Positions 1 through 64,000 of a stretch of 64,000 nucleotides of DNA are shown here, one piece after another. The translations under genes and the position numbers were made by a program. This stretch comes from Mustelus asterias (taxonomy: Eukaryota). The first letter of the stretch is position 1. Every line of letters starts with the position of its first letter. The DNA is taken from assembly GCF_964213995.1 (NCBI RefSeq), contig NC_135809.1, positions 32,426,001 to 32,490,000 of the forward strand, given 5' to 3'. The notes beneath the pieces are model-generated. The model saw nothing but the letters and a program-made list of their open reading frames with translations. It was not told the DNA's origin and ran no database searches.

Positions 1-1070
1 GGCTCTTTCTGAGCTGTTTGCAAGGGGCTGGGAGCCTGATTCCAGTTAGCACCCGCCCTCTCTGAGACAAAAATCTGTGAGTCAAGGCCGTTTCTCCTGA
101 GTCAGGAAATTTCCTGACACTGCAAACCCAACTCGGGTGTAAAAGATCAGGCTTATCGTCTATCCACTGTTAGCACACAGGATGCTGCCACTGTCTCCAA
201 GCATAAACACCTGGCACCTTCTTCCCAGTAAAACAATCTGGGTCCCCTTTAATCTCGAACAATCAAATCACCCAGGCTTGCTGTGACTCATGACCCATGA
301 CTCCTTCATTTACCTTAAATTATTAGACACCGTCCCAGAGTATAACAATCTTATAAACCTTCTAATTATAAAAGAAGGGTAAGTATCTTAGCCTGAACAT
401 GAAGATTACAAACCTTAACGTTAGAATCTAATGAAACTGTTCCACAGTAGCAGTAAAATTCTCTGATAGCAGACCTCACTTCTTCCACAAGATGGCTAAT
501 TGCAGACTGGAAGCAATAGCAGTAGAACAAGGGTCAATGGCAATTACTGTATAGCTATGGCAGGTTGGGTAACTAAGAACGGAATAGCAGGTAAACAGCA
601 GGGCCAAGGAGCAGTGGCAATGCAGAATGCACTGCAGAGGCAGCAGATCAGCCGGAATGTGGAGGACATCCAAGGAAGAGCCCATTGGCTGACCAGCACT
701 GGAGTTGATCAAAGGGAGGGAAAGAAATTGTAACTGTTTGGGGAAGGACCTCCAATGTCAATCTTTGAGCGGAAAACCCGAGGGAGGTTGCAGCATGAGG
801 TAAATAGTGGGCCCAAGGCAGAGCTGGGTAGATGTTGGGCTGGAGGTGACACGGAACACATCTCTGGGATCTATTGAAGAAGCAGTATTTTAGAAAACAG
901 AGTGTTTTATTATTAATGTTAAAATCCATGCTCAGGAAGCTCACGTTCCAAAGCCATGCAAATTCCACCGTTTTATTAGTGGATCAAAAAACAATAACGT
1001 GGTATTTAATGTGCTTTTCAACAAAGGAGGAAGGTATGATCCAAAGTGGTGTTTTTTTTTGCAGGGTAAG

Positions 1071-1401
1071 TGTGGTGAACCATCGTTGGTTCCCACTAGA
1101 TAGTACTGAGCCAGGGTCTGGCCAGTACTACAAGTATGTATATATGTTGCTGTTGGGGTTAGGGATGGGTTGTTCTACTTGTTGCTGTTGGGGTTAGGGT
1201 TGGGCTGTTACACCTTGTATTATAGTTATTATGGTACATCCCAGTCGGGCTCCGCCTCCTGGGAGAGGTATAAAGGTCACTGCTCTGTCTGGGACCCCTC
1301 AGTTTGGGATCGTGTACTATACTTAGTAGCATTGTTGTAACAGTAAATAAAAGCCTTTATTTCCTGAGCATCTCAAGCCTCGTGTGTGATAACGCGCATC
1401 A
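1071..1401 (+). mobile_element. Solo LTR (331 bp) of a Gypsy family related to the element at 42345-47032
   Basis: TG...CA ends; 5-bp TSD GTAAG (1066-1070 / 1402-1406); TATAAA about 1269 and AATAAA about 1346; clearly similar to the LTRs at 42345 and 46735. Confidence 0.93.
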
Positions 1402-2997
1402 GTAAGATATTACAGGGTGCTCCCAGAACTGTGAAAAGGGCAGGAATGCATAGTAAGCTGCATGTGATGAAATGTCCAGATTGTAAGGGATGTTGTGAAT
1501 CTTTTTGAGAAAAAGAATTGTCTTTATTAAAAAAAAATAATCAAATCACAGTCCCAATGAGATTTATATCCATAAAGGTTTTGCTATTTTTAGCAAACAA
1601 AATAATATTGTGTCTGCCCCCAATCAGTCCAGGTCATAAATTGTCCCTTTTGCTTCATTTTAATTCCTCTAATTCCTTTTAATAATTCGAAAACTCTAAA
1701 GCTCTGAGCTGTCTTCCACTCAATCCTTCATTGCTTCTTTTAGGTCAAAGACATTAAGATTTGTTGATATTCCTGCCAATTAGAACCCATATTATTTGTA
1801 TCCCAAGTGCAGTCTGAGACATTTATTTAAATTCCCAAATGTTTGTTTGATTTATGTGCATGTCCTCCTGCACATGCTGTGCCAAGTTGCACATTTATCC
1901 ACTGATGTTTACTGGATGGTCTCTCTTCGCGCAATTATAATCAAGATTCGGTTCCCAGTTCCCAGCTCTGGATTGCAAAGTAGCTTCTTTCAGGTTTCAG
2001 AACAGCTGCAAGTGTGCAGTGTGTTCTCTCACGGTCGCTATTTGTAATACTTGTCAGGTGCCAGCACAAGATAGACGAAAGCTACAGGAAGTCCCTAGGG
2101 TCCGGCACTCAGCTCAAATTGTCTTGCTCACCTGCACCGATAAAATAGGATTGCCTTAGCCACGAGACCCTTTTGTCAGCTCCATTCCACCTCCACGGCC
2201 ACACAACTCCACACGGCAAGGGCTGCCCTGCTGTCAGAAGCGTGGATGAAAACCAACAATTCTGATTGTGTGAACCAGGGCTGATGGTAATAATACAGCA
2301 GCAATTAGACTGGAAAATTTGCCATCAGTAATATTAGCAACAATGTCAAACGGCCTGTCTAAATATTATCTTCAATTTTGAATGACTCTCAGTTTAATTT
2401 GGCCACGTTAGCTATTTTTTATGGTGATATTCATTTCCTCAAACTGATTTCCTCTGTTGGGACTGCAAATAAAAGAACAGTGCTAATATCCTAAATCCAT
2501 CCCAGAGGGTACCTGATTAGCAAGGCAAGTGATTTGTTATGGCTCAGATCTGCTCAGAGGATGGAAAGTTCACTGCCTCTGTGACCTTTTGTACAAAATC
2601 GTAGTAACCATGCAGAAAATTCATGGGATATGATATCATTTGTCATAATCATTATTTCCCAGTGGCTCAACACAACAAACCCCGAAGCATATCTCTATCA
2701 TCTCCACACCTCGAGCAATTGATGCCCGGGAATTCTCACCTTTATGGTCCAGCATGCATGTCATTGCTATCTGGTTGTAGCATTAGTATTATATTTTACA
2801 TTTCATCGTGCAGTGTGCTGTTCTCATAGCATCATCACTTTTGTAATAGCTTCAAGAAGAATATTTAAGTAGGAAATATTTAGATTAAGCATTTGCTTTC
2901 TGGAGGGCAAATAACCCAGCCAGCTTTTTAAAAAATGTGTTTGTGGGACGTGAGCATGCGAGGCCAGCATTTAATGTCCATCCCTAATTGCCCTTGA

Positions 2998-3287
2998 GGT
3001 GGCACAGTGGTTAGCACTGCTGCCTAACAGCGCCAGGGACCTGGGTTCAATTCCCAGCATGGGTCACTGTGCGGAGTCTGCACGTTCTCCCTTTGTCTGT
3101 GTGGCCAATCAACCTAACCCGCACATCTTTGGACTGTGGGAGGAAACCGGAGCACCCGGAGGAAACCCACGCAGACACAGGAAGAATGTGCAAACTCCAC
3201 TCAGACAGTGACCCAAGACCGGAATTGAACCCGGGTCCCTGGCACTGTGAGGCAGCAGCGCTAACCACTGTGCCACTATGTTGCCCT
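2998..3287. mobile_element. Two HE1-type SINE fragments fused in inverted orientation (+ 2998-3104; - about 3102-3287)
   Basis: tRNA-like head GGTGGCACAGTGGTTAGC...GGTTCAATTCC on + strand, then the reverse complement of the same SINE head and core. Confidence 0.85.
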
Positions 3288-3289
3288 TC

Positions 3290-4450
3290 TTGAAAACATA
3301 ACAATGTTTTGTCCTCAATTGCTTTTTGTGGTAATGAATTCCACAGGCTCATCACTCTGGGTGAAGAAATTTCTCCTCATCTCAGTCCTAAACAGTCTAT
3401 CCTGTATCCTTAGACTATGATCCTTGGTTCTGGACTCCCCCACCATTGGGAATGTCCTTCCTGCATCTACCCACCTAGACCTGATCGAATTTTATAGGTT
3501 TCTATGAGACCCCCTCATTTTTCTGAACTGCAGCAAATATAATCCTACCCAACTCAATCTTTCCTCATACATCAGTCCCACCATCTCAGGAATCAGTCTA
3601 GTAAACATTCGCTGCATGCCCTCAACAGCAAGAACATCCTTCCTCAGATAAAGAGATTAAAACTGCACACAATATTCCAGGTGTGGACTCACCAAGGCCC
3701 TGTATAATTGCAGCAAATCATCCCTGCTCCTGTACTCAAATGTTCTCACTATGAAGGCCAACATGCCACTTGCCTTCTTTACCATCTGCTACACCTGCGT
3801 GCTGGTGTACGAGGACACCCAGGTCTCGTAGCACATTCCCTTCTCCTAATTTATGGCCAATCAGATAATAATCGGCCTTCCTGTTTTCGCTACCAAAGTG
3901 GATAACCTCACATTTATCCACAATATACTGCATCTGTCATGCATTTGCCCACACACTCAGCTTGTCAAAATCACACTGGAACATCTCTGCATCCTCCTCA
4001 CAGCTCATCCTCCCACCCAGCTTTGTGTCATCAGCAAATTTGGAGTTATTACATTTAGTTCCCTCATCTAAATCATTAATATGTATTGTGAATAGCTGGG
4101 GTCCTAGCACTGATCCCTGCAGTGAGTACCTCACTAGTCACTGCCTGCCATTTAGAAAACACCGGTTTACTCCTACTCTTTGTTTCCTGTCTGCCAACCA
4201 ATTTTCTATCCATCTCAATACACTACCCCCAATCCCATGCCCTTCAATTTTATACACTAATCTCTTATGTGGGATTTTGTCGAAAGCCTTCTGAAAGTCC
4301 GAATAAATCGCATTCACTGGCTCCCCCTCATTAACTTTACGAGTTACATACTTGAAGAATTCCAGTAGATTTCCCTTTAGTAAATCCATGCTGACTCTGT
4401 CTGATCTTGCCACTGTTTTCCAAGCGCTCTGCTATTAAATCCTTGTTAAT
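3290..4450 (-). mobile_element. Degenerate CR1/HER1 LINE ORF2 (RT) fragment
   Basis: Broken frames encode DFQKAFDKIPH, QGSVLGPQLF, KFADDTKLGG and QSQHGFTKGKS; several frameshifts and deletions. Confidence 0.9.
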
Positions 4451-4604
4451 GACGTTCAATGCAAGAATGTCGTATTTATTCCATTGTTTTTTTTCTAATT
4501 TCAGTGGATCTTTTCTGCTGGGGTATAAAAGACCAGGGGAGCCAAATTGGATAATGCCCCCCACCTACGCTCCTCCCTGTGTATTTACCAATGCCCGTTC
4601 AGCC

Positions 4605-4985
4605 TGATCGAGGTGTACAAGATTGTGAGAAACATGGACCGAGTGGATAGGAGCAGCTGTTCCCCTTAGTTGAAGAGTCAGTCACAAGAGGACATAGGTT
4701 CAAGGTGAGGGGCAGGAGGTTTAGGGGGGGAATGTGAGGAAAAACCTTTTTACCCAGAGGGTAGTGTCAGTCTGGAATCCACTGCCTGGGAGGGTGGTGG
4801 AGGCGGGTTGCCTCACATTCTTTCAAAAGTACTTGGATGAGCACTTGGCACATCATAACATTCGAGGCAATGGGCCAAGTGCCAGTAAATGGGATTAGGT
4901 GGGATTAGTTCAGGTGTTTCTCGCATGTTGGGGCAGTCTCGATGGGCCGAGGGGCCTCTCCTGCACTGTATGATTCTATGATTGT
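4605..4985 (+). mobile_element. CR1 LINE 3' fragment
   Basis: Encodes LIEVYKIV and TRGHRFKVRG; CR1 3' tail GGGCCGAGGGGCC...GATTCTATGATT. Confidence 0.85.
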
Positions 4986-5133
4986 AAGTTGGTACATGGG
5001 ATCAAGCAGGGGTTGTGGGCCATGTTCTCAATGAGAGGTGTGGGAGTTTAAGACACACCCACACAAAGCAGCCCGCACATGACAAATGAGGAGCAGGAAT
5101 GGTTCCTCCATTGAAAAGAATGAAGTATGAGGG

Positions 5134-5464
5134 TGATGCGCGTTATCACACACGAGGCTTGAGATGCTCAAGGAAATAAAGGCTTTTATTTACTATTACA
5201 ACGAAGCTACCATGTATAGTACACGATCCCAGACTGAGGGGTCCCAGACAGAGCAGTGACCTTTATACCTCTCCCAGGAGGCGGAGCCCGACTGGGATGT
5301 ACCATAATAACTATAATACAGGTGTAACAGCCCAACCCTAACTCCAACAGCCACAAGTAGAACAACCCATCCCTAACCCCAACAGCAACATATATACATA
5401 CTCGTAGTACTGGCCAGACCCTGGCTCAGTACTACCTAGTGGGAACCAACGATGGTTCACCACA
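5134..5464 (-). mobile_element. Solo LTR (331 bp), same family as 1071-1401, inverted relative to it
   Basis: TG...CA ends; 5-bp TSD GAGGG (5129-5133 / 5465-5469); near-identical reverse complement of 1071-1401. Confidence 0.93.
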
Positions 5465-5664
5465 GAGGGTAAAAGTCAGAACATTTTATACTCAGCATAA
5501 ATTTACCCCTCCCATTTTTGGAAAGATTTTTCGAGGATTTGAAAGTCCAGTTAGAAGTCGCAACCTACGATATGTATCTTGACCGTGCTACTTAAAACTT
5601 TGTATTTTTAGCGTTTTTGCCTTCATTAAATATTTTAACCCATGCCTTACAAAATGAAGTAGAT

Positions 5665-6375
5665 AGTCATCGACTTCAGGAAGTGTAGTGGAGGATATGC
5701 CCCTGTCTACATCAATGGGGATGTAGTGGAACTGGCCGAGAGCTTCAAGTTTTTAGGTGTCCAGATCACCAACAACCTGTCCTGGTCCCCCATGCTGACA
5801 TTATAGTTAAGAAAGCCCACCAACCCCTCTACTTTCTCAGGAGGCTAAGGAAATTTGGCATGTCAGCAACGACTCTCACCAACCTTTACAGATGTACCAT
5901 AGAAAGCATTTTTTCTGGTTATACCAGAGCTTGGTATGGCTCCTGCTCTGCCCAAGACCGCAAAAAACTACAAAGGGTCGTGAATGAAGCCCAGTCCTTC
6001 ATGCAAACCAGCCTCCCATCCATTGACTCTGTCTACACTTTCTGCTGCCTTGGAAAAGTAGCCAGCATAATCAAGGAACCCACGCACCTGGACTTACTCT
6101 CTTCCACCTCCTTCCACTGGGAAAAAGATACAAAAGTCTGAAGACACGTACCAACCAACTCAAGAACAGCTTCTTCCCTGCTGCCATCAGACTTTGAATG
6201 GACCTACCTCATATTAAGTTGATCTCTCTCTCTACCCTGTTTATGACTAACACTACATTCTGCACTCGCTCCTTTCCTTCTCTATGTATGGTATGCTTTG
6301 TTTGTATAGTGTGCAAGAAACAATACTTTTCACTGTATACTAATAAATGTGACAATAATAAATCAGATCAGTTCA
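5665..6375 (+). mobile_element. Rex1/Babar-type LINE 3' fragment
   Basis: ORF 5860-6141 contains LYRCTIESIFSG...AWYGSCSAQDRKKLQRVV, typical of the Rex1/Babar RT C-terminus; 3' end CAATAATAAATCA repeats. Confidence 0.8.
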
Positions 6376-6387
6376 AAATTCCAGTAT

Positions 6388-6782
6388 TTTTTATTCATTC
6401 GTGGGACATGAGCTGGCTAGTATTTATTGATGTGGAGATGCCGGCGTTGGACTGGGGTAAACACTGATTTATTGCCCATCCCTAGTTGCCCTTGTTCAGA
6501 GGGCAGTTGAGAGTCAATCACATTGCTGTGGATCTGGAGTCACATGTAGGCCAGACCAGGTAAGGATGACAGATTTCCTTCCTCAAAGGGCATTAGTGAA
6601 CGAGATGGGTTTTTCCGAAAATCATTTCATGGTCATCAGTAGATTCTTAATTCTGGGTATTTTTTACTGAATTCAAATTCCACCATCTGCCATGGTGGGA
6701 TTCGAATCCAGGTCCTCAGAACATTAGCTGAGTTTCTGGATTAATAGTCCAGCGATAATAACATTGGGCCATCGCCTCCCCA
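6388..6782 (-). mobile_element. SacSINE1-like Deu-domain SINE carrying a 37-nt Penelope tail insertion (6430-6466)
   Basis: tRNA-like head with GATTCGAATCCC; Deu-like core CCTTACCTGGTCTGGCCTACATGTGACTCCAG; tail shared with the LINE end at 11980-12225. Confidence 0.75.
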
Positions 6783-7384
6783 GTTTTTTAAATTAGTTTT
6801 ATTTTTTCTTGGGTTATGAGGAAAGATATTCCTGCTATTGTCTGGGTGAATCAGTAGAGGAAATGATGGCTCCCCCCCCAGGAATACCTGATTTCCTCCA
6901 TTTCCTACATCTGGGCAATGCAGTACATGGAGGCACAGGGGCAAGAAAATTCGTGCCTGGGACATTAAATATTTTGTGATCAATCCTGAATGATAGTTGG
7001 TCTTGATGCTTGATACTCTGACTTTCGCCCCCTTTCGTTTGCAGGATATAATTCAAAGAAGGACAGTGTCACAAATCTACCCATACACGATTGTTTCAAA
7101 GTCTTCACTGTGAGTTTCATTTTCTGGTTCACGCATACAAGCATTGTAAATAACACAATACTGGCTTGAATTTACAAGCAGTGTGTTCAGCTCATATCTG
7201 ACGGGACAATTCGTAAATGGCAGTACCTGGCATACCTGCCCCGGCTGGCGGTCTTTCCAAGAACCCAGAAAGGGACTGATGCTCCATGCCATCATAGACA
7301 TTCTCACTGCCTCCTTTATTTTGTAGTCATGTCAGGAGTTGCAGAATGCAGTATTTGATGTCTAACTCAATTTATTCATTGCGT

Positions 7385-7805
7385 ATGTGAGCCACAGGCA
7401 GAAGATCCAATTTCGATCTACCGGTTTATGTTGATCTTAACTTGTTCGGCATTAGAGGTGTGGTATTACACTCCAGTGCCTTGGGTTAAGGGACAGAAAA
7501 TTGAGAATGGTAGCAACTTCTAATTGCTATCCAGTGACCTTCCCAATCCCCCGTTACCACACTTCTCCCCACAACCCTGTACCCCTCCCCATCCCCGCCA
7601 CTGAATGCGTTCATGCGTAAATATGTTTTTTATTCCTCCATGGGATATGGGCTCAGTGATGAAAGAATTAAGTTCAACTGTGATAGCCACCACAATTAAA
7701 TAATTTGGTCACGTGAATAAGAGCCATTTAGGCAAGATTATGGAGGGTTAATGACATTGTACGCTCATAAGAAGTCACCACCTCTGGAAGAGATGAGAAA
7801 ATTAG
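7385..7805 (+). mobile_element. Old, diverged SINE-like repeat (family uncertain)
   Basis: Degenerate B-box-like TTCGATC and internal motif TTGCTATCCAGTGACC resembling an old shark SINE; recognised from memory only. Confidence 0.35.
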
Positions 7806-7878
7806 ACAAAAGAAGAGTAAATGTTAAACATTGTAGTCACTCTTTAAGTAATCTTTTATTTCAAACTAATGATCATAC

Positions 7879-8176
7879 GAGCAGCATGGCGGCACAGAGG
7901 TTAGCACTGCTGCCTCACAGAGCCAGGGACATGGATTCAATTCTGGCCTTGGGTCACTATCTGTGTGGTGTTTGCACATTCTCCCCGTGTCTGCGTGGGT
8001 TTCCTCCAGGTGCTCCGGTTTCCTCCCACAGTTCAAAGATGTGCGGGTTAGGTTGATTGGCCATACTAAATTGACCATAGTGTCAGGGGATTAGCAGGGT
8101 AAGCAGGAATAGGGCCTCGGTGGGATTGTGGTTGGTGCAGACTCGATGGGCACTGTAGGAATTCTATGAATCTATA
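7879..8176 (+). mobile_element. HE1-type V-SINE
   Basis: tRNA head, V-domain core GGTTTCCTCCAGGTGCTCCGGTTTCCTCCCAC, ATTCTATGA tail. Confidence 0.9.
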
Positions 8177-9016
8177 CCAGGAAGGCAAATCTGCAGTGAC
8201 GCCAAAAGATGTGTCTCAAAGTGACAACCAAACAAGTAACCACCTTCTCTCTGAGACCACACAAACAGAGACAAAAGTCAGATCCTGTGAGGTGAAGCAA
8301 AACTGTTTGGAAGTGGCAAAGCAAAAGATTCACAGCTGCACAAAGTTGTACAATGATTTGTGTTGTAAGCAGACTGCAAGGGCTTTTGAATCAGAGGCCA
8401 GAATTCCATCAAATTGTTCCACTCCACATCTAATCTATTGCCAGATTAAAGAGGCCATTTCCTTTTTGAATACCGCTTAACCTGCAGAGTTGCTATTGAT
8501 AGTTGGCTGCTTTCCTTGGTTACCTCGTGTAACCCTGCAGGCACTTTTACCATGAGTGAGTGCTATTGATGGCAGCCTGGTGACTCTCACTATTGAAGGC
8601 ACTCAAATATAAATGAGCCAACCTCTAGAGTTTTGATTAAATTGCAGACGCGGGTTCTCCCAGGGCTTGTGATCTCCCATTTTCAACCTTACCCACGTGA
8701 CAGGTAGGCGACTGGCTCATATTAGTTATTCTTACAACCTGCTTACTTTTTATTTGACATTGATTTGGGTTTATTTGAAATAACCCCTGCCGTTTTGGTG
8801 AGCTCCATGTCCATAAACAGTTCTGTGTCTTCACATGCCCATAATAGGACTCAAAATTGTGTCCCAAATAAGCCTACGGACAGAAAGGGGACGAGTTACA
8901 CCTAACCCAGTTGGAGAGAATCCCACCAGATCAAGCTGAAAACTGATTATACATCCCATTCAATATTCCTTGCTCACTTCAATTGAGCGGGGTGTGAAAC
9001 TATTGCACCCAATACT

Positions 9017-9136
9017 CCGACGAAGAAACATTGGATCTATTCTCTCTCCACAGATGCTGTCAGACCTGCTGAGATTTTCCAGCATTTTACTGTTTTTGTT
9101 TCAGAGTCCAGCATCTGCAGTATTTTGCGTTTATAT
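9017..9136 (+). mobile_element. Short Penelope-type 3'-end (pLTR) insertion, second family
   Basis: 16-bp TSD TATTGCACCCAATACT (9001-9016 / 9137-9152); homologous to 48239-48370 and 52068-52185; begins with a hammerhead remnant lacking stem II. Confidence 0.7.
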
Positions 9137-9645
9137 TATTGCACCCAATACTGTTTGTTTCCCGACTGATGGGATAAGTTAAAATGGGGACGTGAAATCT
9201 GAATCCCACATACTCCGGGGTGAGTTTGGTTAAACTCACCCCCAAATAACCAGCAGTGTCAGGCAATCTAGAGGCCGTTGGTGAAGAAACTTTGACAGTA
9301 ATTTTATCTCTCCTTTTGCTTTCCACTAGCACTCCAATCCAACGAGAGCAGAGAATGTAAAAATATCCACAGTGGGCCACATTTTCCCGTCCTCCTGGAA
9401 TTGGGAATGGGGTCAGGAATCACTTTGCTTTTCTCTCAGCAGATTAAAATGTTCTGTCTAAAAACAGATCTGCACAATTTTCCCATAGGTGCGAAGTGGG
9501 TTGGGTTAAAGGTGGGTCACAATCCCGCATGCATATCCTTTGATATCAGGGTTGCCATTGACAGCTCAGGGAGAACTTTGCATTTCCCATCCCCCAATAT
9601 TTTCATTGGGTGGGGCAGGAAAACCCATCTAGTTTGAGAGTTTGC

Positions 9646-11710
9646 GAACATAGAACATAGAAAGCCACAGCACAAACAGGCCCTTCGGCCCACAAGTTGC
9701 GCCGATCACATCCCCACCTCTAGGCCTATCTATAGCCCTCAATCCCATTAAATCCCATGTACTCATCCAGAAGTCTCTTAAAAGACCCCAACGAGTTTGC
9801 CTCCACCACCACCGACGTCAGCCGATTCCACTCACCCACCACCCTCTGAGTGAAAAACTTACCCCTGACATCTCCTCTGTACCTACCCCCCAGCACCTTA
9901 AACCTGTGTCCTCTCGTAGCAACCATTTCAGCCCTTGGAAATAGCCTCTGAGAGTCTACCCTATCCAGACCTCTCAACATCTTGTAAACCTCTATCAGGT
10001 CACCTCTCATCCTTCGCTCTCCAGGGAGAAGAGACCAAGCTCCCTCAACCTATCCTCATAAGGCATGCCCCCCAATCCAGGCAACATCCTTGTAAATTTC
10101 CTCTGCACCCTTTCAATGGCTTCAACATCTTTCCTGTAATGAGGTGACCAGAACTGCGCGCAGTACTCCAAGTGGGGTCTAACCAGGGTCCTATAAAGCT
10201 GCAGCATTATCTCCCAACTCCTAAACTCAATCCCTCGATTAATGAAGGCCAGTACGCCGTACGCCTTCTTGACCGCATCCTCCACCTGCGAGGCCGATTT
10301 AAGAGTCCTATGGACCCGGACCCCAAGGTCCTTCTGATCCTCTACACTGCTAAGAATGGTACCCTTCATATTATACTGCTGCTTCATCCCATTGGATCTG
10401 CCAAAATGGATCACCACACACTTATCCGGGTTGAAGTCCATCTGCCACTTCTCCACCCAGTCTTGCATTCTATCTATGTCTCGCTGCAACTTCTGACATC
10501 CCTCCAAACTATCCACAACACCACCTACCTTGGTGTCGTCAGCAAACTTACCAACCCATCCCTCCACTTCCTCATCCAGGTCATTTATGAAAATGACAAA
10601 CAGCAAGGGTCCCAGAACAGATCCCTGGGGCACTCCACTGGTCACTGACCTCCATGCAGAGAAAGACCCCTCCACAGCCACTCTCTGCCTTCTGCAGGCA
10701 AGCCAGTTCTGGATCCACAAGGCAACAGCCCCTTGGATCCCATGCCCTCTCACTTTCTCAAGAAGTCTTGCATGGGGGACCTTATCGAACGCCTTGCTGA
10801 AGTCCATATAGACCACATCCACCGCTCTTCCTTCGTCAATGTGTTTGGTCACATTTTCAAAGAACTCAACCAGGCTCGTAAGGCACGACCTGCCCTTGAC
10901 AAAGCCGTGCTGACTACTTTTGATCATACTAAACTTCTCTAGATGATCATAAATCCTGTCTCTCAGGTTCCTCTCCATCAACTTACCAACCACTGAGGTT
11001 AGACTCACCGGTCGGTAATTTCCCGGGCTGTCCCTGTTCCCTTTCTTGAATATAGGGACCACATCTGCAATCCTCCAATCCTCCGGAACCTCTCCCGTCT
11101 CCATCGACGATGCAAAGATCATCACCAAAGGCTCCGCAATCTCCTCCCTCGCCTCCCACAGTAACCTGGGGTACATCCCATCCGGTCCCGGCGACTTACC
11201 AACCTTGATGCCATTCAATAGTTCCAACACATCCTCTTTCTTTATGTCCACATGCTCGATCCTTTCTGTCCACCGCAAACCAGCAGTACAACCACCCAGA
11301 TCCCTTTCCACCGTGAATACCGAGGTAAAGTATTCATTAAGCAGCTCCGCCATTTCTAACGGTTCCGCACAAACTTTTCCCCCTTCACCTTTTAAGGGTC
11401 CTATGCCTTCACATCTCATCCTTTTACTCTTGACATATTTGTAGAAAGCCTTGGGATTCTCCTTAATCTTACCCGCCAAGGCCTTCTCATGACCCCTTCT
11501 CGCTCTCCTAATTTCCTTCTTAAGCTCCTTCCTACATCCCGTATACTCCTCTAAATCCTTAACACCTCCTAGCTCTCTGAACCTTCTGTACGCCTCTCTT
11601 TTCTTATTCACCAGGTTCATCACAACCTTCGTGCACCACGGTTCCCGTACCCTACCAACACCCCCCTGTCTCATCGGAACGTTGTCATGCAGAGCTCCAG
11701 ACAAACATTG
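9646..11710 (-). mobile_element. Young 5'-truncated CR1/HER1 LINE
   Basis: (CTATGTT)n tail; continuous RT reading frame with a single frameshift near 10010-10020. Confidence 0.95.
9726..11709 (-). pseudogene. CR1 ORF2 reverse transcriptase, N-terminally truncated, one frameshift
   Basis: ORFs 10007-11716 and 9726-10010: KSPGPDG, NYRPVSLTS, DFSKAFDKVPH, GVPQGSVLGP, FADDTK. Confidence 0.93.
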
Positions 11711-11979
11711 GGGCATCCTGGTTGAGGAGTCCAGAACATTCTGACAGGTAACGGTTAAATGTTTTCACAACTCCAAATGTCATTATTAGGTGCTGTATTA
11801 TAAGTTAGATGTGTTTTTACTGCATTGATTGATCAAAGGGTTCTGTTAAGTTAGCCAATACATTGATCAGCACTGTGCACGTGATGAGATGCATTAGAGT
11901 TCTTTTATCAGTGGAAAAAGTGTGATTATGCATTCAAAACTGATGGGGACATTGCTGGGAAACTCTGGTGTCATGGTTT

Positions 11980-12225
11980 TTTTTATTCCTTCATGTGATG
12001 TAGATGTCACTCTGTAGGCCAGCATCTATTGCCCATCCCTAATTGCCCTTGAGAAGGTGATGAGCTGCCTTCTTGAACTGCTGCAGTCCATGAGGTGTAG
12101 GTACACCCACAGTGCTGTTAGGGAGGGAGTCCTAGGATTTTGGCCCAGCAACAGTAAAGGAATGGTGATATATTTCCAAGTCAGGATGCTGAGTGATTTG
12201 GAGGGGAACTTCCAGATAGTGGCCA
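11980..12225 (-). mobile_element. 3' end of another CR1/L2-like LINE family, likely partner of the Deu-SINE tail
   Basis: End CAAGGGCAATTAGGGATGGGCAATAGATGCTGGCC is shared with the SINE tails at 6388, 31833 and 56025; upstream reads as a LINE ORF2 C-terminus. Confidence 0.65.
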
Positions 12226-14283
12226 AGAGGCAATCAGACGGAGGGGTGCCTTATGAACTTTGTGATAGACTTGTATTGTGACACTGCCTTAAGACTACTT
12301 GCAAAAACTTTGCGGGAAGCCTAAGAGGTCCGAAAGGTAAGTAGAAGAACTTTCAAAGGATTCCCAACTGCATCTTTCAGCCTTGGATCAACAATTTTGC
12401 CACACTTCACAGCCCTGCTGCTACACTCCAATTTCACCCCTGGTTTTCTCATCCTAGGCCCTGCCAAGGGTAGTCCTGTTCTGGTGGCACACCCAGACAA
12501 TGCTAATAATCCAGGTGAGGAAATGAAGGCACGGCTGAGTCTGGACAGGCACAGCACAATTTGGTGGCACTGTTCCAGTCCAATGCCAAGGCTGAGGGGA
12601 TGGGGAATATCATTCCCAGTGCTATTTTTCTAATATGCGCACTCATCTCAGCCACTTCCATCCACCTTATGATCTCCAGACTTTCCAATGTTAGTAGTAA
12701 CACCTTTCTAGAGCACTGTGACTTCTTTACCGGCCTTGGCTTTCAAAGAATTGCAATTTACTGAAGAACAGCTTTACGTCCAATATTTTTGGAATAGCTC
12801 CTAGCTGGAGGTTGGAATGCTTACTGTCTCCCTAGCTGCCATGTTGCCTGAGGAGGAACCAGGTTTTTTTCCCACAGTGGTTTTCTGCATTGACACTATC
12901 TCCTCATCCTATAGGTCACTATAGAGCAGCACTTCCCTGACATTCCACACAATCAGAACATCAGCTCCATTTCCTTGTCTGCAGCCAAAAATGATCCAGG
13001 CCTGATAAAGGTAAAATAGGCATCATCCGGGCCAGACTACCCTAAGCTTCTGACTTAACGACTCTTGTGATGCATGATCTTCCATGTTATAATGACAGCT
13101 CTGGCAAGTTGCCATTCAGACAGTTGAATGACAGAAGTGATTGAATTTTAAATGAATCTCCCTAACCATAAATGAAAGCGTGAAGAGATAACAGGTATTC
13201 CAGACTGTAATACCAGCCAACCATAAGTGAAATATATCTAAGTAAGCTGATTAAAGTGCAAATTAAACCTCTGGAAGGAGAGGAATCAGTGAGCCAATGA
13301 AATTGAGATTGGAGAAGAATTGCTTTTGTCCTCCTCGAGTATCAATACCACAGTCGGGTTATCAGAAAAATGAAGATTACACGCCAAGACTTGGCACTGG
13401 TAACCTTTGTTTTAATTACTTCAAGAACGGCAAAAGAGCTGGAAGGGAATGTGAAATATTGTCGATGTTACTTCTGAGGGCAATCAAAGAAAGACTTTAA
13501 TGCATCTTATACCTAACAGAGTGCCTTATTTGTCAGGTTGCCCTGAGCCAAAGACAGTTTTTTTTCTCTCTGAAGGCTAATCTTTTCAGGTGAAATGCTG
13601 AGTGTGTGAGTTGGAAGATTCAAAGTGCTTTTAGGACTATACAACTCATTCATCAAACCATGCCCATGCTGTCTTCCTAAGGGGCAATTTGAAGCTCTTT
13701 TATGTGAAATTTACCATTTAATACACTCTTGAAAACTACTGCTCCAAAGGTTGTTTCTTACTAAGTGTATATGTAATATTTTACTCAGATTTTATTCAAT
13801 GTCTATGTTTTAAATTATCATTTTATGTGGATATAAAGGCAGTTTTGTTGGTAACTGTGCATATTTTATTTTTATATATATTTTGTGGTGGCATGGCCCC
13901 TTTAAGGGGGCGTTCCCTAAGGGCCACTTGATCGGGCCAGACCCTGTAGAGTGTCAAGGTGGGAAGCTGAGTCAATCGAGTGCAAGGGCATGTATCCAGG
14001 GTCAGAGACGATCCTCAGGTGTACAGTCGCATTGTTATTCTGCCTTAACCTTTTATTGTAAATACTTACTTATTCATTGGCAATAAAGTATTTTGTTGCC
14101 TCATCAAGTTGCTCAGGACTTATTACACTGACGATGAGTAAAAACATTCAAAGTCCTTGGGGATTGCAGTGCACAGCTAGAGAGGGAAGAGACTGGAGCA
14201 TCAAAGATACAAAGAAGCAAGGTGTAGGCATATATTAAAACACCATTGATTGGGAAAATAGAACTATTTGATCCTGAAATGGA

Positions 14284-14388
14284 AAAATCCCATCCCGCTA
14301 CAGTGAACAGAGATTTGGCTGAGTGTCAAATTCTCTGTTCTCACTGGTAGCAGTGGCAGGGCGTTAACAGCTGGAGAATTCGGTCCAA
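14284..14388 (-). repeat. MITE-like repeat, partial copy of the family at 23166-23303
   Basis: Reverse-complement similarity to 23166-23303; interrupts the decayed gag. Confidence 0.6.
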
Positions 14389-15037
14389 AACCTTTTGACC
14401 AGATAGTTGAGTTGGTTAAAAATCATTTCAACCCCTGACCCACAGTCATTATGTTGAGGTATAAATTTCATTCAACAGTCCAGGATCCAGGGGAGATGGT
14501 CTCAGGCTTTGTGGCCAGTTGGAGAGGATTAGCGGAGCATTGTGAATTCAGCCCAGCTTAGAAGAAATGTTAAGGGACCGTTTGGCCTGTGGTATAAGCA
14601 GCCTAATCAAACAGAAGAAGTTTCTGGCTGAGAACAAAATCTCTTTTGGTTGTGCTGACGACGCCAGAAATCTGACAGCCGGAGACGTGCGGAGGCCGTG
14701 GCACCCAGTCGGAAGCTCGCTACACGGCCTCCACTAATGTCTCCCGGCTTGCTGCACTGCTCTCAAAGGCCTGCAATCATTGAGATTGAATGAGTAAGGA
14801 ACCATAGTGCCTACATATACAGGAGAAACATGACAGACTTCAAGGGCAGCAACGGTCACCGTATCCTATGAGAATCAGAGGGCACAGTTACAAGTCTGGG
14901 TAATTATGGGTCATCGACCTTGTTTAATGGGGCATGACTGGTTCAAGCAGACTAAATAGAATTTGTTAGAGATATTAAATAACCTAAGATCTTCCAAAAT
15001 GAACTAGGATGTATAAGGAGAGGTAAAGCCAAAATAT

Positions 15038-15280
15038 ATAGAATCATAGAATCCCTAGAGTGGGGAAGGAGGCCATTCGACCCATTGAACCTTCACCAAC
15101 AACAGTCCCACCCAGGCCCTATCCCCGTAACTCCACGTATTTACCCTGCTAGTCCCCCTGACACCAAGGGGCAATTTAGCATCACCAATCCACCTAACCC
15201 ACACATCTTTGGACCGTGGGAGGAAACTGGAGCACCCGGAGGAAGCCCACGCAGACATGGGGAGAATGTCTAAACCGCAT
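15038..15280 (-). mobile_element. HE1-type SINE, 5'-truncated
   Basis: V core and TAGAATCATAGAATCCC tail. Confidence 0.88.
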
Positions 15281-16937
15281 ATCTGAATATCCGAATCCAG
15301 GGGCAACACCTAACTTTTTCACCTCCCTTATAAGGTTGAAGTTGAGCTCCAAAGACTGGAAGATTGAGATATTATAAAGCCTGTTCAATTGTCAGAATGG
15401 GCTGCACCCATAATCTCTATCCTCAAACCGGATCGTACTGTAAGAATTTGAGGGGATTATAAATTAATAGCCAGCAGAGGAGCTCAGATACACAGATACT
15501 TTATGCCAAACTATTTGGAGGTTTAAAATACATTAAGTTAGACCTCAGTCACGCCTATCAGAAGCTGGAATTGGATGAAGAGGTTGAATTCCGTCAACTC
15601 TTAAAGGTTTATACCAATATACATGTTTACCTTTTGGAATCTCATCGGCCTGTGTCATTTTCCAGTGTACGATGGAAAGCTTATTACAAGGCATTCCTAA
15701 TGTAGTGGTTTATCTTGATGACATTCTAATTACCTCATCTGCCTCATCTGAAGAACACCGCTCAAACTTGGAGAAAGTTTTGAATCAATTTAAAGAAGCA
15801 GGTGTTAAGCTGAAATGGGAAAAATGTACTTGCCGGGCATATAAAGTTCCCTATTTAGGATTTAGTGTGGATGCAAAAGATTTACATCCTTTGGAAGACA
15901 AAGTAAAAACCATGCAACTGACATCTAATGAAGCTACAAAATCAAAGCACATTTTTAAACCATCCAAAAATTAACCATATTAAGACATCAAATTATAATA
16001 TAGTATTGGATAAGAAAATTCAAAACGCAAAAAGACCTTTCAGCTCTTCAAGTCTGCTCCAACTAGCTCCCAAGCTGCTAACCTGCACCATGGGGCTGCT
16101 ACTGTTAGTGACAGTGCTAGACAACTGCACATGATGTCCCATGTCTGCCACTTCACACTAATCAGACTTATGCAAATATGATGAGAATCACCCCAATATA
16201 AGTAATAGTTCACTCTGTTTGTATCTGGATAATAAGCCAGGAATTTAACCCATACCATGGCTTTTATAAGGGGATGTTTGGAGTTATCGTCTGGCAGATG
16301 ACAGAGGCAGCGATAATTTGCTCCAAATGAAATGATCGCAGATTTCTTTGGGGTACTTCATAAAGATATGAAAAATCATGTTTTGTGCACTATGTAAAAT
16401 TTATATGCTCATCAAATTGTAGCATTTCGCTCCACTATGGGTTTATGTCGCAATGTAGGCATCTCATCAGGATTACAGTCTGCTCCACTCACCAGCCATG
16501 AAACCCTCTGGAATTACATTAGTCAATGGTGTACAACCAGACATATAAATCTGAAAGATCACATCAGTAATGAAATTGTGATCTTCTGGAAACAGTTGGT
16601 TTTGTAGGTATAACATAATCATCCCAAGCAGCTCAGAAAGATGCGATGGTGCAGAAATTCATTGCTGTTGCAATCTCAGTGCTAGAGACAGTGCAGTGAC
16701 TAACCAGAAGGATAATTTCAGGTCAGCATGGAATTGCTGGTATAGCATTAATTGTCAGTGAACCCAACTGCTAAGGCCTAAACAGTGCTATTCTGTAAAA
16801 GCCAAATACTTGGTACTGCATAATTCCTCAACCATAGAACATAGAACATAGAACATAGAACATTACAGCGCAGAACAGGCCCTTCGGCCCACGATGTTGC
16901 ACCGACCAGTTAAAAAAAAAAACTGTGACCCTCCAAC

Positions 16938-19757
16938 CTAAACCAATTTCTTTTCGTCCATGAACCTATCTACGGATCTCTTAAACGCCCCCAAACAAGG
17001 CGCATTTACTACTGATGCTGGCAGGGCATTCCAATCCCTCACCACCCTCTGGGTAAAGAACCTACCCCTGACATCGGTTCTATAACTACCCCCCCTCAAT
17101 TTAAAGCCATGCCCCCTCGTGCTGGATTTCTCCATCAGAGGAAAAAGGCTATCACTATCCACCCTATCTAAACCTCTAATCATCTTATATGTTTCAATAA
17201 GATCCCCTCTTAGCCGCCGCCTTTCCAGCGAAAACAATCCCAAATCCCTCAGCCTCTCCTCATAGGATCTCCCCTCCATACCAGGCAACATCCTGGTAAA
17301 CCTCCTCTGCACCCTCTCCAAAGCCTCCACATCCTTCCTGTAATGTGGGGACCAGAACTGCACACAGTACTCCAAGTGCGGCCGCACCAGAGTTGTGTAC
17401 AGTTGCAACATAACGCTACGACTCCTAAATTCAATCCCCCTACCAATAAACGCCAAGACACCATATGCCTTCTTAACAACCTTATCTACTTGATTCCCAA
17501 CTTTCAGGGATCTATGCACACATACACCTAGATCCCTCTGCTCCTCCACACTATTCAAAGTCCTCCCGTTAGCCCTATACTCAACACATCTGTTATTCCT
17601 ACCAAAGTGAATTACCTCACACTTCTCCGCATTAAACTCCATCCGCCACCTCTCGGCCCAACTTTGCAACCTGTCTAAGTCTTCCTGCAAACTACGACAC
17701 CCTTCCTCACTGTCTACCACACCACCGACTTTGGTGTCATCAGCAAATTTGCTAATCCACCCAACTATACCCTCATCCAGATCATTAATAAATATTACAA
17801 ACAGCAGTGGCCCCAAAACAGATCCCTGAGGTACACCACTTGTAACCGCACTCCATGATGAATATTTACTATCAACCACCACCCTCTGTTTCCTATCCGC
17901 TAGCCAATTCCTGATCCAATTTCCTAGATCACCCCCAATCCCATACATCTGCATTTTCTGCAGAAGCCTACCATGGTGAACCTTATCAAACGCCTTACTA
18001 AAATCCATATATACCACGTCCACTGCCTTGCCCCCATCCACCTCCTTGGTCACTTTCTCAAAAAACTCAATAAGGTTAGTAAGGCACGACCTACCTGCCA
18101 CAAAACCATGCTGACTATCACCTATCAATTCATTACTCTCCAAATAACTATAAATCCTATCCCTTATAATTTTTTCCAACATCTTGCCGACAACAGAAGT
18201 GAGACTCACCGGTCTATAATTCCCGGGGAAGTCTCTGTTCCCCTTCTTAAACAATGGGACAACATTCGCTAACCTCCAATCTTCTGGTACTATACCAGAG
18301 GCCAACGACGACCTGAAGATCAGAGCCAGAGGCTCTGCAATCACTTCTCTTGCCTCCCAGAGAATCCTTGGATAAATCCCATCCGGACCAGGGGATTTAT
18401 CTATTTTCAGACCCTCCAGAATATCCTGCACATCCTCCTTATCAACTGTAATACTGTCTATTCTACTCCCTTGCAACCCAGTGTCCTCCTCAGCTATATT
18501 CATGTCCCCTTGCGTGAACACCGAAGAGAAATATTGGTTCAATGCTTCACCAATCTCCTCCGGTTCCACACATAACTTCCCTCTGCCATCTATAACTGGC
18601 CCTAAACTTGCCCTAACCAACCTTCTGTTCTTGACATACCTATAGAACGCCTTAGGATTCTCTTTAACCCTATCCGCCAAAGTCTTCTCATGTCCTCTTT
18701 TAGCCCTTCTAAGCTCGCTCTTCAACTCCCTCTTAGCCAATCTAAAGCTTTCTAGTGCACTACCCGAGTGCTCACGTCTCATCCGAACATAAGCCTCCTT
18801 TTTCTTTTTAACCAACAAAGAAACTTTTTTGGTGCACCACGGTTCCCTAGCCCTACCAATTCCTCCTTGCCTGACAGGGACATACCTATCACAGACTCGC
18901 AGTAGCTGCTCCTTGAAAAAACTCCACATGTCGGACGTTCCCAGTCCCTGTAATCTCCTAGTCCAACCTATGTTTCCTAATTCTCTCCTAATAGCCTCAT
19001 AATTACCCTTCCCCCAGCTAAAACCACTGGCCCGAGGTTCATGCCTATCCCTTTCCATCACTAAGGTGAACGTAACCGAATTGTGGTCACTATCACCAAA
19101 ATGCACACCAACTTCCAAGTCTAGCACCTGGTCTGGCTCATTTCCCAGCACCAGATCCAATGTAGCCTCACCTCTAGTTGGCCTGTCTACATACTGAGTC
19201 AAAAAACCTTCCTGCACGCTTTGAACAAAAACTGACCCCTCTAACGAGCTAGAGCTATAACAATTCCAGTCAATATTAGTCAAGTTAAAATCCCCCATAA
19301 CAATTGCCCTATTACTTTCACTCCTAAGCAGGATTGACTCCGCAATCCTTTCCTCAACCTCTCTAGAACTTTTAGGAGGTCTATAAAAGACTCCCAACAG
19401 GGTGACCTCTCCTCTCCTATTTCTAATCTCCGCCCATACTACCTCAACAGATAAGTCCTCATCAAACCTCCTCTCTGACACTGTGATACAATCTCTGACC
19501 AATAATGCTACCCCTCCCCCTCTTCTACCTCCTTCCCTACTTCGACTAAAACATTTGAACCCCGGGACCTGCAGCATCCATTCCTGCCCCTGCTCTATCC
19601 ATGTCTCTGAAATAGCCACAACATCGAAGTCCCAGGTACTGATCCACGCTGCAAGTTCACCCACTTTATTGCGAATACTCCTGGCATTGAAGTATACACA
19701 TTTCAAACCCTGCTCCACCCCACCTCTGCAATGCCGTGCATTGCAGTCCCCATCCAT
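16938..19757 (-). CDS. CR1 ORF2: apurinic-like endonuclease + reverse transcriptase (939 aa, intact)
   Basis: APE motifs YFNARS, ISETW, GDFN, SDHN; RT motifs KSPGPDG, DFSKAFD, GVPQGSVLGP, FADDTK; no internal stops. Confidence 0.97.
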   Translation of the reverse strand: MDGDCNARHCRGGVEQGLKCVYFNARSIRNKVGELAAWISTWDFDVVAISETWIEQGQEWMLQVPGFKCFSRSREGGRRGGGVALLVRDCITVSERRFDEDLSVEVVWAEIRNRRGEVTLLGVFYRPPKSSREVEERIAESILLRSESNRAIVMGDFNLTNIDWNCYSSSSLEGSVFVQSVQEGFLTQYVDRPTRGEATLDLVLGNEPDQVLDLEVGVHFGDSDHNSVTFTLVMERDRHEPRASGFSWGKGNYEAIRRELGNIGWTRRLQGLGTSDMWSFFKEQLLRVCDRYVPVRQGGIGRAREPWCTKKVSLLVKKKKEAYVRMRREHSGSALESFRLAKRELKSELRRAKRGHEKTLADRVKENPKAFYRYVKNRRLVRASLGPVIDGRGKLCVEPEEIGEALNQYFSSVFTQGDMNIAEEDTGLQGSRIDSITVDKEDVQDILEGLKIDKSPGPDGIYPRILWEAREVIAEPLALIFRSSLASGIVPEDWRLANVVPLFKKGNRDFPGNYRPVSLTSVVGKMLEKIIRDRIYSYLESNELIGDSQHGFVAGRSCLTNLIEFFEKVTKEVDGGKAVDVVYMDFSKAFDKVHHGRLLQKMQMYGIGGDLGNWIRNWLADRKQRVVVDSKYSSWSAVTSGVPQGSVLGPLLFVIFINDLDEGIVGWISKFADDTKVGGVVDSEEGCRSLQEDLDRLQSWAERWRMEFNAEKCEVIHFGRNNRCVEYRANGRTLNSVEEQRDLGVCVHRSLKVGNQVDKVVKKAYGVLAFIGRGIEFRSRSVMLQLYTTLVRPHLEYCVQFWSPHYRKDVEALERVQRRFTRMLPGMEGRSYEERLRDLGLFSLERRRLRGDLIETYKMIRGLDRVDSDSLFPLMEKSSTRGHGFKLRGGSYRTDVRGRFFTQRVVRDWNALPASVVNAPCLGAFKRSVDRFMDEKKLV

Positions 19758-19807
19758 GCATCCCTCACTTTCAGCCCCACTACTCAGGATCCCTCCCCCC
19801 CCCCGAA

Positions 19808-20737
19808 TCAGTTTAAACCTCCTTGCATGGCCTTAGCAAATTTACCCCCCAGGATATTGGTCCCCTTCTGATTAAGGTGTAGACCATCCTTCTCATAGAG
19901 GTCACACCTTCCCCAGTACGAGCCCCAATTGCTTAAGTACCTGAACCCCTCCCTCCTGCACCATCCCCTCAGCCATGAATTCAAACCTTCCCTCTCCCTA
20001 TTCCTCTCTAAACTATCCCGTGGTACAGGCAAGAGTCCAGAGATAACCACTCTGTCAGTCTTGGCCTTTAGTTTCCACCCCAACTCCATAAATCCCTGCC
20101 TAATATCCCCTTCCCCTATCCTCCCTATGTCGTGTGTCCCCACATGTACAATAACTTGTGGTTTATCTCCCTCCCCCCTAAGAGTCCTGAATACCCTGTC
20201 AGACACATCCCGGACCCCAGCCCCTGGTAGGCAACACACCAACCCTGAGTCCCTACCTTTAGTTCCGACCCTCCTATCTGTCCCCTTAATTGTGGAGTCC
20301 CCAATCACAAGGCCCAGTCTTTTACAGCCCCTAACCACCTGAGCTTTCTCACTCGGCTCACCCCCAGAGATCTGCTCTCTATGCTCAGTTGATTCCTCCT
20401 CAACTGTAGCCTCCAGCACCGAAAACCTATTATGGAGGGGAACCGCCCCAGGGGATTGTCTTCCCGATTGCTTCTTACCCCTCCTCCTGGCATTGACCCA
20501 AGCCTCATTTCTAGGAGTTACTATTTCTCTATAACTCCTATCAACTTCCACCTCCGCCTCCCGAATTATGCGGAGTTCCTCTACCTCCCCCTCCAGCTCC
20601 TTTACACGCTCCTCCAGAAGCTGCAATCTAATGCACTTCTTACAACTAAAATCTCCTGAAACACTACTGGATTTCCTCACCACATACATCCCACAGGAGA
20701 TGCAGCATACTGCCTGAACTGCCATCCCTGAAGCCAT
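19808..20737 (-). CDS. CR1 ORF1: zinc finger/coiled coil + SGNH esterase (309 aa from ATG at 20737)
   Basis: CISC...CKKC followed by heptad LQLLEERVKELEGEVEEL; SGNH blocks VIGDS, PGAG, HVGTHD, DGLHLN; the upstream part of the called ORF lies in UTR repeats. Confidence 0.93.
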   Translation of the reverse strand: MASGMAVQAVCCISCGMYVVRKSSSVSGDFSCKKCIRLQLLEERVKELEGEVEELRIIREAEVEVDRSYREIVTPRNEAWVNARRRGKKQSGRQSPGAVPLHNRFSVLEATVEEESTEHREQISGGEPSEKAQVVRGCKRLGLVIGDSTIKGTDRRVGTKGRDSGLVCCLPGAGVRDVSDRVFRTLRGEGDKPQVIVHVGTHDIGRIGEGDIRQGFMELGWKLKAKTDRVVISGLLPVPRDSLERNREREGLNSWLRGWCRREGFRYLSNWGSYWGRCDLYEKDGLHLNQKGTNILGGKFAKAMQGGLN

Positions 20738-20801
20738 TACCAGCAAGAAAAAAAGAAAACAAAAAAAAAAAACAAAAAAAAAAAAACTTCCCCACACTTC
20801 C

Positions 20802-21163
20802 CCAACTGTCACTCTCCACTGCAGCCCGAGCAGCACTCCCACACTGAGACACCAACTGTCACTCTCCACTGCAGCCCGAGCAGCACTCCCACACTGAGAC
20901 ACCAACTGTCACTCTCCACTGCAGCCCGAGCAGCACTCCCTCACTGAGACACCAACTGTCACTCTCCACTGCAGCCCGAGCAGCACTCCCACACTGAGAC
21001 ACCAACTGTCACTCTCCACTGCAGCCCGAGCAGCACTCCCTCACTGAGACACCAACTGTCACACTCTACTGCAGCCCGAGCAGCTCTCCCTCACTGAGAC
21101 ACCAACTGTCACTCTCCACTGCAGCCCGAGCAGCACTCCCTCACTGAGACACCAACTGTCACT
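20802..21163 (-). repeat. About 7.3 copies of a 50-bp tandem monomer forming the CR1 5' UTR
   Basis: GCAGCCCGAG recurs at 20821, 20871, 20921, 20971, 21021, 21071 and 21121. Confidence 0.97.
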
Positions 21164-21279
21164 CTCAACCTTCAGGCTTTCTTCCTCCTTTCCTTGTTGT
21201 ATCCCTCAAGTAGCTAAAGCATTAGCAGACAAAGCAAACACTCCATTCACGTGACATCATTCAACTCAATGCTGTAGCT

Positions 21280-21630
21280 GCAACAACAACAGCTTATATT
21301 TACATAGTGCCTTCAATGTAGTAAAGCATCCCAAAATGTTTCACAGGAACATTATCAAACAAACTTTGGCACTGAACAACATAGCTTGATGGTATAGCAT
21401 GACCAAAGAGGTATGTTTTAATTAAGGAGTGGCTTCAAGGAGGAAATCGAGGTAGAGAGGTGGAGGAGAGAATTCCCGAGGTTAGGACCTCAACATCTGA
21501 AGGCCCTAAGGAAAATCAGGAATGCAGAAGTGGCCAGATTTGGAGAAATGCAGGTACGTTGTTGGGCCGGAGGAGGTTAGGGGTGGGAAAGAGGTAGTCC
21601 ATGGAGGACTTTGCAAACAAATTCAAGAAT
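21280..21630 (-). mobile_element. Old L2-type LINE 3' fragment
   Basis: (CAA)n end followed by TATATTTACATAGTGCCTT, the reverse complement of an L2-like tail. Confidence 0.55.
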
Positions 21631-21755
21631 TTGGAGATCTCATCTTGCAGAAATCTTACGATTTATAATAAATGCGAAATGCAAATTAATTTAATGGAAA
21701 AGATAGCGAGTTGGTTTCATTTTAACTTTTGACAGTGGCGTAACATAATGATAAC

Positions 21756-21893
21756 GGCTGGAAATTTCCCATCTTGCCCGCCATGGGAATCGTAGCGAGC
21801 AGGACAAACGATTCAGCGGACCGCATAAAAGTCCATTGAGCTTGGGTGGGAATTTCCGGTCTTGGGATGGGCACGGCTGGAAAATCCTGCCCA
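21756..21893. repeat. MITE-like short repeat with imperfect TIRs; related copy at 36592-36719
   Basis: GGCTGGAAATTTCC...GGAAAATCCTGCCC ends; shared core GCCCGCC..GGGAATCGTAG and CATTGA. Confidence 0.55.
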
Positions 21894-22496
21894 GCATATT
21901 GACCACTCATTTCTAACCTAACCTAAGTCAGTAAACTGGAGGATCTATAATGGATGACCAGCCAATACTCACTGGAGCTTTCAACTCTTGAGTTTATTAT
22001 GCATCCTAATAATACGTGCAATCTTTGTTTTAGGAATAGATTTTCACTTCAAAAATTTGGGAATAATACTAATTTTTCTTTATAGTTGTGGGAATGCAGT
22101 ATTTTGATCATGGAGAGTCTGAAATTGTTAGTGAAGATAGGCAAAAGCACATTATGATGCAGCTGCAATAAAGATAGTTTAATGCTTCACAGGCAGCTAA
22201 TGAGCCATAATGTTAATGTCAAAGAGTTCGTTAATGTGCCTATGGAGCATGCAATTTTTGTGGATAATGGGTAGACAACATTTACACAAAGATTTCATTA
22301 GCAAACATAGCCCACATGTACTGGATACCTCTGAGGGGAGAAAGTGATATTCTGGTCTCATCAGGTGCCTTCTATTTGCAATTCAATGTTCTAATGCTTC
22401 TTTTAGGATCTTGATGCAAATTTGGTTAGCAACAGTATGCTCGTCCCAGGTGTTCAAATTCCCCAGCAGCCTCAAGAGTCCACTCACCTAAATGAT

Positions 22497-22768
22497 CATA
22501 GAATAACAGAATCATAGAATCCCTGCAGTGCAGAAGGAGGCCATTTGGCCCATCGGGTCTGCACCGACCACAATCCCACCCAGGCCCTATCCCCATAACC
22601 ACATACATTTGCCCTAGCTAGTCCCGCTGACACTAAGGGGCAACTTAGGACAGCCAATCCACCTAACCCGCACATCTTTGGACTGTGGGAGGAAACCCAC
22701 GCAGACACGCGAAGAATGTGCAAACTCTACACGGAAAGTGACCCAAACTGTGCCACCATGTCGCCCCT
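22497..22768 (-). mobile_element. HE1-type SINE with internal deletions
   Basis: Tail, core and head remnants present. Confidence 0.88.
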
Positions 22769-23165
22769 GAAATCAGTAAAATATTTTTCACTTTCGTACC
22801 AGCGGAGGATCCAGGAGTAACATGGCCACTTTAATAAAGCATGCCACTGTTGACCTGGCTTTTAGCACTTACGGTTGTGTTCCCCTGCTTTCCCAGAACC
22901 TACCTCCAGGCATTGGAATGAGCCAGTATTCATAAGACCCCCCCACCAGTGAACTGCAGCAAGTTGCTTAGCCTGAACCTGCAGCTCGGTGCTCTCATGT
23001 GGATGACACACAAGGCCTCAGGCTGATATCTGGAGCACACAGTACATTCACAATGTCTATATCCAGCCAGAAACCAAAATGGCTCCAAATCCTGTCTCCT
23101 TACAGAGAAATGAGTTAAGTTTTGGTAGAAGAGAAGAACTCTGAAATATGCAAAAGGACAGTTTA

Positions 23166-23303
23166 CGGCTGGAATTCTCCAGCCGTTCCCACCCCTACCA
23201 CCGCTGCCAGTGAGAACGGAGAATTTAGCACTCAGCCAAATCTCCATTGATTGCAGCGGGATTGGAGAATCCCAGCTGCAGGCGAAGTCAGAGAATTCAG
23301 CCG
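23166..23303. repeat. MITE-like element with TIRs
   Basis: TA|CGGCTGGAATTCTC ... GAGAATTCAGCCG|TA. Confidence 0.65.
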
Positions 23304-24212
23304 TATATCATTGAAAAAGAGTGCGTGATGCCAATTACCCAGAAAATTTGGCTGGAGGGCCAGAAGTTGTTGAATTTAACCAAGAGGCTAAAGATCCAGC
23401 AGAAATGTTGTTATAAAGTAATATGACAAATATATATAAATGAAGGAAATGAGTTGTTAAAGTAAGATATGACAAATTTTAAGCAGAATCCTGCAAATAA
23501 GGTGGTTGAAAGTAGTGGTCTGTTGCAAATTAGGTTATACATAATGTTATCGGAAGTCAAATGTACTATCTAAAGGAATTTCCATGGGCCCAATTCTATT
23601 ATTTTAATCTTTTACAGTTGCAAGACACTGTGTAGAATGGGTGATGGTGTGGCATGAAGCAACACGCACCATCTGTAAATAAAAATGGAATTCGTGTCGG
23701 GATTTACATGATCTCCCATCTGAAATTTGGCAGGACATTAGTGGTAATTTCATAGGGACAGCATGCATGGCCATTTGTACAGTGTTGCTGCAAGGTTGCC
23801 TCCCTCACTGAAGGGAGATGAGGAAGAAGGTCACGAAAATTCTAACCCCGAGCAGTTGGTTGATCTCGAAAGGCGAAGGGTGTGGAGAAATTGCTAGGGG
23901 TTTCAGAATTATTTCAAACTATGCAAGTTGGAGGTCATGGCAGCACAGTCACGACAAACACATGCCAGAGAGGGGTGGGACTCAACTGACATGCTTGGAG
24001 TCAGGCTTGTTAAGCAATTGTGCCCCCTCAAGCAGCACTAATACCTGAGAGTGCCAATGAATGCTCTTTTACTTTTAACCCTTCACACGCAGACTTCAAA
24101 ATCAGATGAGTGCTGTAGTGCTGCAGAACCATTGGCTGACCTTTCAAGTTGTAAATCCTCTTGGAAAGGTGGCCATGGAACACTGATGGGAGGGATGCGC
24201 TCCTAATATCTT

Positions 24213-24915
24213 GGGGGAGAATCTTACCAACATTTCTCCAAGTGCCGGGCCCCGACAGAAAACTGGTGTGAAGTTCTCCAGCTCCACTGACCAGCTTTCT
24301 CTCAAGATTTTGAGCCTCTTGTCAAAACAAATGAGTGGACGTGGTTTACATCATCACTCTGATGAGGCGGGGCCTCATTGACAGCAAGACCGACTCCCAA
24401 TCAGAACAGAAGGTTGACTCCCCCCACCACCACAGATTTATTGGGGGCTCTTCCCACCCCCCCCCGCACAATCATCGGCAACATTCCATCCCCCCCCACC
24501 TCCCCCACAATCCCTTATTTGAAGGGAGGAGATCGTTCTTCCTCTTCCTGCATTGGGCGGCTGTTCTCTTTCCTAGGGCATTAGCGCTCACCACCCCTGC
24601 CACCGCCTCCCATGCTGGATTGGTCACTTTGGGTGAGATTCTTCGCCCACAGCAGGGGTAGAGGACTTTGCCATGTCCAGTAGGTATTCAAGGGAGGTGC
24701 CCTTGATTTGGGGGGCAGCGTGTAGGGGCACCCATTTAATATGGCGCCCAGATTACAGAAGACTTGAGGTCACAACAGGACGGCCAAATCAGAACCTGCC
24801 CCAACAGCGATCTGATTTGAAACTCGTGCCTCTCAACTTTTCCACAAAGTGGCATAAGATACGGCAAGAAAAGCACGATTGGTGTTAGCTGGTCAAATGC
24901 TAATTTTCCCACCGG
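24213..24915. repeat. GC-rich non-autonomous DNA-transposon-like repeat
   Basis: Starts GGGGGAGAATCTTAC, similar to the termini at 38284 and 53796; C-rich interior. Confidence 0.4.
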
Positions 24916-25206
24916 CTTTTGGACTTCGCTAATTTCACCAATAGTCATGGCTATTAAAATACAAAGTGCTGTATATTGAAACAATGGCTGCTACAAACAG
25001 ACCCACCCAAGGCGCCTTGGAAATACACAATGGGTGAAGTATTTCAAGCCAGGCTGCAACCATTGCAGACATTACAAGAAAGTTTTCAGCATAGAAAACT
25101 GGGCTCTCCCCCTCCCTCTCTCATAAAACAAGTGTATTACCCAGTTTGGAAATCAACTTTACTAGAAATCTGCCAGCAAATCAAGATCTCATAATAATTG
25201 CAACAG

Positions 25207-25526
25207 GGGTGGCACAGTGGTTAGAACTGCTACCTCACAGTGTCAGGGACCCAGGTTCAATTCCTGCCTTGGGTGACTGTGTGGAGTTTTCACGTTCTCC
25301 CCATGTCTGCATAGGGTTCCTCTGGGTGCTCTGGTTTCCTCCCACAGTTCAAAGATACGTGGATTAGGTTGATTTGCCATGGTAAATTGTCCCATAATGT
25401 TCGGGGGACTAGTAGGGCAAATGTATGTGGTTATGGGGATAGGGCCTGGGTGGGATTGTGGTCGGTGCAGACTCGATGGGCCAAATGGCCTCCTTCTGCA
25501 CTGTAGGGATTCTATGACTTCTATGA
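25207..25526 (+). mobile_element. HE1-type SINE
   Basis: Head, V core and CR1-like tail. Confidence 0.9.
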
Positions 25527-25550
25527 TCTTCCACATGGAAGATCTTCCAC

Positions 25551-26057
25551 ACGGCATGGTGGCACAGTGGTTAGCGCTGCTGCCTCACAGTGCCAGGGAC
25601 CCAGCTTTGATCTCCAGCTTGGGTCACTGTCTGTTCGGAGTCTACACATTCTCCCTACAGATGGCAGGGTGGGCTCCTGTAACAGACAGAGGTTCACGTC
25701 TGGAGCCTCCACAGTGCCACTGGGGGAGCTGGACTCTGCTGAGGCAGGTCAAAGACCATGAGGGCACCTCATCAGAGGGAGGAATGCCTTGGAAGGTAAA
25801 ATTTGTGCAGTTGAAGGCATTAGGCCCCATGGAAGTGGAGGGAAAATCTTTCCTGGCTGCTACCACGTGGGTTTCCTCCGGGTGCTCCGGTTTCCTCCCA
25901 CAGTCCGAAAGATGTGCTGGCTAGGTGCGTTGGCCATGCTAATTTCTCCCTCGTTGTACCCGAACAGGTGCCGGTGTGTGGCGACTAGGGGATTTTCACA
26001 GTAACTTCATTGCAGTGTTAATGTAAGCCTACTTGGGACATTAATAAATAAAATAAA
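25551..26057 (+). mobile_element. V-SINE with an alternative 3' tail and an internal insert of about 210 bp
   Basis: Same head and core as HE1, but tail ends CAGTAACTTCATTGCAGTGTTAATGTAAGCC...AATAAATAAA; foreign sequence about 25656-25866. Confidence 0.8.
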
Positions 26058-27741
26058 CACATCTGACTGCATCCATGAAACCAGCTAATCTAAATCGGCT
26101 GCAGCATTTAAAACTCTACGCCTCAAAGGACAATCAAGGAACACTTAACCATATATTCTTTTAACTTGTTTTTGTTGGTCTCTAACTCACTCCCCTTTTT
26201 TCTGATACCTGTGTGTATGTGTGACATTGCGTTTCTATTGTTTATTCTCTCAGGTTCAGTGGTGAATAAATTTGCTCTTTCTTTAACTCAAGGAAACCTT
26301 GTTTGATTGGCTCCTTACGACTCACTTAAATTGTTAAATGCAGTTAGATTTGAAAAATGCATATCCTCATGAAAAAGGAACTTAAACCTTTGTTGGAACC
26401 AACCAAGGATGCAGAACAGAAGGGAGCCAGTTCATACCTTGTCACCTGGTTGTAACATCCATTTTGCAGCTTCTTCCCAGGACCACCACATGGAAGCTGG
26501 TGGTGGGATCTGGGAAGTCGATCACGATCCATATGTCCCTTAAAAGAGGTTTAAGGGCATATAATGATGGTATAATTGGGATTTTCAGCCTGATACGCTG
26601 ACAGGGTTCTACTCAGTAATAGAAATCCTCTTGATATAAAGTAGATTTGAATTAATTATATCTTGCAACATTATGTTACTTCCCAATCTTATTTTCGCCA
26701 ATTAAATCAAATGCAGATCTATGAGCTTTCCTTTTATCACTTCCAGTTTTAAATCTCTGAAGTAAACTGACTGTTCTTGAAACAAAGTCCTCGAGTGAAG
26801 ATACATTGCCCATGCAGAAAATGTTGCATATGTGACCTTAATGAGGAGTTTATAGATAAAATAGTGTTTCATCCTATAATTAAATGCACATCAAATGCTT
26901 TCTATTGCCAGATTGTCTTTGTTGATAAGTCTTAGAATGGGCAGAAATGGGTGAATATCTGGCACCTTTCCAAATGTACATCTTCCTTATTTCCTCACTA
27001 TTTTGCATCGGCTTACACGTCTTCACTGTAAATTTGTACTTTCAGTTCCTAACCTCCCTATTTAAAATTATTAGGTCCCATTGTATTTTCTGTCGGCCGC
27101 TCATCTGACCATATAACTTAAAATCACCAGCAAGCATTGTTTTTGCCCACAGGAGCGTTTTGAAGAGAGTTGATGTGAAAGGACCTAGGACAAACCACAG
27201 TGGAACTACATTAATTACGATTTTGCTCTGACAAATCCTCGTCCATTAGTTGTCATTTTGAGACCAAAGCCTAGAAATTTCTGACGGTAATATGAGCAAG
27301 TGAGTGCTTCTCTATCAGCCCTCATCCATCGTCCATCTCCATGACACTGCCCACATGCTTATACTTCTCTGGTAAGGCATTCTCTACCTTTCTCAACATC
27401 ATCGTCTTTGCAATCACCCAATGATCTATCTTCCTTCATTCCCCACATACTGCTCTTTGGTGCTTATAGCTGCAGACACAGAGTTAACCTCCATACTTAC
27501 GTTATTGAAACCCAATGCTACCTCACCTTCACTTCTTTCAACCTATGGCCACTTCTATTTTCTCAGACTGCATTTATCATTAATGCATCACACCATCCTT
27601 CAGCTGACCACCAAAAACTGAAGGAATTACTTAAGCCCTGTCCCCCACCAATTCCGATTCTGGGTCACAGACTCCATCTTCATCCCTGATCATTTACCCA
27701 TACTGAACAAGACCGAGCAACCATTTTACAGGCTGTGAAAA

Positions 27742-28072
27742 ATAGAATAGAATAGATTAGAATCCCTCCAGAGCAGGAGGAGGCCATTTGGCCCATCGAG
27801 CCTACACCGACAACAATCCCACCCAGGCCCTATCCCCATGATCCCAAGCATTTTACCCACTAATCCTCCTGACACTAAGGGGCAATTTAGCATGGACAAT
27901 CAACCTAACCCGCAAACTTTGGAGTGTGGGCAGAAACCAGAGCACCCGGAGGAAACCCACACAGACATGGGGAGAACGTGCAGACTCCGTACAGACACTG
28001 ACCCAAGCCGGGAGTTGAATCTGGGTCCCTGGTGCTGTGAGGCAGCAGTGCTAACCACTGTGCCATCGTGCC
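27742..28072 (-). mobile_element. HE1-type SINE
   Basis: Complete head, core and tail. Confidence 0.9.
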
Positions 28073-28244
28073 AGTGTGGGCAAGCTGTCTGAAACAAAGC
28101 TGGGCTTCAAGCACGACCTTATATCCATCTCCATCACTGCTTATTTCCACTTCCATAGCCTTGTTCACACCCAATTAAGTCTGGGGCGAGCAGGCCCATG
28201 GCCTGAATTCTCATCCAGCCACTAATTGAGGCCTTTAAGTGGTC

Positions 28245-28438
28245 AATTGTCCCTTAGTTCAGGAGGATTAGTAGGTAAAATGCTTGCAGTCATGAGGATA
28301 GGGCCTGGGTGGGATTGCTGTTGGTGCAGGTTTGATGGGCCAAGTGTCCTCCTCCTGCTCTGGAGGGATTCTAATCTATTCTATTCTATTTTTCACAGTC
28401 TGTAAAATAGTTGCTTGGTCTTGTTCAGTTTGAGTAAA
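28245..28438 (+). repeat. Inverted duplicate of 27693-27887 (SINE 3' half plus unique flank)
   Basis: Reverse-complement match continues about 50 bp beyond the SINE tail. Confidence 0.85.
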
Positions 28439-29009
28439 TAATAATCAGTTCAGGGCCTCATCCCACAGCTGCTGGTATTTACCCAATTGCGGACAGGCCT
28501 GCCACCTTATGACATGCATGACAAGTAGACCTGTGCGGGGTCACCCATTTAAAGGCATTCAGTGCTTGATTGAGGTAGCAGGCATCAGCATGGGGGAGCA
28601 GCTGAGAGCCAGCCCTACCCCCATCCTTGCTGCCCATCCCCCCACAACCCCCATGAAGCCCCTCCCACCGTGTGTCTTACCTTGATCCTGGATGGCTCCT
28701 TGAACATGGGTATCCAGTGAATGTCATTCCAGCAGCAGCCACAGCCTCCCAGTGATCGGCTAACAGCTTTCGATGGGAATGGGGTTTTGGCTTCCCGAAT
28801 GTCCATGATTCCAGCGAAGGCCACTTAAATACTTAATACCAGCAGGCCTTCATGGAGGAGGCAACATGGGTCTCCCACAGACTCTCCAGCCAGCAGGCAA
28901 GACCTCCTAAACCTCCACAAAATCCCTCCCAATGCATTTGAACATAGGCAGACAAATATTTGCTTCCCTCAGAACCCATCCAGGCCTGGAGATCTAGTTG
29001 GGAAATATA

Positions 29010-29343
29010 TCATAGAATCATAGAAACCCTACAGTGCAGAAAGAGGCCATTGGGCCCATCAAGTCTGCACCGACCACAATCCCACCCAGGCCCCACATAT
29101 TTACCCACTAATCCCTCTAACCTATGCATCTCAGGACACTAAGGGGCAATTTTAGCATGGCCAATCGACCTAACCCGCACATCTTTGGACTGTGGGAGGA
29201 AACCGGAGCACCCGGAGGAAACCCACGCAGACACGAGGAGAATGTGCAAACTCCACACAGACAGTGACCCAAGCCGGGAATCGAACCCAGGTCCCTGGAG
29301 CTGTGAAGCAGCAGTGCTAACCACTGTGCTACCATGCCGCCCT
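29010..29343 (-). mobile_element. HE1-type SINE, close to consensus
   Basis: Complete head (GGTTCGATTCCC), core and tail. Confidence 0.92.
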
Positions 29344-29346
29344 AAC

Positions 29347-30353
29347 GGGGGGCGATTCTCCCAGCCCACTGTGCTGCTTGAGCATCACAGCGGACCGAGA
29401 GACATCCAACAGGACTGTAGCGGGCCTTGTGTCTGGCCAATCGCGAGTCTCCCAGGCAATGTTATTGAATGTAATCAGCCAGCCCCATGCCGGAATTCAG
29501 CGCGAGGCTGATTACCATATTGAAATTCCAATTTTGATATGATTAGCAAGCCCAGGATAGTAGTCTCCGGGCTCGCGAGTGTCTCTCCCCCAACCCCACC
29601 CCCGGGAGAGGTTCCCACCAGCAGGGATTACAACTGGCCCCATCAACAAGGACCAGGCGTGATCACCCCGCTGGTGGGGACAGAGACCATTGAGGCCGCC
29701 CGGGTGGTCGGGGGTAAGGGGAGTGCCCCTTGGGCTGTGCCAGTCTGGCAGTGCCAGCCTCGCTCCCTGGCACTACTCACTGGGCAATGGGGTAGCGGGG
29801 CCTACTGGAAGGGACAGAGCCTGTTGGGGGAGGGGCTGATCGATGGTGGTGGTGGGGAGGACCCATTCCGTACTCTGCCATAGGATCGGGCAATGGGATT
29901 GGTGGAAGAGGGAAGGAGGAGGAGATTGGGGCTGCAAAAGAGGGGGGAATCGAGGCTGCGCATCATGGGGGAGATCGGGGCTGCACATGGGGAGGAGATT
30001 GGGGCTATACATGGGGGGCTGGTGATTGGGCTGGCTCAGGGGAGGGGGTGTGCAGCAATTGGGTAAGCAGGCGACCGGGTGGGGTGGAAATTTGGAAAGC
30101 CAGAGATCGGAGAAGGAAGCCGGCGATTGGGAGGCTGGTGATGGGGAGGTCAGTGTGTACACACACTGATCTCCCCACTGACAGATCAGCGCATGTGCAG
30201 TGGCCCACTCTGCGCGCTGATATCGCCTCTCCAGTGGGATGAGGCCCAGCACCCCACTTATCGGGGGGAAACCCCCAGAGACACTCTGTGGAGCACAGAG
30301 TACTGGAGATTCCTGAAACTAAGTACGCCCTAAGTACTGGGAGAATCCTGGCC
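29347..30353. repeat. GC-rich non-autonomous DNA-transposon-like element
   Basis: Terminal inverted GATTCTCCCAG / CTGGGAGAATC; segments shared with 31775-31830, 34895-35002, 56736-57345 and 62760-62853. Confidence 0.55.
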
Positions 30354-31079
30354 ATAATATCAAAAGGAAATTCACAACAGCCTGTAGATATTAGAAATGA
30401 GAGTTTGCTTCCACTGCTGTTTTTGAGTACATTATTCTTTGTAAGCTGTATCTGCAGCACGAGGGTGTTTTGTAATGTAGTTGCCTATTACATAAATTGG
30501 TTGTTGTGGATTCCTACGGCAGAGCAAAACAGATCATGCGTGTCTGCAGAAAGATAATTTACTATTTTGCCTTGATGAGTCGCTTTGATCCTTGATTTTA
30601 AGCAAACAAAAGAACATGATGTATTTACGCAATATATTATTCTTACTTAATAAATTTAAACATTTGACAAGCCATTATATTAATGCACACAACAACTTAT
30701 CTCCCGTCGAGGGCTGGTGTGGAATATTGACAGCCTCTAAATGAATTAGTCAGGAGAATTTATTTAACAGTTGCACTATGCTATTTGGAACTAGTGATTT
30801 GCAAAGAAATTGTCCAGTGAAAAGCTGATCTTGCAGTTCGGTAAGAGGATTGTATTTTGCAACCAGCTTTTGTTTCAAAATGGAGCTCTGAAAATCTAAT
30901 AGGTTGGTCACTTGGGAACCAATGTTAACCCTGGCAAGGTTTTGGGTGTTTTCAGCAATGTGGACCAGGTTATTTTAACTTCATGCTCCATTCAGGTTTT
31001 GCTGGTTGATTCTCCCGCCTGTAATGGGTTAGAGAAAGAAAGCAGCAAGGGTTTCTATTTACTTCAACCTGTTTCTGTA

Positions 31080-31400
31080 CGGCACGGTGGCACAGTCGTT
31101 AGCACTGCTGCCTCACAGCGCCAGGGACCCAGGTTCGATTCCCAGCTTGGGTCACTGTCTGTGTGGAGTTTGCACATTCTCCCATGTCTGTGTTTGGGTG
31201 CTCCGGTTTCCTCTCACAGTCCAAAGATGTGCAGGTTAGGTGGATTGGCCATGCTAAATTGCCGCTTAGTGTCGGGGTGGGGGAGGTGAGCTAGGGTAAA
31301 TGCATGGGGTTATGGGGATGGGGCGTAGGTTGGATTGTGGTCAGTGCAGATTCGATGGGCCGAATGGCCTCCTTCTGCACTGTAGGATTCTATGATTCTA
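31080..31400 (+). mobile_element. HE1-type SINE
   Basis: Head, core, GATTCTATGATTCTA tail. Confidence 0.9.
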
Positions 31401-31976
31401 CCTGAGTAATTGAGTAAAAGACAATGGCTTGAATCTTCCAAGCAGCAGCAATCATCATCAAATTCCCCTGAGTGAGGTGCAAAGGTGGGTAAGGTTGGAT
31501 GAGGTGAGCACGTAGATAAGATAAGGTGGTAGGTGGGAGAAGTGGCTGGTGGGAAAGCTGACAGGTAGATGTGGTGGTAGTTAGGTGGGGGTGGGGTGGG
31601 GTGGGGTGGGGGCCACGCGGTGGTCAGGTCAAGTCATGTGGGTAGCCAGATGGTTGGAGGGGTAGTTGGGCTGGAGGGGTGTCAAGGCAAAGGGAGAGTC
31701 AGCTGGTCGGGGGGGGGGGGGGAATTAACTCACCCCCTGGCTGTAACCAGCCAGCCACGCGCTGGAAATTGGCATGAGGCTGATTACCAGATTGAAATTC
31801 CAACTTCGATATGATTAGCAAGGCCAGAATTTTTTAAAATTCATTTGTGGGACATGGGTGTCGCTGGCTGGCCAGCATTTATTGATGTGGAGATGCCGGC
31901 GTTGGACTGGGGTAAACACAGTAAGAGGTTTAACAACACCAGGTTAAAGTCCAACAGGTTTATTTGGTAGCAAAAG

Positions 31977-32021
31977 CCACACAAGCTTTCGGAGCTCTAA
32001 GCCCCTTCTTCAGGTGAGTGG
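31977..32021 (-). ncRNA. Minimal type I hammerhead ribozyme in the Penelope pLTR
   Basis: CAC-CUGAAGA-A-GGGGC/UUAGA/GCUCC-GAAA-GC-UU-GUG. Confidence 0.8.
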
Positions 32022-32209
32022 GAATTCTGTTCACAAACAGAGCTTATAAAGACACAGACTCAATTTACATGAATAATGGTTGGAATGCGAATACTTACAA
32101 CTAATCAAGTCTTTAAGAAACAAAACAATGTGAGTGGAGAGAGCATCAAGACAGGCTAAAAAGATGTGTATTGTCTCCAGACAAGACAGCCAGTGAAACT
32201 CTGTGGGGG

Positions 32210-33067
32210 TTACAGATAGTGTGACATGAACCCAATATCCCGGTTGAGGCCGTCCTCGTGTGTGCGGAACTTGGCTATCAGTTTCTGTTCAGCGACTCTG
32301 CGCCGTCGTGTGTCGCGAAGGCCGCCTTGGAGAACGCTTACCCGAATATCAGAGGCCGAATGCCCGTGACCGCTGAAGTGCTCCCCAACAGGAAGAGAAC
32401 AGTCTTGCCTGGTGATTGTCGAGCGGTGTTCATTCATCCGTTGTCGCAGCGTCTGCATAGTTTCCCCAATGTACCATGCCTCGGGACATCCTTTCTTGCA
32501 GCGTATCAGGTAGACAACGTTGGCCGAGTTGCAAGAGTATGTACCGTGTACCTGGTGGATGGTGTTCTCACGTGAGATGATGGCATCTGTGTCGATGATC
32601 CGGCACGTCTTGCAGAGGTTGCTGTGGCAGGGTTGTGTGGCGTCATGGTCACTGTTCTCCTGAAGGCTGGGTAGTTTGCTGCGGACAATGGTCTGTTTGA
32701 GGTTGTGCGGTTGTTTGAAGGCAAGAAGTGGGGGTGTGGGGATGGCCTTGGCGAGATGTTCGTCTTCATCAATGACATGTTGAAGGCACCAGAGGAGATG
32801 CCGTAGCTTCTCCGCTCCGGGGAAGTACTGGACAACGAAGGGTACTCTGTCCACTGTGTCCCGTGTTTGTCTTCTGAGGAGGTCGGTGCGGTTTTTCGCT
32901 GTGGCGCGTTGGAACTGTTGATCAATGAGTCGAGCGCCATATCCTGTTCTTATGAGGGCATCTTTCAGCGTCTGGAGGTGTCTGTTGCGATCCTCCTCAT
33001 CCGAGCAGATCCTGTATATACGGAGGGCTTGTCCGTAGGGGATGGCTTCTTTAACGTGTTTAGGGTG
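32210..33067 (-). pseudogene. Penelope ORF C-terminal part (RT thumb/linker + GIY-YIG), inverted copy
   Basis: Near-identical to the C-terminus of 33067-34299. Confidence 0.9.
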
Positions 33068-34299
33068 TCTTCACCTTCAACAACCAGTTCTTCATCCAGA
33101 CACACGGAACAGCCATGGGGACCAAATTCGCACCTCAATATGCCAACATCTTCATGCACAGGTTCAAACAAGACTTCTTCACCGCACGGGACCTTCAACC
33201 GATGCTATACACTAGATACATCGATGACATTTTCTTCCTTTGGACTCATGGTGAACAATCACTGAAACAACTCTATGATGACATCAACAAGTTCCATCCC
33301 ACCATCAGACTCACCATAGACTACTCTCCGGAATCGGTTGCATTCTTGGACACACGCATCTCCATTAAGGACGGTCACCTCAGCACCTCACTGTACCGCA
33401 AGCCCACGGATAACCTCACGATGCTCCACTTCTCCAGCTTCCACCCTAAACACGTTAAAGAAGCCATCCCCTACGGACAAGCCCTCTGTATACACAGGAT
33501 CTGCTCGGATGAGGAGGATCGCAACAGACACCTCCAGACGCTGAAAGATGCCCTCATAAGAACAGGATATGGCGCTCGACTCATTGATCAACAGTTCCAA
33601 CGCGCCACAGCGAAAAACCGCACCGACCTCCTCAGAAGACAAACACGGGACACAGTGGACAGAGTACCCTTCGTTGTCCAGTACTTCCCCGGAGCGGAGA
33701 AGCTACGGCATCTCCTCTGGTGCCTTCAACATGTCATTGATGAAGACGAACATCTCGCCAAGGCCATCCCCACACCCCCACTTCTTGCCTTCAAACAACC
33801 GCACAACCTCAAACAGACCATTGTCCGCAGCAAACTACCCAGCCTTCAGGAGAACAGTGACCATGACACCACACAACCCTGCCACAGCAACCTCTGCAAG
33901 ACGTGCCGGATCATCGACACAGATGCCATCATCTCACGTGAGAACACCATCCACCAGGTACACGGTACATACTCTTGCAACTCGGCCAACGTTGTCTACC
34001 TGATACGCTGCAAGAAAGGATGTCCCGAGGCATGGTACATTGGGGAAGCTATGCAGACGCTGCGACAACGGATGAATGAACACCGCTCGACAATCACCAG
34101 GCAAGACTGTTCTCTTCCTGTTGGGGAGCACTTCAGCGGTCACGGGCATTCGGCCTCTGATATTCGGGTAAGCGTTCTCCAAGGCGGCCTTCGTGACAGA
34201 CGACGGCGCAGAGTCGCTGAACAGAAACTGATAGCCAAGTTCCGCACACACGAGGACGGCCTCAACCGGGATATTGGGTTCATGTCACACTATCTGTAA
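33067..34299 (+). CDS. Penelope-like RT + GIY-YIG endonuclease, 5'-truncated but open
   Basis: GTAMGTKFAPQYANIFM, RYIDDIF, linker PCHSNLCKTC (Neptune-type Cys motif), VVYLIRC...WYIGE, RMNEH, GLN. Confidence 0.92.
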   Translation, partial: VFTFNNQFFIQTHGTAMGTKFAPQYANIFMHRFKQDFFTARDLQPMLYTRYIDDIFFLWTHGEQSLKQLYDDINKFHPTIRLTIDYSPESVAFLDTRISIKDGHLSTSLYRKPTDNLTMLHFSSFHPKHVKEAIPYGQALCIHRICSDEEDRNRHLQTLKDALIRTGYGARLIDQQFQRATAKNRTDLLRRQTRDTVDRVPFVVQYFPGAEKLRHLLWCLQHVIDEDEHLAKAIPTPPLLAFKQPHNLKQTIVRSKLPSLQENSDHDTTQPCHSNLCKTCRIIDTDAIISRENTIHQVHGTYSCNSANVVYLIRCKKGCPEAWYIGEAMQTLRQRMNEHRSTITRQDCSLPVGEHFSGHGHSASDIRVSVLQGGLRDRRRRRVAEQKLIAKFRTHEDGLNRDIGFMSHYL

Positions 34300-34486
34300 C
34301 CCCCACAGAGTTTCACTGGCTGTCTTGTCTGGAGACAATACACATCTTTTTAGCCTGTCTTGATGCTCTCTCCACTCACATTGTTTTGTTTCTTAAAGAC
34401 TTGATTAGTTGTAAGTATTCGCATTCCAACCATTATTCATGTAAATTGAGTCTGTGTCTTTATAAGCTCTGTTTGTGAACAGAATT

Positions 34487-34532
34487 CCCACTCACCTGAA
34501 GAAGGGGCTTGCAGCTCCGAAAGCTTGTGTGG
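34487..34532 (+). ncRNA. Minimal type I hammerhead ribozyme in the Penelope pLTR
   Basis: CAC-CUGAAGA-A-GGGGC/UUGCA/GCUCC-GAAA-GC-UU-GUG. Confidence 0.8.
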
Positions 34533-36591
34533 CTTTTGCTACCAAATAAACCTGTTAAACTTTAACCTGGTGTTGTTAAATTTCTTACAGCATTTATTGC
34601 CCATCCCTAGTTGCCCTTTGTCCAGCAGAAAGTAAGAGTCAACCACATTGCTGTGGCTCTGGAGTCACATTGGGCCAGACCAGGTAAGGACAGCAGATTT
34701 CCTTCCTAAAGGACATTCGTGAACCAGATGGGTTTTTCCGACAATTGACAATGGTTTCATGGTCATCAGTAGATTCCTAATTTCAGATTTTTTTTATTGC
34801 CGTGGTGGGATTTGAACCCTGGTCCCCAGAACATTAGCTGAGTTTCTGGATTAACAGTCTAGCGATAAAACCACTAGGCCATCACCTCCCCTAAATGAAT
34901 GGTAGTCTCTAGGCTCGCTAGTGTCTCCCCCCACCCCCCACCCCCCCCCCCCCCGCCCCCGGGAGAGGTTCTCAGCAGCAGGGATTACAACTGGCCCCAT
35001 CAGTCAGTTGTGTAGTTATTCAGATGTTAAACTAAGTTGTAATCTATTATTTCTTGGGTAACTATCCAGGTAAGTACATTGGAACTGCCCAAAACCTCCG
35101 ATTCTAGCGCAGGGTCAGTAACATTAGCTCAGCACAGGGAATCTTCCCATTAGTGGATGAAAATTCCTGGGCAATTCCCACCAAAGTCAGCCGATTAGAC
35201 ATTTCCACAGTGTCCCGACACACACATCTCAGATGATCCAGAGATGAGACGGTTTGGGTCAATATATTTATGAAGATGTGACGATGAGTGGAGAATTTTA
35301 GGCATGAGGAATGATTGGAAACCTTTGGGTTGTTGTCCTTGGGATAGAGGGAAGATTTAACTGAGGTTCATAAAATTCATAAAAGGGATGAAAAGAGGTT
35401 AAGTTCCCTGGGGAGGTGCTTCCTGCCTTCCCACTAACACCTCTGTAGACAGAGACAAACTGAAATTGCTTTGAGTTCTGGTGGAAGTTCCTTTTCCCAA
35501 AGGAAGCCAGGCAAGCAGACCTTGGTAACGTCACTAAGATTTGTGTATACCTGCAATGCTGTATCCTCACTGGTTGTTAAAAAATTACACTTCCAACGTA
35601 TCATACTTTGTACAGTCCTTCCTGAAGACATGTCTTTTAAGATAATTATTTTATCATTCTTAAAAACAGAATAGACAATTACATGTATTATTGTTTCAAA
35701 ACATTCATTTTAAGTCTACATATTGAGGCATACACACTGTCCTACATCTAGAAAGTTACATGTAAGGGGATCTTCTTGTGGATCATAAGCATGTGAATCC
35801 AAACCTATTTACATGCCCTATCAGAAATTTTGACATCATTTGCCATCCCATGTGCTCAAAACATTTAGTAACATCATTTGTCATAATTTGACATCAAAAG
35901 GTGTCATTTGGAACAAGATATCAAAAGTAATAATTTGTCCTCCCACCTCATACGCTCACTCATACCCTCCCTCTTTCCCCACAGCCTCCACTCACTCTCC
36001 CCTGCCCTATCCCTTCTCCACTCGACCTTCCACCTGGGTTTCTCCACCTTGCCTGGATGTGGCCTCACTCCCACAGCAACCCTGCTCTCTCCCGCAGCTG
36101 CAAACTCACGCTCTCCTCCGGCTATGTTCCCATGCTCTCCCCCCGGCCACATTTCAGCACTGTCCTCCGCTGTCCACGATCCTGCACTCAGCCCCAGTCA
36201 ATGGCAGTGACTCACACAGTGGAGGTAACACCATGAAGGCACAGTGCAAGAAGGCACTCTGCAGGTTGCTTATGAGCTACTGGGGGTCTGGCCTCTGCAC
36301 CACCTGATTGAAAGGCAAGTTAGAGGCAGGTGGCTTTAGTTCAAATATTGATAGTGTTGCAATCCCAGCTGATGTTAATACTGGGCAAGTTGGACCCCAA
36401 GGTGAAATCTGGCTTGATAGATCCTAACTTTTTTTAAAGAAGCTATGGAACAAATTTACTGAACTAATTCATATATATTGAGTCTACTGATGAACTTTTA
36501 ACACCAAGAATAAAATATTTATCAACAAGAAAAATGTTACAACATTACACCAGACAAGAATGTTGGATAGGTCTCAATACAACCAAAAGCA

Positions 36592-36719
36592 CCAGAATTT
36601 TCCTGTCCTGCCCGCCGCGGGAATCGTAGTGGATGGGGGATGCGGACCATGCAATGGTTCATTGACCTAGGGTGGGATTTTTCAGTTTTGGGGCAAGCAC
36701 AGCCAAACAATCCCACCCA
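36592..36719. repeat. MITE-like repeat, family of 21756-21893
   Basis: Direct similarity to 21756-21893. Confidence 0.55.
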
Positions 36720-37566
36720 AGAAGACACTTCAATATCCACCTATCCCTTCGCCCCAGCAATACCTTTACAGACACATAAACCAGTGAAGAATTACCATTA
36801 GCTTGACACAAGGCTTCTCACTTGGGACTGGCACAATTGCAAAGAGTTTTTTTCCCAGAGGATTCCTGAGCTTTCACTTGATGCTTCTCCCTCAAATCAT
36901 ATTTCTCCCCGAGACACCCAAAAACCACACTCTAAACTCACTCACTGTTTCTTCAACTGCAGAGCAAACAAATGAGTTCCCTAAACTCAGTCTTCCAGTA
37001 GCACATCTGATAAACTGATCAATTCACTGAGTTCTGCCACTAACGATTCAGTTAACTACTGGCCCAACAGCCTTATACTTTTACTCATCAGAGAGCTTAA
37101 ACTCCCTGTCCTCTCTCTCTGGCACACACTGAACTCTCTCCTTTTATCTTTTCCTGTGTCAGTGTCACTTGGCAACAGTAAAATATTTTTTTCTATTTTT
37201 GTGCGTTTCTTTCCACAATCGCCAAACCCCTTTAAAGCCCATCTCTTTAACTTCCATAGGTTTTAAAACCTCATTAAATTTATATGTACAAACAAACCCA
37301 AAAGACATGACCTATAGTCAGGAGTGTATCCAGATTCCTAGGCACCGAGACTCACATTCTAAATGAAACTGAAAACATTTTATCCTTCTTAACACACATA
37401 CACATACACATCTCTCTCCCATTCGACAGTGCATAGGTCAGATTTTCATCTGTTTCTATAGATAATTATTACTGGAACAGGTCTCTAGTCTGTTGCCAGG
37501 GGCTTATAGTTTGATGGGCGCTACATGACATCAAGCAATGCCATACTCATACTCTGCTCAGACAGA

Positions 37567-37812
37567 CTAAGGGGCAATTTAGCATGGCCAATCCACCTAA
37601 CCTGCACATCTTTGGACTGTGGGAGGAAACTGAAGCACCAGGCAAAAACCCACACAGACAAGGGGAGAACATGCAAACTCCACGCAGACATGGAGAGAAC
37701 ATGCAAACTCCACGCAGACATGGGGAGAACATGCAAACTCCACACAGACAGGCATCCAGGCCGGAATTTAACCCAGTCCCTGATGCTATGAAGCAGTAGT
37801 ACTAACTGTCAC
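37567..37812 (-). mobile_element. HE1-type SINE with an internal 30-bp triplication
   Basis: CAC(A/G)CAGACA(A/T)GG(G/A)GAGAACATGCAAACTC three times at 37651-37740. Confidence 0.88.
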
Positions 37813-38283
37813 GTATACATATAATATATATATATATATATACATTCAACTTAAAAAATATGCATTGTTCATAACACTAGGAATGCATGCATCCATGAAC
37901 ATTTTCTGAGATGTGTTATAAGTTCTTGCTATTGAGGTTTGACAGTGACGAAGTGCATTGGTGACTGAAATTATTACATTTTGGTTGTCTGTTGTGCCTT
38001 TAGGGATGTTGAATTGTCTTCCATTCAAGTATGTCTCTCATACTGCTGCTCACAATGCTTGCTGAATTGGACAAGAAGGCTGCTGTGTCACAACATAAGG
38101 CTTTTTACAAGTTCCCTGACACTATGGTGAATAACATGCTCGGTCAGAGAAACGATAGCCTATAGCAGGATCCGGAAGTGTAAATATTGTAATCCACACC
38201 TTTTGTGCCACAATTGAAACTGTCCTAAGAGTTAACCATATTGTCCAGATGTAGATACAGAAAAAAGGATAGTTTTGTGACTA

Positions 38284-39374
38284 TGGGGAAAATCTTACTG
38301 AAAAATGGCAGTGTTGGTTCCAACAAGAAAAACTCTGGTTTTCTCTCCAGATCTTACCACACTCTACTACAAAAGACCAGGCAGGCATGTTTCACGCCAG
38401 CAACTTGGGGGGGAGGGGGGGTGAGGGGTGGTGGGGGCAGGGCCTGACCATGCCGACAAAGCCCAGCTACACTGAGGTCGGGGTGCCATGTTTAATGGGC
38501 ACCCCAATCAGACTAAACAATGACCTCCCCTCTGCCCCTCCATGGAGGCCCCCTACCCCCCAATCAGAGCTGCATACCCCACCCCCTCATCACCCACCAT
38601 AATCAGAGCCAGCATTTACCCCCCCCAACTTCACCCCCACCAACAGAGCCAGCATATCACCCCCCTCCCTGACCCAGCAATCACTGCTGACACCTCCCCT
38701 TCCCCAAACATCAAACCTCCTCCCCCCACCCTCAGAGTCAATGCCAGCACCTACCCCACCACCCCCCCCCCCCCAAAATGGCCATGGCTGGCACCCTCAG
38801 CTCCCACGTCTGTTCCTGCCGACACCACAAATAAACTAAACCCCCCCACCACAAGACTCCCACTGGGGTCCTCCACTAGCACTGCCGCAACACAAGTTGG
38901 CACTGCCAGATTGGAACTGCCTCCTGGCATGGGTTGGCATTGCCAGGCTGGCACCATGCCAACCTGGCAGTGCCAACCCTGTGCCAAAGGGCAGAGCCAG
39001 GAGGCACTCACAGGGCACTGTCTGGCTATGTCCATCTCTCCTGGGGACTATATTCACCTTTACACCCCCGGGGGAGATCCGCGTGACAGGTTCACGTTTG
39101 GGTGAACCTGTTGTAAACCATGCTGATGTGACGTCACATTAGCATGGTTTGAATATACAGCAGAGGTCATTATATTGTGAGGGAGGGGTTAATGACATGT
39201 AAATGCATTCAAATATATTTAAATCAGGTTCACGCTCGATGGGGGTGGGGAAAATTGAAAGTTGCAATCTTGCCAGCGAGAGCCTTGATTTCCGGGGTTT
39301 CACTGAATCTTGAGTTCCTGACACCATTCCCGCAAAAGACAAGCATGGGCTCAAGATTGCACCCCCCCCCCCAT
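38284..39374. repeat. GC-rich non-autonomous DNA-transposon-like element
   Basis: TATGGGG..AATCTT / AAGATT..CCCCATA ends; 5' 80 bp shared with 53796; GGCAGTGCCA/TGGCACTGCC motifs shared with 29750 and 41170-41590. Confidence 0.55.
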
Positions 39375-40377
39375 ACCTTTGTTAATACCCTGCATTTTCC
39401 TTTCCCAATGATAGCAAACACTCCATAGTGGCGAATACTGAAGAGTTCACCCCACCATTGAGAGCCACAATGGCACTGCAACTTCTGGACCATTTCACTT
39501 GCATCAATATCTGGAAATTGCATTGTGTCTCAATGGGCTCTGGACAAACACAACCTATACATTGCATGCATCATATATTGCATCAGCTAGGACTTAGAAA
39601 ATACATGTTATGATATTGTTGGCGTCAACTAATGTCTGAAACAGTCAAATCTTGTCGTGATCGCTACAACTTGATTTGTGAGAAAACATTCTCTTGCTTT
39701 TGTTGTCAGTTGAATGTTTCTGAATGATTTGAAGGCAAATAAAATATGTCAAATGATCACAAATTCTGTTGTTTGAGCACGGTATGATTTCATTTGATGT
39801 CAGTTGATCACCAATGATCTCACATGAATATTTCTGCGAATTTGATGGTAATTAAATGATGCTAAGTGATTGCAAAGGATTTTGTTTGTGAGCACTACAT
39901 GATTTCATTTGATGTCAATTGATAACTAATGATTTCAGTCGATCACGATCGAGATGTCAGGCGATGGCCTAAATTATGACTTTTGGGTGCAGCTGATGTC
40001 AAACCCTGGCTGATTGGTGACTTTTGAGGGTGGATAATCACAAGTGAACGTATATGATGTCTTTTGAATGTTGTTGACTGCAAATTATGTCAAAAGATTC
40101 TGGTAAGACTTCAGGTAATTTCCAGGAAAGCTATATTTCTTTAAACCATTTTATAAACTGGATCCCTGTACAATTCTTGCCTCAATGCTCACAGTTGCCA
40201 TGATGCCATCAATCATTACTGCAAGGCCAACCTGACGGAGACATGGGAACCTGGGTCAGCAGGAAGGCAGATGCAGAGACTTGTCATCTGTTGCAAGTAA
40301 AAAAGTGGCCTCTGAGCATTCGCAGCTGGATCATCTAGCACACATGCTGCCATGCTGATCTACAGAAAGATAGCTTG

Positions 40378-40641
40378 GATAGGAGCTGAAGTGAGGAGAA
40401 ATTTCTTCATCCAGAGAGTGGTGAATGTGTGGAATTCACTACCACAGAAAGTAGTTGAGGCCAAAATGTTGCCTGATTTCAAGAAGAAATTAAATATAGC
40501 TCTTGGGGCTAAAGGGATCAAGGGATATGGGGAGAAGAGGGGATCAGGGTATTGAATTCGCTGATCAGCCACGATCAAAATGAATGATGGAGCAGGCTCG
40601 AAGGGCCGAATGGCCTACTCCTGCGTCTCGTTTCTATGTTT
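40378..40641 (+). mobile_element. CR1 3' fragment
   Basis: Encodes RRNFFIQRVVNVWNSLPQ; tail GAAGGGCCGAATGGCCTACTCC...TTTCTATGTTT. Confidence 0.88.
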
Positions 40642-40799
40642 AATAGACATGGAAACTGATTATCCTCACAAGCAGCTAAAGGAACACCAGCTTCACTGTA
40701 GCAGGAACTGACAAAAGAGGGTCAGGTGCTGTGCTGATCTGTTACTTATCCATTGACTTGTCAACACTTAGATAGTCCTTTCCCCTGGTTTCTGACATC

Positions 40800-42267
40800 T
40801 GGGGCTATGATTTTCTGGCACATCATGCCTGGCGCAGATCACCTTAGAGTGGAGAGAGGCCAGAGAATTGCAGGTGAGGGGTTTCGTGTGTTCAGCGCCA
40901 GCGCAAAGCTCCGTTGTGATCGTCCCAACCCGGACATAATCTGGTCCCTGCCCAGTAAGGGCAGAAACCAGATTAATATAATTTGAATAAGTATTTAAAT
41001 ATGCTGAATCCCTTTGAGGCCGGATTCGTCCTGCTCCTGAGATCTTCCAGCACCCAATGGCAGCGGGAACCCGCAAGGATCACATTAATGGATGGCCACA
41101 CCAAGGAGGTTCGGAGGCCATTGAAACTTTTGGGTGGTCAGGAACATGGCTGAGCAATGCTCACCTGACAGTGCCAGCTGACACCCTCACAGTGCCAGCC
41201 TGGAAGTGCCAACAGGCCAGCTTGGCACAGCCAGGGTTTTGGGGTAGTGCCAAGGGGTGGATCCTGAGGGCAGGTGGGGCCTGAGGGGGGGATGTGGCAT
41301 GAAGGGTGTTCACAAAGGGGAGCCAATTTCAATATTCATGACATTGTTAGTATGCCATTAATAGTCCCGGACACTATCATCCAGGTTCACTTGCACTTAC
41401 CTGTTCGCCAGTCAAGGTCTTCACCGGCAAAGATCACGTATGGTCCCCACCAATGGGGAACAGACGTAATGGCCTTTCCTGTGGAAACAGAGGCCAATGA
41501 AGCCCCCCAGATGGTCGAGGGCAGGACCCAGGAGTGTTCCTTGGGCAGTGCCAGCCTGGCACTGCCAGCTTGGCACCCTGGCAGTGCCTACCGGACACTG
41601 ACCAGAGAGTGTGGCCTGATGGGATAGGGCCTGATTGGGCGGGGACTGAGGGGGCAGAGCCATGATGGGGGAGGCAAGGGGGAGCTCTGTAGTGGGGAGA
41701 GAAGGAGGGAACACTGTGGATGGGGGGGTTGATCAGCTGGGGCAGCGTTCAGGGTGTGTGGGGGGGCAATGTCCAGGCCAGCGATTGGGGAGGTGGGGGG
41801 TTGATTGGCCAAGGCGACGATGGGTTTGGGAGTTCATCAGCTGGAGCAGTGATCCGGGGCGAAGTCTAGGGTGGGCAATTGGTTTTGGGGGGGCGGGGGT
41901 GGGGGGGGCGGGGGTGGGGGGGGCGGGGTGATGTCGGCTGGGGGAATGGGAGCCCAGCAAAGGGAGCAGGGCAGAGCCTAATCTCCTGTCACTCCCTCCA
42001 TCCCCACCCATGGACATTGGACCCCGCCGCCGTCCCGATATCCATGGGTGGGGGTGGAGGGAGTGACAGGAGATTAGGCTCCATCCCGCTCCCTACTGGT
42101 GAAAATCACATCCTGGCAGTATTTGCTTACTAAATGTCATAAGATTGCTTATTTTAACTCATCCAAAAACGAGTCTGAAACTCTCCCGTTTTCTCGCTCG
42201 TTCGGCACTTCGAATTTCTTTTGGTGAGGTCACCACCTCTGCCAGTTTTTTGTTGAGATTTAGCCCA
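40800..42267. repeat. GC-rich DNA-transposon-like repeat with an internal hairpin
   Basis: Motifs shared with the 38284 and 29347 families; G-tracts; boundaries approximate. Confidence 0.4.
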
Positions 42268-42344
42268 ATCTCCCATCAGAAAATTGAGTACCATTTCCTC
42301 TTAACCTTTCAGGTTATTATTCACTTAGAACCAGTTTACACCAG

Positions 42345-42642
42345 TGATGCGCGATATAACACACGAGAGGCTGGATGTACTCGGGAAATAAAGGCTTTTA
42401 TTGCCAACAATAACGGAGCTACTATATACAGTATACGATCCCAGACTAAAGGGTCACCAGGCAGAGCAGTGACCTTTATACCTCTCCCAGGAGGCGGAGC
42501 CGACTGGGGTGTACCATAAGAACTATATTAACAGGTAGAACAGCCCAACCCTAACCCCAACAGTAACATATCTACAGACTCATAGTGCTGGCCAGACCAT
42601 GGCTCAGCACTACCTGGTGGGAACCAACAATGGTTCACCACA
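42345..42642 (-). repeat. 3' LTR
   Basis: TG...CA ends; PPT adjacent at 42643-42656. Confidence 0.96.
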
Positions 42643-42705
42643 TTCACCCCTCCTTTGAAAACAAAGGCCGGCGGGGTACAAAACACAGAACAATTGTTCA
42701 TCTGT

Positions 42706-45700
42706 CTATAAGTTCAAACGGTCTGGGGGACCGCACCGTCGCTGTGACCTCCTCAACACCGGCAATGACACCGGTTCAGGCAATCGCGGTGACGTTCTCT
42801 CCAAGGCGGTGTCCAGCGACTCCTCCAGTGCCTCACGGGCCGGTAGACCCCGAGATGGTGACAATCCGCTGAACTCGGGCACGCCTTGAAGTGGCGACCA
42901 TCTCCTGGACTCAGGCAAGCTGTACATGGGAGTAAGAGGGTTAAGTGGTGGTCCCGATACTGCCCGCGCCGTGTCAGGAGGGGAAATAATGGTTGGGGGG
43001 TACCTAACAGGAGGTGTGGGAGCGACAGGGGTTTCCAAGCCCCCTGCTGGCGCCAGATCTCGAATCGAGACCGTGTCCTCTCGCCCGTCAGGATATGCCA
43101 CGTAGGCATACTGAGGGTTGGCATGGAGGAGATGGACCTGTTCAACCAAAGGGTCGGACTTGCGGGTCCTAACATGCCGCCGCAGGAGGACAGGTCCTGA
43201 GTACGTCAACCAAGACGGTAATGAGGTCCCAGAGGAAGACTTCCTAGGGAATGATAACATTCTCTCATGAGGAGTAGCGTTGGTTGCCGTACACAGGAGT
43301 GAGCGTATGGAGTGGAGCGCATCAGGGAGTACCTCTTGCCAACGGGAGACTGGAAGACCTTTAGACCTCAACGCCAGTAAGACAGCCTTCCAGACTGTAG
43401 CATTCTCTCGTTCGACCTGTCCGTTACCCCTTGGGTTGTAGCTCATGGTTCTACTAGAGGCAATCCCATATGAGAGCAGGTATTGCTTCAAGTCATCGCT
43501 CATGAACGACGAGCCCCTATCGCTGTGGATATAACAGGGGTAACCGAACAGGGTGAAAAGATCACGAAATGCCTTGATAACCGTGGCAGCGGTCATATCA
43601 GAACAGGGAATGACAAAAGGGAATCGTGAGTACTCATCAACCACATTGAGGAAGTACACGTTCCGATCTGTCGAGGGAAGGGGGCCCTTAAAGTCCACAC
43701 TCAGTCTTTCGAAGGGACGAGTGGCCTTAACGAGGTGTGCCCTGTCAGGTCGGTAGAAGTGCGGTTTGCATTCCGCGCATACCCGGCAGCTTCTGGTTAT
43801 GGACCTGACATCCTCCACCGAGTAGGGTAGATTCCGGGCTTTTATGAAGTGGTAGAGCCGAGTGACCCCCGGATGGCAGAGGTCATTGTGGAGAGCCTGC
43901 AATCGATTCTCCTGCATACTAGCGCATGTTCCACGCGACAGGGCATCCGAGGGCTCGTTGAGCTTCCCTGGACGATACATGATATCATAATTGTAGGTGG
44001 AGAGTTCGATTCTCCACCTCAAAATCTTATCATTCTTGATCTTACCCCGTAACGTGTTGTTGAATATGAACGCCACGGACCGCTGGTCCATGAGCAGAGT
44101 GAACCGTTTTCCCGCCAAGTAATGGCGCCAATGCCGGACGGGCTCCACAATGGCCTGGACCTCCTTTTCCACCGCCGAATGTCGAATTTCAGGGCCTTGG
44201 AGGGTGCGAGAGAAAAAGGCGACGGGCCTGCCCGCCTGGTTAAGTGTGGCGGCCAGGGCGAAATCAGATGCATCACTCTCCACCTGGAAGGGGATGGACT
44301 CATCGATAGCGTGTATCGTGGCTTTCGCGATGTCGGCTTTTATTCTCGCAAAGGCTAAGCGAGCCTCTGTTGCTAGGGGAAAAGAGGTAGATTTGATGAG
44401 CGGACGGGCTTTGTCCGCGTAATTGGGAACCCACTGTGCGTAGTATGAGAAGAAGCCTAAACATCTTCTCAGCGCTTTGACGCTAGTGGGCAGGGGAAGT
44501 TCGAGGAGAGGACGCATACGGTCTGGATCAGGGCCAAGGACCCCGTTTTCCACCACGTATCCAAGGATAGCTAGGCGGCGCGTGCGAAATACACACTTCT
44601 CCCTGTTGTAGGTCAGATTCAGGCGAGATGCAGTGTGTAAGAATCTAAGAAGGTTGGCATCATGGTCCTGCTGGTCATGGCTGCAGATGGTGACGTTATC
44701 CAGGTACGGGAAGGTAGCCCGCAGTCCGTTCTGGTCCACCATTCAGTCCATAGCACGCTGGAAGACCGAGACCCCTTTCGTGACACCAAAAGGAACCCTT
44801 AAAAAATGGTACAGGCGACCATCCGCCTCAAAGGCCGTGTATTGTCGGTCCTCTGGGCGAACGGGGAGCTGGTGGTAAGCAGCCATGGTACTGCGCAATC
44901 TGATTGACCATGTCAGATATGCGCGGGAGGGGATACGCATCCAGCTGCGTGTATCTGTTAATGGTCTGACTATAGTCTATGACCATCCGGGGTTTGTTCC
45001 CATTCTTAACCACCACGACTTGCGCTCTCCAAGGACTAGCGCTAGGTTGGATGATCCCTTCCTTGAGGAGCCGCTGAACTTCAGATCGAATGAAGATCCG
45101 ATCCTCAGCGCTGTAACGCCTGCTCTTTGTTGCGATGGGCTTGCAGCCTGGCACGAGATTCTGGAATAGGGAGGGTGTTGTAATCCTAAGCGTTGAGAGA
45201 CTACATGTGGAGCGCGTTGGGCAATTTAGAGGCTGCGGGTCTCCCACTGAAAGCGGAGGGAGTGGCCCATCGTACTGCAGGGTTACACTCTTCAAGTGGA
45301 CCATAAAATCTAGTCCTAGGAGTATTGGCGCACAAAGGTGCGGTAACACAAGGAGCCTGAAGTTCTCGTAAACCGTGCCCTGCACCGTCAGATTGACCAT
45401 GCAACTCCCTAGCACGGTGACAGACCGGGACCTTGACGCCATCAAAATTGTCTACTTGACAGTCCGAATCTGGAGACCACACCGCTTCACGGTGTCTGGG
45501 TGAATGAAGCTCTCCGTGCTCCCGCTGTCAAACAAACAATAAATCGGGCGTTTGTTTACCTGTATGTCCATCATGGACTTGTCGAGTCTGTGAGGCTTGG
45601 CCTGGTCCAGGATGATCGACGCCACCGTTGGTTCGTGGGTGCAACTGCAGGCAGCTGAGATGGTTGATGACAACCCCTGCTGGTCATTCGCGATCGGTGC

Positions 45701-46678
45701 CGACCAAAATGGCTGCCCCCATAGGTCGCACGTGGACGATGGCGCCAAAACCTGCGGCCCCTGCAGGTCGCACGTGTCTTGCGACTCCGTCGTTCAGAAT
45801 GGTGACGTCCTGGAATCGCACATGGTAGAAGACCTTGAAGATGCAGAAGACAAGGAGGCCGGCTCCGGGGAGTCACACGCCGCACTGCTGTTCTTGGATT
45901 GAAGTTTGGACCGGCATACCTTGGAATAGTGCCCCTTCTTGCCGCAGGCGGAGCACAACACCACTTTAGCTGGACATCGCTGCCGAGGGTGTTTCACCCC
46001 CCCACAGAAGTAACACCGCGGGCCACCTGGAGCTGCTGTCGTCGTCAGGTCCGAGGCTGGGAACGCAATCGCGCAGTTTTTCGGTCCCGCTGAATGAAGT
46101 GGAGTCTGTGACTGCCCCTGCCACGCTGTCTCCACGTGGTCGTCGGGGTACATCGCCAGACTTTTGGAGGCAGTTTCTAGAGCATCAGCTAACTCTATGG
46201 TTTTAGTGAGATCGAGGTTACCTTGCTCCAACAGCCGAAGGCGGATGTACGACGAGCCGATTCCCGCCACGAACGCATCTCGAGCTAGGTCGTTCATGTA
46301 CTGGTCTGCCGACACTGACTTGCAGTTGCAGGCTCTGGCTAGCTGCTGAAGCTTGCACGCGTACTGTTCCGTCGTTTCGCCGGGCTGCCGCCGTCGAGTG
46401 GCTAGAAGGTATCGAGCATGGATCTCATTCGGCGGTTTGTTGTATCGCTTCTTGAGGAGCTCGAGGGCCCCTTTGTAGTCGGTGGCCCCACGGATCGCTC
46501 GGTATACAGCGTCGCTTACCCTCGCGTGGAGGACCCGGAGTCTGTCGGCGTCGTCGGTGACCGCTGTGGAGGCGTTGAGGTAATCCTGGAAACACTTCAA
46601 CCAGTGGTCGAAAGTGTTCGATGCTCCCGCCGCACGTGGGTCCAACGTAAGCCGTTCGGGTTTAAGCATTTGCTCCAT
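42706..46678 (-). pseudogene. gag-pol polyprotein; originally one ORF, now three in-frame stops and one frameshifting deletion in RT
   Basis: Double CCHC CYFC..H..CPA..CSAC..GH..C; protease LFDSGS; RT YLDN; RNase H ESDASD; integrase HPG..CRVC, VDFKGP, HSDRG, ERENA. In-frame stops at 45794, 45452 and 44743; deletion near 44885 removes the first RT catalytic Asp region. Confidence 0.92.
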
Positions 46679-46719
46679 GTTTTCTTTGTCGTTTTGTTTT
46701 CAAAAAAAAAGAATTTACT

Positions 46720-46733
46720 TGTTGGCAATAAAA
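46720..46733 (-). promoter_or_regulatory. Non-tRNA primer-binding site, complementary to the element's own LTR
   Basis: TTTTATTGCCAACA, 1 nt downstream of the 5' LTR, is the reverse complement of LTR TGTTGGCAATAAAA (46786-46799); no TGG start. Confidence 0.7.
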
Positions 46734-46734
46734 T

Positions 46735-47032
46735 TGATGCGCGATATAACACACGAGAGGCTGGATGTACTCGGGAAATAAAGGCTTTTATTGCCAACAG
46801 TAACAGAGCTACCATATACAGTATACGATCCCAGACTAAAGGGTCACCAGGCAGAGCTGTGACCTTTATACCTCTCCCAGGAGGCGGAGCCGACTGGGGT
46901 GTACCATAAGGACTATATTAACAGGTAGAACAGCCCAACCCTAACCCCAACAGTAACATATCTACAGACTCATAGTACTGGCAAGACCATGGCTCAGCAC
47001 TACCTGGTGGGAACCAACAATGGTTCACCACA
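46735..47032 (-). repeat. 5' LTR
   Basis: TG...CA ends; TATAAA and AATAAA on the minus strand. Confidence 0.96.
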
Positions 47033-47858
47033 ACCAGCAGACGAACATCACCTTCCTCCGTGCCTGAGCACCAATGAATTGTAAAGATACATGTTTGCAT
47101 GTTAGAATGTGCTCATGAATTTGAACTGAAGTTTAATTACGTTGCTTAAAGGGCACAGTAATTAATAGGAACCCTTTACCGAATATCCATTCCCAACGAA
47201 GTATCAATTGATTTACTTGCATTCAAATGAGTTACTCTCCATGAATTCCACAGCAGAGTTCCCTGAGTGTGCTCAAACATTCAGGTGACTTCACATATAA
47301 CAAAGCTTGTGAGAAGCATATTTTTTTGTTTCAGGAAGCTTTTAAAAAAAAAACTCAAGTCATAACATGGTTCTAGTTTATTTTTAGTAAATTACTCAGT
47401 TTATGCTTTAGTAAATTGTTCGAATCCGCTTATAGTCATCCCAGAATTGCTTTTGCTCCATTTCTCAAATGGAATAAACATTCTCTTACACATCAGGGAA
47501 AAAAAGACACAAGCTTCTTTCTATTGTTTTCCATTGGAAAAGGGTAATAACTGAATATCATGTAGTGGCAATAATATGATGCAATTATACTGAAACAAAT
47601 GACAGCTACCATTTTACCCAATGACTTTTATCGACACTGCGACACACTCAGCTGTCATGGTACTCAATATCAGACAGAAGTGCCTGAAGCACTGAAGTTT
47701 GATTCTTCCTACTATTCTTACTCTATTTCAATTAGTGGCAAAATGATTTTGCCTTTTCTATTGATCTAATAGGTTGCTGTTAGACATTAGTTTGACAGTC
47801 CTGTGCTGCAGCTTGGCAATCTTTCTGTAAGGTTAACAAAGGAGGTGACGTTAGAGAG

Positions 47859-48138
47859 AATAGAAACATAGAAACATAGAAGATAGGAGCAGGAGGAGGC
47901 CATTTGACCCTTCGAGCCTGCTCTGCCATTCATTATGATCATGGCTGATCATCCAACTCAATAGCCTAATCCTGCTTTTTCCCCATAACCTTTGCTCCCA
48001 TTCACCCCAAGTGCTATATCCAGCCGCCTCTTGAATACATTCAATGTTTTGGCATCAGCTACTTCTTGTGGTAATGAATTCCACAGGCTCACCGCTCTTT
48101 GGGTGAACAAATATCTCCTCACCTCCGTTCTAAATGGT
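47859..48138 (-). mobile_element. CR1 3' fragment
   Basis: (ATAGAAAC)n tail; encodes a WNSLP-type terminal motif. Confidence 0.85.
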
Positions 48139-48238
48139 GCACTCAGCTATTCGGATGCACGAGGGATGGTGTGTATTGTATTATTCCATTTTATTTTACC
48201 TCCTCTCCAATTTAAATCACAATCATTTCTTTACTGCT

Positions 48239-48370
48239 TTGACAAAGGGTCAGCTGGACTCAAAATGTTAGCTCTTTTCTCTCCTTACAGATGGTGCCAG
48301 ACCTGCTGAGGTTTTCCAGCATTTTCTCTTTTGGTTTCGGATTCCAGCATCTGCAGTAATTTGCTTTTAC
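48239..48370 (+). mobile_element. Degenerate Penelope-type pLTR end (second family)
   Basis: TTGACAAAGGGTCAGCTGGACTCAAAATGTT is a decayed hammerhead; downstream sequence matches 9017-9136. Confidence 0.65.
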
Positions 48371-48679
48371 TTCTTTACTCTATTCCTGTTTCACGTGCTG
48401 CTACTGTAAAACAGTTCGGTTGACTTCTGATCAAACTTTCTGATCAAACATCACTGATGACTTTAGAATCCGAGGGCTCAATGGTGAACCTGTCAGTTTG
48501 GTCACCTGTCAGTGAGGAGGTTACCCACCTGACACTTTTATGTCACTTCCCATTGTGACCTGCAGGGTTCAATCAGTTAGGATCTATCGAGCCAAGTTTC
48601 ACTCTGGGACCTGACCTGTCCAGTGTTAACAGCAGCTGGACTTGTAACACAATGCAGGTCAAGTGTTACCTGAGCTAGA

Positions 48680-49425
48680 GATTGGCAGCCATGGCTGGAT
48701 CCCCATGGGTAGAAAGAGGGTAATCGATTACACCCACGTACCCATAGAATCACAGGCTGGACAGCCAGATGCATTCATTAATTGAAAAGGGATACCACTT
48801 GAAGGGCGGCACAGCACCAGGGACCTGGGTTCGATTCCTGGCTTGGGTCACTACCCTTGTGGAGTTTGCACGTTCTCCCCATGTCTGCATGGGTTTCCTC
48901 TGGGTGCTCCGATTTCCTCCCACAGTCCAAAGATGTGTGGGTTAGGTTGATTGACTATGCTAAATTGTCCTTTAGTGTCTCAGGATGGGTAGGTTAGAGG
49001 GATTAGCAAGATAAATATGTGGGGTTGTGGGATAGGGCCTGGGTGGGATTGTTGTCGGTGCAGATTTGATGGGCCAAATGGCCTCCTTCTGCACTGTAAG
49101 GATTCTATGACTCTTCTATGACACTTCATAAATTTTCAGATTATGTGAGACCACATTCAAAGAATAGTGCAAGTGTGTGCTTATTACCTGGCAAGTAGCC
49201 ATGACACACATGCATCCTCAGAAAGTCTCGGTTACCAAGGGCATTTACTAACCTGGAAGCTTTGGGTGGCAGGCTGCTTGGTGATAAAGGGCACTCATTA
49301 AATAAATGGCTGATGACTCCAGTAAGGAATCCATGGACGGATCCTGAGCAGAGATGTAATGATAGTCATGCAATGGCCAGAGTCACCATTGATCTGCTTA
49401 AGATGTGTGTCAGATTTCACTTGAC
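48680..49425 (+). pseudogene. Decayed PIF/Harbinger DDE transposase, split by a SINE
   Basis: Broken frames give IDYTHVPI..AFIN*KGYH, then DHIQRIVQVCAYY..SHD, then LLGDKGHSLNKWLMTPVRNP..NDSH, matching Harbinger/HARBI1 DDE motifs. Confidence 0.8.
48803..49120 (+). mobile_element. HE1-type SINE inserted in the Harbinger relic
   Basis: Core and tail present; flanked by a CACTT duplication. Confidence 0.88.
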
Positions 49426-50147
49426 AGCCTTTCAATTGTCAGAAATAACAAGCTGGGAAGCACATTATTTAATGGTCACTTACCTTTTCCGGTCACATCG
49501 CTGTCATCACTCATTATGAAATGCCGTAGACCGAACTATATGATGTACGATATAGCTATAGTCTACAGCATTTCATAATAAACTGTAAAGAGGGCAAAAC
49601 CTTTATTCCTTTATCTTTAAGGTCTCCCAACCACCAACTTATGGTTCATGGACCAGATTATGTTTCCAGATGGAGGCAGGAATTGAAATGCAAAACACTC
49701 CACTTAGTTTTCTTCCCCTCTGTCACCTTGACTCTGTGCTATTTTTGTGTCGCTATTTGGAAAGGCCAGTTGTGGAAAATGCTCACACACACCTCTCCCA
49801 AGGTTGGGGTCCCTATTCTGAGCATCGCAGGAAAATTGTATTTCCTCCTGCACTTTGATATGGTTTTGGAAGTCCTAAAAACACGCATCTCCTTGGAGAG
49901 TTCCTGATCACTACGGGAGACCTGCTAAGGAGTTGAAAACATTTTGATAGTTAAGTGTGAAATGTTTTGACACCTTCCAAAGTTACTATTAGATGCTGTA
50001 TTGTAATGTGGACGTGTTTTGTTTCTGTGCAGTGATTCTTCATGGGGATCTCTCCTGTAAGTTTACCCTTACATTGACCAGTATTTTGTAACTGGTGTCA
50101 TGTGTTACATAGGGACATAGGAGCAACATAAGGCCATTCAGCCTTTT

Positions 50148-50476
50148 CACAGAATCTTAACAGTGCAGAAGGAGCCTAAGCAACCCATCAAGTCTGCACT
50201 GACTCCCCAACAGCACATCTTACTGAGGCCCTATTCCCGTAACCTCACTAATTTACCTCACTAATTCCACTACCTACACACTTTGGGACACTTAGGAACA
50301 ATTGAACATGGCCAGTCAACCTCACCTGCGGGAGGAAACGGGAGCACCCGGAGTAAACCCACGAGGACACGGGGAGAATGTGCAAACTCCAAACAGACAG
50401 TCACCCAAGGCTGGAATTGAACCCAGGTCCCTGGCACTGTGAGGCAGCAGCGCTAACCATTGTGCTATCATGCCAC
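50148..50476 (-). mobile_element. HE1-type SINE (diverged)
   Basis: Head, core and tail recognisable. Confidence 0.85.
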
Positions 50477-51977
50477 CTGTGCTTTGCCATTTGATAAATC
50501 TGGCTGGAGTCTCAACTCTACTTTATAATTACAGAATTTTTCCAATTGTCAAAAGTGCCATTATGCATTAGAAATGTAAAGGAAAGACCTGCCCAGCTCT
50601 ACTGTAATGATTTGTCCCATAATTTAAATCAACTGACAGCTCGGGCTGTTAGAAATAATCTTGCTTTTGAAAGTTGAAAAAAAACTAAACTTGCTCCTCT
50701 CCATTATTGACAGGCATTCTTCGTGGAAATGGAAATTTGATGTCATGTGTTATCAGTTTCAGATAATGTAGCTTTAAGCTTTTGTTATGAAAGCTTCAGC
50801 CATTATGAATTCTTGGTTGGGTTTCAAAAGCTTATAATTGCTTTCTCACAGTAGGCCCATTGATCCAAGATTGATTTACACTTTTAAGTGGCTATAGTAA
50901 CAGAATATGCCTTTGATGTGGTTTCCTGTGTATTTAGAAACCTAATAAGCAATTAAAGGGTTACAATTTTCTGACACACTGGAATAAGTTTTTTTTTCTT
51001 GTCTCAATGACAGGTGCATTTAAATTCAGGGTTTTATTAAGTTGTTAAGGGTTTTTTAAATAATAATTTAAAAATAATTTGTATTGGAACTACATAGCAC
51101 CTGGACATATTGGATACAGTATGTATGACTGTGGAGAACACTTGGGGGGAGGGCCATAGCATGCGGGATCTGAAGGGGAATGGGGTATGGGTGGGCAAGG
51201 TGAGGTTTCAGGGGCTTTTAAATGGTGTTGTGAGCTAGGTTGCTGTGATGGAGAATTAAGGTGGGCCTTCTAACTAGCACACCTCTAAACCCACACTCCT
51301 CAAGGATTCCATCATGGCTTGCAAAATGCACTGCAAATGCAACCCTGTGTGAAAAGACAAAAATCCTGAGGAAAGTCACACATGGGTTGGAATGTGCAAA
51401 AGTTCACAGATTGGATTTTCCCTAAGCCCACATCTCCACAGTGCAGCATGGCCACTTCCATGAGAGTTTCAGAGGTTCTGAAATGCCAACAACAATTTCT
51501 GGATAGTAGCGTATGGGATTCCCACCGCGTGTCCCCTTTCATGCATCATCGAAAATAGTCGGCGCAGAAACGGTAGCAGAGCTTCCAGATCCGTTCTCCA
51601 GCTGACATGCTTTTCTCCTGTCCATCTTGATGTGGTCCCGAATCACAAAATCCAGCCACAGGCCTTTCTGTGGGAATGTCCTCCCCCTATACCCAGTAAA
51701 ATTAATAGCTTGATATTCCAGAGGGAAAATGAAAGCAAAGGTGTGAAGTGAGTTTCAAGCTTCCACCCATTTCACTTGTGTGACAGAAAGCATCTCCTTC
51801 AATATATAAATATTTTTAAACTTCTAATTCTTTATTTGTTTTTACCCTTATTTTTTTTTCTATCAATATTTTCTCACATATATTTTTCACTTTGCATTTT
51901 CTCTCATTATTCTCCCCTGGTCTTCAGTTTTTTTTCCCCTATGACATGTTCCCTGTCAAGTAGTTGAACTTTCATTT

Positions 51978-52185
51978 TCTCAGCAGGTCTGACAGCATCT
52001 GTGGGGAGAGAATAGAGCCAATGTTTCGAGTTTAGATGACCCTTCATCTGATCCTTTGTCAGAGTCTCTACACTCAAAACATTGGCTCTATTCTCTCCCC
52101 ACAGATGCTGTCAGACCTGCTGACATTTTCCAGCATTTTCTGTTTTTGTTTCAGATTCCAGCATCCACAGTATTTTGCTTTTATC
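51978..52185. mobile_element. Miniature inverted Penelope-type pLTR pair (second family)
   Basis: Arms about 51980-52035 and 52068-52123 are reverse complements; minus arm has hammerhead-like CAGAUGAAGGGUCAUCUAAACUCGAAACAUU. Confidence 0.75.
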
Positions 52186-52359
52186 TTACTGTATAATAGT
52201 TTTGTGGTTTAGCCTAGGGTCATTCTGGGCCTGACTCTCAAATTCATGTAACCTCTAATTGTGTTTATTAAGAGATCACTCAATATTGCAATCAGATTTT
52301 TAATGCAACAAGAAAAAAAGTAATTTTCCTGACCGGCCCCATTCATCTCTGGTGGGAAT

Positions 52360-52745
52360 CCTGACCCATCACGTAAACCAGCTCCCATCTATTGAATCTA
52401 TCTACACTTCCCGTTATCGCGGAAAAGCAGCCAGCATAATTAAGGACCCCACACACCCTGGACACCTTCCACCTTCTTCCATTGGGAAAAAGATACAAAA
52501 GTCTGAGGTCATGTACCAACCCACCCAAGAACAGCTTCTGCCCTGCTGCCATCAATCAGATAATGGATCTACCTTGCATTAAGTTGATCTTTCTCTACAC
52601 CGTGACTATGACTGTAACACTACATTCTGCACTCTCTCGTTTCTTTCTCTATGAACGGTATGCTTTGTCTGTATAGCGCACAAGAAATAATACTTTTCAC
52701 TGTATACTAGTACATATGACAATAATAAATCAAATCAAAATCGAA
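52360..52745 (+). mobile_element. Rex1/Babar-type LINE 3' fragment
   Basis: Encodes LPSIESIYTSRYRGKAASIIKDPTHPGH; homologous to 6000-6375; (AATCA)n end. Confidence 0.8.
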
Positions 52746-53795
52746 ATGGTCTGCTGAATGGAGGGGCTATATTGGGATTCTTGCTGGGTGGCGAACATAT
52801 CACCTATAACCCAGCCAGCTCCATCATCCCTGACCAGGTCCCCACCCAAAGCAGCTATTCGAAAGCTGTAATTTGAATGTAAATAGCAGACTTGAAGCCT
52901 AATTCAAAGCCCACCCGCCATTCACCTACCTCCCCAGCAGGATCTGCACTGGCTGTGCTTTGGTGCTAGTCGTGAGCATTATGGACCTGGTGCATAAGAA
53001 CTTGGATCCAAAATGGATGAATCTCCCCTTTCTATTTGCAGTGTTTAAAGTTTTTTTTAATAATTCCCCTCCACTTAAACCAGCTTCTCTGCTCCACCAA
53101 ACCTCCAACAACTCCCTCTGACTGGCAATCCCTGTCCAGCTCCCTCATCAAGCCCCTCCCTCACCAACACCATGAAAGGTTATTTTATACACAGCAATAT
53201 CAGTCACTGAGAAAATATAGTGGATGTTAAACAATCGCTTGGAGTGCTTATCAGGGACAATATAGCAGAGCACCACATATTGGTGTTGACTGAGAACCAT
53301 GACAGGTAAATCATCAAAATAACATTGAAACTCCTACTGGAGCTCCGACTGGAACAGCCACATCTGGACATGGGCATAAGAGCCGTGTTCAGTCGTGTTT
53401 ATAGAGCCGTTTCACTGAATGCTCAACATCTGCATAAGAATTTTAATGTTAACATTTATGACTGACCATAATTTTGTAGATTTAAATTAAGTTGGATTTT
53501 GCAGATGAGGTAATTTGTGTTTGCAATTTTCCCTCTTAAAGCATTACACTTGGTGGTGAATTGTATTGCTCATATTGTTGTATAATTAATTTGAATGTGT
53601 ACTTGTTGGGATAGATTCTCAAATTGCTGTTTGGACAATCTGGCTTTCCAGATCTGCTTTCTCATTATGGAAGCCCAGCCCTGGGGCCCCATGTCCGCTT
53701 TGATGATAATGAAAATAGGACAGTTTCTAAAAAGCAGTGGAGGCGCGGGGACAGCTGCCAAGATTGATGTTCATGGGCAACACATTGAAACCTTC

Positions 53796-54335
53796 TGGGT
53801 AAAATTTTACTAAAAAATGGCAGAGTGTTGGTTCCAGTGAGAAAAACAGTGTGTTTCTCTCCAGATCAAAGCAAAAATTTTCCTCCCCCCGCACTTCACC
53901 ACAGAGTTCCCAAGGATCAGAGATGGTATTCAACCCTCCCCACCCCAGATTGGAGCCAGCGTTAACCCCGGTTGGCACTGGCAATCACCCCCACATCCCC
54001 CTAATTAGAGCTGACATTCACCCCTCCCAGCACCCTCCCCAACAATCAGTGCTGGCAACACACTTCTTCCCCCCCCCCGAACATTGGACCCCTTTCTGGG
54101 GCTTAATATCTGGCAAGGGGAGGGGTTTTTAATATCATGGTAATGTAGTGTAATGCATGTAAATCATGTTCAAACCCATTCTGGGCATGAACCTGATGAC
54201 ATCGCTGGTGAGGGGCAGCGAAAATCTGAAGTTGTGATCTCGCCAGCGCGATTTACAACTTCCAAGTTTCGCCGTACATTGAGCCCCCGCTGACATTCCC
54301 GCAGATGGCAAACGTGGGCTCCAAGATCCTGCCCA
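53796..54335. repeat. GC-rich DNA-transposon-like repeat, family of 38284
   Basis: GGGTAAAATTTTACTAAAAAATGGCAGAGTGTTGGTTCC matches 38285 onward; ends AAGATCCTGCCC. Confidence 0.55.
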
Positions 54336-54839
54336 CTGAGTTTGCAAGCCAATTTCTGCACAAGTGCCCACAGTACAGGGAATGAAACTTGCCAAGTAGT
54401 GCAGTATTGTGATATCTGGGTAGTGCAGGCTTAGAAAGGCTCAAGTAACCGACACTGCAAATGCAAAGCAAACTGACTGCATCAATGAAAGGCAAACAAT
54501 GTGAAAGGTATTAGACAAGCCTTGAGGGGAATGGACTGGATTAGAAACGTCTGACAGGAATACAGAATAATACAAATAGAGATGAGCGATAAGTTAAAAG
54601 GATAGGAAAGAAAAAAACGTAAATGAAGAAAGTATAAAATTTCAGCTTTCCCCACGGGGAGAATTTTTGGAAACCGATGCAAGTTCAGAGCCCATCTTAG
54701 ATGCATTTTTAAAGTATGAATAAGTAATAAAAGGTGGTTATTAATCTTGTTACAGTCAGTACAAAGCAAAGCTAAGTCGTTTGCAAGGTATTAACCATCT
54801 GGCCTTCTGCGCCGTTTTTTGGGAAACTTGAGGAAAATT

Positions 54840-54996
54840 CCAAAGATATGCGGGTTAAATTGTCCCTTGGTGTCAGGGAGATTTGCAGAGTAAATACGTG
54901 CGGATATGGGGATAGGGCCTGGGTGGGATTGTTGTCGGTGCAGGCTCGATGGGCCAAATGGCCTCCTTCTGTACCGTAGGGATTCTATGATTCTAT
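54840..54996 (+). mobile_element. HE1-type SINE 3' half
   Basis: CCAAAGATATGCGGGTTA...GATTCTATGATTCTAT. Confidence 0.85.
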
Positions 54997-55172
54997 TTTT
55001 CGAAATGCAAAATGAAAGTATATGGTGTTTATAGGCTCCTGATATCTACTCGACACATCCCCAATTTATGAAATGTTTATTAGAATGGGTGGGTTGGTTT
55101 GCTAATCTGGTGCAGCAATTTGATTTATTTCATATAAGCCTTAACAAGTGGGTGATGTGGTGCCGCAGTGAG

Positions 55173-55517
55173 TGCCATAGTGGCACAGTGATTAGCACAG
55201 CTGCCTCACAGCTCCAGGGACCTGGGTTCAATTCTGGCCTTGGGTGATTGTTTGTGTGGAGTTTGCACATTCTTCCTGTTTCCTCCGGGTGCTCCGGTTT
55301 CCTCCCACAATCCAAAGATGTGCAGGTTAGGTGGAGTGGTCATGCTAAATTGACCCTTAGTGTCCAAAGATGTGTAGGTTAGATGGATTAGCAGAGTAAA
55401 TACATGAGGTTACAGGGATAGGGTGGGGCAGAGGTCGTGGGTAAGATACTCTGTCAGAGAGTCGGTGCAGATTCGATGGGCTGAACAGCCTCTTCTGCAC
55501 TGTAGGGATTCTATGAA
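55173..55517 (+). mobile_element. HE1-type SINE
   Basis: Head, core and tail. Confidence 0.9.
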
Positions 55518-56024
55518 GTATACATGTGGGTGAGTCTTCCATGGTATTGCTCATGGTAAATTGGGATATATGTTATATCAAATGTAACCTATTGAAGCCA
55601 CCAGGTAAAATGTCAGACTGATACAGGTCAACTTGGAGATAATTGTTCATGTGTAAATCCTCAGGTCAATGAGAAGTCAATAGTGGCATGTTTCATGTAT
55701 TTGTTTGATCAAGGAATCAACTCGAATGTATTTTCTCATTAGTCAGGAAGGTTCTTGCTCCCTTGGAAACAGTTGACTGTTGTCCTAATTTTTAACTGCA
55801 ATGCAAAAACATTTGCATGTGACAATTGAAGTGTACAACTCAAATCTTAAATTTTATCTCAGCAAATGTCTCAATCAGTCCTACAGTCCGGAGCATTCCT
55901 GCTCTGTTGAACTGCTAGTCAGTTGCTTTATGTTATTCAGACCTTGCATTAGATATTCTCACAGGTTCAGCATCATTGTCACTCCCACAAATGGATCTCC
56001 TTCTGCACTGTAGGGATTCTATAT

Positions 56025-56250
56025 TTATTCATTCATGGGACATGGGTATCATTGGCTGGCCAGCATTTATTGTCCATCCCTGAGGGCAGTTGACAGTCAA
56101 CCACATTGCTGTGGCTCTGGAGTCACATGTAGGCCAGACCAGGTAAGAATAGCAGATTTCCTTCCCTAAAGTACATTCGTGAACCAGATGGTTTTTCCGA
56201 TAATGGTTTAATGGTCATCAGGAGATTCTTAATTCCAGATATTTTTTATT
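56025..56250 (-). mobile_element. SacSINE1-like Deu-SINE, 5'-truncated, with an empty Penelope target site
   Basis: Homologous to 6388-6782; reads GCCAGCATTTATTGTCCATCCC uninterrupted. Confidence 0.78.
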
Positions 56251-56432
56251 TGGCTGAGTTCGCTGGATTGCTGGTTAGTGACGTAGAGTGACACCAACAG
56301 TATGGGTTCAATTCCTGTACCGACTGAGGTTATCCATGAAGGCGTGCCTTTTCAACCTTGCCCCTCACCTGAGGTGTGGTCATCCTCAGGTTAAATCACC
56401 ACCAGTCAGCTCTGCCCTTTGAGGCTATGGTC
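56250..56432 (+). mobile_element. Further tRNA-derived SINE fragment
   Basis: B-box GGTTCAATTCC; internal hairpin CCTGAGG...CCTCAGG. Confidence 0.5.
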
Positions 56433-56735
56433 ATGAGCTTATGCTCATCTGAGAAAATGGCAACTTTATATTTTTTTGACCTCACTCACTTTCTGAACAC
56501 GGCACTTTAGTAAAACCCCTCCGGGTGATTTATCTGAATGTTGGTGATCATTCCTTTGATCCTGTCCAGTGGCTTCCTGACTGCTGATCTGTTGCTGCCT
56601 CCCATCCATGTCAGGTAGGCAACTGATTGACGCGTGCAAATGGGGTGCATGAATTAAAATCATCAGGCTTCACTATGTCTATAAATTGAAAGAGTCAGGA
56701 TACAAATAAATGTATAAAAACTTGTCTAAAAATCT

Positions 56736-57345
56736 TGGGGCAATTTTCCCAGTCCGTTGCGCTGCTCTCAAACGGGCTGGAAGACATCAACGGAGGCTGT
56801 TTCGTGGGCTTCCCACTGATCGCTATGGCCTCCACACGTTTCCAAGACCAAGATTTTCAGACTAATCAGCTCCACACCTGAAATCAGCGATTGGGAGGCC
56901 GGCAATATGGGGCTGTTGCGCATGAGCTACTTTTGGCGCTGACAGATCAGCACATGCGCCGTGGCCCTCTCAGGACTATGCTGCCAGCATCTCCAGTGGG
57001 AATAGGCCCTGCCCACTGATTTTCAGCAGGAATCCCACTAGGGCACTCCGTGATGCATAGAGTGGCGGAGATCCAATCTGAAAATCCCGCTGAAAAAATT
57101 CAACGGGAGTTAGTCTCGTTTTCACGCCAATTGGGGACTTAGAATCTTAGAACATAGAACATAGAACAGTACAGCACAGAACAGGCCCTTCGGCCCACGA
57201 TGTTGTGCCGAGCTTTATCTGAAACCAAGATCAAGCTATCCCACTCCCTATCATCCTGGTGTGCTCCATGTGCCTATCCAATAACCGCTTAAATGTTCCT
57301 AAAGTTCCTAAAGAGCAGGAATCTTTTTGGAGGAATCCCTGCCCT
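56736..57345. repeat. GC-rich DNA-transposon-like repeat (family of 29347) interrupted by a short CR1 tail
   Basis: GGGGCAATTTTCCC...GGAATCCCTGCCC ends; interior similar to 30120-30340. Confidence 0.55.
57149..57318 (-). mobile_element. Very short CR1 3' end insertion
   Basis: (AGAACAT)n tail and CAGGCCCTTCGGCCCACGATGTTG as at 16834-16900; GAATCTT duplicated on both sides. Confidence 0.85.
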
Positions 57346-57399
57346 TGACTTTCTAGAGATTGGAGAATTTCCAGATACAATCTCCAACATCACAACATT

Positions 57400-57670
57400 A
57401 TTGGCAAACAAACCAGAAATTACACGAGGAAATGTATTTTCCGTGTGATAAGTGGTTAGGATCTGAAATGCTTTACCTGGAAATGTGGTGGTGGCAGATT
57501 CAATTGTGCCTTTGAAAAGGGACTTGGGTGATTATCTGAAGAGAAATATTTGCAGGGCTATGGGGGAAATGTGGGAGAATGGATCCAACTGAGTTGTTCT
57601 TACACAGCAGGCATGAACGCAGCGGGCATAATGATCTCCTTTTATGCTGTAACCATTCTATGATTCTATA
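57400..57670 (+). mobile_element. Old CR1 3' fragment
   Basis: Diverged terminal coding motifs and CATTCTATGATTCTAT tail. Confidence 0.7.
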
Positions 57671-58877
57671 TCCTGTTCAAGCTTTGAAAAGCTGAGAATT
57701 GAAGCCTTCTCACCATAACTGATCATCGGAACCCAGAGCATTAATTCCAAGAAAAATTCTATAATACTCCTAAATCAAATTTCAGCTGTTTGAAACATCT
57801 CAATGATGACCCCAGGCCTGTTTCGATTGCATTATACATCTTCATTGAGGAGCTGGTTAAAAATAACAGCTCCATCTCACGACGTCAGTAAATCAATTTT
57901 CACTGTTGATAGAATAGTCAATGCAAATTTTCAGAGGTCTGAAGGTCCATGGGAACATTGGTAACATTTGACCGCAATAAAACACGTGGGAATAGCGAGA
58001 CCCCAAGATTCCGCAGGTTCACGAGTTCATCTGCAATTCCGCTAGTGTGGAATTGTCTCATTCCAATATACAAAATGCAATTGTTGTACTTTATTTTGTC
58101 TGACATCAATATCAATTGACATGAAAAACGGTTGCTTAGCAAAATTATTGAACTCTTTCTGTCATGCATTTTCTTGTGAGAGGCTCATGACTAAAAGATA
58201 TGGGACAAGCTCGGTAGACAAGATCTAAAGCAGCCTGAAGGGGGGTTTATTTGTGATTCGAATCAAGTAGAAACCTTTTTCCAGAGAAATATTCTGCAGG
58301 CCTAATTTTAACTGTGCAAATGTAACTTAGTATTTTTTAAGTTTCTTTCCCTTTTACAAATAAATGTCTTAATTTACTATTCAAGATCCCCAAAGGTGTT
58401 ATTGGAATTTGTGATTCCTGGCTTCAGCATATATATGTCTTCTTGTCATAAAATGCAATTTGAAAATAGCTTGCCAAGATTCCCTTTGGGATTTGGTTAA
58501 TGTGGCCACCTGCCATATCATGAGACTGAGGTGCATCATGGAAAAGAGGATTCACCCACCATTCCAAACAATGTGTTCCTCCAGGTTCCGATGGCTGAAG
58601 GCCTCTTATCTTCTCCGCAGCTGTCCATGATGTGAGCCCTAAAGTTAAGTCCCAACTATTGCACGCTACATTGGTCCAGACGTGATCTGGACCAACGTGT
58701 TTTCCTGCTGCTGTTACAGAGAACCTGGAGTGGGGGCAAGATTCCGGTTGGGCCTTCATGTGCATCCGATCAGCAGGATCCAAATCACTTTCATACTGGC
58801 CTCCAACGGGTTTCCCAATCTGCTATGGTGGGCACCATTGAACTCCTGCTGAATTCGCCCCCCCACCCGCCCGCCAT

Positions 58878-59150
58878 TGATTTGATATATTATTGTCGCA
58901 TGTATTTGTATACCGTGAAAAGTATTGTTTCTTGTGCTATACAGACAAAGCATATCATTCATAGATAAGGAAAGGAGAGGGTGCAGAATGTAATGTCACA
59001 GTCATAGCTAGGGTGTAGAGAAAGATCAACTTAATATGAGGTAGGTCCATTCAAATGTCTGACAGCAGCAGGGAAGAAGCTGTTCTTGAGTCAGTTGGTA
59101 CGTGGCTTCAGACGTTCGTATCTTTTTCCCAACGGAAGAAAGTGGAAGAG
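58878..59150 (-). mobile_element. Rex1/Babar-type LINE 3' fragment
   Basis: Reverse complement of 6100-6370 and 52470-52740. Confidence 0.8.
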
Positions 59151-60849
59151 AAAAATGTGAACCCACTGGTGGGGGCATGAGAAAATTTCACCTGTTCTTT
59201 TGAAAAATGTGGAGTCACCTTTACAAGTAAAGTATTCTAACAACAGAATCTATTTTCACTTTGTAATTAATTGTTTGTTTTGAATATAGAGTGTGATTAC
59301 AGCAAGTGCATGAATTTCATGTTACAGTAGGGGAAATTAATTTAGCAGAAAATTACAAAATAAAACTCCCATTTATATTTCCTCTTTGCATATTTCTCAG
59401 AAGCATCTCAAAGTGCTTCATATGCAATCACTGTAAAGTGCAGTGACTGCTGTTGGCAAACCAGAAAATACCCAACCATTTTAGCCACAAATCCCCACAG
59501 ATGGGATATGTGACCAGTTAATCCGTTTTGGTGGTATTGTTTAGTCAGGTATGTATGCAAGGCTGTCTGGAAAATTAGCATATTTCCTTCTTGCTAAACA
59601 GCTGGCAATTAAATGAACATGATTCTCCTGGTTCAGCAGTTTTCCCCTGAAGATAATGAATTTGTGATTTGCTCTAGTTTCAATGTAGCCGATCATTGCG
59701 ATCAGTCACTGAGTGGAGAGGGTCGTTTGCTACTCTCCACCAGACAACGAGAAGAGATTCTCCCAATAGCAACAGCACAAGTACATTTTGTTGTAACCCT
59801 CATTTCGTACAAGTTATATGACTATCCACCCAGTTATGATGAATTACTTCTCTGATCAAAGGGGATACAGTTCACCAAAAAAAATGTTTTTCAATGTAAA
59901 CTGAAATAAATAAGGCCCAAGATTCCTCCCAAGCCTGTGTCCATTATCATGCTATTGAAAGACAATATTGTTGACTTTAAAATGCCTCGAGAAGATTTAC
60001 CGCAATGCGTTTGTTCATCGTGCCAATTTGCCAGCCCATCGCAGTGGGAGATGTTCGGTGCTGCCTCTGCTGATTGGATTCCTTGGCATCTCGCAGCAGC
60101 GAAACATGCCTTTTTCACATATCTGTTAGAATCACAATCTCAGAAAAAATGTGAACATTATATATGGACCGCCACCCAGAGTGAGGATAACATTCAATAA
60201 GAGCAAAGACAAAATTGCAAATTGTTTGATAATAGTCACTTGGACACAGCTGAGACCTTCAAACTTTGCTGATTTTTTCAATTTTCTGTGACAGCTTTTC
60301 ACTACTGTTGGATGAGTGATGACTGGGAACAGGGAAATGGTTTTGTAGTAACGGGTAAGTGCTTTAGTGAGGTAATGTTAAAGGGACATTAGGGCCTTAT
60401 AACTATCTCTGGGTGCTCAACAATCACATACTTATATTGATCTTGAGGATGATTTTTAAAAATCTCCATTTTTCTCCCTTATTAACAGGAAAATCTTCAC
60501 AATTTTGTTTGGATGTCAAATATATGTTCAAGAGATCCTGAGACTTACAATGTTTATGGCGGCTTGGTTTCAGTGTAGTCACCAACTCGGGTGGAGAGAA
60601 TACTGATTAGTTTTGGAAAATTCTCCTTTAACCCTCCCGTTTCAAGACACTTGCTGGGTTATATTACTGAATGTAAAAGCAAAGAGGCCCAATTTTAACC
60701 TGCAACATCAATCAAACAGGCATGGGATTGAGGTGAACGTGAAAATTAATTCATGGGTCCCATTCGCATGCTTCAATCAGTTGCCTGATGGTTATTCGCA
60801 ACAGATTAGGAAGCAGGAAGCCACTGGACAGGACCAAAGGACTGATGCA

Positions 60850-61438
60850 AGAAGGCAAGTTATGTTACAGCTTTATAAAACTTTAGTTAGGCCACATTTG
60901 GAATATTGCATGCAGTTCTGATCACTGCACTACCAGAACGATGTGGATGCTTTGGAGAGGGTGCAAAGAAGGTTTACCAGGATGTTGCCTGGTCTGGAGA
61001 GTTCTAGATATGAGGAAAAATTGAATAAATTTATATTGTTTTCACTGGAAAACGGAGGCTGAGGGGGCGACGTGACTGAGATCTACCAAATTATAGGGTG
61101 GATAGTCAGAGGCTTTTTCCCAGGATGGGAAGGTCAACTATAAGAGGGCACAGGTTCATGGTAAGAAGGGGAAGTTTTTGGGGAGACATGCAGGGAACAT
61201 TTTTCAACAGAGGGTGGTGGGTGCCTGGAACGCATTGCCAGTGGAGGTGGTGGAAGAAAGCACGTCAGCAACGTTCAAAGTGTATCATGATGGACACATG
61301 AATGGGAAGTGAAGAGAGGGATAGAAATCACATGCGGGCAATAAGTAGTGAGTTTAAATAAGGATTAGAAATCAGTGCAGGCTTGGTGGGCCAAAGGGCC
61401 TGTTCCTGTGCTGTATTGTTCTTTATTCCTTGTTCTAT
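60850..61438 (+). mobile_element. CR1 3' fragment (degenerate)
   Basis: Encodes VMLQLYKTLVRPHLEYCMQF and MDSQRLFPR; CR1 tail. Confidence 0.88.
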
Positions 61439-62189
61439 ACCCAACATTCAGATGAGCCATGCGGAAGGGTTTTACAAATATCCCATGTCCAAGAAGTGAA
61501 TGACTTCATTAAGCGGGAGACCTAAACTGTCAGTCCTCCCGGTACCATGAAAGGAAAAATAAATACATTTTAAAACATTATTTGTTTAAGCTGGGTTAAA
61601 ATAAAACAAAACTTGAGTACAACTGATTGGTAGATAAGTCTGATGGATGATTTTAATTGCTTGCCCAGCATTGCACAGAGATGACAAGTCACACGTGCTT
61701 ATTGGGTAAATGTTTATTTTTAAAGAACAGAATTTTATGTGTATAAGATGATATAGACGAACTGCCTTGTCTTCTGTTCGGAACATAATCAGGAGAAATA
61801 GGTCTTACTGTGCGATGCAGCACTTCAGTTTGCTCTTTAGTTGTAAAATACTAATGTTTATTAAATGTAAATTGGCTGCAGTTAAGAAGCTAATGAAGTC
61901 TGGATATATTAACCTCAGTACATCGACATTATGGAAAAGGGCAGTATGCTAATAGCAAATTGAACAGTTAGCAGCAGAAGGGATGGATGTGATAATGTGC
62001 TAAGTGGTATAGTGTTCTCTATTGCTACCTACTTTTGAAAGTCGTTAGATCTTAATCGGCAACTACACAAATCCTGCCTTACCAAATCACCCTCCACAGT
62101 TGTGTAAACCTCAGTTAAAATCACATTGCTGTTTGATTCTTAATTACACCTGGACTCTTTCAGACTTTTAAATGTTGTATTGCAATCAG

Positions 62190-62853
62190 ACACCCGATTC
62201 CCCCATTTTCTGGCTCAGTGATCCCGTTGGCGTGGAAATGGGAGAGATCCGTGCTGGGAGCGTCTGTCAGATGGGATTCGTCCACCTGATGGATGCAAAT
62301 ACATTCATCCCGCGATTCACACTGGAGAACCCCGCTGATATCTCCGTGTTCGCAGACAGGACCCTTCCCCTGCAAAAATCCCCTCGCCCCCTCCCTCCCC
62401 ATCCCACTGACCAGGATGCACCACCAACCCCACATCAAAGAGGGGCATCCTTCCACCCACCACTCAAATAATTGGTCACTACTCCCCAACCCAATTCAGG
62501 AATGTGTCATCCCCTTCCCCCTCAAATCCCCACAGCCACCCTTGGCCCTCAGAACCCCAAGGAGCACCCACCCCATACCCCTGACATCCTAGGGGGGCCT
62601 CGATGCCTTTCTTCACCTTAGCGGATCCAAAGACATCAGTCCTGGGCTCGCTAATGAAATGGAAATCCAGATTCGCGTATTGAAATCAGCTACGCTCTGA
62701 TTTACAGCGCGGAGCTCATTACTCTGAAAATCTCAGGCTGGGAGATACGCGGACACCGTGGTGCCCACAGGAAGCCCACAAAATGGCCTCCGCTGATGTG
62801 CCCCGGCCCGTTACACTGCTAGAGCAGCGCAGCAGGTTGGAAGACTCTTCCCC
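62190..62853. repeat. GC-rich DNA-transposon-like repeat (family of 29347/56736, opposite orientation)
   Basis: 62760-62853 is the reverse complement of the start of the 29347 and 56736 copies. Confidence 0.5.
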
Positions 62854-63282
62854 GATGTGTTTCAGTCAATGTAGAAGCAGACTGCTCAGATCCCGACCCT
62901 GACAGCTGAAATGCTCTTGTCTGACGTGCTCTCGGTTTTGGAACCTGTGAGGGCGCCACCAAAGCTGCACGTGTGCAGAGGCAGTCTCTGGACTCAGAGG
63001 TGGGCAGTGGGAGAAAACTCAAAGCACTTTGATTGATGGCCCCATTTGCATGAGCCATTTTCCATCATCGCTTTCGTGGCCAGGTCACAAGTCACTGCTC
63101 CCATTGTGTTGGAGAAGACTCTGATAATAGATCATTGTGACTGTAAGGCCAAGGCAAAGTTATCTATCAGCCTATGAAAGTTGCCAGACGTATTGGCACC
63201 CAGAGTCTGCACAGTGGTGTTGCAGGCACATGTGGACTCATTTGACTGGAGCATATAACAGCCTCTGGCAGTGGCTGCTCTA

Positions 63283-63676
63283 AATGTGGAGATGCCGGCG
63301 TTGGACTGGGGTAAACACAGTAAGAAGTTTAACAACACCAGGTTAAAGTCCAACAGGTTTATTTGGTAGCAAAAGCCACACAAGCTTTCGAGGCTCTAAG
63401 CCCCTTCTTCAGGTGAGTGGGAATTCTGTTCACAAACAGAACTTATAAAGACACAGACTCAATTTACATGAATAATGGTTGGAATGCGAATACTTACAAC
63501 TAATCCAGTCTTTAAGAAACAAAACAATGGGAGTGGAGAGAGCATCAAGACAGGCTAAAAAGATGTGTATTGTCTCCAGACAAGACAGCCAGTGAAACTC
63601 TGCAGGTCCACGCAACTGTGGGAGTTACAAATAGTGTGACATAAACCCAATATCCCGGTTGAGGCCGTCCTTGTGT
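63283..63676 (-). mobile_element. 5'-truncated Penelope copy (3' pLTR + tail), same family as 31885
   Basis: Matches 31885-32265; TSD GTGGC(T/C)GCTCTA (63271-63282 / 63677-63688). Confidence 0.92.
63376..63420 (-). ncRNA. Minimal type I hammerhead ribozyme
   Basis: CAC-CUGAAGA-A-GGGGC/UUAGA/GCCUC-GAAA-GC-UU-GUG; stem II pairing retained despite sequence change. Confidence 0.8.
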
Positions 63677-64000
63677 GTGGCCGCTCTATCCAGGGAAGAA
63701 TACATTGTTTAAGTGACCTGTGATATTAACCACCTCATGCTGGAGGCAGATTCCATTCATCTGTACACAATCTCAGTGGGTGTAATTTGAAGGTTCGTCA
63801 GTGAATCTCACATTCCCTGCTGATCTATAATTCTGGAATGATTCTCTTATTCTCCAATGATCCCCAGGGTACAACATGTGTTCAGCTGTGCAGAGTTTGT
63901 AGAGGGCTGCACCCTCTGACACAGACTATCCACTATTGTCCCTGTCTCCTGTTCTCGTTTCCATTGAATCACCAGACGATAAGCCAGCTATCTGCTTTAA

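Follow-up and report, generated by a model that had tools for sequence, protein, structure and literature searches.

A general symmetric target probably accounts for recurrent insertion of a Penelope-like element at one nucleotide of a shared SINE/LINE tail

What brings two copies of a mobile element to the same nucleotide of a repeat, one as an insertion of 2,703 nt and the other as a stub of 37 nt? The question arises in a window of 64,000 nt (the whole stretch of Mustelus asterias DNA that was analysed), in which a solo tail of a Penelope-like element (PLE) lies within the 3' tail of a SINE (Table 1). The original prediction described a 37-nt tail between 8-bp duplications in a repeat tail. 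The layout is confirmed, with a 35-mer and TG between two copies of ATTTATTG; of the 37 nt, the first 35 and the last G match the element, and the penultimate base differs (AG in the element, TG in the stub). The 35-mer occurs exactly three times in the window (6430, 31885 and 63284) and never in 100 shuffles. It follows ATTTATTG in both repeat copies, so that the stub and the large element at 31885 do share their host nucleotide as proposed, and the left arm of the large element exceeds its right arm by the predicted 36–37 nt. At the stub the right duplication copy is without 4 nt of the usual 12-nt duplication.

Table 1 Features of the PLE insertions and their host repeats, in window coordinates.
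Feature	Position	Strand	Remark
Host SINE copy of the stub	6387..6782	-	A-box-like and B-box-like words in head, body, 3' tail common to a LINE
CTG, left half-site of the symmetric target	6413..6415	+	In the rebuilt empty allele, 16 nt separate it from the right half-site
Left 8-nt target duplication copy, ATTTATTG	6422..6429	+	Usual duplication here 12 nt, 6418-6429
35-nt PLE tail	6430..6464	-	Exact match to the terminus of 36,600 genomic copies
TG junction bases	6465..6466	.	Likely slip-back filler (AC/TGGGG re-copied) or first two bases of the second arm
Right target duplication copy, ATTTATTG	6467..6474	+	Followed by CCCATCCC
CAT, right half-site, imperfect (best form CAG)	6477..6479	+	
Left 12-nt duplication of the large element, CAGCATTTATTG	31873..31884	+	CTG half-site at 31868-31870
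PLE insertion of 2,703 nt, two inverted 5'-truncated arms	31885..34587	.	Tail on left arm only
Right 12-nt duplication of the large element	34588..34599	+	CCCAT comes next, then the remainder of the second host SINE, to ~34891
Empty site in a third SINE copy	56065..56072	+	CTG-N16-CAT intact
Third PLE copy, single arm	63284..63679	-	12-nt duplication with one mismatch (63271-63282, 63677-63688) in a TG-N17-CA site

The large element carries the expected 12-bp duplication, CAGCATTTATTG, at both ends and lies in another copy of the stub's host repeat. Its inverted arms of 1,155 bp are 98.7% identical. An open reading frame fragment at 33064-34299 (+) encodes the end of a reverse transcriptase (RT), a CX4CxxC linker and a GIY-YIG domain; the Pfam matches are weak and both lie under the curated cut-off (RVT_1, E 8.9e-6; GIY-YIG, E 0.0019), and the GIY-YIG motif VVY..CKKGC..YIG and the linker PCHSNLCKTC can be read directly. 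Words of the form CTGAAGA...GAAA near 34497-34523 look hammerhead-like by eye. The features of an endonuclease-bearing (EN+) PLE are thus found here: RT and C-terminal GIY-YIG in the ORF fragment, an inverted truncated partner, a one-sided tail and a target duplication. Judged by its residues, the CX4CxxC linker appears to be the mark of the Neptune/Nematis group. A Poseidon label was considered and dropped, since Penelope/Poseidon elements are defined by having no linker motif and the linker is present here.

How does a high-copy element come to leave only its tail? The stub is real and very probably an extremely 5'-truncated copy, an ordinary truncation at a symmetric target. Truncation was probed at three positions only, nt 22, 35 and 37 of the element, where searches with similar four-position filters of slightly different pass rates returned 102, 80 and 105 filtered departures, respectively. 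Among the departures at nt 22, 8 of 30 loci were solo stubs with a duplication of at least 8 nt. At nt 35 the number was 12 of 67 rows, a set comprising all matches apart from the window copy and 12 that show a known internal deletion; at nt 37 it was 2 of 30, one of these doubtful. Scaled up, this gives about 27, about 13 (with the window copy) and 3–7. The commonest class at each position was a short tail arm with an inverted arm (10/30, 36/67 and 17/30). Further in, over nt 41–150, 0.26–0.9% of tail arms still end per nt (174 copies). With no peak of stubs at the tail boundary and arm ends that go on, the stub forms the lower extreme of a continuous range of lengths. Solo stubs are also found within the target motif described below, and two nt-35 stubs lie in a CR1-like hotspot. 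Separately, the match to the window copy breaks off at nt 346 in 11 of the 174 tail arms, and the third window copy has a 16-nt insertion about there; these ends probably mark a deletion in the window reference copy and not a stop site.

Short fillers copied from nearby sequence, such as TGGGGT or CAGTTTAC, are frequent at the junctions of stubs and resemble those of microhomology-mediated end joining. After nt 35, TG is the commonest filler: it follows in 24 of 60 non-deletion matches, often as TGGGG (by eye), with about 5 expected. A full 37-nt tail with an A-to-T point change is therefore judged unlikely; among long copies this change was seen at 6 of 30 loci (~0.3% of copies). A shorter duplication as a mark of tail-only inserts was likewise set aside: the means, 11.2 nt in 22 stubs (one doubtful 8-mer excluded) and 12.4 nt in 78 other copies, differ at p 0.0002, but little weight is placed on this because the length filters differed (at least 8 versus 10–15).

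Could the insertion at 6430 have begun as a two-armed fold-back that later lost its hairpin by deletion, so that only the tail, TG contributed by the right arm and a duplication cut short remained? In a fold-back, the sequence left unpaired corresponds exactly to the tail; CTTACTG is a frequent end of right arms (7/78), AC is common to both junction ends, and the loss of 4 nt from the duplication fits a deletion; two other loci read as tail, TTACTG and duplication (L250) and as tail and TGTGT (L104). However, the pile-up at 35–37 nt that such a collapse predicts is absent and 22-nt stubs are commoner, the TG filler is common where no collapse happened, and long, near-perfect fold-backs persist, as in this window. 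This makes a collapse improbable. It is less probable still, in our estimate, that the tail is a discrete first product, made when reverse transcription runs from a distal to a proximal start site, pauses for a template jump and aborts, as the original prediction suggested. The 37-nt insert does equal the tail in length, and the accessible part of PMC11167929 places the tail between two start sites. The tail end is followed by ATTTATTG within 6 nt in three matches: the 6430 locus, another tail-only insert, on a different contig but at the identical host nucleotide (L182), which speaks for such a product, and a short insert in another target (L183). Against it, the filtered matches at the three positions are alike, solo stubs drop from nt 22 to nt 37 (those at nt 22 are about twice as frequent as at nt 35, with nt 37 rarer still), and arm ends continue well beyond the tail. 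We regard such a product as very unlikely, and ordinary truncation remains the preferred reading.

Why, then, the same nucleotide twice? The 35-mer has 36,600 exact copies in the 3.68-Gb genome, 118 of them after ATTTATTG and 131 at the same site but oppositely oriented, together 0.7% of copies; these genomic counts are of exact matches, and a few duplicated segments are among them (2 of the 4 close pairs examined). Among 30 fetched copies after ATTTATTG, 28 lie within the host tail and 19 have the exact 15-nt flank, and 12 of 20 fetched opposite-orientation insertions carry the reverse complement of the same 12-nt duplication. The exact 23-mer of the empty host site is present in 30,024 copies. 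With a numerator of ~75 of the 118 copies, scaled from the 19 of 30 loci, occupancy in one orientation is ~0.0025 per site, 500 times the genome mean; requiring an exact right flank as well (present in 9 of 14 resolved loci by a count made by eye) lowers this to ~320 times. The enrichment that a genome-wide search for the tail was expected to reveal is thus there. A target-specific retrotransposon would place most of its copies in one target and in fixed orientation; here it is 0.7%, in a ratio of 118 to 131.

Within 26 kb, the expectation for a pair among the 118 matches is 0.1 genome-wide, and higher when shorter or diverged copies are added. The four close pairs of hotspot matches that were checked comprise two duplicated segments, one independent pair and one unclear pair (96% identity over 1.35 kb, inserts of 164 and 185 nt). 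One duplicated segment with its PLE insertion is direct and 100% identical over 2 kb, perhaps an assembly artefact (G000:C22 58,446,010-58,478,719); the other is inverted and ~98% identical over 4 kb (G000:C20 8,424,374-8,445,736).

What most of the sampled sites have in common is a target, (C)TG-N16-CA(G), favoured genome-wide and centred on the 12–13-nt duplication. It was derived from 148 copies (the first 30 matches of the 35-mer, 60 stretches at the next listed matches and a further 30 loci), of which 78 with a 10–15-nt duplication and a PLE-like far end were kept and 70 dropped; the 'random' part of this sample is the first 9 Mb of one contig, plus the 30 separately fetched loci. TG-N16-CA falls within 1.5 nt of the duplication centre in 49 of 78 copies, counted without realignment, against a background mean of 1.6 and a maximum of 6 in 1000 draws. 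The TG..CA spacing peaks at 16 (50 pairs), with 15 pairs at 17 and 10 pairs at 15, and 52 of 78 duplications are 12 or 13 nt long. After alignment, full CTG..CAG sites (26/77) are enriched 687-fold and one-sided matches (22/77) 121-fold, a ratio of 5.7; the remaining 29 of 77 are without TG-N16-CA and fit neither class. Leaving out putative CR1 hotspot sites changes these values to 568 and 131, a ratio of 4.3. The third window copy, said earlier to use an unrelated target, does differ in target sequence, but its motif, TG-N17-CA with a 12-nt duplication, is of the same kind; it starts at 63284.

The host tail reads CTG-GC-[12 nt]-CC-CAT, a one-sided match to the motif. Since CTG-N16-CAT recurs tens of thousands of times in the shared SINE/LINE tail, two hits in one window need no SINE-specific homing. 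As a control served a full CTG..CAG site in an ORF that we take to be of CR1 type and that has 68% protein identity to the LINE ORF of the window. With 99 occupied and 7,013 empty copies its occupancy is 0.0141, 5.7 times that of the host site and equal to the ratio of the motif classes (687 vs 121); this control is one site in one orientation, picked because it had been seen occupied (twice in the sample). The 12 control inserts fetched vary in length, and the CR1-like site is also entered from the other strand (L037, L038, L134, L250, L302). A weight matrix from 77 sites predicts a 25- to 70-fold enrichment at the host site, versus the 320- to 500-fold observed. Both test sites lie 3–4 times above their class means, for which loose alignment, a subset with 17-nt spacing and flank decay are candidates. 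Reuse of the host site is, with good probability, explained by this general symmetric target, with occupancy following the quality of the match.

Two other explanations for the target were tried and rejected. TCATG as a motif turned out to belong to the element itself, which runs on with these bases into its start codon (at least 4 nt match in 38 of 93 copies), and microhomology at the cut as a cause of hotspots is not borne out by any excess of TG at the canonical cut positions. Some further sites came to light in passing. Two of the first 30 sampled loci (L052, L053) share a position in another repeat, a further hotspot with a loose motif match. PLE copies also lie within or beside other PLE copies (L095, L106, L257, L050), two of which (L095, L106) have a similar flank ending in GAAAGATCTTA, possibly one more hotspot.

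Does the endonuclease nevertheless recognise the SINE/LINE tail specifically, as a safe-haven target? The per-site enrichment of 320- to 500-fold, its under-prediction by the weight matrix and the 28 of 30 copies after ATTTATTG that sit in this tail would all agree with such a preference. Yet the tail holds only 0.7% of copies, in both orientations and under a general motif, and the control site is 5.7 times hotter. Further motif matches in the same SINE are used as well (L173, L175, L252, L301), as are those in CR1-like copies, again in both orientations. The occupancy and motif tests largely refute a recognition of the tail as such, which had been the original prediction, and the chance that it holds is slight.

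The host repeat itself has a head with A-box-like and B-box-like words, seen by eye and tRNA-like, in which neither ARAGORN nor Rfam found a tRNA. It is a putative SacSINE1/Deu-SINE copy, with a presumed resemblance to the Deu domain. Its tail is shared: 13 of 30 empty sites run into a second family, whose sense strand leads to a C-terminal peptide that we take to be LINE-like. This bears on the three empty sites proposed for the window. The one at 56065 has intact ATTTATTG followed by TCCATCCC; the other two read ATCTATTG (12024) and ATTTAATG (2969) and continue like the LINE-type host, not the SINE. By description, the host is similar to the SacSINE1 (Deu-SINE)/L2-2_CM pair, a SINE and LINE of very high copy number in cartilaginous fishes, with a tRNA-like head, a body and a LINE-shared 3' tail (accessible sections of PMC5499810).

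Are these insertions independent events? Rebuilding was possible for 37 of 52 occupied copies and gave 21 SINE-type, 9 LINE-type and 7 ambiguous hosts. Inserts at the host site range from 37 to 2,703 nt, in both orientations and in several subfamily variants. The window's two hosts are 79.6% identical and have unrelated flanks. In a tree of 35 SINE-type hosts, the phylogenetic check that had been proposed, the occupied label changes 11 times versus 11.2 in shuffles; the tree is nearly unresolved, with no strongly supported branch, and no bootstrap tree groups the occupied hosts together. Independent insertion at one nucleotide of a high-copy tail is thus borne out by mixed host types, orientations and lengths. 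A single chimeric master or a segmental duplication behind both window copies has next to no probability: duplicated segments do occur in two of the four close pairs elsewhere, but the divergent hosts and unrelated flanks refute it for this pair, and the mixture of hosts, orientations, insert lengths and variants, together with the label changes in the nearly unresolved tree, speaks against it in general, so that one chimeric master is ruled out.

How might such a target be used? The distal end of the tail is situated 1 nt ahead of the ATG with which the element's long ORF begins; in L256 this ORF has at least 495 codons. Since 38 of 93 copies carry at least 4 nt of continuation beyond the tail (L256, L288 and L134 among these loci), the distal start point, located at the start codon, is loose. 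The proximal point is marked by the right arms, which stop at or close to CTTA(CTG). A dimer making two nicks with 3' overhangs would suit a target that is symmetric, has a fixed stagger and is used equally in both orientations, and we infer that the GIY-YIG endonuclease likely cuts both strands ~12 nt apart as a dimer. The top-strand 3' end would then prime reverse transcription at the distal start point, just before the start codon. At 6430 synthesis of the first cDNA would have stopped after 35 nt, and the loose cDNA end would have been joined to the other cut end with 4 nt lost and a 2-nt filler added. In most insertions the second 3' end would likely prime a second cDNA 36–37 nt further in, giving an inverted arm without tail, as at 31885. 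That the dimeric, restriction-like endonuclease of this family reads CTG-N16-CAG and leaves fixed 12-nt 3' overhangs, both of which prime cDNA, seems to us somewhat more plausible than its opposite. If true, one rule would cover why the duplication is constant, how the fold-backs are laid out, why only one arm has a tail, where the stubs come from and how hotspots in unrelated repeats rank. Four loci (L224, L270, L295, L334) are tail-to-tail hairpins, in which both arms have a tail and run into the ORF start, unlike the usual one-sided tail.

Several of these traits are familiar from described PLEs. In the accessible sections of PMC8557442, Neptune and Nematis EN+ PLEs share a C-terminal GIY-YIG with two cysteines inside the motif, an inverted 5'-truncated partner, a one-sided tail of 30–40 nt and a target duplication; their linker is given as CX2-5CxxC (here CX4CxxC). 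They differ in their preferred targets, named there as (TA)n and other microsatellites instead of a spaced palindrome, and in duplications that vary with a variable cut distance, while ours have a mode at 12–13 nt. PAc, a Poseidon protein from Anolis carolinensis, cleaves and extends both strands in vitro and is predicted to be a dimer (PMC11167929, accessible part). Its tail is the stretch between two reverse-transcription start sites, as proposed here. In contrast to the present family, PAc preferred ATT on its one test substrate (here (C)TG-N16-CA(G)), its first start site lies 111–118 nt inside the ORF (here the distal start is at the start codon), and Poseidon has no linker motif (here CX4CxxC). 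The same part of that paper makes no mention of tail-only inserts for PAc. Penelope of Adineta vaga (PMC3846280, accessible sections) is alike in its inverted pLTRs, an optional 31-bp tail on one arm, duplications of 8–10 bp, nesting in other retroelements and microhomology junctions, and unlike in its low copy number; these sections give no target motif.

Among non-LTR elements, target-specific ones such as Utopia (PMC4640811) and R2 also insert repeatedly at one nucleotide of a multicopy sequence. As a rule they occupy hardly any sequence other than their target and keep to a single orientation. The PLE family studied here puts 99.3% of its copies elsewhere and uses both orientations. The target rule also warns against taking recurrent nesting in a high-copy repeat as evidence for repeat-specific targeting.

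Layout, tail and truncation are already known, and the spaced-palindrome target, as far as sequences can tell, would be the new part. In the openly accessible papers that were searched, we found none describing such a target for a PLE; the accessible parts of PMC12910113, PMC4209133 and bioRxiv 10.64898/2026.07.22.740005 hold nothing on a PLE target motif. This analysis also adds an occupancy test at two sites, insertion counts for both orientations and the finding that tail length shows no peak. Given the target rule, the stub and the shared SINE site are ordinary, and it is the rule that is of use. PMC8557442, PMC11167929 and PMC3846280, in their accessible sections, do not settle how PLEs cleave the second strand or why they form fold-backs. 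The spaced palindrome and fixed stagger provide a defined substrate for the dimer model, and tens of thousands of young copies allow statistics.

Other elements in the window and in the sampled loci deserve mention. The minus strand at 16938-20908 holds a LINE with two long open frames, one of 963 aa (endonuclease and RT) and one of 366 aa upstream, and a second, truncated relative lies at 10007-11764 (-). At 42100-46900 (-) there is an LTR-retrotransposon-like element with gag-, protease-, RT- and integrase-like ORF pieces (labels by eye), whose terminal sequence is repeated near 42400 and 46800. Finally, at ~1264-1452 (-) of a locus near G000:C5 14,900,200 (L026), the host tail is joined to the 5' end of a U2 snRNA at a distance of a few bases from a PLE insertion. 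The match to Rfam U2 has an E of 6e-8 and by eye comprises ~38 near-identical nt followed by other sequence, which resembles the junction of a U2-targeting retrotransposon.

Follow-up and report, generated by a model that had tools for sequence, protein, structure and literature searches.

Putative programmed −1 ribosomal frameshifting at a conserved U_UUA_AAC site between ORF1 and ORF2 of esterase-type CR1 LINEs

Introduction

Among the LINEs of amniotes and cartilaginous fish, CR1 is a major one. The window (the whole 64,000-nt stretch of Mustelus asterias DNA analysed) contains an intact, very young CR1 LINE on the minus strand, with ORF2 one base out of frame with ORF1. How is the ORF2 enzyme of such an element translated? 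The heptamer that closes its ORF1, U_UUA_AAC, is the slippery site of coronavirus ORF1a/1b. Passages of PMC5009743 rank this heptamer among the shiftiest of eukaryotes and, like passages of PMC3708506, call the translation of LINE ORF2 unclear. A preliminary description of the sequence proposed an esterase-APE-RT fusion made by −1 frameshifting with a G-quadruplex as stimulator. The comparative tests on heptamer, phase and AUG favour the fusion; the G-quadruplex is not upheld as the general stimulator.

Structure of the element

All features lie on the minus strand. The 5' UTR is a tandem array of a 50-bp unit repeated 7.3 times (20802..21166). ORF1 (19808..20737) is defined by the ORF listing and domain matches, encodes 309 aa and has the C-terminus ...GGLN-stop. 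Its N-terminus is Cys-rich and zinc-finger-like, followed by a coiled-coil-like segment and an SGNH esterase that matches PF13472 (E 1e-7) and PDB 4C1B (E 2e-37). The 3' end reads GGA GGT TTA AAC TGA. As first described, and as seen directly, the final codons hold the heptamer U_UUA_AAC (19811..19817) in the canonical X_XXY_YYZ phase, and the stop, UGA in this copy (19808..19810), is directly 3' of it. A 10-nt spacer that includes the stop (19801..19810), near-constant in length and variable in sequence, leads to a conserved G-rich element, GGGG(G/A)R(A/U)GGG (19791..19800), which is the candidate frameshift stimulator. In this copy the stop is followed by TTC, G10 (19804-19795), A and GGG (19793-19791), the element being the 3' portion of the G10 run plus AGGG; further G-tracts are GGGG (19778-75) and GGG (19764-62).

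The 111-nt linker (19707..19817) reads FKLIRGGGG... in the −1 frame, which is open, and contains an AUG at 19757-19755 that is not conserved. The ORF2 body (16938..19706; PF03372, PF00078) is intact and comprises an APE endonuclease and a reverse transcriptase. The 3' UTR ends in a (TTCTATG)4.4 microsatellite tail (16833..16937). The −1 frame runs without a stop into ORF2, as noted earlier: the open stretch begins at 19832, ends with the ORF2 stop at 16938, and counts 959 codons from the heptamer on. No protease domain was detected in the element by domain search.

The features of a CR1 with type IV (esterase) ORF1 are present: zinc-finger-like and SGNH ORF1, APE and RT ORF2, microsatellite tail. 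The element is taken to belong to the CR1 clade rather than L2 on the basis of ORF1 type and tail. Its ORF1 architecture is that given in part of PMC4120745 for CR1 subgroup 7 of vertebrate hosts, ORF1 type IVB (zinc finger, leucine zipper and esterase); the text there on esterase, frame and CR1 does not address the ORF2 translation mode of this subgroup.

Conservation of the heptamer

Loci were aligned by the esterase active site as anchor. The survey left out 25 of 148 loci (profile short of the ORF1 end, or score <60), and loci L001-L030, which had been chosen for identity across the junction, are excluded from the counts. TTTAAAC lies exactly 71 nt past the block V Asp of the esterase in 118 of 121 CR1 loci, in agreement with the earlier statement that it is common at vertebrate CR1 ORF1 ends. 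The exceptions are one heptamer displaced by an upstream indel and two point mutants. The 121 loci form 20 groups with ORF1 identity between groups down to 19%; the groups are related, so the conservation counts are not fully independent. Among the 20 group representatives the wobble position of the heptamer is T in all, across six amino acids, and its codons are TTA in 19/20 and AAC in 20/20; other invariant Leu/Asn columns of the same representatives use mixed codons (10/20, 11/20, 11/20). By parsimony the three third positions of the heptamer have 0, 1 and 0 changes on the tree; on the same tree the preceding 23 third positions have a mean of 5.0 changes, zero at none. The ORF1 stop is UAG in 16 groups, UAA in 3 and UGA in 1.

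Bare TTTAAAC is not rare, with 9 strand matches within 64 kb. The compound motif (heptamer, T(R)(R), 7 nt, GGGGRRWGGG) is far above chance, with 21,083 genome matches vs 4 for the reversed pattern; compound matches in which the wobble is not T number 314 genome-wide vs the 21,083 with T. At the protein level, 37 of 49 homologous ORF1 proteins have a Leu-Asn C-terminus, and x-Leu-Asn-stop ends occur in sharks, rays, sturgeon, turtles and squamates. Residues E, K, Q, M and W are informative at −3 because their codons cannot end in U; they stand there in 1 of 70 distinct xLN tails vs 30 at −4. The extra C-terminal residues of ORF1 appear dispensable for the fold, since 4C1B, a solved related esterase, stops two residues beyond the aligned helix. 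By codon choice, changes on the tree, protein tails and genome-wide wobble counts, the heptamer is conserved beyond protein constraint.

One contig from a related organism is a counter-example: its heptamer is broken and it has a non-3n indel. DNA of the groups with xGN and xKN ORF1 tails was sought and not found, and the heptamer data cover neither group. No L2-type esterase control was found in the host genome of the window with the query used, and another search was empty at its threshold.

Reading phase and start of ORF2

Comparison of the wobble U and the −1 phase with the ORF2 AUG, as suggested at the outset, finds the first two kept and the AUG not conserved. The modal linker is a multiple of three in 17/17 groups, with 12 different lengths between 87 and 354 nt. 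Linker stops over 870 codons number 2 in the −1 frame and 56 and 79 in the other frames. At single-copy level, decayed copies included, the −1 phase is found in only 90 of 117 loci. Of the 16 groups whose linker is open, 7 have no in-frame AUG through the tenth codon of APE, and the other 9, the window's group among them, have a linker AUG. Between groups the AUG varies in position (codons 4-74) or is missing, and an upstream −1-frame AUG is absent in 18/18 linker types. In the young family F165, ORF2 is intact in 11 of 20 copies, and the first AUG of the intact copies is codon 125 or 166, beyond the APE Asn at 47.

Of 18 linker types, 16 have CUA as the codon that overlaps the ORF1 stop; CUG is confined to the window type and CGA to one mutant copy. 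An AUG overlapping or adjoining the stop (UAAUG or AUGA type) was not found in the 18 linker types. Since most groups have CUA over the stop, CUG stop-start initiation was rejected as a general mechanism. The junction is translated as ...FKL..., the −1 frame, in three gene models from databases. Longer natural fusions were also looked for; the single case, a ray gene model with esterase-FKL-linker-APE, is an annotation rather than proof.

The length of the G-run modulo 3 had also been proposed as a check. Phase is kept at group level, by modal linkers, and not strictly among copies of the window family. About a quarter of these copies have G9, G11, G12 or G13, mostly off-phase. These variants make up 3 of the 12 copies in the initial 26 Mb of contig C1, and 30 were counted by eye on the whole of C1; a result of 40/40 G10 is unusable as a rate, row order having clustered the G10 copies. 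ORF2 is intact in 22 of the 30 variant copies. Most variant copies are spread over SNP sub-lineages; private SNPs are common to one sub-lineage of three copies (G11, G11, G12) and to one G9 pair, and off-phase sources may therefore have been mobilised.

Downstream G element

The preliminary description gave a 6-nt spacer before the G-run. Across groups, however, about 10 nt separate the heptamer from the conserved element; the 6-nt spacer and the later GGGG and GGG tracts are peculiar to the window family. The spacing of heptamer to G element is exact in 21,083 genome-wide matches, shorter in 840 and longer in 1,142, and a 9-nt variant is used by at least two families. As a general stimulator the proposed G-quadruplex does not hold: only 2 of 19 groups, the window's own family included, could form a three-tier structure, and the F165 run is interrupted (GGGGAGUGGG). 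A two-tier pattern occurs in 10 of 19 groups.

The region downstream of the heptamer is C-poor. No canonical hairpin or pseudoknot was found 5-9 nt downstream (z −1.6 to +1.1; pseudoknots not modelled explicitly), nor was a stable fold, a fold shared or conserved across groups, a long-range pairing partner for the junction or a match of the junction to an Rfam family. What is found is a short unstructured motif at a fixed distance of about 10 nt, as in the arterivirus type of signal. There is close to an even chance that the stimulator is a protein, either a host G-tract binder or ORF1p, on the unstructured G element. Stop-codon pausing alone is a doubtful candidate, and a two-tier or intermolecular G-quadruplex a rather unlikely one.

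Proposed mechanism and alternatives

Esterase-type vertebrate CR1 LINEs probably express ORF2 by programmed −1 ribosomal frameshifting at U_UUA_AAC, as judged from comparative sequence data. A fused enzyme is likely because a near-invariant heptamer ends ORF1, ORF2 is one base out of frame and the AUG is sometimes missing. The tRNA-Leu and tRNA-Asn would slip in tandem, and the junction would therefore read ...AMQGGLN-LIRGGGG.... The G element, lying immediately beyond the mRNA entry channel, probably causes the pause, with slow decoding of the stop assisting. The majority of ribosomes would terminate at the codon after the heptamer, giving a high ratio of ORF1p to fusion. The window element would thus make a free 309-aa ORF1 protein alongside a predicted ORF1-endonuclease-reverse-transcriptase fusion of 1,266 aa and 143 kDa. 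More tentatively, esterase-type CR1-like LINEs across animals might use a gag-pol strategy, in which a stimulator of a new class, a protein-bound short G element 10 nt past the slip site, gives one esterase-endonuclease-RT protein; this broader reading is rather unlikely.

If termination were coupled to reinitiation at a fixed non-AUG codon that overlaps the stop (C-UA/C-UG, placed as in AUGA), or if the post-termination 80S ribosome slid back by one base, the product would be a separate ORF2p beginning at the linker. Either accounts for the −1 phase, the open linker, the adjoining stop and the absent AUG, and has precedents: calicivirus reinitiation accepts non-AUG codons and post-termination 80S ribosomes can shift to nearby codons (passages of PMC5972666), and L1 ORF2 initiation is described as AUG-independent in part of PMC5009743. 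Such reinitiation is nevertheless improbable, as the overlapping codon varies (CUA, CUG or CGA, counted above), no upstream element is conserved at the nucleotide level, and no reason is given for synonymous-site fixation of U_UUA, upstream of the P-site codon.

It is very improbable that ORF2 is translated by leaky scanning or by ordinary reinitiation at an AUG and that the heptamer and G element have another RNA role (packaging, ORF1p binding, RNA processing). The window family does have an AUG 20 codons into its linker, off-phase G-run copies are common, a few perhaps forming small lineages, and SART1 and L1 use reinitiation (part of PMC3708506); but intact young F165 copies lack an AUG before APE codon 125, the AUG elsewhere wanders or is missing, and multiple-of-three linkers and stop avoidance upstream of the AUG are left unexplained. 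Scarcely credible is a joining of frames in the RNA, by splicing or by polymerase slippage adding one base, rather than by the ribosome. The G-run is demonstrably slip-prone at the DNA/RT level, but its slips cannot bypass the ORF1 stop because it lies after that stop. U3A3 is a short run, a GU donor is not conserved at the junction, and contigs assembled from three runs, tentatively taken to be RNA, show neither joints nor indels at the heptamer.

Comparison with known systems

Frameshifting in CR1 would share with canonical viral −1 frameshifting (coronavirus ORF1a/1b; retroviral and gypsy gag-pol; PEG10) an X_XXY_YYZ site and a structural ORF fused to a polymerase ORF in −1; it differs in the stop directly after the heptamer and in that no hairpin or pseudoknot was found 5-9 nt downstream. 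The host element is non-LTR and, as no protease domain was detected, the fusion would probably not be cleaved. Arterivirus nsp2 −1/−2 frameshifting, which nsp1beta and PCBP transactivate, is like it in having a short unstructured conserved motif at matching distance: part of PMC7939443 describes in PRRSV a C-rich motif 11 nt downstream of the shift site, without RNA structure. The CR1 motif is G-rich instead, the heptamers differ and a CR1 transactivator is only hypothetical. Reporters with the same U3A3C heptamer and downstream G-tracts reach up to about 7% G-quadruplex-stimulated frameshifting with a 6-8 nt spacer (PMC3919603), whereas in CR1 four G3 tracts occur in 2 of 19 groups only and the conserved run begins at 10 nt. 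LINEs with termination-reinitiation (L1; SART1, UAAUG) and LINEs bearing 2A also have a bicistronic RNA and low ORF2 output, but they make a separate ORF2p, and CR1 conserves phase and heptamer, not AUG. The Drosophila HeT-A gag frameshift is another case in a non-LTR element (part of PMC5009743); that shift is within gag, in an element without RT, and fuses no ORF1 to ORF2.

A full-text literature search found no account of CR1 frameshifting, which original CR1 descriptions or Repbase/Dfam notes may mention; by term match it is absent from the searched text of PMC5009743, PMC3708506, PMC3905857, PMC8665684 and PMC4316615. Part of a 2016 review (PMC5009743) gives natural G-quadruplex frameshift stimulators as not known. 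A natural stimulator of that kind, or else a transactivator that binds G-tracts, would be an extension of recoding biology. If the proposed frameshift is correct, a large LINE group produces an enzyme fused to ORF1 in the manner of retroviral Gag-Pol; annotated CR1 ORF2 start codons are wrong, cis preference and RNP assembly gain a simple physical basis, and the native junction must stay in CR1 retrotransposition assays. A natural 27-nt frameshift signal without an RNA fold would then be open to direct testing.

Description of the CR1 element

The window contains a complete LINE on the minus strand. A tandem array in the 5' UTR (20802–21166, −; 50-bp unit, 7.3 units, 97% matches) varies in length between copies and is followed by a U-rich tract directly preceding the ORF1 AUG. 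ORF1 (20737–19808, −) encodes an SGNH esterase (PF13472; solved relative 4C1B, E 2e-37). ORF2, ending at 16938 (−), encodes APE and RT domains. The 3' end carries a (TTCTATG)n tail (−). Nearest named relatives of ORF1 are from sharks and rays. In domain architecture the element corresponds to the type IVB ORF1 subgroup of vertebrate CR1 described in PMC4120745. The family is very young, since the last 170 aa of ORF1 are identical in 150 of 150 scored hits and copies differ from the window copy by a median of 5 substitutions per 2,440 nt. ORF1 ends GGT TTA AAC TGA, which includes the heptamer TTTAAAC (19817–19811, −); the −1 frame read from there stays open over 959 codons.

Conservation of the heptamer

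CR1 loci were gathered with ORF1 protein queries from the same genome and from host DNA in metagenome contigs. From 148 loci, 25 were dropped (profile short of the ORF1 end or score <60) and 2 more end before the site, leaving 121. The site was located by an anchor on the Asp of esterase block V; the motif itself was not used. The slip site proposed in the preliminary description, wobble U included, is conserved across CR1 ORF1 ends. TTTAAAC lies at +71 nt from the block V Asp in 118/121 loci; of the exceptions, one is shifted through an indel further upstream and two carry point mutations. The loci fall into 20 groups (90% identity), with pairwise ORF1 identity as low as 19%. In six metagenome groups, one of them nearly matching a sturgeon protein, ORF1 ends in motifs such as LIERALN, which we take to be bird-type. 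The heptamer is absent from one contig of a related organism, which speaks against the frameshift reading.

Codons were counted in one natural copy per group (n = 20). The codon preceding Leu-Asn has T at the third position in 20/20 groups, although six amino acids are encoded. TTA encodes Leu in 19/20 groups and AAC encodes Asn in 20/20; the shares of these codons among Leu and Asn codons in the rest of the region are 14% and 46%. Other invariant Leu or Asn columns have codons split 10–11/20. Parsimony on a maximum-likelihood tree of length 7.9 requires 0, 1 and 0 changes at the heptamer's three third positions and a mean of 5.0 (minimum 1) at the 23 third positions before them. Genome-wide, the junction pattern has 21,083 matches with T at the wobble position, 314 with another base and 4 in the reversed control; the first 100 of the 314 are scattered over many spacer types.

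Leu-Asn forms the C-terminus in 37/49 near homologs of ORF1 and in 70 of 135 distinct tails (from 213 proteins). Residues lacking any U-ending codon occupy position −3 in 1/70 LN tails and position −4 in 30/70. Named xLN-ending proteins include those of sturgeon, turtle, lizards and a snake. The junction feature is real and widely conserved. More distant esterase ORF1s end at the equivalent place in xGN (16 tails; P0095, P0097, P0098, P0106–P0108, P0149, P0152, P0209–P0223), in KN (P0140, P0188, P0122, P0133, P0155, P0178, P0194, P0195) or in GF/FF/FL (P0096, P0216, P0218, P0143). Judged as protein ends only, the xGN, xKN and GF/FF forms would fit other classic heptamers.

Phase and start codon of ORF2

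The −1 phase, as proposed earlier, is kept across junctions. In 17/17 groups where APE is locatable, the most frequent heptamer-to-APE distance is divisible by three, and 12 different lengths of 87–354 nt occur; were phase free, the odds of 11 independent length changes all being in frame would be about 6e-6 by our own arithmetic. Two further linker types are likewise open in the −1 frame. Among 870 linker codons, stops number 2 in the −1 frame versus 56 and 79 in the others. Three database gene models (ray and turtle) read through the site as ...FKL..., one running on into APE; these models verify the DNA and its open frame but do not establish the mechanism. In the window family, the sub-lineage L200, L230 and L289 has inherited a common in-frame deletion of 30 nt in the linker and keeps ORF2 intact. 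In L110, L115 and L117 the 261-nt linker holds a leftover APE start (LRCVYSNARS) and then a second linker end, which also occurs in other families; this linker is an in-frame recombinant between CR1 families.

Set against the heptamer, the ORF2 AUG is not conserved. No upstream −1-frame AUG occurs in 18/18 linker types. AUG is absent as far as 10 codons into APE in 7/16 open-linker groups and ranges from codon 4 to 74 in the other 9. The clearest family without an early AUG is F165, another young CR1 (129 scored hits, 88–90% to query), with ORF2 intact in 11/20 fetched copies; in intact copies the first AUG falls at codon 125 or 166, beyond the APE Asn at codon 47.

Length of the G run modulo 3, put forward as a further point to check for conservation, is not strictly kept in the window family. 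Six of the first 30 copies are not G10, 5 of these off-phase. On contig C1, 30 copies have G9–G13 other than G10 (counted by eye), about one-quarter of copies over the part of the contig in which both kinds are countable. They occur in most SNP-defined sub-lineages in roughly proportional numbers, a distribution that recurrent homopolymer slips or assembly error would be expected to produce. One three-copy off-length sub-lineage shares private SNPs, as does one G9 pair. ORF2 is intact in 22/30. Such copies could be trans-mobilised, could use the AUG of the window family, or could weaken the frameshift claim.

Downstream element

The heptamer is followed by 10 variable nt including the stop (ungapped comparison, 19 groups), then by G at offsets 17–21 in 17–19/19 groups and at 24–25 in 18–19/19, synonymous positions of the −1 frame included. 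Genome-wide, spacing between heptamer and G element is exact in 21,083 matches, 1–3 nt shorter in 840 and 1–3 nt longer in 1,142. A 9-nt spacer variant occurs in at least two families with the −1 phase retained. The 6-nt spacer, G10 and further G-tracts described earlier are present in the window family and specific to it. A G-quadruplex is not upheld as general stimulator: the three-tier pattern occurs in 2/19 groups, the two-tier in 10/19. It may contribute in the window family, because G-quadruplexes can stimulate −1 shifts on U3A3C (about 7% at 6–8 nt; PMC3919603); interrupted GA/GU repeats without ligand gave no stimulation in the assays of PMC12710887.

Canonical −1 frameshifting normally needs a structure 5–9 nt downstream (PMC3542737). 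None was found there in CR1, a point against the frameshift reading, nor a stable local fold common to groups downstream of the heptamer (z −1.6 to +1.1), a common long-range pairing partner, or an Rfam match. The junction differs from the canonical class, defined by stem-loop or pseudoknot. Its geometry fits that of the arterivirus signal, a protein-bound unstructured motif 11 nt downstream (PMC7939443); by analogy, the G element may bind a protein.

Expression of ORF2

A minority of ribosomes would undergo tandem slippage on U_UUA_AAC and evade the adjoining ORF1 stop, much as in retroviral gag-pol and coronavirus 1a/1b frameshifting. Such slippage probably yields the fusion predicted from sequence (1,266 aa, 143 kDa, junction ...AMQGGLN-LIR...). 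Reinitiation at a non-AUG codon overlapping the ORF1 stop, possible according to calicivirus work (PMC5972666), would account for linker phase and missing AUG; it leaves the fixed U_UUA unexplained, the overlapping codon is usually CUA, and it is unlikely. Reinitiation at AUG fails on F165 and is very improbable, and joining of the frames at the RNA level, for which support is lacking, is hardly credible.

Accounts of LINE ORF2 expression invoke reinitiation (L1, SART1) or call the matter unclear, and some LINEs employ 2A recoding (PMC3708506, PMC5009743); HeT-A is the sole non-LTR frameshift met in the review material (PMC5009743). No report of CR1 frameshifting was found in the literature searched; 1997–2003 CR1 papers and Repbase notes, outside that search, may bear on priority.

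Other elements

CR1-like ORF2 fragments without ORF1, 47–67% identical to the window ORF2, lie at 9756–11680 (−), 3357–4371 (−) and 60853–61211 (+). Domain matches (RNase H, integrase) mark an LTR-retrotransposon pol fragment at 42706–44742 (−), with upstream ORFs at 44828–45451 and 45794–46699 having no Pfam match. Segments at 32210–33070 (−) and 33064–34299 (+), with weak GIY-YIG and RT matches, are possibly Penelope-like or other retroelement remains. A CR1 ORF1 deposited as Pseudomonas aeruginosa SGNH hydrolase (P0011) and a distant match in a bacterial MAG contig (L161) are likely host contamination.

What the first reader, a model, noticed from the sequence alone, without database searches (positions are those of the whole stretch)
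46715..46803. Gypsy element with no tRNA PBS: LTR-complementary, putatively self-priming site covering the poly(A) signal
Seen: on the sense (minus) strand the 5' LTR ends ...GCGCATCA and is followed by A-TTTTATTGCCAACA-A-GTAA, not by the TGG of a tRNA PBS. This is the exact reverse complement of LTR TGTTGGCAATAAAA (14 bp, extending 4 more bp over a bulge; 15 bp against the 3' LTR copy at 42396-42410), with a 52-nt loop. The 3' end of the LTR segment pairs 1 nt from the LTR boundary, which is the geometry of a minus-strand primer. Known: self-priming is established for Tf1/sushi chromoviruses, where the first 11 or so nt of the mRNA anneal and RNase H cuts. Inference: this element has a Mag-like double-CCHC Gag, a 5-bp TSD and no evident chromodomain. 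Its pairing segment lies 65 nt downstream of the TATA box and contains AAUAAA. It may therefore be a distinct self-priming mode that also masks the 5' poly(A) signal.
Basis: partly seen in the sequence, partly recalled or inferred. Interest (0 to 1): 0.8.

Follow-up and report, generated by a model that had tools for sequence, protein, structure and literature searches.

The report
Self-priming Gypsy clade, internal RNA primer
This jumping gene, like most of its relatives examined from this shark-like genome and from metagenomes, has at its primer site a match to its own end-repeat instead of to a tRNA, so it likely starts copying itself with a piece cut from inside its own RNA, a variant of a trick proven only in a yeast element.

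Summary
Confirmed and clade-wide. The window holds a decayed 4.7-kb Ty3/gypsy element whose PBS position (46720-46733, one base past the 5' LTR) is the exact complement of an LTR segment ending at the poly(A) hexamer (46786-46799). Pairing was at least 12 of 13 in 129 of 142 own-genome loci and 37 of 51 metagenome loci, against 0 of 710 and 1 of 255 shuffles. It holds across 28 different segment sequences. Two other Gypsy groups in this genome have TGG primer sites and no such match. A conserved TATA and initiator put the segment about 38-52 nt inside the transcript, unlike Tf1's 5'-terminal primer; this is predicted, not mapped. At least 39 palindromic LTR insertions, most with 5-bp TSDs, fit a plus-strand strong-stop DNA that ends in a copy of this self-primer. 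The clade lacks a chromodomain and mostly has YxDN in RT. Cleavage, the primer's source (5' or 3' R) and poly(A) masking are untested. The scan noted the same clade reading earlier on two other genomes. New variant of a known kind; interest 0.62.

The parts
47033..47037 (-). 5-bp target site duplication, upstream copy
   Evidence: identical to 42340-42344
46735..47032 (-). 5' LTR, 298 bp, TG...CA
   Evidence: 97.7% identical to the 3' LTR
46863..46870 (-). TATA box (predicted promoter)
   Evidence: present in all 16 own-genome segment types, 83-87 nt before the segment end
46833..46840 (-). Initiator-like motif; predicted transcription start near 46837
   Evidence: found 31-34 nt after TATA and 51-54 nt before the segment end in 15 of 16 types; not mapped on RNA
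46786..46799 (-). Putative self-primer segment; contains the AATAAA (46787-46792) and the conserved G at -10 (46795)
   Evidence: complement of the PBS; -1 A in 28 of 28 types, -10 G in 27 of 28
46735..46785 (-). Loop: rest of R plus U5, the predicted template of minus-strand strong-stop DNA
   Evidence: inference; C at +2 in 28 of 28 types
46734..46734 (-). 1-nt spacer A between LTR and PBS
   Evidence: 167 of 179 loci read ATTT after the LTR and none reads TGG
46720..46733 (-). Primer-binding site complementary to the element's own LTR
   Evidence: covariation across 28 types
45794..46678 (-). gag with two CCHC knuckles
   Evidence: homologues; zf-CCHC weak hits in relatives
44828..45793 (-). 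protease and RT N-terminal part, broken by in-frame stops in this copy
42706..44742 (-). RT C-terminal part (YLDN motif), RNase H and integrase; no chromodomain; in another frame than the upstream part
42643..42660 (-). polypurine tract
42345..42642 (-). 3' LTR; segment copy at 42396-42410, with no PBS downstream to pair with
42340..42344 (-). 5-bp target site duplication, downstream copy
5134..5464 (-). solo LTR of related subfamily B, 5-bp TSD
   Evidence: its internal-linked relatives covary
1071..1401 (+). solo LTR of related subfamily C, 5-bp TSD
   Evidence: its internal-linked relatives covary

Best explanation
This is a Ty3/gypsy retrotransposon of an animal clade in which the primer site pairs with a segment of the element's own LTR, and it likely self-primes: the RNA is predicted to start about 52 nt before the end of that segment, which would fold onto the PBS and likely be cut at its 3' edge to give the primer. 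SHOWN: 13-17 bp of Watson-Crick complementarity beginning one base past the LTR; covariation across families; no TGG primer site; integrated palindromic LTRs joined exactly at the PBS. INFERRED: (1) transcription from the TATA/initiator; (2) co-transcriptional pairing in cis of nt ~38-52 with the PBS; (3) cleavage after the terminal A by the element's RNase H, by analogy with Tf1; (4) a short minus-strand strong stop (the loop, 35-72 nt across types) that jumps through the 10-30 nt of R between the cut and the poly(A) site; (5) plus-strand strong-stop DNA ending in a copy of about 15 nt of primer. That copy drives the second jump and keeps PBS and segment matched. Sometimes it anneals to its own or a sister strand's R segment instead and extends to the U3 end, giving a duplex with two integrase ends (the palindromes). 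SPECULATIVE: the same duplex hides the 5' AAUAAA, and only in the 5' LTR.
For: At least 12 of 13 pairs in 129 of 142 own-genome and 37 of 51 metagenome loci, against 0 of 710 and 1 of 255 shuffles. There are 28 distinct perfectly paired segment types, with 2-4 pair types at 12 of 13 positions; cross-type pairing averages only 8.2 of 13. Five compensated positions separate subfamilies A and B. A one-site compensated change marks a young lineage in 9 of 9 internal-linked copies, and L178 has a compensated AATAAA-to-ATTAAA change. Pairing ends sharply: 22, 21 and 6 of 28 types at -14, -15 and -16. Controls in the same genome: 15 of 18 other Gypsy loci with LTR pairs show TGG, and all 18 self-match at only 7-10 of 13. 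The self-complementary elements are spread through one RT-RNase H group (SH-aLRT 99, quick tree). Palindromes: 39 of 40 scored places match the full junction; 29 of 30 fetched have both arms reaching the LTR start, and 24 of the 27 parsed with both arms have an exact 5-bp TSD; their arms share subfamily alleles. Stem probability exceeds 0.8 in 28 of 28 types. Precedent: RNase H cuts Tf1 RNA after the paired 11 nt (PMC7175516 passage), and about half of Tf1 cDNA keeps a single-stranded PBS copy (PMC11042837 passage).
Against: No RNA evidence for the start, the cut or the poly(A) site. The 28 types were chosen for perfect pairing, so that count shows diversity, not frequency, and types are related. 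Most metagenome LTRs lack a TATA at the own-genome spacing, so the internal position is argued from one genome. Discordant copies did not separate a 5' from a 3' primer source. In L074 and L126 the 5' segment and PBS share private complementary changes that the 3' LTR lacks; primer copying alone does not predict this. A crude test found no Tf1-type accessory duplexes: loop z below -2 in 1 of 28 types and leader-U5 pairing at p<=0.05 in 2 of 28, although Tf1 needs them. Palindromes could also arise by template switching at the inverted repeat after the second jump.
Confidence: 0.62

Rival explanations
1. 3'-end self-priming: the segment copy in the 3' R pairs with the PBS (circular or dimeric RNA), the tail past the hexamer is cut or trimmed, and the genome's own 3' end primes; the first jump is then a fold-back.
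For: The segment ends at the poly(A) hexamer in 24 of 28 types, and both LTRs carry it. Covariation and palindromes are predicted equally well. L067 (PBS allele of another lineage, both LTRs and gag native) fits either source.
Against: The 5' copy lies about 52 nt from the PBS and pairs with probability above 0.8 in local folding, so it should win over a partner 4.4 kb away (inference). I found no precedent in the papers read.
Confidence: 0.14
2. Ordinary Tf1-type priming: transcription starts at the first base of the segment, so the primer is the capped 5'-terminal 13-16 nt and the upstream TATA/initiator is not the start used.
For: The paired length is tightly 13-17 nt, as a 5'-terminal primer would give. 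Most metagenome LTRs show no TATA at fixed spacing.
Against: In the 16 own-genome types TATA lies 83-87 nt before the segment end, with an initiator-like motif at +31-34 in 15. A TATA-like motif 25-30 nt before the segment is not conserved between subfamilies A and B. A poly(A) hexamer within the first 15 nt of the transcript would be odd (own knowledge).
Confidence: 0.12
3. The duplex only hides the 5' poly(A) signal; the primer is an unidentified host RNA binding here or elsewhere.
For: The hexamer is inside the paired segment in 24 of 28 types, and the geometry would act on the 5' LTR only. A full comparison with the host tRNA set was not run.
Against: A host RNA would not track 28 different PBS sequences that each match their own LTR. 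None of 179 loci has TGG. Four types lack the hexamer and still pair. No G-U or mismatched pair is shared by independent own-genome copies. Rfam finds nothing in 46600-47100.
Confidence: 0.07
4. The match is kept by DNA-level correction of a short inverted repeat (template switching or gene conversion) and has no priming role.
For: L074 and L126: the 5' segment and PBS co-change while the 3' LTR does not.
Against: It does not explain the fixed 1-nt spacing from the LTR end across hosts, the lack of any tRNA site in families that transposed recently (98% identical copies), or the TSD-flanked palindromes. It may contribute to the covariation without replacing the function.
Confidence: 0.05

Closest known systems
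Tf1/Tf2 (Schizosaccharomyces pombe) and the Tf1/sushi chromoviruses
   Same: Ty3/gypsy element whose PBS is complementary to its own LTR, with no tRNA; in Tf1 the primer is copied into a single-stranded PBS tail (passages of PMC7175516, PMC10085805, PMC11042837).
   Different: No chromodomain here. The primer is predicted to lie at nt ~38-52 rather than nt 1-11, is 13-17 bp long and ends at the poly(A) hexamer. No pretzel signal in a crude test. RT mostly YxDN. Relation to chromoviruses was not tested by tree.
TAR lineage of plant Ty1/copia (Houba, Osr-1)
   Same: Self-priming predicted outside chromoviruses (PMC6317226 passages), so an independent origin has precedent.
   Different: Copia superfamily, plants; primer geometry not seen in the passages read.
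Mag lineage of Ty3/gypsy
   Same: Animal hosts and no chromodomain; double CCHC and 5-bp TSD are recalled as Mag features.
   Different: The Mag-like group in this genome (label recalled from its motif and PBS) has a TGG primer site and YLDD, is 27-31% identical in RT-RNase H, and branches apart.
Saci2/lennie clade of flatworms (PMC12471100)
   Same: Single Gag-Pol ORF and PBS sequences that vary between families; a schistosome homologue falls in our clade.
   Different: All Se_Saci2 elements have 4-bp TSDs and the author assigns their PBSs to tRNAs. The PBS figure (Suppl. Fig. S6) was not readable as text, so identity is not excluded.
Skipper elements of dictyostelids (PMC5006619)
   Same: Pyrimidine-rich sequence replaces the TGG primer site.
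   Different: The authors found no complementary region in the LTR, and Skipper elements are chromoviruses (passages).

Membership tests
Ty3/gypsy LTR retrotransposon | LTRs with TG...CA, TSD, PPT, gag then PR-RT-RNase H-IN | tested here: met
   best solved relative is Ty3 Gag-Pol, E 2.7e-62 for homologue P0003
Tf1/sushi self-priming chromoviruses | PBS complementary to own LTR, not to a tRNA 3' end | tested here: met
Tf1/sushi self-priming chromoviruses | chromodomain at the integrase C terminus | tested here: not met
   no Chromo hit in the window ORF or in 10 Pol homologues; none of the 17 Chromo matches in G000 has Pol similarity within 1.5 kb
Tf1/sushi self-priming chromoviruses | self-primer at the extreme 5' end of the mRNA | tested here: inconclusive
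   TATA and initiator predict a start 51-54 nt before the segment end; no RNA ends were available
Tf1/sushi self-priming chromoviruses | three-duplex pretzel structure | tested here: inconclusive
   crude folding test negative in 26-27 of 28 types; pseudoknots not modelled
Tf1/sushi self-priming chromoviruses | RNase H cleavage releasing the primer | not testable with these tools
   needs biochemistry
Tf1/sushi self-priming chromoviruses | RT phylogeny inside chromoviruses | not tested
Mag lineage | two CCHC knuckles in Gag (feature recalled) | tested here: met
   two Cx2Cx4Hx4C motifs in the translation
Mag lineage | tRNA PBS starting TGG (feature recalled) | tested here: not met
   0 of 179 loci
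Mag lineage | RT phylogeny inside Mag | tested here: inconclusive
   separate from the in-genome group labelled Mag-like from recall; no named Mag reference on the tree
Saci2/lennie clade | 4-bp TSD (PMC12471100) | tested here: not met
   5-bp TSDs in the window and in 24 of 27 palindromes parsed with both arms

The most novel reading that the evidence does not exclude
A chromodomain-less animal Gypsy clade with a YxDN reverse transcriptase evolved self-priming independently of Tf1, using an internal primer. One duplex both supplies the primer and hides the 5' poly(A) signal, and the copied primer tail produces a class of integrase-inserted palindromic LTRs in the host genome.
Probability: 0.3. 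Interest if true: 0.82.

Novelty: new variant of a known kind. Interest (0 to 1): 0.62.

Why it matters
Self-priming is proven in Tf1 and predicted for its chromovirus relatives and one plant copia lineage. A further case, with Pol homologues named from elasmobranchs, cnidarians, a nematode, a flatworm, a crinoid, a tunicate, a mollusc and butterflies, would show that escape from tRNA priming recurs; the PBS itself was tested only in G000 and in unnamed metagenome hosts. Such elements would not be exposed to tRNA-fragment control of the PBS (inference), and annotation that requires a tRNA PBS would mislabel them. An internal primer raises testable questions: how the RNA is cut, how a jump through very short R works, and whether the duplex solves the 5'-LTR polyadenylation problem. 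The palindromic insertions are a genomic record of a reverse-transcription intermediate and a source of about 280-bp inverted repeats in a vertebrate genome.

Tried and rejected
(1) RNA ends: no RNA holder listed. Only contigs could be laid, and the listed loose ends showed no poly(A) tail, so nothing is concluded. (2) viral contigs: 31 pattern matches, none confirmed. (3) Source of the primer from discordant copies: markers in 30 E, 12 F and 34 D copies were too noisy. I fetched 20 whole elements. In 8 of them (L120, L131, L133, L143, L149, L164, L171, L173) the 5' segment differs from the 3' copy at a site where the PBS agrees with the 3' copy, as post-insertion change would give under my selection. 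LTR differences did not cluster usefully; 6 of 20 were not parsed and 2 alignments were spoiled by insertions. A direct search for subfamily recombinants was not achieved. (4) Heterologous palindrome arms as a ruler of primer length: only L280/L288 (one duplicated insertion) differ much, so this is inconclusive. (5) In-genome chromovirus for comparison: none found. (6) The ESM Atlas gave generic RT/RNase H clusters only. (7) A 3' splice-site reading of the G at -10: AG occurs in only some types (A at -11 in 12 of 28), so it was rejected as a general rule. (8) Strict need for the poly(A) hexamer: rejected, 4 of 28 types lack it. (9) Host tRNA set and tRNA halves: not compared; the argument rests on covariation. 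(10) Papers not held: DeMarco 2004, Esnault and Levin 2015, Lin and Levin 1997, Levin 1996. Butler 2001, Goodwin and Poulter 2001 and Repbase entries were not seen. Searches listed no paper that I could identify as describing self-priming, YLDN or palindromic LTRs for this clade; I read passages of 10 listed papers and only the listings of the rest.

Full report
Observation. The minus strand carries a 4,688-bp LTR element: 5' LTR 47032-46735, 3' LTR 42642-42345 (97.7% identical), a 5-bp TSD and a PPT at 42643-42660. Gag has two CCHC knuckles. Protease, RT, RNase H and integrase follow; in this copy they are broken by stops and a frame change. Relatives in G000 lie in open frames of 1,300-1,400 aa, so the breaks are probably decay. 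One base past the 5' LTR, 46733-46720 is the exact complement of 46799-46786, which ends in AATAAAA. The loop is 52 nt. The predicted fold contains the stem, but the 181-nt region is not more stable than shuffles (z -0.71).

Covariation in the own genome. The family is large: 3,267 first-look candidates, and the top 40 are 97-100% identical. The two solo LTRs in the window (5134-5464, 1071-1401) have different segments. Of 30 loci fetched for subfamily B, 10 are linked to internal sequence; their PBS matches the B segment at 15 of 15 positions in 8 and with one mismatch in 2. It differs from subfamily A at five compensated positions. Subfamily C behaves the same way. Gag homologues at 59%, 53% and 41% identity, used as queries, brought further families with the same layout; in L178 the hexamer itself is ATTAAA with a matching PBS. 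In a young lineage differing from C at one segment position, 9 of 9 internal-linked copies carry the compensating PBS base.

Distant relatives. A gag alignment found 77 metagenome loci at 30-71% identity to its lead sequence. Their hosts are unnamed; on the tree they mix with proteins named from cnidarians, a nematode, a flatworm, a crinoid, a tunicate, a mollusc and butterflies. An automatic test took any CA within 130 nt of the gag start and scored the 13 nt after a 1-nt spacer against the LTR. It gave 13 of 13 in 92 of 142 own-genome loci and 31 of 51 metagenome loci, and at least 12 in 129 and 37. Shuffles reached 12 in 0 of 710 and 1 of 255, and never 13. I dropped 39 of 181 own loci and 26 of 77 metagenome loci that lacked a gag start or 260 nt upstream. 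Several kept loci are the same or near-identical insertions, so these are not independent counts. Among 28 distinct perfectly paired segments (one register-shifted copy left out), pairing extends to -14 and -15 in 22 and 21 and drops to 6 at -16. A at -1 (28 of 28), G at -10 (27 of 28) and C at +2 (28 of 28) are conserved. AATAAA or ATTAAA is present in 24 of 28. None of 179 loci has TGG after the LTR.

Controls. Twenty of the 150 Ty3/gypsy RNase H matches in G000, chosen mostly for long frames, fall into two other groups with YLDD where the motif was read. Of the 18 with an LTR pair, 15 show TGG within a few bases of the LTR end; in 3 the boundary was not reached. All 18 self-match at only 7-10 of 13. 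A quick RT-RNase H tree of 47 rows separates these groups from one group of 37 rows (SH-aLRT 99) through which the 11 self-complementary rows are scattered (the careful search did not finish, midpoint root, no chromovirus or named reference). No chromodomain was found in the window ORF or in 10 Pol homologues, and none of 17 Chromo matches in G000 lies beside Pol. The RT motif aligned with Ty3's YLDD is YLDN. Asn replaces the second Asp in 83 of 103 homologues with a readable motif, of 120, and in 24 of 28 metagenome loci with one, of 77.

Where the primer lies. In all 16 own-genome types a TATA box sits 83-87 nt before the segment end, and in 15 an initiator-like motif lies 31-34 nt after it and 51-54 nt before the segment end. 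The segment is therefore predicted at nt ~38-52 of the RNA. In Tf1 it is nt 1-11 and two accessory duplexes are needed (passages of PMC7175516 and PMC10085805). The central stem has mean pair probability above 0.8 in 28 of 28 types, but a crude test found no accessory duplexes. No RNA data fixed the start. The 12 nt after the segment are identical between subfamilies A and B/C while both flanks diverge, as expected if this is the short R used for the first jump; the same motif could also just belong to the poly(A) signal.

Palindromic LTRs. Three of the 80 places scored in the solo-LTR searches were an LTR followed by an inverted LTR; 0 of 30 loci were in a later search. With one natural junction as query, 39 of 40 scored places matched the whole junction. 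Of 30 fetched, 29 have a full LTR, the spacer, and an inverted LTR running from the segment back to the LTR start; one is truncated. Of the 27 parsed with both arms, the TSD is an exact 5 bp in 24, 6 bp in 1, one mismatch in 1 and absent in 1. The two arms share subfamily alleles. The TSDs indicate integrase, and ends at the LTR start indicate a plus-strand strong-stop template. The simplest reading (inference) is that this DNA ends in a copy of the primer, anneals to an R segment of itself or a sister strand, and extends to give two U3 ends. Tf1 cDNA is reported to keep such a single-stranded PBS copy (PMC11042837 passage). A template switch at the inverted repeat after the second jump is not excluded.

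Results against or unresolved. Whether the primer comes from the 5' or the 3' R was not settled. L067 has native LTRs and gag but the PBS allele of a sister lineage; this fits primer copying from another RNA or a single point mutation. L074 and L126 have a 5' segment and PBS that co-changed while the 3' LTR did not. Primer copying does not predict this, so DNA-level correction or chimerism may add to the covariation. Poly(A) masking is untested and not universal.

Comparison and novelty. It likely works like Tf1 self-priming but is not filed as a Tf1/sushi member, because the chromodomain test failed and phylogeny was not tested. It does not group with the in-genome elements that I label Mag-like from recall. 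Saci2/lennie has 4-bp TSDs (PMC12471100: abstract, parts 1-2 of 8, passages; its PBS figure was not readable). Self-priming outside chromoviruses has been predicted for TAR copia (PMC6317226 passages). I also read passages of PMC3601003, PMC6934838, PMC6238403, PMC5006619 and PMC13524379; none described this layout in the passages shown. Nine paper searches listed nothing I could identify as this clade's priming, but Butler 2001, Goodwin and Poulter 2001 and Repbase were not seen, so a prior mention is possible. Two earlier notes of this scan reached the same clade-level reading on other genomes; they are unchecked AI notes and were seen after my tests. A word search for palindromic LTRs among scan notes found none.

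Verdict. Real, clade-wide, most likely self-priming (about 0.88 summed over the three self-priming variants; 0.62 for an internal 5'-R primer released by cleavage). New variant of a known kind; interest 0.62.

Noticed in passing
G000 loci L066, L151, L259-L288 (e.g. G000:C16:45756982-45757102): At least 39 palindromic insertions of LTR + A + inverted LTR, most of those parsed with 5-bp TSDs; a lower bound for subfamilies B/C only.
   Followed up: yes
L047 1367-1946: Palindromic LTR whose junction lacks the PBS and about 18 further nt of the inverted arm, yet has a 5-bp TSD.
   Followed up: partly
window 42706-44742 and homologues P0001-P0120: RT catalytic motif is YxDN rather than YxDD in 83 of 103 homologues with a readable motif, although families with 98% identical copies show recent transposition.
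   Followed up: partly
window 46795 and equivalents: G at -10 from the segment's 3' end (C at PBS position 10) is kept in 27 of 28 otherwise divergent types; role unexplained, possibly RT or RNase H recognition.
   Followed up: partly
L074/L372 and L126/L378: 5' LTR segment and PBS share private complementary changes absent from the 3' LTR.
   Followed up: partly
own-genome families: Predicted start to segment end (51-54 nt) about equals segment end to PBS (49-54 nt in 15 of 16 types); not so in metagenome relatives (loop 35-72 nt).
   Followed up: no
L199, L200, L201, L222, L245: Relatives whose paired segment has no AATAAA or ATTAAA; their poly(A) signal is unknown.
   Followed up: no
L262 1216-3120: Palindromic LTR directly followed by an internal fragment and another LTR; nested insertion or a different by-product.
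   Followed up: no
L319-L330, L335-L338: Another young Gypsy group with 1,100-2,000-aa frames and a T run between the LTR and its TGG primer site.
   Followed up: partly
G000: Only 17 chromodomain matches among 64 candidates and none beside Pol; chromodomain-bearing Gypsy elements may be rare or absent in this genome (search not exhaustive).
   Followed up: partly
window 20752-21219: Tandem array with a 50-bp period.
   Followed up: no
window 31885-32184 and 63284-63583: 98% identical repeat of at least 300 bp, 31 kb apart, unrelated to this LTR.
   Followed up: no
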